A stretch of 64,000 nucleotides of DNA. Origin: Octopus vulgaris. Taxonomy: Eukaryota. The notes below the pieces were generated by a model, which had not been told where the DNA came from, ran no database searches, and was given only the letters and a program-made list of their open reading frames with translations. Numbering within the stretch: the first letter of the stretch is position 1; each line of letters starts with the position of its first letter. The translations under genes and the position numbers were made by a program. The DNA is taken from NCBI GenBank assembly GCA_951406725.2, contig OX597831.1, positions 992,001 to 1,056,000 of the forward strand. The letters are read 5' to 3'. Shown piece after piece: positions 1 to 64,000 of this stretch.

Positions 1-12
1 GATAATCAATGA

Positions 13-119
<107 letters not shown>

Positions 120-629
120 CGAGTGTTTAAAAATTCCAGCACATTGGATGTATGATGTATCATGATGTGATGGTCAGATTTGGAATTTAGCCTTGTGGGG
201 TTTCAGTTAATAGTGTAGACATGTTACATAGTGTATAGTGCAATAGTCTAGGTACAACGTGGTAGGTAGGGCATGAAAGTAAGGGCGTGTTGTATGGGGC
301 AAAGTGTGACAGGGCATGTTGAGTGTGTCATAGTATGACTTCCAAGACATGTTATATGAAGTGTTGAATGTCAATCTGGAGATATAGTGTAACAATTAAA
401 GCAATTAAGGTTTGTTGTACTGGGTGATGTGTGGGAGTTGTGAAGAGTTTTCTGAGTGGTATGGTCTCATAATTCAGCCATGGGGTTTGGCTAAATTACA
501 ATGTGGTAGTTTGGACATACTGCATCCTATTTTGCTGTTTAGTTTGTTCAAATGAAACAGACATACAACAACAGCCAGTTCAATGGACCAGAGGTATTTG
601 TCGTAGCAGTAGGAGAGAGTATAGTTTAA

Positions 630-849
630 CTCTTTAGTGTTCAGTTTATTCTGTCAAATGTGATGTTTGTTTATTTAAAATAGTTTGAATTAATCCTGCA
701 TTATCTTGTAGTTTAGCTATTTCAGTGATGTGATTTTTTAGTTTTAGAATGACATGGTAGGGCTGAGGTGAGAGGCGAGATCTGGTCAGTTTCAATATAA
801 AACAGGTTAAATATTTTGGCCGGATATGGCCAGCTTGAATGCTAAAGGG
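630..849. mobile_element. piggyBac-type MITE, family 1 (second copy 21219-21436, inserted in an old SINE-B head)
   Basis: TTAA at 626-629 and 850-853, termini CTCTTTAG...CTAAAGGG, 220 bp, with a homologous copy at 21.2 kb. Confidence 0.75.
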
Positions 850-923
850 TTAAAAATGACCGAATGCTTGCAGATTGTTAATGAGTGTTTAAATGTTTGC
901 CAACATTTTGAAGGGAAAGATGG

Positions 924-964
<41 letters not shown>

Positions 965-1027
965 GGGGGAGAGATAAAAATGGGCAACAGAAACCTTGTG
1001 GAAGCAACTGATACAATTTAACATATA

Positions 1028-1073
<46 letters not shown>

Positions 1074-1359
1074 GGAGGGGTGGGTGTATGTATATATTTG
1101 TGTGTAGGTGGGGTGTATGTATACATATATGTGTGTGTGTGGGGTATATGTATATATATGTGTGTGTGCATGAATATGTATATATGTATGTATACAGTGT
1201 ACATAGGGATGGGAGAGAAGTTCCAAGCAGTGGCCAATGGTCAGGATCTGGGAATGTGTAATTCAAATAACTAGATGTGAGCTGCAATAACTATAGCCAT
1301 CTTCTGACATTTTACATATCATTGTGTCTTGATTCTTAAGGAAGTATATATGTATATAT

Positions 1360-1667
1360 ATCACGTGATCACGTGACCGACCAGTCCATCAGATGTAGTT
1401 ACACATCGCTGGTCACAATGCGTTCGCATTGTTTTAGCCTTCAAATGACGCCACCCTGCTGGCTAAGCGAGCAGGCCAATAGAAGAAAGAGTGGTAGAAA
1501 GTGTGGTGAAAGAGTACAGCAGGGATCGCCACCACCCCCTGCCGGAGCCTCGTGGAGCTTTTAGGTGTTTTCGCTCAATAAACACACACAATGCCCGGTC
1601 TGGGAATCGAAACCGCAATCCTATGACCGCGAGTCCGCTGCCCTAACCACTGGGCCATTGCGCCTCC
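1360..1667 (-). mobile_element. tRNA-derived SINE family A, tail type 1 (also 42411-42700 +, 55698-55997 -)
   Basis: Head GGAGGCGCAATGGCCCAGTGGTTAGG (box A)...GGTTTCGATTCCC (box B), tRNA-Arg-like; several near-identical copies in TA/CA tracts. Confidence 0.9.
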
Positions 1668-2669
1668 ACATGTATATATATATAAAGTTTGGATAAGCGA
1701 TATGTTCAGTGTAAGTTTGAAGCAACTGTCAATAAAATTATTGATTTCAAAATGGGGCACAAGGCCAGTAATTTTGGAGAAGGGGATAAGTCAGTTACAT
1801 CAACCCCAGCACTCAACTGTTACTTATTTTATCAACCCCAAAAGGATGAAAGTCGAAGTCAACGTTGGCGGAATTTGAACTCTGAGCACGAAGACAGATG
1901 AAATGCCACTAAGCAATGAAAACACAAAGCATGTGTTAACAATTCTGTCAGCTTGCTACCTTCAATAAAATTATTAAAAACATTGGTTTTAACATTTGTA
2001 TTATTGAGTCCTTCATTCAGTTAATGCTTGCAGCTTTATGCGCTTATAAAACAATTTTTTTAACTGTACACATAAGCATGTGCATACACACGCAGATACA
2101 CACACACGCACACACACACACACAGACACACGCACACACAAAGTATGGTATTTAGTTCTGTCCCAGTTGCATCCCTTTATATCTAGATCAACTTTACATT
2201 TCCTCTAATGAAGTAAATTAACACCAAAGTATTGGAGATGTGTTTATAATCACCTAATCTCCTTAAAAGAGGTGCACCAGCATGGCCTCAGTCCGATGGC
2301 TGAATCTAATACAGGAACAAAAACGGTATCACATTTTTCATTTGCCACACAAACACACACATAAACGCAGTACAGAATACTTCTTCATATCTATATGTAT
2401 ATATGTGTGACAATGAGTGTGAATCCATATTATGAACAAATATGGGTTCTAAAATGTGAAAACATACAAAAGTGTCCAAGTTCAAATTTCGAAGCAAAAT
2501 AGAAAAACAAAAACAAAACACCCCACCTTTCTCACAAAACCCCACCAAAACAATGCCTTTTCACACATGAAATAGTAACACACACACACACACACAACAT
2601 ATATATATATATACATACACACATGATAGCATATCTCTGCACCTCTATCCTACGTCTTTTACACACACA

Positions 2670-3070
2670 CAAGATCATCATCATCATCATCATAATTTTA
2701 CTATCCACATTTCTGTTTGCATGGCTCGGACCAAGGTTACTGAAACAGATTTTCTATGGCCAGATGCCCTCCTTGTCACTGACCCTTACCTGTTTCCAAG
2801 CAAGGTAATATTTTTCCATTGCCAGCTATGTTTGCGCAGGATATTGGAAATGAAGGAGACTGCTCCTATGATAGAGATGCTCATTTACAACTATTATGTG
2901 GTGTCAAGACAAGGAGACATGACATTCCCACGCTCACACACACACACATACACATACAACAGGTTTCTTTCAGTTTTCATCTACTAAATCCACTCTGGTT
3001 GGCCAGGAACTACAGTAAAAGATACTTGTCTAAGGTACCATGCAGTGGAGCTGAACCTGACATCACAAGC
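2670..3070 (-). mobile_element. SINE-B head with alternative RTE-like tail (also about 39540-39790 + and 56070-56470 +)
   Basis: SINE-B core joined to a tail GAAGGGCATC...CCATGCAAGCATGGAAAA-(GAT)n that resembles the RTE 3' end at 30486-30758. Confidence 0.65.
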
Positions 3071-3110
3071 CTATGTACATATATATGTGTGTGTGTGTGT
3101 ATAAAATTAA

Positions 3111-3156
<46 letters not shown>

Positions 3157-4002
3157 CCCTCTCTCTCTTTCGGAGAGGCACAAGTACCTACATGCACATG
3201 TACACACACGGCAGTAACTTCCGCCTGCTGAATTCAATCACAAAGCTTTGGTCGGCTCGGGGCTATAGCAGAAGACACCTACCCAAAGTGCCATGCAGTG
3301 GGACTGAACCCGAAACCATGTAGCTAGGAAGCAAGCTCCCTAACCACACAGCCATGCCCGCGCCTACATACATTATATATATATATAAAATTATAATTTA
3401 ATATATAAATTGTTTATTTCCATGCAGACTACCTGATAATTATCATTAACATGATTGTTATCCTTATTTTATGAATATATATGTATATATATTTATTCTT
3501 TTACTTGTTTCCATCACTGGACAGTGGCCATGGTGGGACACCACCTTTAATAGTTTTAGTTGATCATATTAACTCCAGTTCATACTTCAGTATATTCCTT
3601 ATTTTATCAATCTTTATTTTTTGTTGTACCACGAGGCTAGGGAATACAAAATAAACATAAAATACACACACACACACACGTGTGTGTATATATATATATA
3701 TATATATAAATCAGGCCTCTTTCAGATTTATTTACCAAATTCCAGAGACAAAGTACAGCTCAACTTGAGGCCTTACTAAAAGAAAGAGATTTGCCTAAGG
3801 TTCTATAATAATGTAATACATACATATGCAGGTGAGTGCAAACACACACACACACACACACTTTTAATCAGAGGCTTCTCTCCTGCTCCCTACAGTACTA
3901 CTGAAAAAAAAATATGTATAGCAAGTAGGAAGAATGCAAATAAATGAGTGATCTGCTAAATTGTCTTCGTCAGTCTATCAGTAAAAATTGAAGTGACATG
4001 CT

Positions 4003-4017
4003 GTTACCAATAGCAAC
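4003..4017. promoter_or_regulatory. RFX X-box-like site
   Basis: GTTACC-AAT-AGCAAC matches GTNRCC-N0-3-RGYAAC, in non-repetitive sequence. Confidence 0.3.
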
Positions 4018-4754
4018 CGGATGAGCTACCAAAGGCAGAGAGATGTGATAAGAGTAATTTAAATAAACCCAGGAACACTCTACACTGTTGTTCCTCACTC
4101 TATTGAAACTGAAAGTGCATTAAGCAGCAGCAGCAACAACACAAAAGTCCATAGTTTTTCAGTTGGACAGGCAGATGTGGAATGGTAACACATACAGTGA
4201 ATTGTGGGAATACTCATGTGTTGTTTAGTCTCAAATCAGCCTCTTTTTTTTTTTATACAGATCTATTAGTTAAGACAATCTAACAATGATCATCCCTTCT
4301 AACCAGTGTAAGCACAGGATAGTTTACCTAGAATTACATTACCCAAAGTTAAAATAGGAAGGGGTATGATTTAGTTGTTATTTTTAGCAAGTTGAGTGAC
4401 AGCAAAGAGACTTGGTCACTGGTATATATATTGTACACACACACATACACACAACATATACAGTGTATATAATGTATGTATAAATCTATACATATATTTC
4501 TATATGTGTGTGTATGTATGTATAATCATGTCGTGTAAAGCCATGGGGATACTCAGAGTACGCTATCACCTTTTGATATAATAAACATCATTCTTCCTAA
4601 CATTTTGAGTTCTATATAATGTGTTTGCCCTAAATAAAATTTATGTTCATATAGTTTACAACTCTAACATTGTGTTATATATATACTGTGTGCCCCTCCA
4701 CACATACACGCAGACACATATACACACACATATTTATATGTGTGTGTGTGAGTG

Positions 4755-4816
<62 letters not shown>

Positions 4817-4834
4817 TATGTATATATATATATG

Positions 4835-4889
<55 letters not shown>

Positions 4890-5509
4890 ACAAAATAAGA
4901 AAATGGAGAAATACATCGAAATCAAATATCAATTACCAGATAATACTCAATCACATATATTGGATATATGTTATCCCATGGAGGGTTGCATTTACAACCC
5001 CTATCTCAATTTGTATATATATATATATATACATATGTATGTATACATATACATGTGTGTGCATGTGTATATAAATATTATGTATATGTCTGTATATATA
5101 TATATATATATATATATAACTGTTTCACAATAGTAACCAGACTATCATCGCACTGTTAGTCACAGTGCATTTCTTCATGCTGTTGTAACTATTGAATGGT
5201 ACCACACCACTGGCTAGACAGACAACCCAACATTTCCCCTGAAGGGAATACCAGTCTGTTGCAGGGTCACACATTTACAGTTGAGTGGATTGGAGTTGAC
5301 AGCGATGACTAATTACTATTAGTTAATGTTGATCATTAGTATAGGACTATGGTAGTTAGTATAGAAATGTAATGGTTAGTGTAGGACCATGGTGTTTTTT
5401 TTTTTACTGAAGAACACAGTGCACCACTGGCCTGCAAATTAAAACTACAATCTTTCAAGTGAGTGCAACAACTTAATCACTAAGCCATGTGGTGTATATA
5501 TATAATGTA

Positions 5510-5566
<57 letters not shown>

Positions 5567-6349
5567 GTGTATATCATACACTATACTGATTGTTACATAT
5601 ACCATGTGCACACATACACACACATATATATAGCTATAGATATACGTGCATATATATATGCAATATATGTAGCAGACTTATGATCAATAAGTTCCAGCCA
5701 TGACCATCGCACCTCTCTTTTACATTATTCTATGTCATCCTGTGTTTTTAAAAGAATAAGGGAGAGTTAGGTACTATTTCTAGCAGATTGAGTGGCAATG
5801 TGGAAACTCTGTCTCACTAGCTTGGTATACTAGTCTCTGTATATGTGTGCTTCAATATACAAGAAGCATGGTTGAGGTAAGAAGGCACTGGACAAAACAA
5901 TTCACAGGTCATGAGTTAATACTCCAACACATGTAATTTTGTTGTTTCTGAGGAGAACACAAGATGTTTGTGCAGCTGTTTCTTCTTGGACCTTTTTTTT
6001 TGTTTTCACTTCTCATCAAGAAGTGTAGTTGTTGGTGAATCTTTTCAGGGTCTCTGAGATAGACTGGAGAAGGGAAGAAGCATGTCCTTAGGCAAGAGAG
6101 CTGGCCTCAAGGCTTGTAACATAGTGGATACCACTAAAGGCAATCAAGGTCCCAGGTGTTGTCATTAAGCCAGGTGATAGATGAAATTAATACAGAGTCC
6201 CTATCAAGGGGTAGATGTACCTCTGTTCTTACTCATTCACCAAAACAGTAAAAAATCTAGAACTGAAGATATATCTACCTGTCAACTTCTACAGATGATG
6301 GAGATAGTCATAGTTATCACAGACATACACAAGTCCCTCTTCCTCAATG

Positions 6350-6442
6350 TGTTTATACATGTACACATACATATATACATACAAACATACATACACATAT
6401 ATACATACATACATACATGCATACATACATACACACATACAA

Positions 6443-6479
<37 letters not shown>

Positions 6480-6778
6480 TACATAATGCATACATACACA
6501 CATATACATACATATATACATACATACAAGCATACATATGTACATGCATAAATATGCATACATATATATACATATATACATACATATATATACACACACA
6601 TACATATATACATAAATATATACATATACACACATATATACACACATATATATACATACATATATACTTATGCATGTATATATATATATACATACATACA
6701 CACACACATATATATACATATATATACATACATAAATATATACATACATACACATACATACATACATAATACATACAT

Positions 6779-6817
<39 letters not shown>

Positions 6818-7153
6818 CATGATATCTTCTTAATGTACAGTCTAAGAATTATAAGAAAAAAACTAAAAAAACAGTAAGAAAACCAGTTATACATCAAAGA
6901 ACTCAGTATATGTAACAATGTGGAATATATTTAATTTTATTTTGAAATGTTGGTACAGTTGTAAATGTCATATTCACAGTAAAAGTATCTAACTTTCTAT
7001 CTACCTATCTATCTACATGAATACACACAAATACACAGGTATGTATACATACAAGTACACATATATATATATATATATATACATACATATACATATACAT
7101 ACATACACACACATACATACATACATACATACATACATACATACATACATACA

Positions 7154-7211
<58 letters not shown>

Positions 7212-7356
7212 GTCAAGACTATTGAAAAGGTTGCAAGACGTAATGAAAATTTTAAGAAAATAAAAATAAGATATAAAAGGAAATTTTACCGGTAAGTGTG
7301 TTAAATTATAAAGCACAAAAAGAAAATTACTCTCCCCAGACACAACAGTATATATA

Positions 7357-7417
<61 letters not shown>

Positions 7418-7478
7418 TTATGTACATATACATGTATATATATATATATATATATGTATATATAAATATATATGTATA

Positions 7479-7510
<32 letters not shown>

Positions 7511-7810
7511 AACATATATACACATATATACTCACACACATGTTATCTATGGAAGTATGCATTTATGCATTATATATAGGTATAAATATATACGTATGTA
7601 TATATGTTTGTGAATATATATGTTTATATGTATGAATGAAGGTATTTATGCATATATATGTATATAATACATATATGCACACACATATATATATATATAT
7701 GTATATATATATGGCATCTATAAATATGATGAAACACACACATACACACATATGTACAAAGGCAGACTGACATAACACTGATACACACAGAGATATATAT
7801 ATATCTGGAT
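6350..7810. repeat. Large degenerate (TA/CA/TACA)n microsatellite field
   Basis: Direct reading; source of many spurious Y/I/H/T/C/V-rich ORFs. Confidence 0.9.
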
Positions 7811-8471
7811 GTCCGAGCAGAGGAACTGTCAATGTTATACACAGACTATAAGTACAGAGACTTCCTATAGTATTTCCCAACAGCAGACGTGTGAGTGGCA
7901 CAATTGCCTCCCCTTGTGACACATGTTGCAATTCTTCCACTCTACTGATCTACCGTCTTTGCATTGAAATCATCGCCTGAAACCGACCATTCCATATAAT
8001 TAACATAGATTTCTTAATGAGACGTGCATCGGTTGCTGTTGTTGTTGTTGTTGTTGCTGCTGCTGCACCAATTCTCTTGCAGCTTCAGTCATTTGCACTT
8101 GCACTACTATGGCACCACGTTGTGCAACAGTGAAGCTGCTGTACTGGCTTTCCTTCATGATTCTTTGTAGCAGGAGTGATGAGAAGTGGATGATACCACC
8201 CAAAGAACAAACAAAAATGTACGCACACACACACATACACACACAGACATGCATATATGCATATACAAGCATACACACATGCATACATGCACACATACAA
8301 AAACATACATACATTCTTTCTTTGTTTCTTTCTTTCTCTCACGCTGCTCTTAAGTTGCTGCTCTTTCTCTTTCTCTCTTTTTTCCCCCCTTATTTTCACC
8401 GAGTTTAAGATAAAGAAGAAGAAGAAAAAAAACAAGAAGACAAAGAAAAAGAAGAAGATTAAGGGACTTAC

Positions 8472-8570
8472 CTGCTTGATGATGGCACTCTGTGCCAGTT
8501 TCGCCGGGTCTGGTTTCGTCTCTCCATTGAGAGACTCGGTTGCTGTGCCGTCATTAGAGTCTACATCCAT
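8472..8570 (-). CDS. First coding exon (33 aa, MDVDSNDGTATESLNGETKPDPAKLAQSAIIKQ) of an unidentified host gene that continues towards lower coordinates
   Basis: Minus strand reads GGCC-ATG-G (strong Kozak context), 99 nt of open non-repetitive CpG-retaining sequence, then a consensus donor CAG|GTAAGT (phase 0) and a pyrimidine-rich intron start. Possible upstream acceptor TTTTTCCAG at 8990-8982. No further exon could be assigned. Confidence 0.75.
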
Positions 8571-9576
8571 GGCCAACCGTGCTCCGGAAGGGAGGAGAAG
8601 CGGATGGGGTGACGTGGTGGTTGTTTGGGGGGTGGGGGTAGATCAGGAAGTTAATGGGTTACGGGGTGTTGTGGGAGGGGGTGGGTGGGGGTTGGCTCGC
8701 TTGGTCGGTCGGTCGGTCGGTCGGTTGATTGCTCGGTCGGTCGGCGCAGTTTTTCCAAGTGGCAACCCCCTTTTCACTTGCTTCCCATCAACTTCTCAAG
8801 TTCTTCTGTTGGAGTGACAAGAGAGAGAGAGAGACACAGAGATAGAGAAAGTGCACAATCTTCAGCCACATTGGTAAGCAGTAAAAAGACAGACATGACA
8901 CATAGAGAGAGAGACAAACGGGCGGACGGATGGACAGACACATAAAGACCAAGAGACAAGAAAATGTATCGGAATGCTACTCTGGAAAAAGTATACTATC
9001 CAAAACAACAATCTATCTATCTCTCTATGTTTCTAACCATCACAGACTTTTTAAAATTTTATATATGTGTGTATATGTGGGTGCATGAGTGTGTGTAAAA
9101 AATGTCATATGTGAAAATATATACACATATATATATATATATATATAAATGTATATATAATTATATATATATATATATATAAATGTATATATAATTATAT
9201 ATACACGCAAAAAAAATAATATAAAGTTATTTGGATGATGACGCCGATGGTTGTGATGATGATGATATGGTGAGGATATTATTGCTATATTATTGTTATT
9301 GTATTAATTCCGGTGATGATAATGTTGTTGGGTGTTGATGATGTTGATGTTCTTCAAAAATATGAGGGTGGGTGGAGTTGGATACATTTGCTGCACTTCT
9401 AATGATTAATATTAATATTATTATTATTATTATTTATTATTATAAGTATTATAAGTAATATTATTATCTGTTATCAATTATTATTATTATAAATTATTAT
9501 CATTATTGATATTATTTATTATTATTATTATTGTTATTGTTCAAACTTTACTTCTGAAAATCTGATATGTTTTTGC

Positions 9577-9611
<35 letters not shown>

Positions 9612-9894
9612 TGTTTTAAATTTAAAAAAAAAAATTATGAAAATCACACACCAAGAGCGATACACAAAAACAAACAACAACAACTACAATGACAATAACA
9701 ACAAAGGAAGATGAAAGAAGACTGAAACTACCCCCGAAACACCCCCGAAATAATGCATTGACTTAGCATGGATGGTATAAAGTAGGCTAATTATGAATTC
9801 AAGTGTTTAGACACAAGGTTTCTTCATGTCAGAGAAGGAGAAGAGAGGCTGCACAGGCTATTATAATATTCCAACAACAACCACCTGTCATAAT

Positions 9895-10020
9895 AAATAT
9901 GCAGTAACGCTCGCAGCCGGTGTACTCCGTATGGTGGCTGCGCTGCAGAGCAGTGCAGGGGTGTGCAGGCAGTGCGGGATAGTGAGAAAAGAGGAGGCAA
10001 GAGGCGGAGAGAGATTCTGA
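9895..10020 (-). promoter_or_regulatory. CpG/GC-rich patch, candidate promoter or TSS region of the minus-strand gene
   Basis: Local CpG retention (ACGCTCGCAGCCGGTGTACTCCGT...GCGCTG...GCGGG) in CpG-depleted surroundings, about 1.4 kb upstream of the ATG. Inference only. Confidence 0.35.
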
Positions 10021-10390
10021 GAACAAGAGAGAGAGAGACAGAGAGAGAAAGGGGGAAGGAGAGAGGGAGTACAACGAATCAGAATGAGAGCCTACTGCTG
10101 CTGCTGCTGCTACTTCTATTGATGTTAGCAATGGGAGAGAGAAGGGGAGGGAGGTAGGTGTCCAGTTTGTTTGTATTCTTTCTATTTTTTTTTTACATAT
10201 ATATTTTTGTTTTTCTACTTCATTCAATTTGATTTGCTGCTGTTCTCACAGCCACCCCCCTCTCTCTCTCTCTCTCTTTATCTCTTTATCTCTCTCCCTC
10301 TCTTAATCACTTGCTTTCTTTCTTTTTCTCATTTAATTTTTCTCTCCTCCTCTTTCTTGATATAGTTCGATAATATTGCTACCACATACG

Positions 10391-10426
<36 letters not shown>

Positions 10427-10427
<1 letters not shown>

Positions 10428-10638
10428 AAGGGAGTCTCTACGTGGTTGCCCGACATGCTGGAAACAGCAGCCAAACCGCCCTCAAACCACACCTTACTGT
10501 ATTAAAGAAGAAACCCATTGGGCAACGCAGTCTGGGTTACACAATTCCTGAAAAAAAAAATGATGGGATGGTCATAGCTTGAATGTCTTTTGCTCATTGG
10601 CCTGCTACAGCAGGGCTGACCTGGGGTTAAACAACAAC
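10427..10638 (+). mobile_element. About 200-bp SINE-like family E with a ribozyme-like head and (AAC)n tail; about 15 copies in the window
   Basis: Homologous copies near 4215-4420, 5670-5825, 10670-10855, 10915-11109, 16535-16747, 21780-21981, 28567-28768, 30090-30290, 47780-47955, 49940-50148, 54680-54850, 58200-58372 and 62970-63174. No box A or box B seen. Confidence 0.8.
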
Positions 10639-11638
10639 ACCTGCTGCTACTACTACTACTACTACTACTACTACAACCCCTTCCCTAAGAAAAGCGGTGA
10701 AATTTCCCTAAATCACATCTTACTCTCAGAAATAAGGAAATGAAATATTAGATGTAGTTCTACACATTCTTACAAAAGTCAGGACAGTCGTGGCTGGACA
10801 CTTCTTAATCATAAATGTGTCTGATTATGTTTGACCAAGGGTTAAACAACAACAACTATAACTGCTATTGACAGTTATAGCCAACAAGGAGGCTGACGGT
10901 GTTATTGTACAGCACCGGGTTTAGCTCTGATTGAGTAGATTAATGATGAAAGACTTTCCAACCATGACCACCACTTCTTTTTACTTATTTATGATAACAT
11001 TATACAGTGTGTCCTTCCTTTTTCAAGACGGTAAAGTGTAATTTGAGATAGATTTTGCTGCTGTTTTTAGCAGGCAAAATGACCATGTAGAGGCTCCCTG
11101 TTTGGCTCACGAGGTTGTTGTTGTTGTTACAGCTGCTGCTGCTGTTAATACTACTGCTGCTCTTTCAGCAGTTGCCGCTGCTGTTGAGCAGAAGTTATTT
11201 CATTCCTGCTGCTGCTGCTGCTCACATTTAGTAGTTTTTCTATCTCCCCTTCATCATTTCCATTCGGATCTTTGGTAATGTGCAAGGAACGGCATTGCTG
11301 TTCTGGGAGGAACCCATACAAACCCATGGCAACACACGTGTGGAGCAAACCAGTGCCTTTATCACTGGACCTCTCAATGACCCTATCTCATCTTCACAAA
11401 AGTGTGATATAGACAGAGGTGGTGGTTTTTGTATAGCCTGCAGTCAGCTCTGACTGAGTGCACCTATGCAAACACTTTTTCCAGTTGAAACAATAAATGT
11501 TGTTTTGCTTTTGGATGTAGCGTCATATCTATGACTATATCATCCTATGCATCTTTTTGGGGTTTTTTTCAGAAAGCATGGTGAATTTAAGCTATTATTT
11601 CTGACATACACACACACACAGCTAGATAGATAGATAGG

Positions 11639-11706
<68 letters not shown>

Positions 11707-11983
11707 CAGATAGACAGATAGATAGATACATAGATAGATGCATGCGCGCACACACATACATACACACAACAAGCTTCTTCATGTTTCTACCAGCCAAATC
11801 CATTCACAAGGTTTTGGTTGAACTGGGATTATAGTAGAGGACACTTGCCTAAGGTACCATGCACTGGGATTGAACCCAGAGCCATGTGGTTGGAAAGCAG
11901 ACTTCTTATCACACACCCATGCCTGTCGCCTATACATATAATGCACAGACACAGACAAACACACACACATGCATGCACACAAG

Positions 11984-12018
<35 letters not shown>

Positions 12019-12074
12019 GGTTATGGTTCAAATATACAGAAAGCAAAAAGGCAAAGGCAGGAGTGGGAACAATA

Positions 12075-14290
12075 AGCAAATATATTAGTTTGATGCTTAG
12101 GAGACTATTACTTGAAGATTTTGACAAAAAAGAGGAGGGAGTAGCATCACATAATGTTAAGGACAACTGGAGGTTCCTATGACACAACCTGTAGAGTGCA
12201 AGTGACCAGATCTGTGGCTGGTGCAAAATCCCCTCTTGACCTAAGGTAATGTGGTGGTGGAACAATGTAACTGACAGGGCCATTAGGAAAAAAAAAAAAG
12301 CAGGCATAAAAGGACTGGAAGTGCAGAGGTAGTGGGAACGGTCTCAGATTGCCAGAAGGGAAGCTAGGAGACAGGTTTACTAAGCCAAAGTGGAAGCAGA
12401 AAAGAAAAAATTTGCCAATGTTCTGCGTCGTATTTCGTATTGCAAGACAGTGTGTGAGAGAAAACTGTGATGTCATAGGAGAGAAATGTGACCGCATGGA
12501 TGATGGCTCACTTGCATTTAATGATGCTGCAAAGAGACTTGGAGATGCCACTATGAAAGGTTGCTAAATGAAGAGAACAAATGGGAGAGAGAACCTGCCA
12601 AATGTCGACCTAACAGAGGGACCAACTATTCAAATTGACTGTACCTTGTTAGATAAAGCAATTAAAGGTATGAAGACAGGGAATGCCTCTGGCCCAACAG
12701 GAATCACTGCAGAGATTCTTAAAATATCTGGCGGTGTAGGCTATAGTTTAGTCACCTGTGTAGTCAACCAGGTGATACATGAAGGAATCATACCCAATGA
12801 ATGGTGTAGCAGCACCATAGTCAACTGCTACAAAGGTAAAGGTGACACATTAAATAGGAATAACTACAGAAGTATCAAGTTGTTGGACCAGGTGATGAAA
12901 GTCATGGAGAGGGTCATAGCCCAACTAATTAGGGAGAGAGTTAGTTTAGATGGGATGCAGTTTGGGTTTGTGCCAAGGGGAAGCACCACTGTTGCGATAT
13001 TTCTGGTGAGACAGCTGCAGGAGAAATTCCTAGCCAAAGATGAACCTCTGTACTTGGGTTTTGTTGACATGGAAAGAGCCTTTAACAGGATCCTCCAACC
13101 CTTTATCTGGTGGTCAATGCACAAACTAGGGATAGATGAGTAGTTGGTGAGAGCTGTACAAGCCATGTACAGGGATGCTGTCAGTAAGGTGAGGGTTGGC
13201 AATGAGTATAGTAAAGAATTTAGTGTAGAAGTAGGGGTTCATCAAGGATCAGTCCTCAGCTCTCTCTCATTCATCATAGTCCTCCAGGCAATAACAGAGA
13301 AATTCAAGACAGGTTACCCTTGGGAGCTCCTCAATGCTGATGACCTTGCTCTGATAGAGGAGGAATTTCAGGTGTGGAAACAAGGTCTAGAAGTGAAGGG
13401 CCTTAGAGTCAATCTAGCAAAAACCAAAGACTTAGTAAGTAGGAAGGCAAAAAAATCATAAATCCCTTCAGGTAGATGGCCCTGCTTGATCTGTAGAAAA
13501 GGCATAGGTAGAAACTCCATAAGATGTACCTGGTGTAGGCTATAGTCTAGTAACAGAAGAGGGGCAGCAATATCAAAGGTTAACTGGGAAGATAGTTTTC
13601 TTGTGTGGTAGATGCACAGGGGCAATAAACACCAAAGATGTACAGAAAACATTCCATCACATGCTAGGGAAAAAAACCTAGAAGTAGTTGATAGCTTTTG
13701 GTACCTAGGTGACCAAGTCAGTAGCAGGGATGGATGCTCTGAGAGCGTAGCTGCTAGAATAAGAATAGCCTGGGCAAAGTTCAGAGAGGTCCTGCTTCTG
13801 ATGGTAACAAAGGGCCTCTCATACACAACAGAGTGTAAGCACTCTGAGAGAAAAGTTGGACATAAGAAGCATCAGATGCAAGAGAGATGATTGCACTGGT
13901 ATGATGTGTTGTGTATGGATGAGGACAGCTGTGTGAAGAAGTGTCCCATCCCAACAGTGGAGGTAACCTGAGGAAGAGGTAGACCCAGGAAGACCTGGGA
14001 TGAAGTGGTGAAGGATGACCTTCGAACATTGGGTCTGACAGTGGAATTGACTTTTGTAGAGATGTTGTGCTTGAGAAGACCTGGCAAGCCAAGTGAGATT
14101 ATAGCCATGGCCGATGCCAGTGTCACATATCTGGTTCATGTAAAAGTACCCTTCAATTGTTGGGTAATATGCTGTGCTTGAGAAGACCTGTTGAGGCAAG
14201 GGTAAAAAGCACCATTCAAGCATGGTCAATGCTAATGCCACCTGACTGACCTCCAATACTGTCCTGTAGTATTGGCATAAGTGGACTAAC
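12075..14290 (+). mobile_element. Decayed 5'-truncated RTE-clade LINE (reverse transcriptase pseudogene)
   Basis: NYRSIKLL, QFGF...STT.AIF..RQLQEK, FVDMERAF, GVHQGSVLS, NADD (13333-13344), a Cys-rich insert WPCLICRKG..NSIRC and the RTE C-terminal RGRPRKTW. In-frame TAG at 13141-13143 plus frameshifts. Confidence 0.92.
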
Positions 14291-14469
14291 ATCTTATGAG
14301 TGAAATTGGTTGAAGGGTAACTAAAGAACACCATTATACACACACACACACACACAGACACCACACATTTACACACACATATAGTTGTAGTTACACAGAA
14401 AATATCCATATCAACACAACATAAAACTATTGAACTGTAGCTAATTATAACCACCAAAAATCATCTACA

Positions 14470-14873
14470 TATGGAAACCAAAACTGTACACGTAGCTCTA
14501 CTAACTGCAACTGTAACAGTCCTTCATCTGGCCTTCTAAATAGAAATTGCATTACCAGTAACTTATCTACTGCACAGCAATAACCATAAATACTACAACA
14601 CCACCTACAACCACATATACAGGGTCAACGGCTAACTAGTTCAAAATGCACCAACTAGTTTGACACCATCAACTTATGCACACTTTTTGCAATCCAAATA
14701 GGAAAAAAAATTACACTTCATTATCTAAACTTATATGGAAAATGAAGTCCAAAAATATCTCATTTAGCATTAATTGGAAACTATTGTCTCATGCACAACC
14801 ATGCAAATCAAACAACAAACCTTGCCAACTCTGTACTACTGCATACTACCATATTCTCTTCTTCAAGCCCTGA
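14470..14873 (+). mobile_element. Penelope-like element fragment, GIY-YIG endonuclease C-terminus
   Basis: TSLSKLIWKMK...INWKLLSHAQP...CQLC matches the T.LS..IW.LK...I.W.I...A.PY....C.LC pattern of Penelope-like endonucleases. Confidence 0.7.
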
Positions 14874-14930
14874 CTACATACATATGTATACATATATGTG
14901 TATGAAGGTGTATATACCCTTTTTTTTTCT

Positions 14931-15118
14931 ACTCTTTTACTTGTTTCAGTCATTTGACTGCGGCCATGCTGGAGCACCACCTTTAGTCGAGCAAATCGAC
15001 CCCGGGACTTATTCTTTGTAAGCCCAGTACTTATTCTATCGGTCTCTTTTGCCGTACCGCTAAGTGACGGGGACGTAAACACACCAGCAATGCTAGGGGG
15101 ACAAACACAGACACACAA

Positions 15119-15167
<49 letters not shown>

Positions 15168-15333
15168 TACAACAGGCTTCTTTCAGTTTCCGTCTACCAA
15201 ATCCACTCACAAGGCATTGGTCGGCCCGGGGCTATAGCAGAAGACACTTGCCCAAGGTGCCACGCAGTGGGACTGAACCCGCAACCATGTGGTTGGTTAG
15301 CAAGCTACTTACCACACAGCCACTCCTGCACCT
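14931..15333 (-). mobile_element. tRNA-derived CORE-like SINE family B, full length (also 17905-18294 -, 31031-31430 +, 39080-39428 +, 43945-44352 +, 56980-57361 -, and many partial copies)
   Basis: Head GGCGCAGGAGTGGCTGTGTGGTAAG...GGTTCAGTCCC, CORE-like ACCTTGGGCAAGT, internal TA/TG microsatellite, tail CCAGCATGGCCGCAGTCAAATGACTGAAACAAGTAAAAGAG. Confidence 0.9.
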
Positions 15334-16223
15334 ATATGTGTAAGGTGTTTTCCTCATCTGGTGTGTGTGTTCACTGGTGTGTGTTCATTGACTAACAAAA
15401 GCTTCACTGTTAATACAGAAGGTGTCCTTTGCTTGCAGTCGAATGTGAATGTATATCTAGGCTTCTTGATATGTCTTGATGCATGTGCACACATACACAC
15501 ACACTTGGATGTCAACAAACCCTCTTACACATTCCATTTAGTACTCTCTCTCTTTCTCCCACACACTGACATACACACCCATACAAACTTGCACATATTT
15601 TTACTTGAATTCTCTCCACACCCTTTCTCTACTCCTTTCCAACTATCTTGACAAAGAACAACTCTCCAAAACGTCAGGATATATATTTTTTCCTTTGCTT
15701 CATAATACACTGATTTTGTAGATGTTTATTTTGCTTATTGGTTTCATTGCCTGTTTTTTTTTTTTTTTGGCTCTGTTATCGATTGTGAATTAACATCAGT
15801 ATTTGTGGTAGCTGAACTTGATGTGTGTGTGTGCACATGTGTGTATGTACACACATACATATGGAGGGAGAAGGTGGGTGGATAGTAATGGCAATAAAGA
15901 TTATAAAGGAGAAGGAAGTTACTTTTTCTCTCATAATTTAAACAAAACCTTTGAAGCGGCTTTATAGAAAATTAAGACATTAGAAAATTAAGACATTAGA
16001 ATTTAATGAAAGACAAGAGAAAAGAAAGAAGTAGAACATGAGAAAGAGAGAGAGGATAGGAGAGTGTTGTGTGTGTGTCTGTGTGTGTACCAAGAGGGAG
16101 GACTCTGGGAAGAGGATACAGTGGAGAACAATGGCATAATGATATCCTAACAAAACAGGCTTCCAAGTGGTTGTTAACTTATTGTCATCAGACAGGTAGA
16201 ATTTCAACCTCTGGCAACAAACA

Positions 16224-16237
16224 GTTCCCATGGTAAC
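16224..16237. promoter_or_regulatory. RFX X-box-like site
   Basis: GTTCCCATGGTAAC, a near-palindromic X-box within a unique, TAAT-rich block (about 16130-16330). Confidence 0.35.
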
Positions 16238-16867
16238 TGGACTAATTAAAAATGGGCATCAAAGCTCACAGAGGTCATGTAATAAGAAAGCAGAAAGCTA
16301 ATTATCAGCTTGTGTTGCATTTGGTAACAGTGTAGTAGGTGGTCAACATCAAAGACATTCTGCTGACCTTAGCTACTGATTTCGGTTCAACCATCACTCA
16401 CAGCTCACCTGTGGTTGAACCATTCCAATACAATGTGTCAGATCTTAATAGACTTGGGGGTCACAGTATGTAGAACTTAACAAACATCAAATAGCTTTAA
16501 GTGGGAGATCACAATGAGGACCAGGGAGATTTTATGTTATTGTTTAGCTTTGTGTCAACCTTGATAAAACAACCCTATAATCAAAGGCATTCCAACCATG
16601 ACCATCCCGTTATTTTACGCATATACACAGAACCACATTATATGATGTGTTCTTTACTTATTTAAGATGATAGACTGCAATTCGATGCTACTATGACTCC
16701 TATTTCTAGCAAATAAAGCAACCATGTAGAGGCCCCTCTGTTGGCTAGGAGTGTCCATGTAGCTGTAATATTTCAACCTGCTTAAAAAAGCAGGCAGATC
16801 TCTCTAACAACTTTCTTACCAACTATCTTTAAAACAGAGACCACATAATGGACTATAGGACAATATA

Positions 16868-17085
16868 TATTTCTTTACTACCCACAAGGGGCTAAACATA
16901 GAGAGGACAAACAAGGACAGACAAAGGGATTAAGTCGATTACATTGACCCCAGTGCGAAACTGGTACTTTATTTATCGACCCCGAAAGGATGAAAGGCAA
17001 AGTCGACCTCGGCGGAATTTGAACTCAGACAAAATACCGCTGAGCATTTCGCCCGGCGCGCTAACGTTTCTGCCAGCTCGCCGCC
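16868..17085 (-). mobile_element. tRNA-derived SINE family C with target-site duplication (also 20348-20573 +, 28085-28258 -, 38241-38470 + and many older copies)
   Basis: Head GGCGGCGAGCTGGCAGAA...GAGTTCAAATTCC (box B), core GCCTTTCATCCTTTCGGGGTCGATAAA. TSD (C)TATAGGACAATATA on both sides; the 38241 copy has TSD AATATATACCCGCAA. Confidence 0.9.
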
Positions 17086-18293
17086 TATAGGACAATATAG
17101 GATCCTCTTAGCTACCTTCATGTCATATGCAGAATAAAGCTGCTGATCTAACTCTCTCCCTCTCTCTTTCTCTGTCACACACACACACATGCACTATAAC
17201 TACAAACATGTACACACTTCCGATAAGCAAGCACACACATATGATATGCTATTCTACATTTAATTAGTTTTTGCATTCCTGATTGAGGTCTTATAAATTT
17301 GGCCAAGATAGGTACAGCAGTTTACTATTTGAAAGGATGTTTCTTCAATTTCGATAGCACAAACTTCACCTCCCAGCATGTTGACCATTATTTTGGCTTT
17401 TATTTCCTGTTTGTTTTTAGTCTGGTTTCCCTTCATTTCTCTATTCAGTTATTCTTAACACAATTTCAAGTTTATACAGATGTATACATAGCAGAAAAAA
17501 AAAAGGGGGGATGTATAAACCCAAACATAGACACATGAATACTAAACGTAGTTCTCAGGGATGTAGTTCAGCATGACAAAGGATGTGACAAGACTGGTAC
17601 TACTAATTTTTGCCAGCTGAGTGGACAAGGATGCAATGTGCTGTTGGGTACTGAACTCACGACCTCACAGTTGTGAGTTGAATGCCATAACCACTAAGCC
17701 ATGCGCCTTCACACACATATATGAGTGTATATATGTGTATATATGTGTATATATATATATATATACATATAGTCAGTACTCCTGCAAAAAAACTGGCTAA
17801 CAGCATATAGAAATGAACAATTTTCATTAAAAGAAATCATTCATAGAAACTGAAATTCCAGGAATAATCTATTAGTTGTGGAATGTAATACAATATATAT
17901 ATCTTTACTCTTTCCTCTTTTACTTGTTTCAGTCATTTAACTGCGGCCATGCTGGAGCACCGCCTTTAGTCGAGCAAATCGACCCCGGGACTTATTCTTT
18001 GTAAGTCCAGTACTTATTCTATCAGTCTCTTTTGCCGAACCACTAAGTGACGGCGACATAAACACACCAGTATCAGTTGTCAAGCAATGCTAGGGGGACA
18101 AACGCAGACACACACATATATATATATATGCGACGGGCTTCTTTCAGTTTCCGTCTACCAAATCCACTCACAAGGCTTTGGTCGGCCCGAGGCTATAGTA
18201 GAAGACACTTGCCCAAGGTGCCACGCAGTGGGACTGAACCCGGAACCATGTGGTTGGTAAGCAAGCTACTTACCATACAGCCACTCCTGCGCC

Positions 18294-18326
<33 letters not shown>

Positions 18327-18727
18327 ATGAAGAGTATAGAGCCTTATTCATTCATCTATTTTACAATTTTATACAGCATATTATAATTATATATTATATA
18401 ATATATGTAGCACTCGGTCAGTTACGACAAACAGGGTTCCAGTTGATCTGATCAACAGGACAGCCTGATTGTGAAATTAAGGAGAAAGTGGCTGAGTGCT
18501 CCGTAGACACATGAACACTAAACGTAGTTCTCAGGGATGCAGTTCACCATGACAAAGGATGTGACAAGACTGGTCCTTTGAAATACTGGTACTAGTAATT
18601 TTTGCCAGCTGGGTTGGACAAGGATGCAATGTGCTGTTGGCTATTGAACTGACGACCTCACAGTTGTGAGTTGAATGCCATAACCACTAAGCCATAAGCC
18701 TTCACACACATACACACATGGCTTAGT

Positions 18728-18951
18728 GGAGGCGCAATGGCCTAGTGGTTAGGGCAGCGGACTTGCGGTCGGAGGATCGCGGTTTCGATTCCCAGACCGG
18801 GCGTTGTGTGTGTTTATTGAGCGAAAAAACACCTAAAAGCTCCACGAGGCTCCGGCAGGGGATGGTGGTGATCCCTGCTGTACTCTTTCACCACTCTAAA
18901 AGGTGGTGCTCCAGCATGGCCGCAGTCAAATGACTGAAACAAGTACAAAAA

Positions 18952-18990
<39 letters not shown>

Positions 18991-19420
18991 GAAAGGTTTC
19001 TTTATGTCCACCAAATCTAATCACAAAGCTTTGGTCAGTCCAAAGCTATAACAGAAGACACTTCCAAGGTGCCAAGACCATGTGGTTGGGAAGCAAACTT
19101 CTTAACAACACAGCCGTGTCTGTACCTACACACACACACACACACAAACACATACACACATACACACACACACAAACACACACACACAAACACACATTGA
19201 GACACACATATGTAGAGGCGCAATGGCCTAGTGGTTAGGGCAGCGGACTCGCGGTCGCAGGATCGCGGTTTCGATTCTCAGACCGGGCGTTGTGTGTGTT
19301 TATTGAGCGAAAACACCTAAAAGCTCTACGAGGCTCCGGCAGGGGATGGTGATCCCTGCTGTACTCTTTCACCACAATGGCGGTGCCCCAGCATGGCCAC
19401 AGCTCAAGAGCTGAAACTGG
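18728..19420 (+). mobile_element. Two chimeric SINEs (A head plus B-type tail) at 18728-18945 and 19214-19420
   Basis: Both leave the SINE-A sequence after TACTCTTTCACCAC and continue into GGTG(C/G)..CCAGCATGGCC.CAG. Confidence 0.8.
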
Positions 19421-19476
19421 AAAAACAAAAACAAAAAAAACAAAAACAAAAATATGTACATAGTTATGTGTGTGTG

Positions 19477-19541
<65 letters not shown>

Positions 19542-19774
19542 ATATGTATGTATGTATGTATGTATAAATATATACACATGCATACACATCCACCAAGGTA
19601 CAAACAAGGAAAGACATCAAATACACATACAGCAAATCACATGCATATGCATTTTAATAAGTGCTGTATATATTGCTGTAAGTGAATGCATGTGAATGTG
19701 TGTGTGTGTGTGTGTATGTGCACGTGTGTGTGTATATATATACACACACACACATATATATTACATATATATAC

Positions 19775-19831
<57 letters not shown>

Positions 19832-20146
19832 AGTTTGTGTCACTGAATGTTGGAGCATCTTGTGCAGTCTGCTGATGCAGTGGATGCAAGAGACTGCCGG
19901 TGGAGCACACTGAAACTATGGTAGCACATTGGATCATGAAACAGTTATTGATTTGTGCATGTGTCAGGCTTAACCTAGTTTTGACAGTTCTAATGTAAAC
20001 ACTGTGGGCAGCTAGTGATGATAGAGGCAGTGGCGGTGGCGGTGATGGTGGAGTCGGCTTGGAGATGGAATTGGTTTTGGGGGTGATGTACAGACAAAAA
20101 TAAGAGAGATGGATGGATGGAAGAATGGACAGATAGACAGGAAGAG

Positions 20147-20197
<51 letters not shown>

Positions 20198-20301
20198 GTA
20201 GGCAGACAGGTATTTAAATGGAAAAAGAAATTGAGATGGCTATTTATGTCTCTGTGCATCTCTCTCTTTCTATATATATATATACATGTGTGTGTGTGTG
20301 T

Positions 20302-20337
<36 letters not shown>

Positions 20338-22628
20338 CAAGAAGTTTGAAGGTAGCGACCTGGCAGAAACGTTAGCACAGCGAGTGAAATGCTTAGCGTA
20401 TTTCGTCTGCAGTTACGTTCTGAGTTCAAATTCCCCTGAGGTCAACTTTGCCTTTCGGGGTCGATTAAATAAATGCTAGTTACGCATTGGGGTTGATATA
20501 ATCAACTTAATCTGTTTGTCTGTCCTTGTTTGTCCCCTCTGCGTGTAGCCCCCTTGTGAGCAGTAAAGAAATAAGAAGTTTGATTCCCAACCACATGGTT
20601 TCAGGTTCAGTCCCATAACATGATACCTTGGGCAAGTATTTTTTTACTGTGGTTCTAGGCCAACTAAAGCCCTGTGAGTGGATTTGGTAGATAGAAACTG
20701 AAAGAAGTCTGTCATATATACACATATATTTTTATATGTGTGTGTGTGCATGTGCATGTTTGTTCTCCACTGCTGTTTGATAACTGGGGTTGATTTGTTT
20801 GACTAAAACCTTTCAAGGTGGTGCCCCAGCATGGCCACAGTCCAATGACTGAAACAAATAAAGGATAAAAGATATATATATACACACACACACATTTCAC
20901 CTTTTACTTGTTTTAGTCATTGGACTGTGGCTCAGCTGTAGCACTTCCATGAAGGGTTTTATGAAATAAATCATCTCCAATACATCATTTTGAAATCTGG
21001 AACTTATTCTATCAAACCCTTTTGCCAAACTGCTAAGCTACGGGGGACATAACAAGCCAACACTATATGCATGGCTGAGGCAGGGAAACAAGGGATAGAA
21101 GAATGAGTGATAAAGAGATGAGTGACAGGGAAATGGACATATGAAAAATGAGTGAGTATAAGCAGAGGATATATAGCTGAGTGATAAGGAAATTTGCTTT
21201 GCAACTTCATGGTTTTAACCGTTTAACATTCACATTATTCTGCTGAAAGTAATACTTTCAATTCATGTTGTTTTGAATTAATCATGCATATTTTGTAGCT
21301 TTGAGATTTTGATGAGGTAACTATTAATTTTTATGATGATTTTGTAGGGTTGATGTGAGAGGCAACATCTGACCAGTTTGATCATAAAACAGGCAGAATA
21401 TTTTGGCTGGATTTGGCCAGTTTAAATGCTAAAGGATCAAGTCAAGACCCACTACATGTCATTTTAGGCAAATGTCTTCTGTTATAGCTGCAAACTGACT
21501 AATGAGGGAACAATTGGATAATATTGTTCAAGGTATATAATATCTGAAAAAAGAGTTGGGATGGTCATAGTGGGAGTGCTTTTGATCATAGTTTTGCTCT
21601 ATTGATACCAAAATAGGCTAAACAAGAACAACTCATACAGACAGGCAGACACATTCATGTACAGCAGTAGAGGATGAAGGAGAGAGGTGAATGAAGAATA
21701 GATGTGTATGGAAGATGAAAATTGCAACAAATGTAAGGCAATGCGATAGCCAATGTCTTTTAGTGTCATGTATTGTGTTGTAGTGATTTTGCTGTTTAAT
21801 TGAAGAATTAGGTCTTTCATCAAAAGTCATCCAACTTTGCCTGTCCCTTATTTTCGAACATAGTGTCTCTAAGGTTACATTATTGAATGTATCCTTCCTT
21901 TATGGAAACAATTGTGAGTAATTTGAAGAAGATTTGGAGATTATTTCTAGTGGATCATGTAGAGATTCTCTCAGTGGCTTGTTATACTCTACTGAAAAGT
22001 ATTATATGATGCCATAATGTGTTATATTATCATAGTTGTGATATCATATAATGTTGCATTATGTTGTATGTACTGATAACATTAAATACCATTAACAGAA
22101 AAACTAAAACAAGATTCTCCAAAATAAGAGTCAGAGTCAACCATATATGATGATCTGGGTCAGTCCACAGGAGATTACTCTAACATACCAAAGGGAAGTG
22201 TATTCTCGCAGGTCTTACCACCAATCTGAACCTACCAAGTTAGAGTAAGCCCATTCAGCTACACCTATTTTACCACTCTTTGGCCACATTATGCTATAAT
22301 TGTGGTGAGAAGTGCATTGTTGGATAACAATAATGATAAGAATGATCACTTCTTACATAGGCACAAAGCCAGAAATTTTTTGGAGAAAGGGCGAGAACAA
22401 GAACAATAATAACTGTTTCTGATTTAGAGACAAGGCTAGCAGTTTTTAGGAGAAAGAGTTAGTTGACACTATAAACTCCAGTACTTGACTGATACTCTAT
22501 TTTATTGACCCTGGAGGGATGAAAAGCAAAGTTGACCACAGCAACAATTTGAATTGAGAATGTAAAAAGTTGGGATAAATAGCACAAAGCATTTAGCACA
22601 AACAAAAACAACAACAAAAATGATGATG

Positions 22629-22679
<51 letters not shown>

Positions 22680-23533
22680 TATCCGAGACAAAATTTGATA
22701 GTGAATTGGCTAAATAGTGAATAATGATATAATAATAGTGAATTGGCTAAAAACAATATAATGAGATTTTGTATTTGGTTTGCGAGATTTCACACACATA
22801 CAAGCATGCATATATATAGGCATAAGACCAATTTTCAGACAGACTCAGATCAGACCTTGGAGTGAGAGGGGAAGTCACTAACTCACTGAAAAGGTTGTGA
22901 TTCTGCCAAACAATTGCCCTTAACATTTGTTTCTAATGTAGGCACAAGGCCAGCAATTTTGAGGGAAAGGGACCAGTGACTATCACTGACCCCAGTGCTT
23001 GACTAGTACTTTATTTTATTGACTTCAGTGGGATGAAAGGTTAAGTTGACCTCAGGGGGATGTGAGCCCAGAATGTAAAAATGCAGGAACAAAAACTGCA
23101 AGATATTTAATCTGACATATTAATTATTCTGTCTAATAATAATAATAATAATAGTTTCAAATTTTGGCATAAGGACAGAAATTCTAAGGTACGTGCTAAG
23201 TAGATTACATCAACCCCAGTGATGAACTGGTAACTATTTTATTATTGCAAAAGCAGGAAAAGCAAGTTGACCTTCATAGAATTTGATTTCAGAATGTAAA
23301 CAGCTCAAAGAAATACCTCTTAACATTTTGTCCATCTCTAATAATAATAATGATTTCAAATTTTGGCACAAGACCAGCAGGTTTGGAGGAGGGGGTTAAG
23401 TTGAGTACATTCACCTCAGAGTTTAACTGGTACAAAGTTGACCACAATGGAATTTGAACTTAGAATGTAAAGGTGGAAGAAATACCACAAAGCATTTTGC
23501 CTGGGATGCTAATGATACTGCTAGCTCATTACT

Positions 23534-23624
<91 letters not shown>

Positions 23625-23647
23625 TGATGATGATGATGGTGGTGGTG

Positions 23648-24820
23648 GAAGCTCAAGACTGAAAGCAGAGACTGAAAGTTTCATATTGGCTGCACAAGAT
23701 CAAAGCTTGCTTATCAAAGACTACCAGGCTAATGTTCTTCAAAACGGTTCTGACCCTAAATGCAGATTCTGTGATAAATTTGATGAAACAATAGACCATC
23801 TTGTCTCAGGATGTCCTGCACTGACACCAAACGAATACAAAAATCGCCACGATAGGGTAGGACAGTATTTACACTAGAAAATATGTAAACACTACAAAAC
23901 CAGCACCCCTGCTTACTGGTATGAGCATCATCCTGAGCCAGTCTTTGAAGGTAAAAATGTCACTATCCTCTGGGATTTTCCAGTCAACATTGACAGACCA
24001 ATCTAGGCTAATCGACCAGACATAGCCATTAAAGACAGGGAAGAAAATACTTGAAGACTAATAGATGTAAGTGTTCCCACTGATAAAAATATATTTGTAA
24101 AGGAATTTGACAAATTAAGTAAATATAAGGACCTGGAAATTGAAATACAAAAAATGTGGCATCTTAAAGTGAGAACTGTTCCTGTTATTGTGGGTACCCT
24201 AGGTATGATAAGAAAGTGATGTCAGAAACATCTAGATAATATCTCAGGAGAACCATGTCTCAGATAAATCCAAAAGATTGTGCTGACAAGTACTGCCTAC
24301 ATCCTTAGAAAAACCTTATCAATTTAAATATCTGTGTTGTATTACATGAAGCTATTTCACAACTGTCCCTGTTACTTCTCCTCCCCAAGCTTTCAATCAT
24401 ACTGTATGTTTTAATGTGGACCCTTGTCCACTTGTATGTCATTGTTGGCATTGTAATATTCTTGTCACCACTATTAAGTTGTAATGGTATTCCGTGTCTA
24501 TTTAGCTTTGACTTGTCTATCATGCTATCACTGACATCTCTGCAAGACAATGACTTTGAAACATCTACCTTGACAGTAATTCAAACTTGTATACATCACG
24601 TAACTGACACTGACTCCAACTGAAAACTCATATGACTCTTCTGCTACTACTGACCTCCTACAATGACTGACTGTCTGGCTTTATAGTGGCCTACACATAC
24701 CACTTTGTCATGTGGGAAGGGGAGTACCATTTTCACTGTAACATCTCTTATCCTTCCCTTGCCCTAAGATGCTGGGTATGTCTCAGCAAGTGATTGTAAC
24801 AAACATGCAGATTAAAAGTA
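23648..24820 (+). mobile_element. 5'-truncated R4/Dong-clade non-LTR retrotransposon in an (AAT)n tract
   Basis: AAQDQ, CCHC knuckle CRFC...ETIDHLVSGC, RHD, and restriction-like endonuclease NRPDI...IDVSVP...K..KY.DL, with several stops. (AAT)n at 23536-23622 and 24821-24850. Confidence 0.85.
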
Positions 24821-26342
24821 AATAATAATAATAATAATAATAATAATAATCCTTTCTACTATAGGCACAAGGCCTGAAATTTTGGGAGAGGGGACTAGTT
24901 GATTACATCAACCCCAGTGTTTCACTGTACTTAATTTATCGATTCCAAAAGGATGTAGGGCAAAGTCAACCTTGGCAGAATTTGAACTCAGAATGTAGTG
25001 ATGGGTGAAATACCACTAAGCATTTTGACCGGCGTGCTAATGATTCTTATTTCTCTATTGCCCACGAGGGACTAAACATAGAGGGGACAAACGGGCAGAC
25101 AAAGGGATTAAGTCGATTATATTGTCCCCAGTGTGTAACTGGTACTTAATTTATCAACACCGAAAGGATGAAAGGCAAAGTCGACCTCGGCGGAATTTGA
25201 ACTCAGAACGAAACGGCAGACGAAATACTGCTAAGCATTTTGCCTGGCGTGCTAACGTTTCTGCCAGCTCACCGCCTTCGACATGCTAATGATTCTGCTA
25301 GCTCACTGCCTTAAAAAATAAATGAATAAATAAAATATTAATAATGGCTTCTTTTATTGCAATAAGGGTGTTGGATGAGGGAACAAAAGGTGAAATTATA
25401 CAAAATGTTGGGCTTACATTGAAGATGATGATGATCATCATCATTATGGTGATTCTGAGGTTGATGATTTATGTATTTGTTAAATAATAATAATTATTAT
25501 TATAATGCAAGCGTAAACACTACAGCAAGATTTTTACAAACACTGTAACAGGTTGTAACATAACACTTTTGACCAATTTTGTCGTCAGTCAACGAGAGGC
25601 CGTTAATTAAAGCTAATGTAAATCAAACGATCTAGTTTGATTGGCACTTATCATTTGACAGAGAGAGAAAGAGGTGGGGAATACAAAAAGAAGAGAGAGA
25701 GAGATGGAGGAGGAGGAGAACAAACAGAAAGAGTAGGAGGTTGTGATAGAATTGTTGTGTGCATGTGTGTATGTGTGTGTTGATTAATCAGTCTGAAATG
25801 TCTTAGAGCTGAGATTAGTCTCCTTTCACAGCAAACACTAAGAGGATTGCAGTGGTGATGGTAGAGGTGGTGGTTGTAGTGGTGAGTTCCAGTTAGACCT
25901 TTGCAGATACAATCGCTTTTTGTTCAATTAAGGAGATTATGTGAAAACGGTGTAATCTTGTCACTGCAGTCTGACGTCTTAAGAAAGGATTGGTTACATC
26001 GGAGAAGAACAAGTGAGTTTGAGTTGATGTATTAAAGGAGACACGTTGAAGTAATGGTCATTAGGTTCTAGTCAGAAGGACTGAACGTTGTAGCTTGTGG
26101 TTACATTGTGTAAAGAATGAGTGGCTAACCAAGACAATAGCATGTTAGACAAACAAACAAGACTTTAGTAGTTCATATCCTGTAACCATCACTGTATTTA
26201 TTGTACGTGAGTCCAAAACATCTGACTCTCAAATGGTAAATGCACCAAGCTTTGTGGTTCTCAGCACTTTTGTAGCTCAGTGCTGCAATTCAGTAAATGG
26301 CATTTTTACAAACATCCCCTATTTCAGTGGCAGTGGCAGCTG

Positions 26343-26805
26343 CCAGTGATTAGGGAGTGTTGGTGATATGAAGCTAATAATTGGGGAGTGTTGGTAAATT
26401 GGGGCCAATGAATAGCTGATTTGGGGCCAATGATTATGGAATGTTAGTGAATTGGGGCCAGCAGTTAGAAAGTGTTGGTAAGTTGGGGGCCAATGGCTAG
26501 GGAGTGTTAATGAATTGGGGCCAGTAGTTAGGGAGTGTTGATGAATTGGGGCTAATGGTTAAGGAGTTCTGGTGAATTTGGGCCAGTTCTTAAAGAGGGC
26601 TGGTGAGCTGGGGACAGTGATTAGGGAGTATTAATGATTTGGGGGCTAATGGATAGGAAGCATTGATAATTCAAAGCCAATGATTAGGAAGCATGGGTAA
26701 ATTGGGGCCAATGTTAAGGAATGTTGATGATTTGGGGGTCACCGATTAAAGAGTGTTGGTGAGGTCACCAATGGAGTAATAGTTAAGGGACTCTTGGTGA
26801 ATTTG
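26343..26805. repeat. Degenerate minisatellite, about 31-bp unit GGGGCCAATGATTAGGGAGTGTTGGTGAATT, about 14 copies
   Basis: TTGGGGCCA and GGGAGTGTT recur at about 31-bp spacing. Confidence 0.85.
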
Positions 26806-27747
26806 TAAGTTAGACTTAATTGGTTAAGAGGTTTAACACCTGTAAAATTTTGATAATCTGATCCCCACCCACTAAAACTCAAAACATCCCTTAAAAAAAA
26901 TCAGAATTCCAGTTAAATGGAAAAGCTGGAGAGGTGGAAATATATTTTGTTATCCAGTAATAAACGCAAGAAATACATTAAGAATCTCAACTCTTATCAA
27001 TGTGGATGATAATGACAATAATAAACGCATCAAATGAAAGGAATAAACGAATAAAACGATTAATAAATGACCACTTGGTATCTCAAACAAGTGTAGCATT
27101 AATCAGCCAGCTTTAAGAGTTAATTATAATTGTTATAGAATTAGAAGAATGGTACAGAAGATAATGGTATATCTGTGATAAAGCTGGCTTCTTGTAAAGA
27201 AGAACAAACTTTTACTGGTTGATGGAGGAGGCTTCAGTTTTGAGAGATAATATAACATTTCCCCAGCCCTGATAACCACAGGGTACCTTTTGTTACTTGG
27301 ATGGTACTCCATACTGACAGGGGGAGATAAACAGTGTGTGTGTGTAAATATATATATATATATATATATATACAAGTAAAGGAGTGAATGAATGAGAGAG
27401 CAAAGTACGGAGAAAGAGGGAGACAGAGAGAAAGGTAGGGAGATAGAGAGAGAGTGTGTATGCCTGAGAAAGTGAAGCTAGTAAATGAATGAAAAAGAGA
27501 AAGTAAAAGAATGGGAGAGAGAGAGAGAGAGAAAGAGAAAGAAAGAGAGTGAGAGAGAGAGAGTGAGTGAGTGAGGAAGATATATAAAAAAAAGAGAGGG
27601 AGACAAGCAAATAGTTTTGCAGAAGCTGATGATGATGGTACTTAGAAAACATGATGAGTGCAGCTGAAGTATGGTCACTTCCTGTAATGCCAGCATCAAT
27701 GTATTCAATATAGTGGAAGACAATTTGAAGAATGCAGTGTGGAAAGC

Positions 27748-27800
<53 letters not shown>

Positions 27801-28257
27801 AGAGAGAGGGAGAGGGAGAGAGAGTGGTGGTGGTGGCATTGGTAATAGTAGTAGTGGTAGTAGTGGAATGACAATAGGTGGCATCAGTGGCAATATCTGA
27901 GGTGATTTGGATGACACTGATGATGACATAAACACAGTATCACTGGTATTAACATGCTTCAGAGAATATCACATTAATGAATGGGGAAATATCTAGATCA
28001 ACACAGCTATAACACTACAATGTGTGGGATTTCACAAATGTAACAATACAAGAAGGATATGACAATGATAGCAATAAATGATATTCTTTTCTACTCTAGG
28101 CACAAGGCCTGACATTTTTGGGGAGGGGACCAGTCAATTAGATCAACTGGTACTTAATTTATCGACCCTGAAAGGATAAAAGGCAAAGTCAACCTCAGCA
28201 GAATTTGAACTCAGAACGTAAAGACAGACGAAATACCTCTAAACATTTCGCGCCACC

Positions 28258-28289
<32 letters not shown>

Positions 28290-28770
28290 TTAGCGTCCGT
28301 TTTCCATGCTAGCATGGGTTGGACGATTCAACTGGGGGTCTGTGAAGCCGGAAGGCTTCATCAGGCCCAGTCTGGTCTGGCAATGTTTCTACGGCTGAAT
28401 GCCCTTCCTAATGCCAACCACTCCATGAGTGTAGTGGGTGCTTTTTACGTGCCACCCGCACCTTAATAGCAATAAATGATATTCTAGAAAGATATTCCAG
28501 CTACAGTAGAAATGATTACTTAAAAAAAGGTCATTACACTTAGGAAACTGAATAACAAAGATATAATGAGCCTATGAGGGGCCTCTGAGAGGTCACTTGA
28601 GATGCAAGAAATAGTAGCAAAATACCCATCAAACACAACTGTTTTGTTAAAGGATATATTGGATACTGTGGTCTGGCAGAAAAGGTTCTATGGTCATGGT
28701 TGGAATACTTTTAATCATAGATCTACTTGATCAGAGTTTACCTGGGGCTAAATAGTAACAAGAACAATTA

Positions 28771-28911
28771 TAAGGTTGTCCCAAAAGTTCGTAGAAAGTC
28801 TTGGAAAATAAAGGTCTTTATTTTGAGGAATAATTTTTGTTGTTTTTGTTAGTACTTGGCGAGTAAAAATTCAATTTTCGCAATTGTTTACGAACTTTTG
28901 GGACAACCTAA
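28771..28911. mobile_element. Tc1/mariner-type MITE (141 bp)
   Basis: TIR T(A/T)AGGTTGTCCCAAAAGTTCGTA at both ends, TA on both flanks. Confidence 0.85.
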
Positions 28912-28929
28912 TATAATAGTTGCATTGCA

Positions 28930-29385
28930 GGCCTTGCCTGAACTCTACAAAGCTCAGATAATGCCCATGATGGAGTTCTGCCCTCATGTCCGGGGACAGT
29001 GCTGCTGCTGTTGCTGCATATAGAGAGAACCTGACTGCACTCTCAAAAGGACCATTTGACTGACTGACGTAAAATCTCTGACAGACATGCTCTAGCTTTT
29101 AGCCTTGTCTCTCTGGTCTTCCCACTACCGCTATAATGGTTTCTGATCTCAGATCTAGATGGGCATATTTCACCTTCATTCAAGCATTCTCATCACACCT
29201 GCCTCTTCTCTTCTCATTAGTCTTGTTGTGTACAAAACTCAGATCTTGCACTAATGACTCCATTTAGTCTGCTCTTCCTTCTCAGAAAAATCAGCTCTCA
29301 GAAATTTCTTCCCTGTTCATGCTTTTCTCACAGGTGTTGACTTACAAATGTTCAAGAAGAAGATTAATGACATCGGTCTCTCTAC
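28930..29385 (+). mobile_element. Old L2/Crack-like LINE 3' fragment
   Basis: LYKAQIMPMMEFCPHV... matches LYKAQ.RP.MEYC.H.W; homologous to 58760-59000 on the minus strand. Confidence 0.55.
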
Positions 29386-29479
29386 TCTAGGGGGATATCC
29401 TGCAAATCATGGCTACTACTGCTTCTTACATCACATCTATAATACTGATTCACTGCTTCCATATTAATCTTATGTCAAA

Positions 29480-29781
29480 ATTTTACTGAAAATTTTCAAC
29501 ACGTGCTCCATCTGTATCCCTGCAAATTTCAAATCTATCTTTAGTGCTGCAAAAGACACTTCAAAGCATTTTAGGAGCTATCTCCTGCACTGCTAACTGA
29601 AGTTCAGCTAAACTATTGTCCCTGGGGATGGAAGTAGAGAAAATGATTGCAGCAAAATTGAAAAAGATAAAAAATTTATAGTTTTAACACATATTAAATA
29701 TGATAAACATAAATAAAAGTCAGTTTTTAAAAATATTGTCCAATTTTCACTGAAATAAATAGTTAATTCTGGGACACCCTG
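29480..29781 (-). mobile_element. Tc1/mariner-superfamily deletion remnant
   Basis: Minus frame ...VQEIAPKML*SVF...RFEICRDTDGARVE resembles a transposase C-terminus; TIR GGGACACCCTG followed by TA at 29771-29783. Confidence 0.55.
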
Positions 29782-30485
29782 TATATTAGAGACAATATCT
29801 ACAAAGATATTGCAATTATAAAACTAAGAGCACTTAAAAGGATATCACGGTTGTGATGGAGAGATTAATTAGATTATTGTTTATAAAATTTCTGAAAAGA
29901 TACTGCCGCAGTTACAAAATAGATAGAATATGAAGAAGGATTTTCTGTTTATAATTGAGAATATTAAAACAGATACGAAAATTATTTCTTGTGATGATGA
30001 TATACCATTGATAATATTAGGCATATTTAGGATATTTAGGGTGGAGAAAATATTGAAAATAATAAAGAAAATACAAAACCAAAATTCAAGCTTCATGTGA
30101 ACAATCACCTGGCTAGAAATAGCAGCAAAATCTCCCTCAATAAGCACCTTTAACAAAATGAACAACACATTAGATGATGTAACCCTAGATACACTATGGC
30201 TGAATAGAAGATAGGAAAATCAACACTAGGATGCCTTTGATTATAAAATCTATTTGATCAGGATTGATCTCTGAGCTGAACAACAATAAAAACAAAATAC
30301 CCAAAACTGTATCACAGCTATAATATACGAGATATATATATATTATTCACATATATTCTGTATTATGTTCTATAATATATATGACTGAAAGGATATCATA
30401 GTTATAAATGATATATAAAGGAGTATGACACAATGAGTAGGGATTTCACTCTTTAGTGGAGATTCTATTATGTTCATGCCTTTTT

Positions 30486-30758
30486 TGGCATGTAAAAAGC
30501 ACCATCCGTTCGTGGCTGTTGTCAGCCTCGCCTGGCCCCCGTGCCGGTGGCACATAAAAAGCACCATCCGATCGTGGCCGTTTGCCAGACTCGTCTGGCA
30601 CCTGCACCGTAAAAAGCACCCACTACACTCATGGAGTGGTTGGTGTTAGGAAGGGCATCCAGTCATAGAAACATTGCCAGATCAAACTGGGCCTGGTGCA
30701 GCCTTCTGGCTTCCCAGACCCCAGTTGAACCGTCCAACCCATGCTAGCATGGAAAGCA
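30486..30758 (+). mobile_element. RTE-type LINE 3' UTR fragment (second copy 28262-28460 -, with a (GAT)n tail)
   Basis: Three internal TAAAAAGCACC repeats, then GGAAGGGCATCCAG and CCCATGCTAGCATGGAAA; a similar GTAAAAAGCACC motif ends the RTE at about 14200. Confidence 0.65.
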
Positions 30759-32442
30759 GCCAGAATCCGTCAAATCATACCCTACCATCTTAAAAGAAAA
30801 TTGTCCCTTTGAAATGATATAATTCTTGATATACAGACACTGGATAGTCACAGCAGGAACCCCTTTGAAAATAGTTTAGAGCTGACTTGTGTTAAACAAC
30901 AACATTAACAGGGTAAGTGAAATGAAGTGCAACTTGAAACATAAATGGACATAACTTGTACCTAAATATAACTTGTAGCTGTTTAAATGCAGAGGAGACT
31001 GACCATGATTTGGTTCTAGATTTTCTGTAATAGGCACAGGAGTGGCTGTGTGGTAAGTAGCTTGCTTACCAACCACATGGTTCCAGGTTCAGTCCCAATG
31101 TGTGGCACCTTGGGCAAGTATCTTCTACTATAGCCTTGGGCAGACCAAAGCTTTGTGAGTGGATTTGGTAGACGGAAACTGAAAGAAGCCCGTCGTATAT
31201 ATGTATATATATATATATGTATGTGTGTGTATGTTTGTCCCCCCAACGTCGCTTCACAACCAATGCTGACGTGTTTACGTTCCTGTAACTTAGCAGTTCG
31301 GCAAAAGAGACTGATGGAATAAGTACTAGGCTTCCAAAGAATAAGTCCCGGGGTTGATTTGCTCAACTAAAGGTGGTGCTCCAGCATGGCTGTAGTCAAA
31401 TGACTGAAACAAGTAAAAGAGTAAAGAGTAATAGCATCTAATCAGTTGTAAAAATTTGTACTATTCACAGATTTCCTCCTCCTATTTCTACAAATCTTAA
31501 GGCCCTACAAAAGGGGCCACAGACACTGTTCTTCATTCACTGATGAAGCTGCAAATAAACAAATAAACTTAAAATTGTGAAATTTTGGTAGTTTTTGCTA
31601 AATTCCAATTTCTTCCATAAAGTTAGATTTAATACAAAATTCTTTACACAGCAAAACTAAATTATATTTTGGATATTATCACAAGTGGTTTACTTTAAAG
31701 AAATGCACCTTTGACTCCAAGGGCTCGTCAATGTCAGTGAACAGTTCTCCAATTTCAATACCATTAACCAAATTTACATTGTTTTAAATTCACAATACCA
31801 CCAAATGAAATGGTATGCGTAACAAACTTTAACAAATCTAATAAATGACCAATAGACTTCGTATAAATCTTGTGGTGACTTACTTCACTGAAAGTCCGTC
31901 TGACAAGAGAAGCAAGGGGAATTTAAAATGAAACCAATAATTACATTTGAAATTCAAACCAGTAGAGCCATGTCAGGAATAAAAATAAAAAAAAAAGACA
32001 GTAATCTGATAAGATATGAACAAGCGAACTAAGATCTCTGACAGGAATGTTTATGAAGTATTAAATTGGTGAGTATGGTTTACAACGGAGATAGATTGCA
32101 GGCTAGGTTGTTGTGGCATGTACTTACTTATATACATACGTATTTATCTACCTCTATCCATCGGAGAGTATGCATACATGTGTACATGTATGTGTATGCA
32201 TGAGTGTGCATATGTGTGTGTATATATATAAATAGGTATGTGTGTATGTGTGTCGGTGTATACACACACATTATATATCTATATTTATATACACCTATTT
32301 ATATATATTATATATTTATATCTATATGCATATATATGTGTGTGCGAGTGTATGTTTGTACATATGTATACATGCATGTGTGTGCATATATGCATATGAT
32401 ATATATACATGTACACATATAGATATATATAGATATATTATA

Positions 32443-32480
<38 letters not shown>

Positions 32481-32564
32481 TACATATATATAATATATCT
32501 ATATATATCTATATGTGTACATGTATATACACATGTGCATATATACATATATATGTATGCAGCA

Positions 32565-32650
<86 letters not shown>

Positions 32651-32864
32651 TTGAATTAGTGCTTAAGCACTGGAAACAGATATCTATGGAATTGAAGAGA
32701 TCAATTCTTTAACATGTTGTTAAGCTCCATTATATTATTACTTCAATGCAATAGCTATAACAGGAATGAATTTGTATACAAGTGGCAAAAACAAATATTC
32801 AGAGCAGAATATTAGGAAGAACAGAAAACAAAGATTTCGGAGATATTTCAAAATTCCATTTGTT

Positions 32865-32987
32865 TTGCTCTACAATTGTTTCCATGGTTTAAGTGCAAGC
32901 ATCAGCAACCATATAATCATTATATAATTAATACATAATCAATAAATTTAGTTGGATATGATGAGCAAGTCATTTCATCAGGAGCAA
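32865..32987 (-). ncRNA. Type I hammerhead ribozyme (Penelope-type)
   Basis: UUGCUC-CUGAUGA-[A AUG...CAU G]-GAAAC-AAUU-GUA-GAGCAA: perfect 6-bp stem I, intact core, palindromic loop 3. Confidence 0.7.
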
Positions 32988-33094
32988 TTTTGGAAATATA
33001 AATGGAAACAAGTGTAGAGCAAAGCAAATAGAATTTTGAAAAGATCACTGAGCGAGTCTATATTTTTGAGATGAGGAATTATGTACATTATTTA

Positions 33095-33502
33095 CAATGG
33101 ACAGATAGGTGTCTTCACCTTGTTTGTAGTTACCACTGAGTAAAACCACCCATGGAAGAGAATATGACCAAAAACTGCATATGCTCCATCTCATGCAGTT
33201 GCAGTAGGTCATACAAAGACAAAACATGCCACCCCATTAAAATAAGGGTAGAGGAACATCGTTAAGTTGTGACATGAGGGGATATTGAAAATTTGGGTAT
33301 AGCTGATCATGTACAGAAAAACAGAGACCAGCTCCCTCTGTGGAATGAAGTTGAAATAATAGATGAACACCACTGGAAAATACGAAAATTAAAAGAGGCA
33401 GCACATATGCTGGGACACGATAACCTCCTAAGCAGACTTAGTGCAGATATGAATGTAATATGGGAACAGATATTAAGAAAAGATAAGATATTAGATTTAT
33501 AA
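33095..33502 (+). mobile_element. Penelope-like element fragment, GIY-YIG endonuclease
   Basis: ICSISCSCSRSYKDKTCHPIKIRVEEH (degenerate VY.IPC.C...Y.GET.R.L..R..EH), followed by GIADHV...WNEVEIID..HWKIRKLKEA. Confidence 0.75.
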
Positions 33503-34423
33503 GCCCAAAATTTCACTCTATATTTGCCTACAGGCATATAGCATTAGTGGATAAGAACGTGGGCTACAAACCCTCATATTCTGAATCCAATCCCAGACAG
33601 GGACTTGCAAAATAATGTCAAGAAAAAATAACATCAGCAAAAAAAAAAAAAAAAAAAAAGAATACCTTAGGAATAAGAACAGAGTACCCCATTAGTCAAA
33701 TAATGGGTTGGGTTTAAAATTCCACCAGAACACTGGATGAAATCTGAAGAGTACATCAGCCCAACAAACAAGGTGAGGATACCTATCTGTCCATTGTAAA
33801 TAATGTATTACTGAGCTATTTTGTTTTCTATTTTCATATATATATATAGCATTAACTGATATGTGTGTGTTCAAATTATGTAGTAGCTCAAAATTAAAAT
33901 GTTTATGTAGATGATTTGCTTAATGCATTTATAATATTGAAAAGTCAGATGCTACAATGATCATCTTAGGAAAGGTCCTTTTATAGATGTATTGTGTAAA
34001 AAAATATATATATATATCTTTAAGTATATTGTACTTTTAGCACACTACATTTATAAAGGAATCTTTCCTGAGAGAACCAGTGCAACTTATCAATGATATA
34101 CTTGCATTAAAATCAAAGTGTAATGTGTATATATACATAAATACATGTATATTTACATATATAAACATATGTATGTATATGTATGTGTGTGTGTGTGTGT
34201 ATGTATTATTATTAATAGAATTCAATATTATATTCTCATAACAGCAAATTCACCAATCCTTTTCATACAACTTAATAAAACCCCAACAATCATCAGAAGA
34301 GGGATAATGTGGCGTGGGCTCTTTGCTAACGGCTGTCTGATTATTGGTTACATAAAACTCTGACTTAAAGTTTGGGAAGTCTTGTTAGCTTCAATAAAAC
34401 ACTATATATATATATATACATAC

Positions 34424-34457
<34 letters not shown>

Positions 34458-34803
34458 GCACACACACACATAGATACACACACACACATACATACATACA
34501 GACAAAGCAGGCATTAAGGAAAGGCATCAAAAGTACCTTATTTCATGTATGTTTAAATACAAACACCCACACACAAACACACACTTTCTGGTTGTAGTAT
34601 ACACCTATCCAGTCTAAGTGGCGGAAAAACTGTTATTTAAAGTAATTTAAAACACCAGTTAAATAGTAATTAAACAGTAGTTTATGGTAAAGCCTCATAC
34701 AGACATTTGAGCATCAGTGTTTACCAGACAATTTATGTGTGGTTGTGAATTAAATTTCCTCTTTGAGTGGTACAAAAAAGAAAAATAGTCCAACAAAATA
34801 AAT

Positions 34804-37490
34804 CAGATATGTCAAATTCCTGGCCCGTGGGCCACTTCCAGCCCTTGCAGCAATTTCATTTGGACTGCAGGACCATTTTGATATCAGCATGAAATGTCCA
34901 AATGGCGACATCTGCAAAGAGAGTGCTTTTTTGCCCTCAGCAACACTCATACCTTCTTGTTATAACTACATATACAGAGTGTGTGTAGCTTAAGCAGGCC
35001 ATTACATTATATATAGCACTGACTGCACTACCTTTCTTACTAAGGGTGTCACCAAAAGTAGCAATAATTTAACACATGACTAGAAACAACTCTATTGTAA
35101 TTATTACACCCTGTTTGTACAAAAAACACATTAAAGAGGCATGATAACACAACCACAAGTCTTAATTGCAACTGCAACAAAGCATGCTGAGAAATGCCTC
35201 CTTTGAGTCTCTAATCGTGTGTTGTGAAGCGCTGATGATGCAAAATCTACTAATCCCATAATGCACTGCAACAGCTGCCTTACCGCTCTTTCAGGTGATC
35301 ATTTTCACATGATGTCATTCAGTAGTAGTTGCTATCTATATCAATGGCCAAGAGAAAAGTCAATGCTGGAAACCGATCCTTTCAAATCCAGTGGGAAACT
35401 GAGTACATGTTTATTGATATTGATGGTAAACCCATGTGTCTTAATTGTGGTGCTAATGTTGCTGTAATTAAAGAGTATAATCTCAAATGCCACCACAAGA
35501 CAAAACATCAGGACCAGTATAAATACCTCACTGCTGAGCAGAAGCAACGAAAGGTAGACAAGTTGAAGAGGTGTCTCACATTACAACAGACCTTTTTGAC
35601 CAAAGCAAAATCACAAAGAGAAGCTGCTATTAAAGCAAGTTTTATTGTGGCAGAGAAGATCACAAAATTAGCCCAACCATTTTTACTGAAGGAGAGTTTG
35701 TGAAGAGTTGCGTGATGGAGATGTGTGACATTTTGTGTTGAGACAAGAAGCAACTGTTTGCTAATATGAGTATTAGCAGAAATACGATTGCTGATTGGGT
35801 GTGGGAGATGGCCACTGATTTGAAAACACAGTTGATTGAAAGAGGAAGCAATTTTGTTGTATACTCTCTTGCTGTGGATGAGACTACTGACATGACTGAT
35901 ACGGCACAGCTGGCTGTCTTCATCTGCAGAGTGGACTCCAATTTTTTCATCATGGAGGAAATTTTGGACATTAAGTCAATGCATGGGACAACAGGAAAGG
36001 ACCTTTTTGAAAAAATAAGTCAAAGTGTAACTGACATGAATTTGCCTTGGGACAAACTTGTTAGACTTATAACAAATAGAGCAATGGCGATGTGCAGTGA
36101 AAAAAGTGGACTAGTGGGTAGGATACATTTAAAGAGGCAAGAAGAGAATTGCACTGCTAAGTTGGCAACATATCACTGCATCATACACCAGGAAACGTTG
36201 TATGCTAAAGCCTTAAAAATGGAACATGTAATGAACACTGTAACGCAAACCATAAACTTTATCCAAGCCAGTGGGTTAAATCACAGCCAATTTCAGTCTT
36301 TCCTCTGGGAAATACATTCAGAGTTTGGTGCTGTGTCTTATCATATGGAGGTGTGGTGGCCCAGTCGGGGAAAGGTCTTCAATATAGTTTTTGAGGTAGT
36401 TGAGGAGATATGACAGTTCATGGACAGTAAAGGAAAAGAATTCAAAGTTCTGCAGGATGAAAAGTGGAAATGCGAGTTGGCATTTCTGGTTGACTTAGCT
36501 GCGCATCTCAATGTTTTAAACATCCTGTTCCAGGGAGTGGGATCGCAAGATCTGTGATATGTATGATGCAGTGAAGGCATTTCAAGTGAAGCTGCGCTTA
36601 TGATAGAAACAAATGCACCAACTGAACGTGTTTCACTTTCCCTGTTGCCAAGTAATGTTGAACCAAGTCAGTGACACGGTGTTCTGAAAGCAACACTTTG
36701 CAGATAAAATGAGTGCACAAAACTGAATTTACATGGCACTTTAGTGACTTTGAAGCACAGAAAAATAACTTTGAGCTGTCTTGCAACCCATTTGCTGTCA
36801 ATGTCGAAACTGCACCTGTACAGATTCAAATAGAGTTGATAGAACTGCAGTGTAGTGGGATATTAAAAGCAAAGTACGACTCTGTGGGCCCTGCACAGTT
36901 CACTCACTTCATACCTGAAGCAATGCCTCAGCTTCGTTTACATGCAGCTTGAACGCTGTCTTTGTTTGGAAGCACATATCTGTGCGAGCAACTGTTCTCT
37001 GTGATGAAGATGAATAAAACATCACATAGGAGTTGTCTCACAGTTGAACACCTGCAATCCATCCTGATAGTCTCAACAACACAGAACCTTGCCCCAAACA
37101 TAAATGAACTCACTGCCAAGAAAAAATGCCAAGTATGTAGCTTGGACAAAATTGCATAAAGAAAATTGAAAGTTTTGATTTATTATTTTAATTTTCACAA
37201 AAAGCACATTTTTTATTTATATTTTCTTTTTTTTTTTTTTGTTTGCAACATGTTCTTATTTTAAACTTTTATCATTTTGACAGGAGATATTTTTATGCAG
37301 AGCAAAATATTCTATGTAATTTAAGTTAAAGTTAATTTATTTTTGGAATAATATTATATACCATCTGTTTCAATACATGTTCATGTTCAAAAAGTTTTAG
37401 TGTATTCAAGAAATGTTTATCCTGTTCGGCTCACAACCTAAAGTGTACTCTGAGTTTTGACCCCCTGTGCGATTGAGTTTGACACCCCTG
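34804..37490 (+). mobile_element. Full-length decayed hAT (Charlie/SPIN-like) DNA transposon, 2687 bp
   Basis: Right TIR GAGTTTGACACCCCTG, degenerate left TIR CAGATATGTCAAATTC, 8-bp TSD AAATAAAT/GAATAAAT. Confidence 0.92.
35344..37159 (+). pseudogene. hAT transposase pseudogene (GTF2IRD2/Buster-like family)
   Basis: BED-like finger CLNC...HHKTKH, SLAVDETTD..DTAQL, HCIIHQE, EVWWPSRG and FGSTYLCEQLFS; several frameshifts and stops. Confidence 0.92.
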
Positions 37491-38881
37491 GAATAAATAG
37501 ACATAATTTTATGGGGACTGACAGGAATTAGATAAGGTGTATTTAGTGCTTCATTAATCTAAAACATGCCTCATATAAAACTAACTAAATGAAATAATCT
37601 ATCACAAGGAAGTGGAAATTCTCTTGGTTCCCACTGATACAGCAAATGTCAAATGGCTTGGTTCTTGTGACACTGATAATCTGACAAAAGAATATGCAGG
37701 TTGTGATAGCTGCTGAAGCAGTAGATGGTTTGTCTATGCCAGGCAAAAATGGTTCCAGGCTTCATAATTGTTTCCATAATATTCAGTTTACAAACAAGAT
37801 ATGCAGGAACCATTAGTGTTTCATTGAGGCAAGAGGCACAAGAAAGCGAGAGAATTACATCATTCTATTGAGATAAGAGCAGTTGATGAAAACTACTGAA
37901 GCAGGGCTCTGTATAGCAAGAGCCATTGGTGATCTCTTGACAGACTCTGTAAAACAAAAGCATTGTTTTCTTGAGATGAAAGCTATTAACGAAAGCTGAT
38001 AAAGCAGATCTTTTAAGCTGTAGCACTATGTAATGAGGATCTTTAGAGCAGAGTGCATTGTTTTATAATAGAATGTGCTTAGAAAGTGTGTGCATTATTT
38101 GGGTTACTTCAGTTCTTGTATAATGTCTACTTTTGTTGTCATACAGTATAATAGTAAAGAATGGTCAGTCCAGAATGTGGATGATTGGTATCCACGTTGC
38201 AAGGCCACTCACTATTGGTAAAACAATATATACCCGCAATGGGCGGCGAGCTGGCAGAAACGTTAGCACGTCGGGTGAAATGCGTAGCCGTATTTCGTCT
38301 GCCGTTACGTTCTGAGTTCAAATTCCGCCGAGGTCGACTTTCCCTTTCATCCTTTCAGGGTCGATAAATTAAGTACCAGTTACACACTGGGGTCGATATA
38401 ATCAACTTATTCTGTTTGTCTGTCCTTGTTTGTCCCCTCTGTGTTTAGCCCCTTGTGGGTAGTAAAGAAACAAATATATACCCGCAAGAAGTCAGCTGTT
38501 TTTGTGCCATACCTTTTCCAAAAGGTTTATAGATTGTAAAATTTGCCGCCACCACTCTAGGGAGTTGGGTAATGTAGGGCTACTATTGATTATGCAGTCA
38601 ATGAATAGATGTGATGTTGACTGAATCTTAAATAAGCTGCAAATAAATCTGTAGGTGCAAGTTTGTATTGTTGGCACTGTCAAAACTATAATTTCCCCTA
38701 GGTACAAATGTAGGTGTGTTGTTAAGAAGCTTGCTACCCGATTGTGTAATTTTAGATTAATTCCAATGCACCTTGGGCAAGTTCCTTCTGCTATTGCTCG
38801 AGGCTGACCAAATCCTTGTGAGTGGGTTTGACAGACAGAAATTGAAAGGAGCTCATCATATATGTGTGTGTGTGTGTGTGT

Positions 38882-38916
<35 letters not shown>

Positions 38917-40564
38917 TGTGTGTGTGTGTGTATATATATGTATGAATGTATGTATGTATGTATGTATGTATGCCACAGAACCTCACAAAGCTAGACACCA
39001 ATATTTAAGCATTATCTAAGCCTAATTAAATCACCTATAAAGAAAACCAAACAATAGCAATGTAAGTGATCTTCACAAACTGGCTGTGTGGTAAGTAGCT
39101 TGCTTACCAACCACATGGTTCCGGGTTCAGTCCCACTGTGTGGCACCTTGGGCAAGTATCTTCTACTATAAATTCGGGCCGACCAAAGCCTTGTAAGTGG
39201 ATTTGGTAGACAGAAACTGAAGGAAGCCCATCGTATATATGTATATACATAAATGTATGTGTATGTGTGTATATGTTTGTGTGTTTACGTTCCTGTAACT
39301 TAGCGGTTCGGCAAAAGAGAGCGGTTGAATAAGTACTAGGCTTACAAAGAATAAGTCCTGGGGTCGATTTGCTCGACTAGAGGCCAGCATGGCCACAGTC
39401 AAATGACTGAAACAAGTAAAAGAGTATACTTTCCACTTGACAAGAATGAAGGACAACTCAGAATAATGAGACAAAGATATAAGAAATTCACAACCAAGCA
39501 TAAACAAATGCATAGTATGTACGTGTTTCTATATGTGTATTTATGTATATCTTGTCTTGACATCATGTGAGAGTTGTAAATAAGCATCACCATGATACAA
39601 GTGAGGTTGTTTGTTCCCAATCTGCCTTGAAAACCATGTCTGGCCATGGGGAAAAGAATAATTTGCTTGGAAACAGGTGAGAGTTGGTGACAGGAAGGGC
39701 ATCCAACCATGGAAAATCTGACTCAACGAATTTCATCTGACCCATGCAAGCATGGAAAAATGGATGATGATGATGATGGTGATGATGATGATGATGATGA
39801 TGATGATAATTATGATAATTATGACACTGTTGATGATGTTCCACACACACACACAAATTTGGGTCTCTATATGTTTAGTGAGAATATGACCTCCACACCT
39901 GCAAAGCTCCTCTCTGTGACACCTGCCTGGACAATGTCCTTTTATAGGACACCAGCTGCTGCTCATGCATACATGTGTCCACTCTCCATGACAACGATGA
40001 TGACCAAGAAGAAATTAACCAACACAGCTTAGTCCCAGTCTCATTGCAGGCATTACTGTCAGAACACTAAAAGCCAAAACAGATACCACAAAGCATTTGT
40101 CTAATGCTCCAGCAATTCTATCAGTTCACCACTTTGGATTGGTGCTCTAAAAGAATGAAACACATCTGAACTATCAATGCAAAGAGCTGGAACAAATACC
40201 ATGGGATATTCTTATCGATGCTCCCACAACTTTACAAACTGGCTACCTTATATATACATAAATATATATTTATATTTATACATAAATATATACTTATATA
40301 TCAAAAATAATAGAAACATAGATACATATATAAGGGATATCGATATCTATCTATAAATATATATAATTATACACATGGATACAAAAGTATAACATATACT
40401 CATACACACACACACCAATCCACTGATAAAAAATTTTGGAAGAAACAATATTAAACATTTTAGATTTGTAAACACTTATATGAAATAATCAAAAGAGGAA
40501 GACCAAACCCAGTGATGGGAAACAGACCATGATCTCTTGTTTATCAATCAAACTACTACTACTT

Positions 40565-40596
<32 letters not shown>

Positions 40597-40597
40597 A

Positions 40598-40633
<36 letters not shown>

Positions 40634-40739
40634 TTTCTACTACCACTATTCCGGTGCTATACCAAATATGATTGATGTCTGTGGGTTTATTCTTCTCATA
40701 TGACTTCAAATTGATGTTTAGTAATATCTATCTATCTAT

Positions 40740-40792
<53 letters not shown>

Positions 40793-40929
40793 CAGACAAA
40801 CTAACACATGAGAGAGATATATTACACACAGTTTACTGTTAAGTACAAATTTATAATGCTAGACTAGATACATATGTATACATGCATACACAAATTCATA
40901 TGTACACACACATACACACACACGCACGC

Positions 40930-41715
40930 AACTATTCCCAAACCTGGACTTATAACATGTAACTAACCTGACTATACTGAATACCATGAAGTTATTCAAA
41001 CTACACTACATATCATGTAGCTGCTCTGAGCACCATAGACAGCATGTAGCTAATCTAACTACACTATACACCATATAACTAACAAAACCATCCTATGCAC
41101 CAGTGGCTCCCAACCTGTGGTCTGCAGATCCTCTGCGGACCCCTGGTGGTCTGCAAAGGTAATACTAAGAGTCCGTGAAGATGTTAAGCTGACAGGCCTT
41201 TCAATATCCTGGGGTCTGTGGGAAAACTCATTTAAATAAAAGGGATCCTTAATAGTGAAATGGTTGGGAACCACTGCTATACACCATGTAGCTAACCTAT
41301 CAACATTATAGACCATGTAGCTAACCTAACCACACCATGTATCATGTGGCTAACATATCTACACTTTAGACCATGTAGCTACCCTAACCACAATATATAC
41401 CATGTTGCTAATCTAACTACACTATATACCATGTAGTTAACTTAGGTATAATATATACCATGTAGCTACCCTAAACCATGCTACAAACCATGAGAGCAAG
41501 TAGCAAACCTAACCACATTATGCTATAAATCATGTAGCTAGCCCCAATTACAATATATACCATGTAGCTAACTTAACCACAGTATGCACAAGGTACTTAA
41601 CCTAACAAGATTATATACCATGTAGCTACACCTAATCACAATAAATATCATGTGGCTAACCTAACCACACTTTATACCATGTAGCTAATTCAATTACAAT
41701 ATCTATTCATGTAGC
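40930..41715. repeat. Degenerate minisatellite, about 29-31-bp unit ACCATGTAGCTAACCTAACCACACTATAT, about 20 copies
   Basis: CCATGTAGCTA recurs periodically; the array is interrupted by a MITE. Confidence 0.9.
41101..41276. mobile_element. hAT MITE (176 bp)
   Basis: TIR CAGTGG(C/T)TCCCAACC, 8-bp TSD CTATGCAC/CTATACAC. Confidence 0.9.
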
Positions 41716-42697
41716 TGTCCTGGAAACATGCAGTGATGTTGCCTTAACAACATAATTAAAATGAGGGCAGAGATATATTTCTAATAATATTGAGCAGAAG
41801 ATATTTGACTCTACATTAACTTAGTTAAGGGGCTTTGATGATAATGGAAAATGAAAGGGAGTGGAGAAATGCATGTGCATAGAGGCATGCATTTCTATAT
41901 GTGTGTGCATATGTAGGTATATATTTGTATATGAATGTGTGCATGTAAGCATGCATGTATGTATGTAAGTTTGTCCATACAGGTTGCTTTTGCATACATG
42001 CACATAAATGCATATGGCTGCATGTGTGCCTATTTAACTAGATTATGAATTTGTGTGTGTCTGCATGCGTATATGTACATATATACACTGTTGATGTTAC
42101 ATAGGTGGCTATAAACCTTTATCTCTCACAGGATTTTTTAACCCGGTATTACATGCTACTAATCCTAAGAATAATCTGGCGGTTGAGGGTTCAAGTTCCT
42201 CTACAGGCATACATTATCTTTTATTGGTGCAGGCATGGTTGCGTGCCAAAAAGTTTGCTTCCCAACCACATGGTTGCAGGTTCAATCGCACTGCACGGTA
42301 AATTGGGAAAGTGTCTTCTACTATAGCCTCAGGCCATCTAAAGCCTTGTGAGTGGATTTGGTAGACAGAAACTGAAAGAAGCCCATCATATAACATATAT
42401 ATATATATGTGGAGGCGCAATGGCCCAGTGGTTAGGGCAGTGGACTCGCAGTCGTAGGATCACGGTTTCGATTCCCAGACCAAGCACTGTGAGTGTTTAT
42501 TGAGTGAAGACAGCTAAAGCTCCATGAGGCTCCGGCAGGGGGTGGTGGCGATCTCTGTTGTACTCTTTTGCCACAACTTTCTCTCACTCTTTCTTCTGTT
42601 GGCCTGCTCGCTTAGCCAGTGGGGTGGCGTCATTTCAAAGCTAAAACAATGCGAAGCGCATTGTGACCAGCAATGTGTAGCAACATCTGATAGCCTG

Positions 42698-42757
<60 letters not shown>

Positions 42758-43051
42758 TATATATGTATATAAGGAGAATTCACAAAAAAATAAAAGACGA
42801 AGACAGGTGGTGTAGACAACAAACAGATGTATTAATATAATGTGTGGGAAGTGAAAAAGTCTTTAATGTTTCAAGCCTATGCTCTTCCACAGAAAGGAAC
42901 ACAGAAAGACACACAGAGAGAAAGTAAAGAATGTGTAGTGGCCAGCAATCTATCATGGCGATATATATGTATATATATAAATATACACACATATTTATAT
43001 ATATAGTTTTAAATCACGGAGCGAGAAATATATAGTAACAGTACTGAACAG

Positions 43052-43225
43052 TAAAGTCTATTTGCCAACATAATGTGGTAGTCCTACACAGGACGATGTT
43101 ACTACTTTTTTTACAGACACAGATCATGTGTTGGTTGCCAGCTGGAAAAGATGTTTTCCTAGGGCTAAAAAGCAGTAACATCGTCCTGCATAGGACTGCC
43201 ACATTATGTTGGCAAATAGACTTTA
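43052..43225. mobile_element. Foldback element or MITE with 59-bp inverted arms
   Basis: Arms 43052-43110 and 43167-43225 differ at 4 positions; termini TA-AAGTC...GACTT-TA. Confidence 0.8.
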
Positions 43226-43226
43226 A

Positions 43227-43263
<37 letters not shown>

Positions 43264-43479
43264 TGTATGTGTGTCATGGCATTTGTTTGTCCCCAACCAC
43301 TACATGACAACCAGTGTTGGTTTGTTTACGTCCCTGTACCTTAGTAGATTGGCAGACGTGACCCATATAATAAGTATCAGGCTTTAAAAAAAAAAGTATT
43401 GCGGTCAATTCATTTGACTAAAAATTTTCCAAAGCAGTACCCCAGCATAATGACAGTCTGATGATTGAAACAAATGAAA

Positions 43480-43520
<41 letters not shown>

Positions 43521-44124
43521 AATCCAAACGGGAAACAAAAAAACAACAACAATGGAACAATTACAGTAGTATCACAACAAAATGTTTCGTAACTTAAATC
43601 ATGCAAAGGTAATTTATATTATTATATTTAATAAAACCTGAACCATTCCAGTCTCCCCTGAACAATTGATCATATTGGAGTTATCACCCTTGATTTTTGT
43701 AGATTTTAAAGACTTGCTAGGGAAAGTGTATAGTCTGAGTTCATTGAAGTTTTTCAAGAAGCTCTATATGTAAGACCCAACTGTATTGATACAGAGAAGT
43801 ATATAAAAAAACAAATAAATAAAAAGACCAATAGATAGAGAGAAACACAAATAAATAGCTAGCTAACTAGCTAGGCAGAGAGACAGACAGACAGATAGAA
43901 GATAGATAGATAGATAGATAGATAAATAAAATAGATAGATAGATAGGCGCAGGAGTGGTTGTGTGGTAAGTAGCTTGCTTACCAACCACATGGTTCCGGA
44001 TTCAGTCCCACTGCATGACACCTTGGGCAAGTGTCTTCTACTATAGCCTTGGGCTGACCAAAGCCTTGTGAGTGGATTTGGTAGATGGAAACTGAAAGAA
44101 GCCCATCGTATATATGTATGTATG

Positions 44125-44156
<32 letters not shown>

Positions 44157-45363
44157 AGTGTGTATGTTTGCCTCCCCCCCCCCATCGCTTGACAACCGAT
44201 GGTGGTGTGTTTATGTCCGTGTAACTTAGCGGTTTGGCATAAGAGATTGATAGAATAAGTACTAGGCTTACAAAGAATAAGTCCTGGGGTCAATTTACTC
44301 GACTAAAGGTGGTGCTCCAGCATGGCCACAGTCAAATGACTAAAACAAGTAAAAAAAGAGAGATAGCTAGACAGACAGACAGACAGATAGATAGAAAGAT
44401 AGACAAAAAAATAGATAGACAGATACTTAGACAGAGAAATAAATAGAGAGAGAGAGACAGAGACAGAGAGAGTAAAGGAAATGCAGCTGTAAAATTAGAA
44501 TCTAAAACAAGATCTAAATGCAGCTTAAATAAAGTCCACTTACTTTCCTTTATATATATTTCCCCATCTCCTTCTTGACACCCAATAATCAATGCACTAT
44601 CAACCCTACGCTTCTCTCTATATACACCCAGTGCCTCTGATAAATGGATAGTAATTAATATAGAGCAAATGAAGCAAAGTGAATTAATGAAAATGTTTAA
44701 CAGTTTGATGAAGAAAAATAATGGAGTGACTGGCGCGTGGCTGTCGCAGTTGCACATGTATCTGCTGCATACATACTCGTGCATTCATGTATCAATCTAT
44801 AAATATATATAATACATATACAAATAGTATATCTATATAGAAATGGATATATACTCTTAAATGTGTGTGGGGGGTCATGTTTTACTCTTTTACTGGTTGG
44901 TTTGTGTCACTGAACTGCAACAATGCTGGGACACAATCTGGAAAAATTTTACCAGTCAAATCAATTCCAGTACTAAATTTATCAGTTTCTTTTTGTTGAA
45001 CAGCTAAGCTACATAAACATACCAACGCTGGTTGTCAAGTGGCTAGAGACAAAATACAAAGGCATGGAGACACACACCCAAGCAACAAGCTTCCACAGTT
45101 TCCATCTTGCAAATTTACACACAAGGCATTGGTGTTCTGGGACTACATTATAGATCAAGTGGCTAATGTAACCACACTATATACCATGTAGTTAATTTAA
45201 CTATAGTATGCACCATGTAGTTACCCTAAACCATGCTATAAACCATGGGAGTGGTTTAGTAAGAGTTACATACATTATATTTGAAACAGCTCAATTCAGC
45301 CCTGTGCACCTCTGTGCCCTCTGCCAAGGCTGACTTTGCCTGTCATCCCTTAGGGGGTCAATA

Positions 45364-45460
45364 AAGTTTCATAGGCTCCTTACAGAAACCTAGCCTGTCA
45401 GGCTCAAGTTGGCCACTTGAGCCTGATGAGCTAGATTTCTGTTAGGAATCAACAAAACTT
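45364..45460. other. 97-nt imperfect palindrome (long hairpin) interrupting a SINE-C core
   Basis: Arms of about 46 nt, innermost TCAGGCTCAAGT/ACTTGAGCCTGA perfect, loop TGGCC. Confidence 0.75.
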
Positions 45461-46252
45461 AATAATAATAATAGTTGCATGGGGCTAAATCAAATTGTTT
45501 TAAATAATGTCAATAATCCTTTCTACTAGAGGCATAAGACCTGAAATTTGGGAGAGGGGACTAGTCAATTTCATTGACTCCAGTGTTTCACTGGTACTCA
45601 ATTTAATGACTGCAAAAAGATGGAAGCCAAAGTTGACCTTGGCAGAATTTCATCTCAGAGCATAGCAATGGGCAACATACCACTAAGAGTTTCATCCAGT
45701 GTGCTAACAATTCTGCCAGCTCACTGCCTTTTTAAAAGTTGTCAGCAGACAGCCACAGGATGATGATGATGATGATGATGATAATAATAATAATAACAAT
45801 AGATGCTTTGATGCAATACCAGGCACTGGCTCTCATGGCTCCTGGTCTTAACTGATTGGAAGTGTTATCATGTACATGTTTTGTCTTGGTGTAAAAAAAG
45901 ATGTGCTACAGCAAATATTCTGCTCAATACCACAGATTTGCTTGTCAGTCGCTTGATTTTAACCAGTCGTGCATGTCCCTTGGTGACTGACGATATGTGC
46001 ATTTCTGATCACAAGCAGAAGTAGTGGGGGAGCATCATAGCCATGTGTTGAGAGGAATTCTTTGGGATTTGAATAATTCACCTCTGCAAACATGGGTGTT
46101 TCATTCAACATCCTTAAACAACTCTTTACCTCTTATGGATATGAAAAATTAGCAGGAGGGTCTTAGGTAGTGACCCACTACCTGCATAAATTTTAACAAG
46201 AATAAGAATGAACCTGAGGCAAATAATCAGCAATAACAATAATAATGATAAT

Positions 46253-46623
46253 AACAAGAGCACTCAGGGTGCAAACCTCTGCCAAGGAAACACCAACATC
46301 CCCTCATCGATTAGCCGGAAAGAATTTTTAAAACGAGAATATCTGAAATAAACTCGACTGCTCTCACAAATGAGAATACTAAAAATGAACCTAACTGCTC
46401 TCAAAAATTAAGTAAAAAATCGGAAAAATAATCCAGAATCCTTATCTGGTACCAGATCAATCCCAAAATCTAATCAGTTTGTGCCAGTCATGAGGTCAAA
46501 CATCCCTGAAAGTTTCATCCAAATCCATCCAGTGGTTCTTGAAATATCTTGTCCACAGACAAACAAAGAAACAAACAAACACGACTGAAAACAATACCTC
46601 CGCCTTAGCAAAGGCGGAGGTAA
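46253..46623. mobile_element. Helentron-associated (HINE/DINE-1-like) non-autonomous element
   Basis: Terminal 12-bp stem-loop TACCTCCGCCTT-AGCA-AAGGCGGAGGTA (46595-46622), matching subterminal ACCTCTGCCAAGG near 46274, (CAAA)n before the hairpin, no TSD. Confidence 0.7.
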
Positions 46624-47542
46624 CAATGGTTTCAAATTTTGGCACAAGGTCAACAATTTCGGAGGTGGGTGTAAGTCGATTACATCGACCCTTAGAGTTC
46701 AACTGATACTTATTTTACTGATAACAAAAAAATTAAATGCAAAGTTGACTTTAAAGGAATTTGAACACAGAACATGAAGATGGACGAAATACCTATTTCT
46801 TTATTACCCACAAGGGGCTAAACACAGAGGGAACAAACAAGGACAGACATAGGTATTAAGTCGATTACATCGACCCCAGTTCGTAACTGGTACTTAATTT
46901 ATCGACCCCGAAAGGATGAAAGGCAAAGTTGACCTCGGCGGAATTTGAACTCACAACGTAACGCAGATGAAATACCGCTAAGCATTTTGCCCGGCGTGCT
47001 AACGTTTCTGCCAGCTCGCCGGATGAAATATCACTGTGCATTTTGTATGTGTATGTGTGTGTGCATGTGAAAAAAGTACTGAGGTTCATTCGACTAAAAT
47101 TCTTCAAAGCAGTGCCCCAGCATGACTATAGTCTAATGAATGTAACAAATAAAAGATAATCACACACATGTGCATGTATGTGTGCGAATACATGTCTGCA
47201 TGTAAATATACATGTGTGTGTATGTGTGCGTGTGTGTGTTCACATACACTGAAACACATCGGCATTCAAATGATGCTAGGAGGCAGGACAGCAGTAGTGA
47301 TGTGTGCAGTGTACACAGATTATCTGCTGCAGCCATGACCAGCATTTACATCTGCACTTTGCTTTTGGCTGCACAATGTTAGTCATATGAATTGAGCAAT
47401 GACACATAACATTGGCAAGCACTCACACTTGTATATACACACATATACACACACACATGATATCAAGTGCTGCACAAACACTCTGCCTATCAGTCTATTT
47501 ATGTGTTACCAATGTCTCTCTTTCCATTCCTGTCTAATACAT

Positions 47543-47579
<37 letters not shown>

Positions 47580-47637
47580 ATCTTTTTCTCTGTTTCGGCA
47601 TGCATCTGTCTGTCTGACAGTCTACATTTTTTAATGC

Positions 47638-47703
<66 letters not shown>

Positions 47704-48008
47704 GACTCTTTTATTAATCTGAATGTCTGTATTTTATGTCTCTGTCTATCTATACGCTAGCATGGTAACTTATCTACTATGAGCCATTGATGGAACCTTT
47801 ACATGTTCATCTGATCTGTTAGAAACAACAGCCAAATCTCCTGAAACAGAATGCTAAAGAATAGGACAAATTACATAATGGAATACTCCAAGGGTACACC
47901 ATTACAGAAAAAAAAAGGGATAGTCATGGTTTTGGACTGAACAATAACAACAACAGCAATGTATCTGCCAGTCTTTTTATTGATTTATATATCTATCTAT
48001 TTGTCTAT

Positions 48009-49411
48009 GAATATATCTATATTTATGTCTTTACGTTCTGAGTTCAAATTCCACCGAGGTGGACTTTGCCTTTCATCCCTTAGGGGGTCAATAAATTAAG
48101 TACCAGTTGTGTTCTGGGGTCAATCTAATTGACTGGCCCCTTCCCCCAAAGTTTCAGGCCTTGTGCCTAGAGTAGGAAAGAATATATCTATATATATGTC
48201 TTTATGTTCTGAGTTCAAATTCTGCCGAGGTCGACTTTGCCTTTCATCCCTTAGGGGGTCGATAAATTAAGTACCAATTGCGTACTAGGGTCAATCTAAT
48301 TGACTGGCCCCTTCCCCCAAAGTTTCAGGCCTTGTACCTAGAGTAGGAAAGAATATATCTATATATATGTCTTTATGTTCTGAGTTCAAATTCTGCCGAG
48401 GTCGACTTTGCCTTTCATCCCCTTGGGGGGGGGGTCGATAAATTAAGTACCAATTGCGTACTAGGGTCAATCTAATTGACTGGCCCCTTCCCCCAAAGTT
48501 TCAGGCCTTGTACCTAGAGTAGGAAAGAATATATCTATATATATGTCTTTATGTTCTGAGTTCAAATTCTGCCGAGGTCGACTTTGCCTTTCATCCCCTT
48601 GGGGGGGGGTCGATAAATTAAGTACCAATTGCGTACTAGGGTCAATCTAATTGACTGGCCCCTTCCCCCAAAGTTTCAGGCCTTGTACCTAGAGTAGGAA
48701 AGAATATATCTATATATATGTCTTTATGTTCTGAGTTCAAATTCTGCCGAGGTCGACTTTGCCTTTCATCCCCTTGGGGGGGGGGGTCGATAAATTAAGT
48801 ACCAATTGCGTACTAGGGTCAATCTAATTGACTGGCCCCTTCCCCCAAAGTTTCAGGCCTTGTACCTAGAGTAGGAAAGAATATATCTATATATATGTCT
48901 TTATGTTCTGAGTTCAAATTCTGCCGAGGTCGACTTTGCCTTTCATCCCTTAGGGGGTCGATAAATTAAGTACCAATTGCGTACTAGGGTCAATCTAATT
49001 GACTGGCCCCTTCCCCCAAAGTTTCAGGCCTTGTACCTAGAGTAGGAAAGAATATATCTATATATATGTCTTTATGTTCTGAGTTCAAATTCTGCCGAGG
49101 TCGACTTTGCCTTTCATCCCCTTGGGGGGGGGGGGTCGATAAATTAAGTACCAATTGCGTACTAGGGTCAATCTAATTGACTGGCCCCTTCCCCCAAAGT
49201 TTCAGGCCTTGTGCCTAGAGTAGGAAAGAATATATCTATATATATGTCTTCATGTTCTGAGTTCAAATTCTGCCAAGGTCAACTTTGCCTTTCATCCCTT
49301 AGGGGCCAATAAATTAAGCACCAGATGCGTACTGGGGTTGATCTAATTGACTGGCCCCCTCCTCCAAAATTTCGGGCCTTGTGCCAAGAGTAGAAAAGAA
49401 TATATCTATAT
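48009..49411 (+). repeat. Tandem array of 8 headless SINE-C units (171-178 bp)
   Basis: Unit starts at about 48030, 48201, 48372, 48548, 48723, 48900, 49071 and 49249; GAATATATCTATAT bounds the array and separates every unit. Confidence 0.95.
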
Positions 49412-50764
49412 TCAGCTCATCTCTTTCTGGCCCTTTCATTCTTTCCTCTCTCTCTATTTTTCTCTTTGCCTTTCTTTTCTCACTCTATACTTCTCTTCTA
49501 TACTTTTGTTCTGTCCTTTTCTCATTACTCACAACTGTCTTTCTTACACAGACCCCATCAATTTCACACCCATAACACTCATCCCAACACCCATCCTTAG
49601 CGATGAACAATTCTTAGCAATAATTTACAGGTGAGGTTACATTAATTTATTTAATTTGCTTGTTTCCACGACCCCATTATAACACTTGAATAAGTACTGA
49701 ATATGCCCTGATTCATATTGATTTCTTTGGCAGGCTAAAGGCAATAAAGTTATACAGAAAGAGAAATGAGATTACGAGAAGATCAAGTCTTTTTCAATGG
49801 CATTAACACCCTGAACAAAGTGAAACAGCTATAAACAAGAATCAAACCCTGCGTTCAGACTTAAATTGCAGGCTATTATCATCTCTACAATAGTTGTACA
49901 GTGCTGTTGTTGTTGGTGGTGGTGTTATTGTTGTTGGTGTTGTTGTTGTTTAGCTTACATCAAACCTAATCAAGCAGAACTATGATCAAAGGCATTCCAG
50001 CCTTGACCAACCACCTTATCTTTTTAAGCATATCTAAGATTACATTGTTTAATGTGTCTCTTCTATTTTTTAAAGATGTGTTTGTTGACTTGAAAAAGAT
50101 TTAGATACTATTTCTAATAAGTCAAGCAACCATGTGGAGTCTCCCTCTAGACATTATGTATCATCAAAAGAAACATCAACTCAGTGTAACACTGAGGTTA
50201 AACAACGGGATCAAAGGAAACTAGTGGTGGTCTGCGTTGATAAACAGTGAATCCAGAAGGTGTGTAAAGTGGAATAAATTATTTTGTCATGAGTGAGAGA
50301 CAATGAATGTTTAGGGCAGGATTCTTTGGAGAGAAATTAAACGTTTTTACGTAAACAATCCACTTTTCTCTAATAGAAATCTCTGTCTAAAATGCTGGAG
50401 TTCTTTTCTTCACAGCCACATAATTTATTCTGCTGTGCAAACTCAATGTAACATTGATATTTACTTGCACAGAGGTATCTGGATTGATGTTTTTACAGCA
50501 CTGCTATTTCACCACTCGACCCTGAAATGATGAAAGGTAAAGTTGACCCCAGTAGGGGTTGGAATTCAGAGCACAAAGAGTTGGAACAAATACCATAATG
50601 CACTAAATATATGGATGTTGTTGAGAGAAAGTAGCCTATTGGTTGAGACGAGAGGTTGATAGATGTCATTGAGAGGATGTTTGTATCTCATGAAGTACGT
50701 TGTGTGAACACATGGATTTCATCTCTGCTGATGGTGGGTATTTGTCTGGTTGCATGATTCTAAA

Positions 50765-51115
50765 CAGTTTCCGGGAGATTATGCCATCAGGCATCTACGA
50801 TACTCTGAATGTCTTGCATCTCTGGGCATGGACACATTAAAGCACTAACGTCTGGCAACTGCTTTGGTAGATACCCACAAAATTATCCACCATCTTTCCA
50901 ACAACTTTGAGTACCTTTTTAAATTTCCTAAGCCTAACACTCATGGACATGCTTACAAAATCAGAAAACAGTATAGCATTCATGACTTTTGGAAACATTT
51001 TTTCATGCTCAGTATTACTGAAGCATGGAATAAAATACCTGCAACAGTTGTTAACTGTCAGGACACTACATCTTTCAGGACTTCCATACTTCCTAAAATT
51101 CGCCAATAGGACACC
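50765..51115 (+). mobile_element. CR1-like LINE 3' fragment
   Basis: THGHAYKIRKQ...KHFF..SITEAWNKIPATVV...TSFR matches the CR1 C-terminal TRGH..K.....R..FF..R....WN.LP..VV pattern. Confidence 0.75.
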
Positions 51116-51626
51116 TGACGTAACTTTTTTTTTATTACTCAAAGAACGACCCTTCATCAGTTGTCAGCTGTCTATCTACTCCTCATTTTGAGCATTCAAT
51201 GACAGTATGAGTTTTCAAAGATAGTTGCTCCCATGAATACCAAAATAAAATTTGGGATTTATGGAGGGTCAAAGTTGGAAACAAAAATATGACAGTGGAA
51301 ACATACAAGGAAACTGAATGTATACAAACATGGAGGGTCGTTAGACCAGAACAAGGGTAAAATAGCAAATGCTGGAGAAGTATTTTCTTTGAACAGAGAA
51401 AAGATAGAAGAGAGAGATAGAAGACATCCAGTCCTTTGGACATCCTGGAAGAAAAGAAAGATGGTCACGTGAGGAAAAGAAAGATGGACAATAGTCATGT
51501 GTAAACAACGAGAGAGAGAAAAAGAGAAAGAGGGGGAGAGAGAGAGAGAGAGCCGGATAGAAAACGGTGAAGGGGAGAAAAAGGAAATTAGAGAAGGATG
51601 GGGGAGAAAACTGTATAGAGTAGTCA

Positions 51627-51667
<41 letters not shown>

Positions 51668-52746
51668 TGGAAGGTTTGGAGATGATGTACAGGTATTATA
51701 TATTAGAAGAAATGAGGTAATCAGAAGATCGGATGGTTCATATTTACAGATATTTATTTATATATTACATTTTTTACATATATATATCATATCATTCAGA
51801 TCATTAGCGCTTTCTCCCATTCTAGTGGGGTTTTCAAATCAAAATATATATATATATATATAGAATATATGTAGATGAAACGGTGCATCGTCTAAGAAAT
51901 TACAGGGTAAAAGTTTTTCAATTTTCTCCTGGTTTACGGAATTAATGTTATTTTGCGGTTAAAGCTTTTGCCGTTGGTGGCAAAAGAATTCTACAAAATT
52001 TTTTTGCCACCCTATATTGATTAAATATATATATATATATATATATAAACATAGATATATAAAATACACACAAACATATGTGAGTGTATGTGTGCACATG
52101 TGTGTGGGTGGGTCTGTGAGTCTGTTTACATCTTGCTTACGTTTATGAAAGTTAAGTTGCAATGTACAGGTGATATGATTGTTGCCAGTACTCTTCTTAG
52201 CAAATTATCTTCTCATTTTGCATCTTTAAAGCCTAATGGCATGAGGAATATAGCTTTATCTGCTTTGTGTTCCACAGTTAAAAATGATTTATTTCATGTC
52301 TCTCCAAGTTTCTCAATTTTTATGACATGGGCAGCATTTATTTGATTTTTTTTTTTTTTTTCATCAAATTACAAATGTACCATGACAATACCCACTGCAA
52401 AAATAGGTTAAACGTAATGATTTCCTACATAAAAACAAAGCTAGAACTGTTCCTCTGCCCTATTTAAGTGCAGTTAGTTGATGTGTGGGTTGTGGTGGGA
52501 GAGGGGACTAATCGACTGAAACAACCTCAATATATGCTTGGTGTTTAGTTTATCAACATCAGAGAAGCAAAAGAAATCACAGATCAGGTAAAATCTGAAC
52601 ACAAAAACATTGAACACTGAACACAAAAACATGAAAGGATCAAACTAAATATTACAAGATACTGAGTCAGAGAATGAGCAACTGTTTCTATTCTTCCACT
52701 GCTATTAAGTTAAAATACCAGTTATGTAATTAGGCATGAGACTTAA

Positions 52747-52969
52747 CCCTTTCATTACCATATTTCTATTGAAACATGCTGTTTTTATTTCAATTAATTT
52801 AAAAAATAATGAAGAATTTAGTAAAAAAAGTTTAGTCATTTTTAAGCTGGTATTAGGGACAGAAATTAACAAGAAATTTTGATTGAAGTTTTTAATTTAG
52901 ATTATTTTAACACAGGGATTTTGTATCATAGAATCAGGGTCCATCTCAGGTGGGTTGGTATCAAAAGGG
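52747..52969. mobile_element. piggyBac-type MITE, family 2 (also 60834-60968 partial and 60973-61195)
   Basis: TTAA on both flanks, termini CCCTTTCATTACC...GGTATCAAAAGGG. Confidence 0.85.
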
Positions 52970-53264
52970 TTAAGGCATGTATAGTTCAGTGACTGCAATG
53001 TCACTTCAAAAGCCTCAAGGTTAGAGCCCTAGCTGTAGCTACATTGTGAGTTGCAGAGTGTTTACCATCAAAATAGCCTGCTTACCATTCGTTACTGGTA
53101 ATTTCCACAGTGGACATCATTTCAGTGATTGTGACGGATTGTTTGGAATGGCTCAGTGGGTCAGCTATTTGACCGTTGGTCAGTGTGTTGTAAAGGGTCC
53201 AAGACCTGTGCAAAACAAACAGAAAAGAAGGGGAAAAATAAGTGTAAATCAAATAGTAATGCAT

Positions 53265-53750
53265 GTCATGGTATGGTAGATAAAGATAATTAACTGAATG
53301 GTATGGTATAGACAGGAATCAGGATACCACTGGATGACATGGTATAGTCTATGATATAGGAAAAACAGAATACCACTGACTGGTATGGTATGATACAGAA
53401 AGAACATAATACCACTGAGTGGTATTGCATGATGTAGAAAACAACAGAATACCATTAAGTGACATTGCATGATACAGAAAAGAAAAAAAAATCACTGAAT
53501 AGTATGGTAATGATATAGAAGACACAGAACACCACTGAATGATAAGGTGTGATATAGATAAAAAAAAAGATTACCAATGAATGGTATAAAAATAGACAGG
53601 ATACCACTGGTGGTATGCTATAATGAATAGGTCAGTTTTAATACGATACTGAATGGTATGTTTGATATTGGAAACTGAATAACACTGACTAGTGAATAAT
53701 AGATACCAAGCCAAATGCCATGCATCATACTGAATGGTATGATATGAAGC
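53265..53750. repeat. Degenerate minisatellite, about 39-40-bp unit with internal hairpin ATACCACTGAATGGTAT
   Basis: About 10-12 units; TACCACTGA recurs periodically. Confidence 0.85.
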
Positions 53751-54077
53751 AAGATTTACAATCAATCTAGTCCCCAAACAAAAATATAGAGATATCACAT
53801 ACTTATGAATGCCATAAACTATATTGCACAGATATTTGTGCTATGAAATATATTACACAGCTGTCAATGAAATTATAGTAATATCATATAGTTGTGTATA
53901 TCACATAATCTATTATAACACTGTCCAAACTTTAAAATTTGGTATATCACATAGATGGCAATAAAACTATAAAGATTTCACACACATGGTTGTCACAATA
54001 GAAAATATCTAATATACTGAGTGTGTGTGTGTGTGAGTCTCTATGTTTGTGAACACATATGTGCACACACACACTGA

Positions 54078-54161
<84 letters not shown>

Positions 54162-56003
54162 GGCTAGATAGACAAGCATAATCTGAGATGAATTAAGAAT
54201 TTTTACCTAAGGATATAACATCAGACGTCTTGTCATTAAACACCTACTCAAGGGACATAACATCAGATATCTTACCATAAAACACCTCATCTATGTATAG
54301 ATACAAGTATTTATGTGAATTTTCTAGACCCTGCCAACACACAGTCATTAAAATCATTTATTGCCACTTTCTCTTTCAGCTATTATTATCTATTCAAATC
54401 AGGGAAGTGGATTGGTAGGATTATTAGAGGTTCAGAAGAAATGCCTCACAGTATTTCTTTTGGTTCTTAATGTCCTGAGTTCAAATCCCACTGAGGTTAA
54501 CTTTGCCTTTCATCCTTTTGGAGTTGATAAAATGAAGTACAAGTCAAATAGCAAGTTGATGTAATCAAGTAATCTTCTCAAAATTGCTGGCCTTGTGCTA
54601 AATTAGAAACCATGATATGATTATATCAGATATTTATATCTGCTCGCCCAGTTTACAAACTTATTGCTACCGATATTTTTAGGTCAGGGAATCTTCCATG
54701 TCATCTCTCAACTTATTAGAAATAGCAGCAATATCTTTAAAAAATAGACTTTACTATTTTAAAAGCAGAAAAGGACACATTGGCAAATATAGTTAAAGAT
54801 ACAGTAACCCCCAACAAAAGTCATTTCTAGGTTTGCTCAATCAGTGCTGATGAAAGAAGGATGGGTTAGCAGGGATTTATTTTTTATTGCTCGGGGGGTG
54901 GGGGTGCAAAACATAGAGGGGACAGACAAAGGGATTAAGTCGATTACATCAACCCCAGTGCATAACTGGTTCTTATTTAATCAACCCCAAAATGATGAAA
55001 GGCAAAGTCAACTCGGCAGAATTTGAACTCAGAATGTAACGGCAGATGAAATGCCTATTTCTTTACTACCCACAAGGGGCTAAACACAGAGAGGAAAAAC
55101 AAGGACAGACAAACGGATTATGTCGATTATATTGACACCAGTGCGTAACTGGTACTTATTTAATCGACCCCGAAAGGATGAAAGGCAAAGTCAACCTCGG
55201 CGGAATTTGAACTCAGAAAGTAACGTCAGATGAAATACCACTAAGCATTTCGCCAGCTTGCCACCTTTTTCTGTACTTGGGAAGGTAGGGATTGTTCACT
55301 CCTCAACAATATGAACCCATATAAGCACAGGCATGGCTGTGTTGCTAACAAGTTTGCTTTACAGCCACATGGATTTGGGTTCAATCCCACTGCATGACTA
55401 CTTACGGAAGTGTCTTGTATTATTGCCCCGAAATGGCTCAGTCCTTGTGAGTGTATTTGGTATACTTATACACATACACACATGAAATATTTAACGTACA
55501 CAATGTTAATATTAAAATAAGAGCTACTAATAGTTTCTTGTCATGGAAACACTGTAATCGAGCAGATTTACATAATGTGCATTGTGCCTCCAGGCAATCA
55601 TCGGGCTCAGGGAACATGGTTAATTCTTTTTGAAAACCAGGACACAGACGTGTATGTATGTATGTATGTGTATGTATATATATATATATATATATATATC
55701 ACCTGATCACGTGACCGACCAGGCTATCAGATGTTGCTACACATCGCTGATCACAATGCACTTCGCATTGTTTTAGCCTTGAAATGACGCCACCCCACTG
55801 GCTAAGCGAGCAGGCCAACAGAAGAAAGAGTGAGAGAAAGTTGCGGTGAAAGAGTACAGCAGGGATCGCCACCACCCCATACCGGAGCCTCGTGGAGCTT
55901 TAGGTGTTTTCGCTCAATAAACACTCACAATGCCCGGTCTGGGAATCGAAACTGCGATCCTACGACCGCGAGTCCACTGCCCTAACCACTGGGCCATATA
56001 TAC

Positions 56004-56050
<47 letters not shown>

Positions 56051-56700
56051 TACATATATATATATATATAGGGCAAGTGTCTTCTATGATAGGTAGAGGG
56101 CAATGAAAACCTTCTGAGAAAATTTGATAAATGGAAACTGAAAGAACCCATTGTATATATGTATTAGCATGTGTGTGTATATATGTGTGTGAGAGAGTGG
56201 GTGTAAGTGTGTGTATGCTTGTGTCTGCTTGTCTTGATATCACATGCTAGCTGTAAATAAGTGTCACTGTCATACAAGCAATGTCATTCATTTCGAATGA
56301 AGAGAAAACACACCTGAGAAGACATGTTTGGTCATGAAGAAATATTAACTTTACATGGAAGCAGGTGGAGGCTGGTAACAGAGTGGGTGCCTGAATGTAG
56401 AAAATCTGCGTCAACAAATTGTCTAACCCATGCAAGTACAGAAAAGTGGAAGTTAAAATGATGATAACAATGGTGATGGTGTATGCACATATCACACACA
56501 CACACACACACACACACGCGCGTGTGTGCACATGCATGCACATACTAGTTACTCAAGGCTGAGGTTCCACTTCATTCCTATTCTTAGCTTCACAATTCTG
56601 AATAAAGACAGTAAATAGAATCCACTGATTCCAATAAAAGGATAAACTACATACATACATACATACATATCAAAATAAGCAACAAGGATATCCAGAGGTA

Positions 56701-56789
56701 ATGCAGTACGATCGTTTCATGCAACTCCATTTAATTGAACAGTGCAATCACTACATCAATTTAAAATGCAGAGCAATCTTCAGCTGCAC
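56701..56789 (-). ncRNA. Type I hammerhead ribozyme (Penelope-type)
   Basis: GUGCAG-CUGAAGA-[UUGC...GCAU]-GAAAC-GAUC-GUA-CUGCAU: 6-bp stem I, long paired stem II, palindromic loop 3. Confidence 0.8.
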
Positions 56790-56826
56790 AAAGACAACGA
56801 ATTTAATTAAATTAGAACAGATGGAC

Positions 56827-56874
<48 letters not shown>

Positions 56875-56877
<3 letters not shown>

Positions 56878-56930
56878 GGTGTCCCAAAAAAATGTATACA
56901 AGGTGTGTATACATTTTTGGGGACACCCTG
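56875..56930. mobile_element. 56-bp Tc1/mariner mini-MITE consisting almost only of two TIRs
   Basis: CAGGGTGTCCCAAAAAAATGTATACA / TGTATACATTTTTGGGGACACCCTG within (TA)n. Confidence 0.85.
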
Positions 56931-56936
56931 TATATA

Positions 56937-56968
<32 letters not shown>

Positions 56969-58759
56969 GATATATATATCTTTTATCTTTTACTTGTTTC
57001 AGTCATTAGACTGTGGCCATGCTGGGGCACCACCTTGAATTTTTTAGTTGAATGAATTGACCCCAGTACTTATTTTTTAAGCCTGGTACTTATTCTATCA
57101 GTGTCTTTTGCTGAACCGCTAAGTTACAGGGACGTAAACACACCAACAGTGATGGGGGGGGGGGGGTTAAAAACAGAGACACAACGACACATACTCACAC
57201 ACACACATACACACATATATATATATGATGGGCTTCTTTCATTTTCCATCTACCAAATTCATTCACAAAACTTTGGTTGGCCTAAGACACTTGCCCAAGG
57301 TGCCATGCGGAACCATGTGGTTGGGGAATAAGCTTCTTACCACACAGCCATTCCTGTGCCTCTCTCTCTATATATGCACATATTACACACATATGTATGT
57401 ATGTATAAACATCACCTCCACATCCCATTTATAAATCCGAATGTGTGTGTGTGTATAACAATTACACAGTGAAAGAGCTATGATAGCCATTTAAAATCCA
57501 CATATACTGTCATAGTTATATTCACTTTTGTTTTATTTTGTGATGGCATTATGTACCAAAGAGTGTCAAAATACATGAAAATACAAGACAAAACAAATGA
57601 AGTCTATTTATACTTCATCTTAAGACCTGGTCACTGACACATTTCCACTACAGCATAAATAAATAATGTTAAAGGACAAAAAAAAAAATCAATATTATTA
57701 TATGTGGAAATATATGGAAAACAAGCAAAACAAAACACAAAGAGATAGAAGTAAAGGAACAAAAAAAAAAGAAGAAAAAGTAGTAAAAGACTGATATAAA
57801 TTCCATTAGTAAGAATCATTTGCAAATTGTCGTGAAAGTCAAATGGAATTTATATATCTCTTAAGTGTATTAGAAAGTAAAAATATCAACTTGGAGTCAA
57901 TGGAAAATCTGTGAGATTTCTACAAAGCGAGTGTAAAATGGCAGTAGAAGAGCTGAATTAAGCAGGCAGTAGCATTTCCTGATTAATGTGAAGTTATCCC
58001 CGACGAATTACGAATAATATTTTTGATAAAAGAGAAGCGTAAGAAATAATCCATAGCCTTCTTCAGTAATGAACATGGAGAAAGCAAGTGCACAGATAGC
58101 AAGGGGAAGATTAGGGCGAGATAACGTTGGAAAAGAGTGAAATCTTTAAGTCAATTCCTTGAAAGTCTATATCTGTGGAATTATATGTGCATGCTGTTGC
58201 TGCTGTTGTTGTTTAGCTCAGGTTACCCCAGATTGAGCAGAACATTGATAAAAGACATTCTGGCCATGACCATCACATTATCCATTATGTTCTTTTCTTT
58301 TTCAAGATGATAGGGTGGACAGAGATTTGGATACTGCTTTTAGCAGATCAAATGGCTGCTAAGACTCCCTTACACGTATGTATTTTTGTGGGAGAGGGGG
58401 CTAGTAAGGAAATGCAAGGAAGAGAGAGAGAGGGATAAGGAGAGAGGAGAAGAGAGATGATAGCAAAAGAAGAGAGGGGAGAGAAAGGAGGGAGAGATTT
58501 AGTTTACTAGTTTGGTCTGGAAGAAGAGACTGTATCACTAGCTTTTGTAAGATTTCCAAAATTGGTAAGATTAATAATGTCAATCTTCTGCTTCAACAGC
58601 AGCAAGTTGGCAGCTACTGAAAAACATGTGGACAGAGGGAATCCTAGCAAGTTGATGTTGTGGGAAGAAAGGACTAGGTATTGTGATTAATTCAGGGCTG
58701 GGGAGGGGCATTATGAGAGTGATGGGAACAAGTGAGATGATAGAGTTTAGGAAGTGCTG

Positions 58760-59640
58760 AAGTGGAAGTAGCTCAAGAGACCAGCCAGCGCCAAGGAGCA
58801 GAGGCTACTCTAGTAGTTGTAGAAAAGGCAGAGAGAGGACACAGCATGTCTGTAGTCCAGAGATTGGAGTACATTATTTGTAAGCAACTTTGTACCAAAT
58901 TGATGGGTCTGTGTGTCTAGCAGCAGCAGCAGTAGCAGCACTGTTCCAGATATCAGAACAGTACACCATTGTGTATCTCATTTGAGATGTACAGAGAATT
59001 AACAGTTGTTGATGGTTGAAATACTTTCCGGCTCTCAAAAGGATGGCCACTTTCTGAGATAGAGCTTTGCTATGATAATGATGTACATTAACCAGGAAAG
59101 ATTTTCAGTGATGGTTAAGTCTGGCATTTGAAGTGATTGTGAAGGTTCTAGTTGTATGCTGTTTATGTTTAGTGGGATGGCAGAAGTGATAACGGTAAAG
59201 TATTTACATCGTTTTACTGTTAAAAGGGATGAAATTGGTATAACCCCATTGGAAGCTGTTTTTGAAATTTCTGTTCATCAAATCAGTGCAGTTTTGGATG
59301 ACGATTGGATAGAGATGGTTTCAGACATGAAGAATGTTAAGGTCTGCATAAGAGTGGGTGTTGTTGAAGGCGATGGCAAGTAGGTCATTGATGTACAAGA
59401 AGAAGAACCCTGGGGTACACCAAAGTTGATAGAATGTGGGTCAGAGATAGCTTAATCAGCACATGCTGCAATTATATGGTATGGTTGGAAGCCACCAACC
59501 CAAAAGATGAGAGATGAAAGGAGGCCATATGCAATCAGTTTTGAGATTTGTATGTCAAACATAGCTGAAAGCTTTGCTGATGTTTTCACTAAATCTCTTG
59601 AGGGTAAGAACCAACTGGTGAGTGGCATAGGGTTCTAGTA
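58760..59640 (-). mobile_element. Decayed L2/Crack-like LINE reverse transcriptase fragment
   Basis: Minus strand GVPQGS...FLYINDLL at about 59420-59378, and a downstream LY.SQMR..MVYCSDIW-like motif. Confidence 0.7.
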
Positions 59641-60229
59641 GATCTGGCTCTATAAAAACAGTACTATTGGATATTATTTTCTTTTCAAGCATTTTCCACT
59701 TTCATTGGTGTCTTATTGACTTTATTATTTTTGTTATTGCTGTCATTGTTTTATAGTGTTTATTTGCAGAGTGAAGGTTGGGTGGCTTAGTGGTTAAAAT
59801 ATTTGGCTCACGATCTTAAGGTTTTTATTCCCCGACTATGTAGTGCATTGTAACTTTGAGCAAAGGCCTTTATTTCACATTACTCTAGTATACTCAGCTG
59901 AAGAAGTGTAACAACCAAATGCTGATGCAGTTCTCTCTTCCTCCAGTTTCCACATTCTGAATGTTCTTTCTACTGGATGAAGAGTCGGGGGGTTGAGAGA
60001 ATATCTAAGTCTACTTGTGACTACAAAGACACCTAAAACAATTAGTGAAAACAGGGTCTGTGCTACCAAGCCATACTTATTGTGAGTGACGCCTGGACTT
60101 TTGTTGATAGTGATGAATCCATAATTAAGCCAAAAGAAATTTCAACCATTAACTTATAGAGAATAATGACTGGGTGGTAGGGAAATATCGAGGGACATGT
60201 TCTAAATGGAAAACAATTAGTAAAGTCAT

Positions 60230-60402
60230 GGCTAATAATGTAGTGAGCCAAGAAATTTTAATTAATTAAAACTCTATACATAGTGGGGGGGGGGGGTGAA
60301 TCCATTAGCTTAATGATTAATTTCGATCAAGAAGGATAAGGGAGATAACCTCAAAATATTCATTAATTAAAATGAATTAAAAGTAGAATGTGGACATGCA
60401 GC

Positions 60403-60443
<41 letters not shown>

Positions 60444-60740
60444 GTGAGAGAGAGAGAGAGAGGGAGAGAGAGAGGGAGAAAGAGAGAGTTATGTATGTCC
60501 ATCCAGATCTGTCTCAATGCTAGCCAAATATCAGGACACCCTCTTCTTGCTGCATACTTGCACTCTATTTTTAATTAATTTAAATCCGTTATAATACCAG
60601 GGTTACCTCCCTTACCTCTTTTAACCAGAATTAATTATTAAGCTAATGGGTTTCTGTTTTTTCTCCTTACAACTACTTCAACAGGTGTAATTTTAATTAA
60701 CTAAATTTTCTTCAGATTTTACATTAAGTACGTTAGCACT
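60230..60740. repeat. Old inverted repeat with arms of about 180 bp around a GATA/GA microsatellite spacer
   Basis: CCATTAGCTTAATGATTAATT...TAAGGGAGATAACC...ATGCAGCAA is mirrored by TTGCTGCAT...GGTTACCTCCCTTA...AATTAATTATTAAGCTAATGG. Confidence 0.75.
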
Positions 60741-60763
60741 TACTTCACAAAAGAAAAAGGTGT

Positions 60764-60805
<42 letters not shown>

Positions 60806-61427
60806 TCATATACATATAATGGACACTGCTTAACCCTTTCATTGCCAGATTTCTGATGAAATACACTGCCATTGTTTCAATTAATTTTGAAAATAAAAAA
60901 GGATTTAATAAAATAACATTGTCATTATTAATCTGAAGTTTTGATGGACAGTTTCAATTTAGATTACTTTAACCCTTTTGTTACCATACATCTGTTGAAA
61001 TGAATGCACTGCTTTGGTTTAAAATAACTTTGAAAATAACGAAGAATTTAGTAAAATAACTTTGCCATTAATCTGGTGTTTGGAACATAAATTAACATTA
61101 TATTTTGATGAAAGCTTTTAATTTAAATCACTTTAAAAGAGGAAGCTTGTATCATACAACTCGGAGCAGTCTCAAGGGGGCTGACATCAAAAGAGTTAAT
61201 ACAACCATGGATAATGTTATCAAATGGTTATTATTATCAAAATCAGTGGTGCCAAGGCACATTCAGTATATATCTCAGTATATCTAGTGCTTAATGTTAT
61301 CACCTGTTTATTTCTATCCAAAAGGTTTTGTTTCAAAGTGATCACAATAAAGTACCTTCCCATGTATATATACATACATACATATATATATATACATACA
61401 TATATATATACATACATATATATATAT

Positions 61428-61462
<35 letters not shown>

Positions 61463-61848
61463 CTAGCAGTATCGCCCGGCGTTGCTCAGGTTTGTAAGGG
61501 AAATAACTATAAAGCATTTTCAGAGAGTTATAGCCAAAAAATAGCAAAAAAATGGGAAAAAATGATGGTAAATTTTTTTTTTGAGATTTAAAAATGGTGG
61601 AGTTGCATCCCCTAGACAGTTTGTGGTTCATGTTTCTGATTCTCGACCCCATGTCGAATTTATCGATTTTTTTCAGAACTGGGGGAACTTTTCAAAATTT
61701 TCGCTGCGTTAGTTTTGAATTATGACATTGGGCTATGTGTGTGTCAAGTTTCATCAGAATCGGTTGAAAGCCATGGTCAGGGTGAGGGTACGAGAAAACA
61801 GACACACAGAAACACGCACAGACAAACTGCCGTTTATATAGAGAGAGA
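61463..61848 (-). mobile_element. Non-autonomous Helitron (386 bp)
   Basis: Minus strand starts TC and ends CTAG, is inserted between A and T, and has a GC-rich subterminal hairpin (CCCGGCGTTGCTCAGG on +). Confidence 0.8.
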
Positions 61849-61891
61849 TATATAAATATATCTTACAATTTATTATATATGTGTGTGCATG

Positions 61892-61946
<55 letters not shown>

Positions 61947-63492
61947 ATGTGGAGGTGCAATGGCCCAGTGGTTAGGGCAGCAGATTCGCGGTTGTAGGAT
62001 TGTGGTTTTGATTCCCAGACCCGGCATTGTGAGTGTTTATTGAGCAAAAACACCTAAAGTTCCATGAGGCTCTGGCTGGGGATGGTGGCGAACCCTGCTG
62101 TACTCTTTCACCACGACTTTCTCTCACTCTTTCTTCCTGTTTCTGTTGTACCTGTACTTCAAAGGGCCAGCCTTGCCACACTCTGTTTAACACTGAATCT
62201 CCCCGAGAACTACATTAAGGGTACATGTGTCTGTGGAGTGCTCAGCCACTTGCACGTTAATTTCATGAGCAGGCTGTTCCGCTGATCGGATCAACTGGAA
62301 CCCTCGTCGTTGCGTTTGACAGAGTGCCACGTATGTATGTATATATATATATATTTGCACATATGAGATACAAAGAGATATATGATTATTGTGGCTTATA
62401 TGCCAAATGTTACAACATAGATACTAGAATATAGACACAATGGCATACACACATACACACACACACATCTTTTATGAATTAATATGCAACATGCTGTAAT
62501 ACAGTTGCCAGAATATAGAAACACAGGTCAACGCACATGCACACACACACACACATGTATGTATTGACATATTCTTCAATAGTATTTTGAGGTCAAGATA
62601 GATGTTGTTGTTGTTGTTGTGGTAGTGGCTGTGGTGTGTGGTAGTGGCTGTGGTGTGTGGTCGTTGTTGATGTCATCTGGTTTTAGAACTAGTTGCTTCT
62701 GTCAGAAGTTGGTAACTGAAGCATTGAGATGAAGTAACTATATTGATTGCTCCCTGCTCGATATAGCAAACAGCAGCCCACGCCACCACCCACCAACCAA
62801 CCAACCAACCAGTTTCCTCCCACTCTATGGAATCCACTTCTGTTCTGCTGTAAATGCCTGTATCTCTGTGAACTTCTGAAGGAACACTGAAGCTATATTA
62901 ATGTCAACAGTCCTAGATAGAGGTGGTGGTAGTAGGAGTGGTAATTTTAGATGTTGTTACTGTTGCTGTCATGTAGCTTTGGGTCAACCCAAAGAACTGG
63001 TAGTCCTATCACCAAGAGTGTTCCAATTGTGACCATCCTGTCTTTTTAGGAGAATGTAAAACTACATTAGTTAATGTGTTCTTTCCCTAATTTAAGATAT
63101 GAGTACTAGTTGAAGGAGATTTGATTGTTATTTCTAGCAGGCTCGCAAACCAATGAGGTTCTCTCATTGGCTTGATCTATTTCAAAAAATATTTACATTT
63201 GATCTGTTATTTATTGCTGTCAGTTAGATACAACTGCACTGAATTATGGCAGATTAAGTGGACTACATTGAAACATTTGTAGTTTGATTTGAACCCAGAA
63301 GAGACTAATTAAAATGTATTGGCGAGTGAAGGCTTCTCTATGTCATCTGTAGCCTTATATGAGTTATGGTTTAGAATATGCATGTGTATCCATATACATA
63401 CTATCTCAAAATGTGGGCAGTAAACTTAATATGTCACTCAATTTCTTATATCACCATTGTGGTCCTGTTGCAAGCAATGCACACATATGCGT

Positions 63493-63870
63493 GGAGGCGC
63501 AATGGCCCAGTGGTTAGGGCAGCGGACTCGCGGTCATAGGATCGCGGTTTCGATTTCCAGACCGGGCGTTGTGAGTGTTTATTGAGCGAAAACACCTAAA
63601 GCTCCACGAGGCTCCGGCAGGGGATGGTGGTGATCCCTGCTGTACTCTTTCACCACAACTTTCTTTCACTCTTACTTCCTGTTTCTGTTGTACCTGTATT
63701 TCAAAGGGCCGGCCTTGTCACTCTCTGTGTCACGCTGAATATCCCTGAGAACTACGTTAAGGGTACACGTGTCTGTGGAGTGCTCAGCCACTTACACGTT
63801 AATTTCACGAGCAGGCTGTTCCGTTGATTCGGATCAACCGGAACCCTCGTCGTTGTAACCTACGGAGTGC
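63493..63870 (+). mobile_element. SINE family A, tail type 2 (also 61951-62330 +; older relative 18410-18705 -)
   Basis: Same tRNA-like head as tail type 1, diverging after CTCACTCTT.CTTC into CTGTTTCTGTTGTACC...GGAACCCTCGTCGT. Confidence 0.9.
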
Positions 63871-64000
63871 TTCCATCCACACATATGCATATTCCAAACC
63901 ATTGTCCACATAAGGCTACTGAACAGACAGAAACATCTTCACTCACCAATAGATATGTTTGTTGATGAAAATTTCCTCTCTTTCTCCCGGTTCTGGAGGC

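Follow-up and report, generated by a model that had tools for sequence, protein, structure and literature searches.

What kind of element is the short repeat that recurs throughout a 64,000-nucleotide stretch of the Octopus vulgaris genome (hereafter the window), and where does its head come from? A preliminary description proposed that this SINE-like family, exemplified by the copy at position 10427, carries a head folding like an HDV-type ribozyme instead of a tRNA-derived one. It further took the element for a promoter-less retroposon that is, or was, released from host read-through transcripts by self-cleavage.

An Old and Abundant Repeat Family

An iterated nucleotide profile search of the window revealed 18 matches to an element about 220 bp long with an (AAC)n tail; 17 of them are copies and the other is a weak fragment. 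Reversed sequences used as a control gave no profile matches at E < 1e-3. These figures agree with the approximately 15 copies of a ~200-bp element reported before, and all eight copies named at that time were present with the correct positions and strands. Full-length copies were located at 10900–11109 (minus strand, with a complete head at 11109–11045 but a decayed P1 3′ strand, 22% from the consensus), 16535–16748 (minus), 28567–28760 (plus) and 62964–63174 (minus). Further copies were found at 4219–4426 (minus), 30075–30288 (plus), 49941–50156 (minus), 58204–58380 (minus) and 10427–10640 (plus, the copy of the preliminary description, 18% from the consensus). The remaining ones were incomplete: the 3′ end was absent at 5667–5824 (minus), the tail at 54679–54850 (plus) and the 5′ part at 11425–11612 (minus, 37% from the consensus); copies at 10685–10854 (plus) and 30753–30904 (plus) were 5′-truncated, only the 3′ half was present at 21507–21630 (plus), the head of 21806–21981 (minus) had an 8-nt deletion and that of 47780–47948 (plus) was complete, followed by an internal deletion. 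The weak fragment at 16764–16856 (plus) lay head-to-head with the copy ending at 16748.

Several other features were noticed in the window. A host gene probably has its first coding exon at 8470–8642 (minus), about 1.8 kb from the 10427 copy; the peptide, which we take to be La-like, ends in ...KLAQSAIIKQ before a possible splice donor and had no credible Pfam match. A decayed LINE fragment with a reverse transcriptase domain (Pfam RVT_1), presumably RTE-like judging by eye from its protein, occupied 12568–14100 (plus), and its end differs from the element tail. A fragment at 23640–23877 (plus), comprising a zinc knuckle region, was assumed by eye to come from an RLE-type LINE. A remnant at 35329–36413 (plus) contained a Spin-doc zinc finger (PF18658) and then a transposase stretch, presumably hAT-like by eye.

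The density of the family was 50 matches per 264 kb in the window taken together with 20 stretches selected in the vicinity of previous matches, and 15 per 200 kb in evenly spaced places on contigs C1–C4, with none in the reversed control. Extrapolation from both densities to the host assembly (2.80 Gb in 227 contigs, about 30 of them large) gave a copy number of about 2–5 × 10^5, corresponding to 0.9–3.0% of genome DNA. Divergence was assessed in a set of 172 matches from 104 sources, from which satellite loci had been removed beforehand, five satellite units in L131 remaining. In the 98 copies long enough to measure, divergence from the consensus outside CpGs averaged 26%, with a minimum of 14%. 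Because the copies are about 26% diverged, the family is regarded as dead today. Provided that the calibration of a JC distance of 0.2 to 56 Myr (PMC13282606) holds, its age would be, very roughly, 90 Myr.

Exact-pattern searches revealed no young subfamily. The 32-letter head pattern of the preliminary description had no exact match in the genome and a 34-letter pattern had one, and all 15 matches of a CpG-intact head pattern were old copies, none with a LINE ORF attached. An apparent subfamily one base longer turned out to be a 107-bp satellite (see below), and locus L031, considered as a sister family, proved to be a member of the same family with a decayed body. There was no exact match to the element head in metagenome contigs and nothing was found in viral contigs.

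Boundaries and Anatomy of the Element

Numbered from its first base, the consensus comprises a head (1–65), a linker (66–85), an A-run, a body and the 3′ end GCTAAAC(AAC)n, in keeping with the (AAC)n tail claimed before. The head consensus formerly compiled by eye was essentially right; its Y and R positions, seen here as mixed C/T and G/A columns, are decayed CpGs. In 65 anchored copies the information content did not exceed 0.10 bit at -15 to -1 and was at least 0.53 bit from +1, the values at +1 to +18 being inflated by the anchoring. The homology thus stops sharply at the P1 5′ strand, as had been observed. Nothing was conserved upstream of C1 in these copies; T occupied position -1 in only 15 of the 65, so no conserved base extends P1. 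Flanking sequences matching at 8/10 or better occurred in 8 of 39 copies versus 12% in the null (p 0.115), which does not demonstrate target-site duplications; age erases such traces.

The consensus was searched with the general A and B box patterns of Pol III promoters and neither motif was present, as the preliminary description had stated. The 64-kb window contained no tRNA genes, and two copies tested in Rfam gave no match to tRNA, 5S or SRP. Judged from its sequence, the element is not a Pol III SINE, since it has no tRNA, no box motif, no tRNA/5S/SRP match and nothing conserved upstream of C1.

The 10427 copy is embedded in a (CTA)n microsatellite. Positions 1–8, including the P1 5′ strand, are replaced in it by (CTA)n, and its in-register start would be 10419. 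Its position and strand were correctly assigned before, but its head is not complete: the P1 5′ strand is absent and no ribozyme match was obtained in Rfam.

Fit of the Head to an HDV-Type Fold

In HDV numbering of helices, the consensus fits a nested double pseudoknot in the order P1-P2-P3-L3-P3′-P1′-P1.1-P4-J4/2-P2′. P1 pairs positions 1–5 with 30–34 and includes a C6–C29 mismatch, which makes six positions and five pairs. J1/2 has 3 nt and the P2 5′ strand spans 10–15. P3 pairs 16–18 with 26–28 (G-U/C-G/C-G), L3 covers the 7 nt at 19–25, and P1.1 is the single pair U21–A35. The 6-bp P4 (37–42 with 47–52) has a GAAA cap, and J4/2 consists of C53-C54-A55-A56-A57, with C54 as the predicted catalytic C. 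The P2 3′ strand starts with U58–A15 and continues either directly (5/6) or after a 2-nt bulge (6/6).

HDV-like ribozymes have a P1 of 7 bp beside the cut site, and P1 of the CPEB3 consensus in Rfam has seven positions. The octopus head departs from this, being one pair short, with its six positions, the C-C mismatch and nothing conserved at -1. The other features expected of such a fold were present, namely a 3-bp P3, an L3 of 7–8 nt starting from U, a P1.1 of 1–2 bp (PMC3185411), and a catalytic C followed by x-A-A and then P2 (C54-A-A-A-U58). C54 was retained in 106 of 144 copies. The register between J4/2 and P2, previously considered non-canonical, is not necessarily so, as a register of C-A-A-A followed directly by P2 exists.

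The CpG-restored consensus head passed an HDV descriptor once, and none of 20,000 dinucleotide shuffles did; for the helices alone, 0 of 3,000 shuffles passed. The minus strand and the element body gave no match. This descriptor was composed after the sequence had been seen. A second, stricter one had no matches in 20 shuffled sets of 47.7 kb and found both the consensus and the head of an Ingi-type LINE described below, while a scan with a loose descriptor was uninformative (210 matches in the reversed control).

Only one of 60 near-complete genomic heads, L031:1485–1550 (G000:C20:22609956 region), passed the descriptor, which makes it the first candidate for residual activity. For L031, the best-kept copy, the CPEB3 ribozyme was the top match among 4,227 Rfam families (15.7 bits, E 0.12), the alignment spanning model positions 1–78, that is, the whole model, with a score below the gathering threshold of 35 bits. 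L031 had been picked by an exact-match search for the consensus and not by ribozyme likeness, and the Rfam check is independent of the descriptor. The shuffle test and this top match both favor the HDV order of helices put forward in the preliminary description. Rfam applied to the whole window returned microsatellite-driven miRNA noise only, among the 150 of 262 matches listed. In the minimum-energy fold calculated without pseudoknots, P2 and P4 form and P1 and P3 do not. The homology among copies begins exactly at C1, which is the predicted cut site.

In the 10427 copy a putative remnant of the head extends over 10428–10483 (plus strand), in ungapped register to the consensus and with helices named by analogy with CPEB3. 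It comprises the P2 5′ strand (10428–10433), P3 (10434–10436 and 10444–10446) with L3 (10437–10443), the P1 3′ strand (10448–10452), the P1.1 partner A (10453), the P4 hairpin (10455–10470), the predicted catalytic C (10472) and the P2 3′ strand (from 10476 or 10478 to 10483).

Two kinds of tandem arrays made from the element were observed. A young 107-bp satellite, whose unit consists of the element head, the linker and a TA-rich spacer, was present in L054, L065, L075, L131, L019 and L029 (C29, C30, C6 and C33), with a 93–97% unit match in three arrays. The units inspected do not hold an intact ribozyme, having two P1 mismatches and G24 of L3 changed to A, and because P1 and L3 are damaged this satellite is likely not a retrozyme-like array. 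Arrays of the element 3′ half only, with periods of about 132 and 149 bp, occurred in L013, L022, L030 and L090–L095.

Covariation among Copies

Double changes that keep P4 paired had been brought forward in favor of the fold. Both cited changes exist, but they are transitions, the 47780 copy breaks the neighboring pair, and no excess of covariation over neutral decay was found. In 96 copies from loci not chosen by head searches, the observed and expected numbers of compensatory cells were 8 and 10.3 for P1, 4 and 5.3 for P3, 2 and 1.9 for P1.1, 13 and 10.3 for P4, and 23 and 21.7 for P2; the control ratio for complementary pairs outside the model was 1.08. Covariation among copies was rejected as evidence for the fold, as there was none in 96 or 172 copies. 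The 24 best-kept heads showed 25 compensatory cells versus 17.2 expected (10 of 500 shuffles), a result prone to false positives in which kinship can mimic structure; nearly all of this excess fell in P1 and P2, with one cell in P4. Because dead copies are not expected to covary, the lack of covariation neither refutes nor supports an ancestral fold. Across families, P1 and P1.1 change letters yet still pair, as compared by eye.

An Ingi-Type LINE and Its Short Derivatives in the Same Genome

A search with PF00075 (RNase H) gave eight matches, seven of which were old non-LTR remnants. In six of these seven the ORF end coincided with, or was closely followed by, a (CAA)n run, L182 being interrupted earlier. 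A protein search with one RNase H remnant produced 103 matches in three identity bands. Protein domains identified a decayed near-full-length LINE, L189 (G000:C10:3419801–3424700, plus strand), with a single ORF encoding a 2A-like motif, PHD fingers, APE, RT, RNase H and CCHC, followed by GCTAAAC(AAC)n. This domain order matches L1Tc/Ingi (PMC3185411, PMC4748587), 2A is present in Ingi-1_AC (PMC3708506), and RNase H is described as present in Ingi and absent in Vingi (PMC13708176). L189 is therefore referred to here as a putative Ingi-type element, on domain architecture.

Genome-wide, eight copies of the 5′ end of the L189 family were found, all of them opening with an HDV-like fold whose P1 5′ strand comes first. 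In this head, P1 has seven positions, fully paired including C1–G in L292 and L293; P2 has seven pairs, the first separated from the other six by a 1-nt bulge; P3 is ACC/GGT with a 7-nt L3; P1.1 is C-G and J4/2 is CGAA. Near-canonical heads of this type are carried by L210:1062–1140, L191 and L291, and Rfam found no ribozyme match in that of L210. A head-like stretch 60 nt upstream of L189 itself was not significant (E 0.05–0.12). In L191 and L291 (C4) the heads are opposite in strand to a neighboring 3′ fragment of the same family, an arrangement like that of twin-priming inversions.

L293–L295 are fusions of about 300 bp between the Ingi-type 5′ end and the last 67–73 nt of the LINE. Because they join the 5′ end of the LINE to its 3′ end, they demonstrate that short Ingi-type elements of bipartite make-up arose in this genome. 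In L292–L295 the J4/2 C corresponding to the catalytic base is replaced by A, so that short elements here could do without it for at least a few rounds of copying. A copy of the octopus element directly abuts a 5′-truncated Ingi-type fragment at L193:3132–3336 and another lies just upstream of such a fragment at L190:2987–3262, in the same orientation in both cases. This adjacency may reflect a shared target preference or template switching.

Search for the Parent LINE

The element and the L189 LINE have in common the C1 start, the bulged P2, an R-CC/GGT P3, CxAA, a CTACCG.CT-type linker before the A-run and the end GCTAAAC(AAC)n. The similarity of the head sequences was marginal (p 0.01–0.11 over seven related copies), and for the last 60 nt of the tails p was about 0.2, only the final 6 nt and (AAC)n being common to the L189 family. 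A covariance model of element heads scored the Ingi-type head at 4.3 bits (E 8.1). The L189 family would at best be a sister of the parent, because the architecture is common and the head and tail sequences are not. The element body and tail matched none of the 3′ ends recovered for three Ingi-type families, which form a partial sample.

The preliminary description had suggested looking for a LINE with the same 5′ and 3′ ends; none sharing the head or the tail of the element was found in the sampled part of the genome (about 1 Mb). The 14 loci matching the tail pattern all proved to be tail satellites or copies of the element, and in none was a LINE ORF attached on the upstream side; two tail matches with an RT upstream, found in 717 kb, were both unrelated neighbors. 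The young LINEs topping a PF14529 search, presumably CR1-like on our own reading of their proteins, were rejected as partners, as they have other repeat ends and no head or tail in common with the element (20 stretches, 30 loci). L126–L145 comprise at least three such young families, with open frames of 950–1020 aa and 95–99.8% identity between copies. In metagenomes, 80 Ingi-like loci had no head match, and no descriptor match occurred in the 31 upstream regions scanned. At L140 (about 1540–1660, reverse strand) the last 60 nt of the element follow a tRNA-like head with an A-box-like start; the arrangement was seen once and is a possible chimera or recombination.

Comparison with Known Systems

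In the ribozymes of the L1Tc family, C1 is the first base and P1.1 is a single pair (PMC4035085, PMC3185411). The first 77 nt of L1Tc act as ribozyme and promoter both (PMC3383444), the latter being an internal Pol II promoter with an essential CGTG in L3/P3 at +25 to +28 (PMC4748587). The trypanosome NARTc, RIME and SIDER elements resemble the octopus family as short non-coding elements (NARTc has 263 nt) with an HDV-like fold from +1 = C (PMC3383444, PMC4035085, PMC3185411). The likeness extends to a 3-bp P3, a 7-nt L3 ending in ACGT, a single-pair P1.1, a CAAA-type J4/2, CGTG in L3/P3 and degenerate dispersed copies. Compared by eye, two Trypanosoma brucei SIDER2 sequences from the supplement of PMC4035085 share GCC-TC.ACGT-GG around L3 with the element, and one of the two also has AGCCAAAT at J4/2; P1.1 is A-U in SIDER2 and U-A in the element. 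Unlike these trypanosome elements, the octopus family resides in an animal in an estimated 2–5 × 10^5 copies, ends in (AAC)n instead of poly(A) and has a P1 of six positions, its parent LINE was not found, and its ribozyme activity is a putative one.

The R2 SIDEs and R2/R1 SIDEs of Drosophila are likewise non-autonomous, ribozyme-headed and not Pol III SINEs, and the ribozyme of a SIDE may differ by about 25% from its counterpart in the LINE (PMC3414825). They are confined to 28S rDNA, few, shown to cleave and equipped with a large J1/2 (PMC3414825), whereas the octopus family is dispersed and has a 3-nt J1/2. A LINE-type 5′ head and a microsatellite tail are also features of the bipartite LINEs of the RTE, Ingi, Vingi and R2 clades (Kojima 2018, PMC5786205), but neither end of the octopus family was matched to a LINE. 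The CPEB3 ribozyme (RF00622) shares the whole-model register, the 7-nt L3 and the single-pair P1.1 (PMC9901934). It differs in that the octopus head scores 15.7 bits against a threshold of 35, has U-A in place of C-G at P1.1 and a shorter P1, and belongs to no conserved single-copy host element.

Mollusc LP-SINEs are similar in being SINE-like, with a LINE-derived head of about 70 nt and a tandem-repeat tail. Their head, proposed as a promoter, has a different, Nimb-17-like sequence, and no ribozyme fold is reported for it in the available portion of PMC4758252; identity with the octopus family was rejected by eye on the head sequence. In Fig. S2 of that paper the LP-SINE head shows, by eye, a hairpin with possible loop pairing, and it may itself be an unrecognised small ribozyme. 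Some metazoan non-autonomous SINEs use hammerhead or HDV-like ribozymes (review PMC6765202). Among titles and abstracts, no report of a SINE family with an HDV-like ribozyme head was found for octopus, and Repbase or Dfam may already name the family. Neither "Ingi" nor "ribozyme" occurs in the main texts of two papers on cephalopod repeats, whose repeat libraries may list the family under a neutral name.

Proposed Origin and Alternative Explanations

The reading that we put forward, and to which we give an even chance, is that the copies are old, inactive 220-bp non-autonomous retroposons whose HDV-type head likely derives from an Ingi-type LINE, whose master RNA likely cleaved itself and was likely copied by an Ingi-type RT. 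Support for the proposal that a non-autonomous retroposon carries an HDV-type head comes from the shuffles, the CPEB3 match, the motifs common to it and trypanosome Pr77 sequences, and the architecture of the Ingi-type LINE. The likely donor of the 5′ 65 nt is the 5′ end of an Ingi-type LINE, and a likely route is indicated by the LINE of this type in the same genome, which has an HDV-like head, ends in (AAC)n and gave rise to bipartite derivatives of about 300 bp. Pol II would have transcribed the master copy, either from the head itself or as read-through, after which the head would fold as the predicted HDV-type ribozyme and the RNA would be cut 5′ of C1. An Ingi-type protein would then recognise the 3′ end and prime reverse transcription at the (AAC)n tail, insertion often taking place in CAA/CTA-type microsatellites (cf. 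the 10427 copy in (CTA)n and L193, where the truncated Ingi-type fragment begins at the tail of a copy). The head may have had a second role as a Pr77-like internal promoter. Descent, cleavage of the master RNA, target-primed reverse transcription and this promoter role are what we infer from the comparisons above. The designation "promoter-less" lost its support, because the same 77 nt of L1Tc are an internal promoter and the octopus head carries the Pr77 promoter motif CGTG at +23 to +26. With one of 60 near-complete heads passing the descriptor, it can be said at most that the element was released by self-cleavage, not that it is.

A less probable account, still to be taken seriously, keeps the Ingi-type ancestry and assumes that the ribozyme was already crippled in the master, so that the head served as a Pr77-like Pol II promoter from +1 and the pairing is a fossil. 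A P1 one pair short and mismatched would fit this, as would CGTG at nearly the L1Tc positions (+23 to +26 versus the essential +25 to +28; PMC4748587), and an internal promoter yields an equally sharp 5′ edge. Short Ingi derivatives without the equivalent of the catalytic C still have precise 5′ ends, and several trypanosome SIDER heads fail to cleave (PMC4035085). Those C-less derivatives, however, number only about four among eight heads, against 10^5 copies of the element, and the helices, P1.1 and the C-x-A-A junction were all kept despite far divergence from the Ingi-type head, which suggests that the fold was under selection along the way. Rather unlikely, in our estimation, is a ribozyme-headed SINE class in animals: an Ingi-type HDV ribozyme with an unusually short P1 of six positions would have been a free head module joined to a body and tail of other origin, and its efficient cleavage would have let a Pol III-independent element multiply to several hundred thousand copies (1–3% of the genome), with some copies in introns or UTRs, L031 for instance, still cutting host transcripts.

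It is still more doubtful that the HDV-type head belongs to a chimera or to another LINE clade (RTE, R4/Dong, Nimb or LOA), the head module having been placed on an unrelated body and tail. The body and tail indeed match none of the three recovered Ingi-type 3′ ends, six LINE clades are reported with 5′ ribozymes (PMC5786205), mollusc LP-SINEs use LINE 5′ ends as exchangeable heads (PMC4758252), and RTE-like and RLE-like LINE fragments are present in the window. On the other hand, the core motifs, the C1 start and the one-pair P1.1 are Pr77-like, and the bulged P2, the linker with the A-run and the (AAC)n end are common to the Ingi-type family of this genome; by eye, the LP-SINE head (PMC4758252 supplement) is a different sequence, and the young CR1-like LINEs have different ends. 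That the fold is a coincidence and the element an ordinary SINE, its head of unknown source, appears very improbable. It would account for copies without covariation, an Rfam score under the threshold and a pseudoknot-free minimum-energy fold lacking P1 and P3, but no shuffle out of 20,000 or 3,000 passed, the stricter descriptor found the consensus and the Ingi-type head and nothing in its 20 shuffled sets (47.7 kb), and the fold begins exactly at the first base of the element.

Significance of the Family

Ribozyme-headed non-autonomous retroposons are already known from trypanosomes (NARTc, RIME, SIDER) and, bound to rDNA, from Drosophila (SIDEs). The octopus family, under the reading preferred here, is a new and unusually abundant animal example of the RIME/NARTc/SIDE-like design and not a new mechanism. 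It suggests that this design is capable of giving rise to a major dispersed repeat in an animal, estimated at 1–3% of the genome, and the Pr77-type head is extended to metazoan Ingi-type LINEs. A single genome also offers a natural test of ribozyme versus promoter: the catalytic C is present in an Ingi-type head, missing from its short derivatives and present again in the abundant family, whose P1 is short. Some of what octopus annotations list as "unclassified SINE" may have come from LINEs.

Follow-up and report, generated by a model that had tools for sequence, protein, structure and literature searches.

Results

The hammerhead locus and its flanks

The window, the 64-kb stretch of DNA that was analysed as a whole, contains a 157-bp island at 56670-56826, with a (TACA)n tract on one side (56648..56669) and a (TA)n tract on the other (56827..56874); both tracts, recognised from the sequence, are likely to represent the insertion site. 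The minus strand of the island harbours a type I hammerhead ribozyme motif. Its parts, in transcript order, are the 5' arm of stem I (GUGCAG, 56784..56789), the core from C3 to A9 (CUGAAGA, 56777..56783, N7 being 56779), stem II (the 58 nt between A9 and G12, 56719..56776), a segment carrying G12-A14, the palindromic stem III/loop 3 (56715-56708) and an A at N17 (56707..56718), and the 3' arm of stem I (CUGCAU, 56701..56706). Stem II was assigned by folding and the remaining parts by sequence reading, with pair probabilities of 0.73-1.0 for the 3' arm of stem I. GAAA begins at G12 (56718), the triplet is GUA with A17 at 56707, and on this reading the predicted cut site falls at 56707|56706. 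Stem I has 6 bp and ends in a G-U pair. Stem II has a U-U at its base (positions 10.1/11.1), followed by UGC/GCA, two internal loops and a long hairpin capped by a tetraloop. From A15.1 to U16.1, all eight letters (ACGAUCGU), and not the tetraloop alone, form a perfect palindrome.

The type I core set is complete (C3-U4-G5-A6-N7-G8-A9, G12-A13-A14, A15.1-U16.1 and H17), three helices surround the core, both RNA ends lie in stem I, and the constrained fold has an energy of -20.3 kcal/mol. An earlier sequence-only reading had described stem I, the core, the 58-nt stem II, stem III, the GUA triplet, the 56707|56706 cut and the U-U, and had placed them in an island of approximately 160 bp between (TACA)n and (TA)n; all of these statements were verified. 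The motif departs from the canonical type I hammerhead (4-bp helix II, terminal loop 2 contacting loop 1, G10.1-C11.1), its helix II being an interrupted hairpin of 58 nt that has a U-U at the base. The stem II internal loop, four pairs up, lies approximately where canonical loop 2 would be, and a loop-loop contact is conceivable, although this is speculation. Stem I might also be extended past an internal loop (56790-56795 with 56689-56693, minus strand) by a weak 5-bp helix, whose pairs are three G-U or U-G, or else A-U pairs only.

Stop-free frames cross the island, the longest of 123 aa and partly read from (TA)n. Pfam recognised nothing in three frames located within the island or directly adjoining it, so that the 157 bp of the focal copy show no coding capacity by this measure, and no host exon was identified near it among 15 frames scanned. 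No second copy of the focal family, and no tandem copy, was present in the 64 kb, in agreement with the description of the motif as solo within the window. The (TA)n tract adjoining the island also contains a small element with perfect inverted ends (56872-56933), probably a miniature DNA-transposon derivative.

Several other features were observed in the window. A tandem array at 48009-49411 (approximately 8 copies of a 171-bp unit, 95% identity) harboured no hammerhead by the descriptors used. Broken LINE reverse-transcriptase frames lie at 12568-13890 on the plus strand (RVT_1, E 1.4e-6), and broken transposase-like frames with a weak DUF4371 match, which we take to be probably a hAT-type remnant, at 35329-37156 on the same strand. 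A short plus-strand frame at 23620-23877, with a weak zf-RVT match, is probably a non-LTR retrotransposon remnant. On the minus strand, an exon-like stretch beginning with ATG is located at approximately 8470-8570; the Pfam analysis of the whole frame gave low-complexity matches only, and the end of the stretch presumably resembles the start of a La-motif protein.

A second hammerhead in the window is joined to a Penelope-like remnant

A strict descriptor (full core, a palindromic stem III, no fewer than 6 bp in stem I and no more than 100 nt of spacer) identified two matches in the 64-kb window, compared to none in 200 and none in 600 locally shuffled windows. The second match is a type I hammerhead at 32865..32987 on the minus strand, with a 6-bp stem I, the core CUGAUGA, a 92-nt spacer, the palindrome ACAAUUGU and GUA. 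It has the same design as the focal one, its sequence is unrelated, and it is located 24 kb away. Its spacer is less paired at the base (z -1.7, 61/1000 shuffles).

A broken coding remnant of a Penelope-like C-terminal endonuclease, with two in-frame stops, was identified by homology at 33140..33502 on the plus strand. It is joined head-to-head to the segment with the second hammerhead via a 44-bp inverted repeat (33084-33127/33764-33807), and a 40-bp inverted repeat is also present (32846-32885/33002-33041). Pfam gave no match on the remnant itself, and its frame (X at the two stops) had 562 relatives at E<=1e-3. Among 13 of these homologs scanned, RVT_1 was found at E<1e-4 in 7, with 5 above the curated cut-off, and a weak match to GIY-YIG after the reverse transcriptase (RT) in 2. 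The best match of the remnant was an Octopus vulgaris hypothetical protein (71%). When six proteins of Penelope-like elements (PLEs) were compared to the window by tblastn, the sole coding remnant was 33140-33487, from a family other than that of the island. The second locus is therefore a long-armed palindromic hammerhead that adjoins the 3' remnant of a PLE within (TA)n.

The stretch 32648-33830 has the appearance of an inverted, truncated Penelope-like insertion between (TA)n tracts. It has approximately 220 nt after the predicted cut, including a pyrimidine-rich tract ending in AG that, judged by eye, might mark the 3' splice site of a 5' intron in the PLE.

Folding statistics and database searches

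The 58-nt stem II alone forms an interrupted hairpin of -16.6 kcal/mol (z -2.9), a value equalled by 10 of 1000 dinucleotide shuffles. The stability of the whole 89-mer was just modestly above that of its shuffles (z -1.6, 10/200). Rfam returned no hammerhead at the gathering threshold in the 64-kb window, and zero hammerheads among the 53 matches at E<=10 around the locus, the top weak ones being due to the small element at 56872-56933. The 58-nt stem II is probably behind the Rfam miss.

Spaced-pattern searches gave 9 metagenome and 79 viral matches. These were attributed to chance, none having a stem I longer than 4 bp, and all 88 loci were dropped (blastn likeness to either hammerhead region in 0/88). 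An exact 22-nt pattern had no matches in prokaryote genomes, an 18-nt pattern had one in the viral collection, and no PLE protein was found in a search of viral contigs. A third hammerhead, to which weak blastn matches near 21776-21915 had pointed, was absent on inspection.

The focal hammerhead is predicted to cleave as a dimer

In the focal monomer, the hammerhead form had a probability of 2e-4 (-20.3 kcal/mol vs. -23.9 kcal/mol for the lowest-energy fold), as the core becomes base-paired to the stem III region and the pairing at the base of stem II slips in register. When two copies were co-folded, the lowest-energy structure was the double hammerhead (-55.4 kcal/mol vs. -47.8 kcal/mol for two misfolded monomers), as the sequence-only reading had anticipated in stating that such hammerheads cleave best as dimers; these energies are nearest-neighbour predictions that ignore tertiary contacts and Mg2+. 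Stem III was stable in the dimer model only, where the intermolecular helix has 8 bp, and the self-duplex of the palindrome amounts to -10.0 kcal/mol. A heterodimer of the two hammerheads of the window was rejected because their stem I arms do not match. Cleavage by the focal-family hammerhead is predicted, from this model, as a dimer only, and the isolated focal copy would probably be inert. Dimeric PLE hammerheads were reportedly treated by Lunse et al. in 2016.

The island belongs to an abundant repeat family

Part of the island was present in 23 of 24 sequencing runs from 12 studies. Contigs from four of the 24 runs (X1, X2, X15 and X19, carrying three organism labels) were aligned to 167 bases around the island. 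X2 is probably DNA, X15 and X19 are guessed to be RNA, and X1 has no recorded kind. As none of the runs listed is recorded as RNA, X15 and X19 do not count as evidence of transcription, and the twenty other runs do not count as support. The numbers of contigs aligned were 4797 (X1), 4930 (X2), 161 (X15) and 23 (X19). These thousands of contigs bear out the assignment of the motif, in the sequence-only reading, to the type I hammerheads of mobile families of the PLE or retrozyme kind. The summed core depth was 1.3-1.4 million in X1 and X2, compared to 32-57 in 15 of the 16 single contigs listed. The family would have roughly 1,000 copies if overlapping words are counted separately and up to roughly 30,000 if they are not, depth not being the same as copy number. 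The alignments and their loose ends define a repeat-family copy at 56670..56826 on the minus strand, 5'-truncated and probably corresponding to the 3' terminus (pLTR region) of a PLE.

Variation was analysed in the best 40 of 64 variant rows. Among these rows, N7 (56779) was the sole variable position from C3 to A9 (A>G, 39% in X1 and 21% in X2); nine further X1 places at 3% or above (four C>T, four G>A and one T>C) are outside these rows and may include the core. Ten of the rows listed fall in the motif at 3% or above in both X1 and X2, six of them at unpaired positions (N7, loops or tetraloop, and bulges). Position 10.1 varied in 0.3% of X1 and 0.04% of X2, and A15.1, U16.1 and N17 in at most 0.3% in both runs.

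The changes in the stems followed the pairing. At the stem II pair 56751/56742 the window has G-C, where 99% of the X1/X2 depth has A-U; among the rows listed, these were the sole near-fixed differences within the 89 nt, the chance of a random pair being 0.2-0.7%. In 10-14% of the X1/X2 depth, stem I ends in A-U and not in G-U. The change at 56720 (16-18%) alone breaks the first stem II pair; its partner change at 56775 was found in loose-end consensuses of 58 and 91 contigs, never on the same contig as the change at 56720, and the pair 56775/56720 occurs as U-A, A-U and probably G-C (X15). Two loop-3 variants (2-7%) kept the dimer duplex via G-U pairs. Among the rows listed, family variation respects the hammerhead fold. 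The long stem II thus appears, from its sequence variants, to have been kept as a structure in the mobile lineage; a protein binding site and a guard against monomer cleavage are both candidates for its role.

In X15 (guessed RNA), nine A>G or T>C rows between 56699 and 56776 exceeded 5%, at less than 1.5% in X1/X2. The X15 rows above 5% include the cut-site base N17, at 12.7%. The A>G/T>C rows look like A-to-I editing of both strands, and expressed subfamilies could explain part of the pattern, because six rows of other kinds behaved alike.

Limits of the copy

The limits of the copy were marked by loose ends at 56663/56669 and at 56827, a finding that derives from 24 of 330 rows. Beyond 56827, one common sequence continued in 34 X1 contigs (agreement 0.82) and 27 X2 contigs (0.80); one X19 contig had this continuation as well, and X15 had one resembling it. 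Contigs of all four aligned runs went past or near the 5' end (56819-56827). As other copies share this continuation, the focal copy is 5'-truncated, and the earlier suggestion that the 160-bp island is itself the mobile unit finds no support.

Depth over the 3' half of the ribozyme was 3-4 times that over the 5' flank, a gradient to which edge effects and the private changes of the focal copy at 56797-56798 may partly contribute. Depth was flat across the cut site in X2, indicating that genomic copies generally carry both sides, and it sloped without a step in X1.

The 3' end of the copy comprises 56670..56700 on the minus strand and, by coordinates and loose ends, the copy stops 37 nt after the predicted cut. 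Two kinds of loose end were present on this side: TA-rich loose ends before 56663 (47 X1 and 44 X2 contigs) and a non-TA extension before 56669 (81 X1 and 88 X2 contigs, with an agreement of only 0.56-0.58). The non-TA extension had an agreement of 0.82 in X15 (8 contigs); it is a candidate PLE tail. Of the five joints listed, four were opposite-strand and one was a deletion, with one contig per run each; a clear inversion was present at the second hammerhead locus only. None was head-to-tail; this applies within the 167 bases aligned, outside which junctions are invisible. No RT/endonuclease ORF was linked to the focal family in the approximately 30 nt readable beyond the truncation point.

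Discussion

Origin of the island

We consider it probable, though by no means certain, that the island represents the 3' end of a PLE that targets (TA)n, truncated at its 5' side, with a ribozyme predicted to work only as a dimer. The marks of PLE insertions given in the accessible text of PMC8557442 are 5' truncation, inverted pieces, an optional tail of 30-40 bp and microsatellite or (TA)n targets. The focal copy has a hammerhead near its 3' terminus, with the cut 37 nt from the end, and is truncated at the 5' side; together with the 3'-weighted depth, the two kinds of 3' end, the opposite-strand joints and the (TA)n flanks, this matches the PLE pattern of the available parts of PMC8557442 and PMC11167929. 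The second long-stem hammerhead of the window, beside a PLE endonuclease remnant, provides an internal parallel. Against a PLE end stand the lack of a linked RT/endonuclease ORF in the short readable stretch upstream, the published cephalopod Hydra and Naiad consensuses, which are unlike the island, and the very high copy number, which would also suit a non-autonomous family. Moreover, each joint is supported by one contig per run and the depth gradient may be partly an edge effect.

If the island is a PLE end, the RT-endonuclease of the element would have nicked AT-rich microsatellite DNA, as published PLE biology suggests. Reverse transcription would then have begun at one of two sites close to the 3' terminus of the RNA, producing copies with or without the tail, and would have stopped after approximately 157 nt. 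The template would have been uncut or re-ligated RNA, because both sides of the cut site were copied. Two copies on a tandem transcript would pair via the 8-nt palindrome and form the double hammerhead, while a single copy would misfold. Alternatively, the element's own protein might refold the RNA, as in the anole element.

It is also quite possible, although we would not call it probable, that the family derives from a PLE but is non-autonomous and non-coding, resembles a retrozyme or SINE of perhaps 200-400 nt, and borrows PLE enzymes, which is the proposal of the sequence-only reading extended to a longer unit. In its tandem arrays, dimeric hammerheads would release monomers or circles; the focal copy would be a truncated dispersed monomer. 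The very high copy number and the lack of an ORF in reach suit such a derivative, and changes that preserve structure at a distance from the core point to selection on the whole RNA. Retrozymes of 220-390 nt with type I hammerheads occur in coral, mussel and axolotl according to the available text of PMC7229834; the coral hammerheads described there are canonical with typical helix sizes, unlike the focal one. A 2026 preprint by Li, Clavereau and Pollet, in its accessible part, derives retrozyme units from PLE pLTRs and reports dispersed monomers; it places the origin of animal retrozymes in PLE termini and states that most PLE insertions keep one terminal repeat, so the gap between a PLE end and a non-autonomous derivative is narrower than it may seem. 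Head-to-tail joints, which tandem arrays would leave, were 0/5 among those listed within the aligned bases, the limit on visible junctions given above applying here, and the 64-kb window has no tandem copy. The pattern of truncation, inversion and tail fits a PLE end equally.

It is very unlikely that the host has recruited the focal copy to regulate, through self-cleavage, a transcript crossing the locus. Its core is intact and it has a compensatory change compared to the family majority, but any young copy from so abundant a family is expected to have such a core, and a subfamily or species difference accounts for the compensatory pair equally well. Folding predicts a misfolded monomer, the 64 kb contain no partner of the same family, and the 15 frames scanned revealed no host exon nearby. 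Finally, a chance match in AT-rich repetitive DNA, or a hairpin-type repeat with meaningless core-like letters, might be suggested by the Rfam result and by the fold of the 89-mer, modestly above shuffles, but it is already largely refuted by two descriptor matches against none in 800 shuffled windows, by N7 as the variable core position together with compensatory stem changes, and by a second, unrelated hammerhead attached to a PLE remnant, and we dismiss it.

What the long stem II adds

Solo type I hammerheads from truncated PLEs are known in thousands across the genomes of many animals, and the focal find is therefore expected. The architecture adds something: stem II arms of 58 and 92 nt occur in two unrelated families within one 64-kb window. 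The core search published in PMC8557442 used, in the accessible text, a spacer of 7-17 nt and put cases of 35-50 nt aside as half cores. Long-arm motifs such as these two would be missed under this spacer limit, and Rfam is blind to them; cephalopod hammerhead counts, and the "no ribozyme" calls for some PLE families, may be underestimates. The focal family might also provide a clean test of what PLE hammerheads do, as the monomer should be inactive and the dimer a perfect double hammerhead according to the folding model, and its thousands of natural variants reveal where in the long arm selection acts.

A bolder proposal, which we regard as unlikely, is that octopus genomes carry thousands of copies of a protein-free RNA that parasitises PLEs and has a long stem II with covarying pairs. 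Hammerheads with long arms (58 and 92 nt, in two unrelated families) that work as dimers only would then be a general cephalopod-PLE class unseen by Rfam and the usual descriptors, and the long duplex and the cut site might be substrates of A-to-I editing able to switch cleavage off.

Comparison with known hammerheads and elements

PLEs account for 6.83% of the genome of O. vulgaris and fall into 190 families. The focal ribozyme and its (TA)n site look like a Hydra-type PLE end, a clade call by resemblance only. Both are type I with CUGA(A/U)GA, a basal U-U, UGC/GCA and a short self-complementary stem III; both target (TA)n, the distance from cut to end is 37 nt here compared to 36-47 nt in three of six consensuses, and the clade is present in octopus. 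In the Hydra clade, stem II has 12-26 nt (58 nt here) and stem III 9-10 nt (8 nt here). The accessible material of PMC8557442 gives a U-U at the base of stem II in 14/25 Hydra-clade families, U-UGC...GCA-U in 8/25, and a preference for (TA)n in 24 of the 27 Hydra families listed, one of them from Octopus bimaculoides. The distance from the cut to the 3' end, counted by eye in six consensuses of that source, is 36, 46 and 47 nt in three and 88-116 nt in the other three.

The U-U, which the sequence-only reading had thought might lower activity, is near-fixed in the focal family. It is thus the family norm, shared with more than half of the Hydra-clade families in the available data, which speaks against decay, and an axolotl hammerhead with a U-U cleaves in the accessible text of PMC7229834; the claim is weakened accordingly.

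Hydra-1_Obim was rejected as the source, being a different family without a sequence match to the island in a motif search and by-eye reading. A Naiad origin was likewise rejected, as the O. vulgaris and O. minor consensuses and the 3' part of the O. bimaculoides consensus are unlike the island by eye. Motif searches of the cephalopod Hydra and Naiad consensuses were blank, although motifs split across line ends would escape them. According to the parts of PMC8557442 that are accessible, cephalopod Naiads target (TA)n and one is labelled "HHR_half_core".

The minimal and variant PLE hammerheads of metazoans (Cervera and de la Pena 2014, PMC4209133) are similar in being mostly single dispersed motifs attributed to truncated PLEs, with a palindromic 15.2-16.2 pair plus loop 3; the tested case was inactive as a monomer and weakly active as a dimer. 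They differ in helix II (6-8 bp with a conserved G10.1-C11.1, compared to a hairpin of approximately 20 bp with a U-U in the focal motif). The available text counts approximately 2,000 hammerheads in Schistosoma mansoni and, for Xenopus tropicalis, 9,000, most of them single, and its dimer model for metazoan type I hammerheads agrees with our fold prediction.

The axolotl HHR_Amex2 (Cervera and de la Pena 2020, PMC7229834; Li, Clavereau and Pollet 2026) shares with the focal motif type I topology, a 2-bp stem III, a tetraloop and the basal U-U. In the accessible part of PMC7229834, it was 22% cleaved in an hour alone, with its U-U and 2-bp stem III, and cleaved much more as a dimer. Axolotl retrozymes are also alike in their tens of thousands of copies, better dimer cleavage and dispersed monomers. 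Retrozymes differ in being defined, in the available text of these sources, by head-to-tail units of 150-450 bp that each carry a hammerhead and, where tested, circular RNAs, and their helix II is far shorter than the focal one.

The Poseidon element of Anolis carolinensis (Frangieh et al. 2024, PMC11167929) also has an AT-rich target. It has two internal RT start sites, which lead to an optional tail; its insertion template is uncut RNA, and its hammerhead is inactive without the element's protein, as far as the accessible text goes. In the same text, the Poseidon ORF starts inside stem II and copies extend more than 100 nt past it, while the focal copy ends 37 nt after the cut, with no ORF start evident in it.

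PLE-X1 of spike mosses (PMC8557442 file S2) provides a precedent for long PLE arms, with a long stem II/loop 2 of approximately 54 nt in PLE-X1_sMoe, an arm marked as off-canonical by the source. In the part of that file available, it differs as a plant, endonuclease-less element targeting 28S rDNA, without a palindromic 8-nt stem III.

Craig et al. (2021, PMC8557442) was the sole relevant work found on octopus hammerheads, a result that may differ for subscription journals, Repbase and bioRxiv supplements; two octopus repeat papers do not mention ribozymes in their main text, and a search for long or extended stem II together with retrotransposons gave one review. Compared to these systems, the solo PLE-end hammerhead is of an already known kind, and the new part is the stem II of 58-92 nt.
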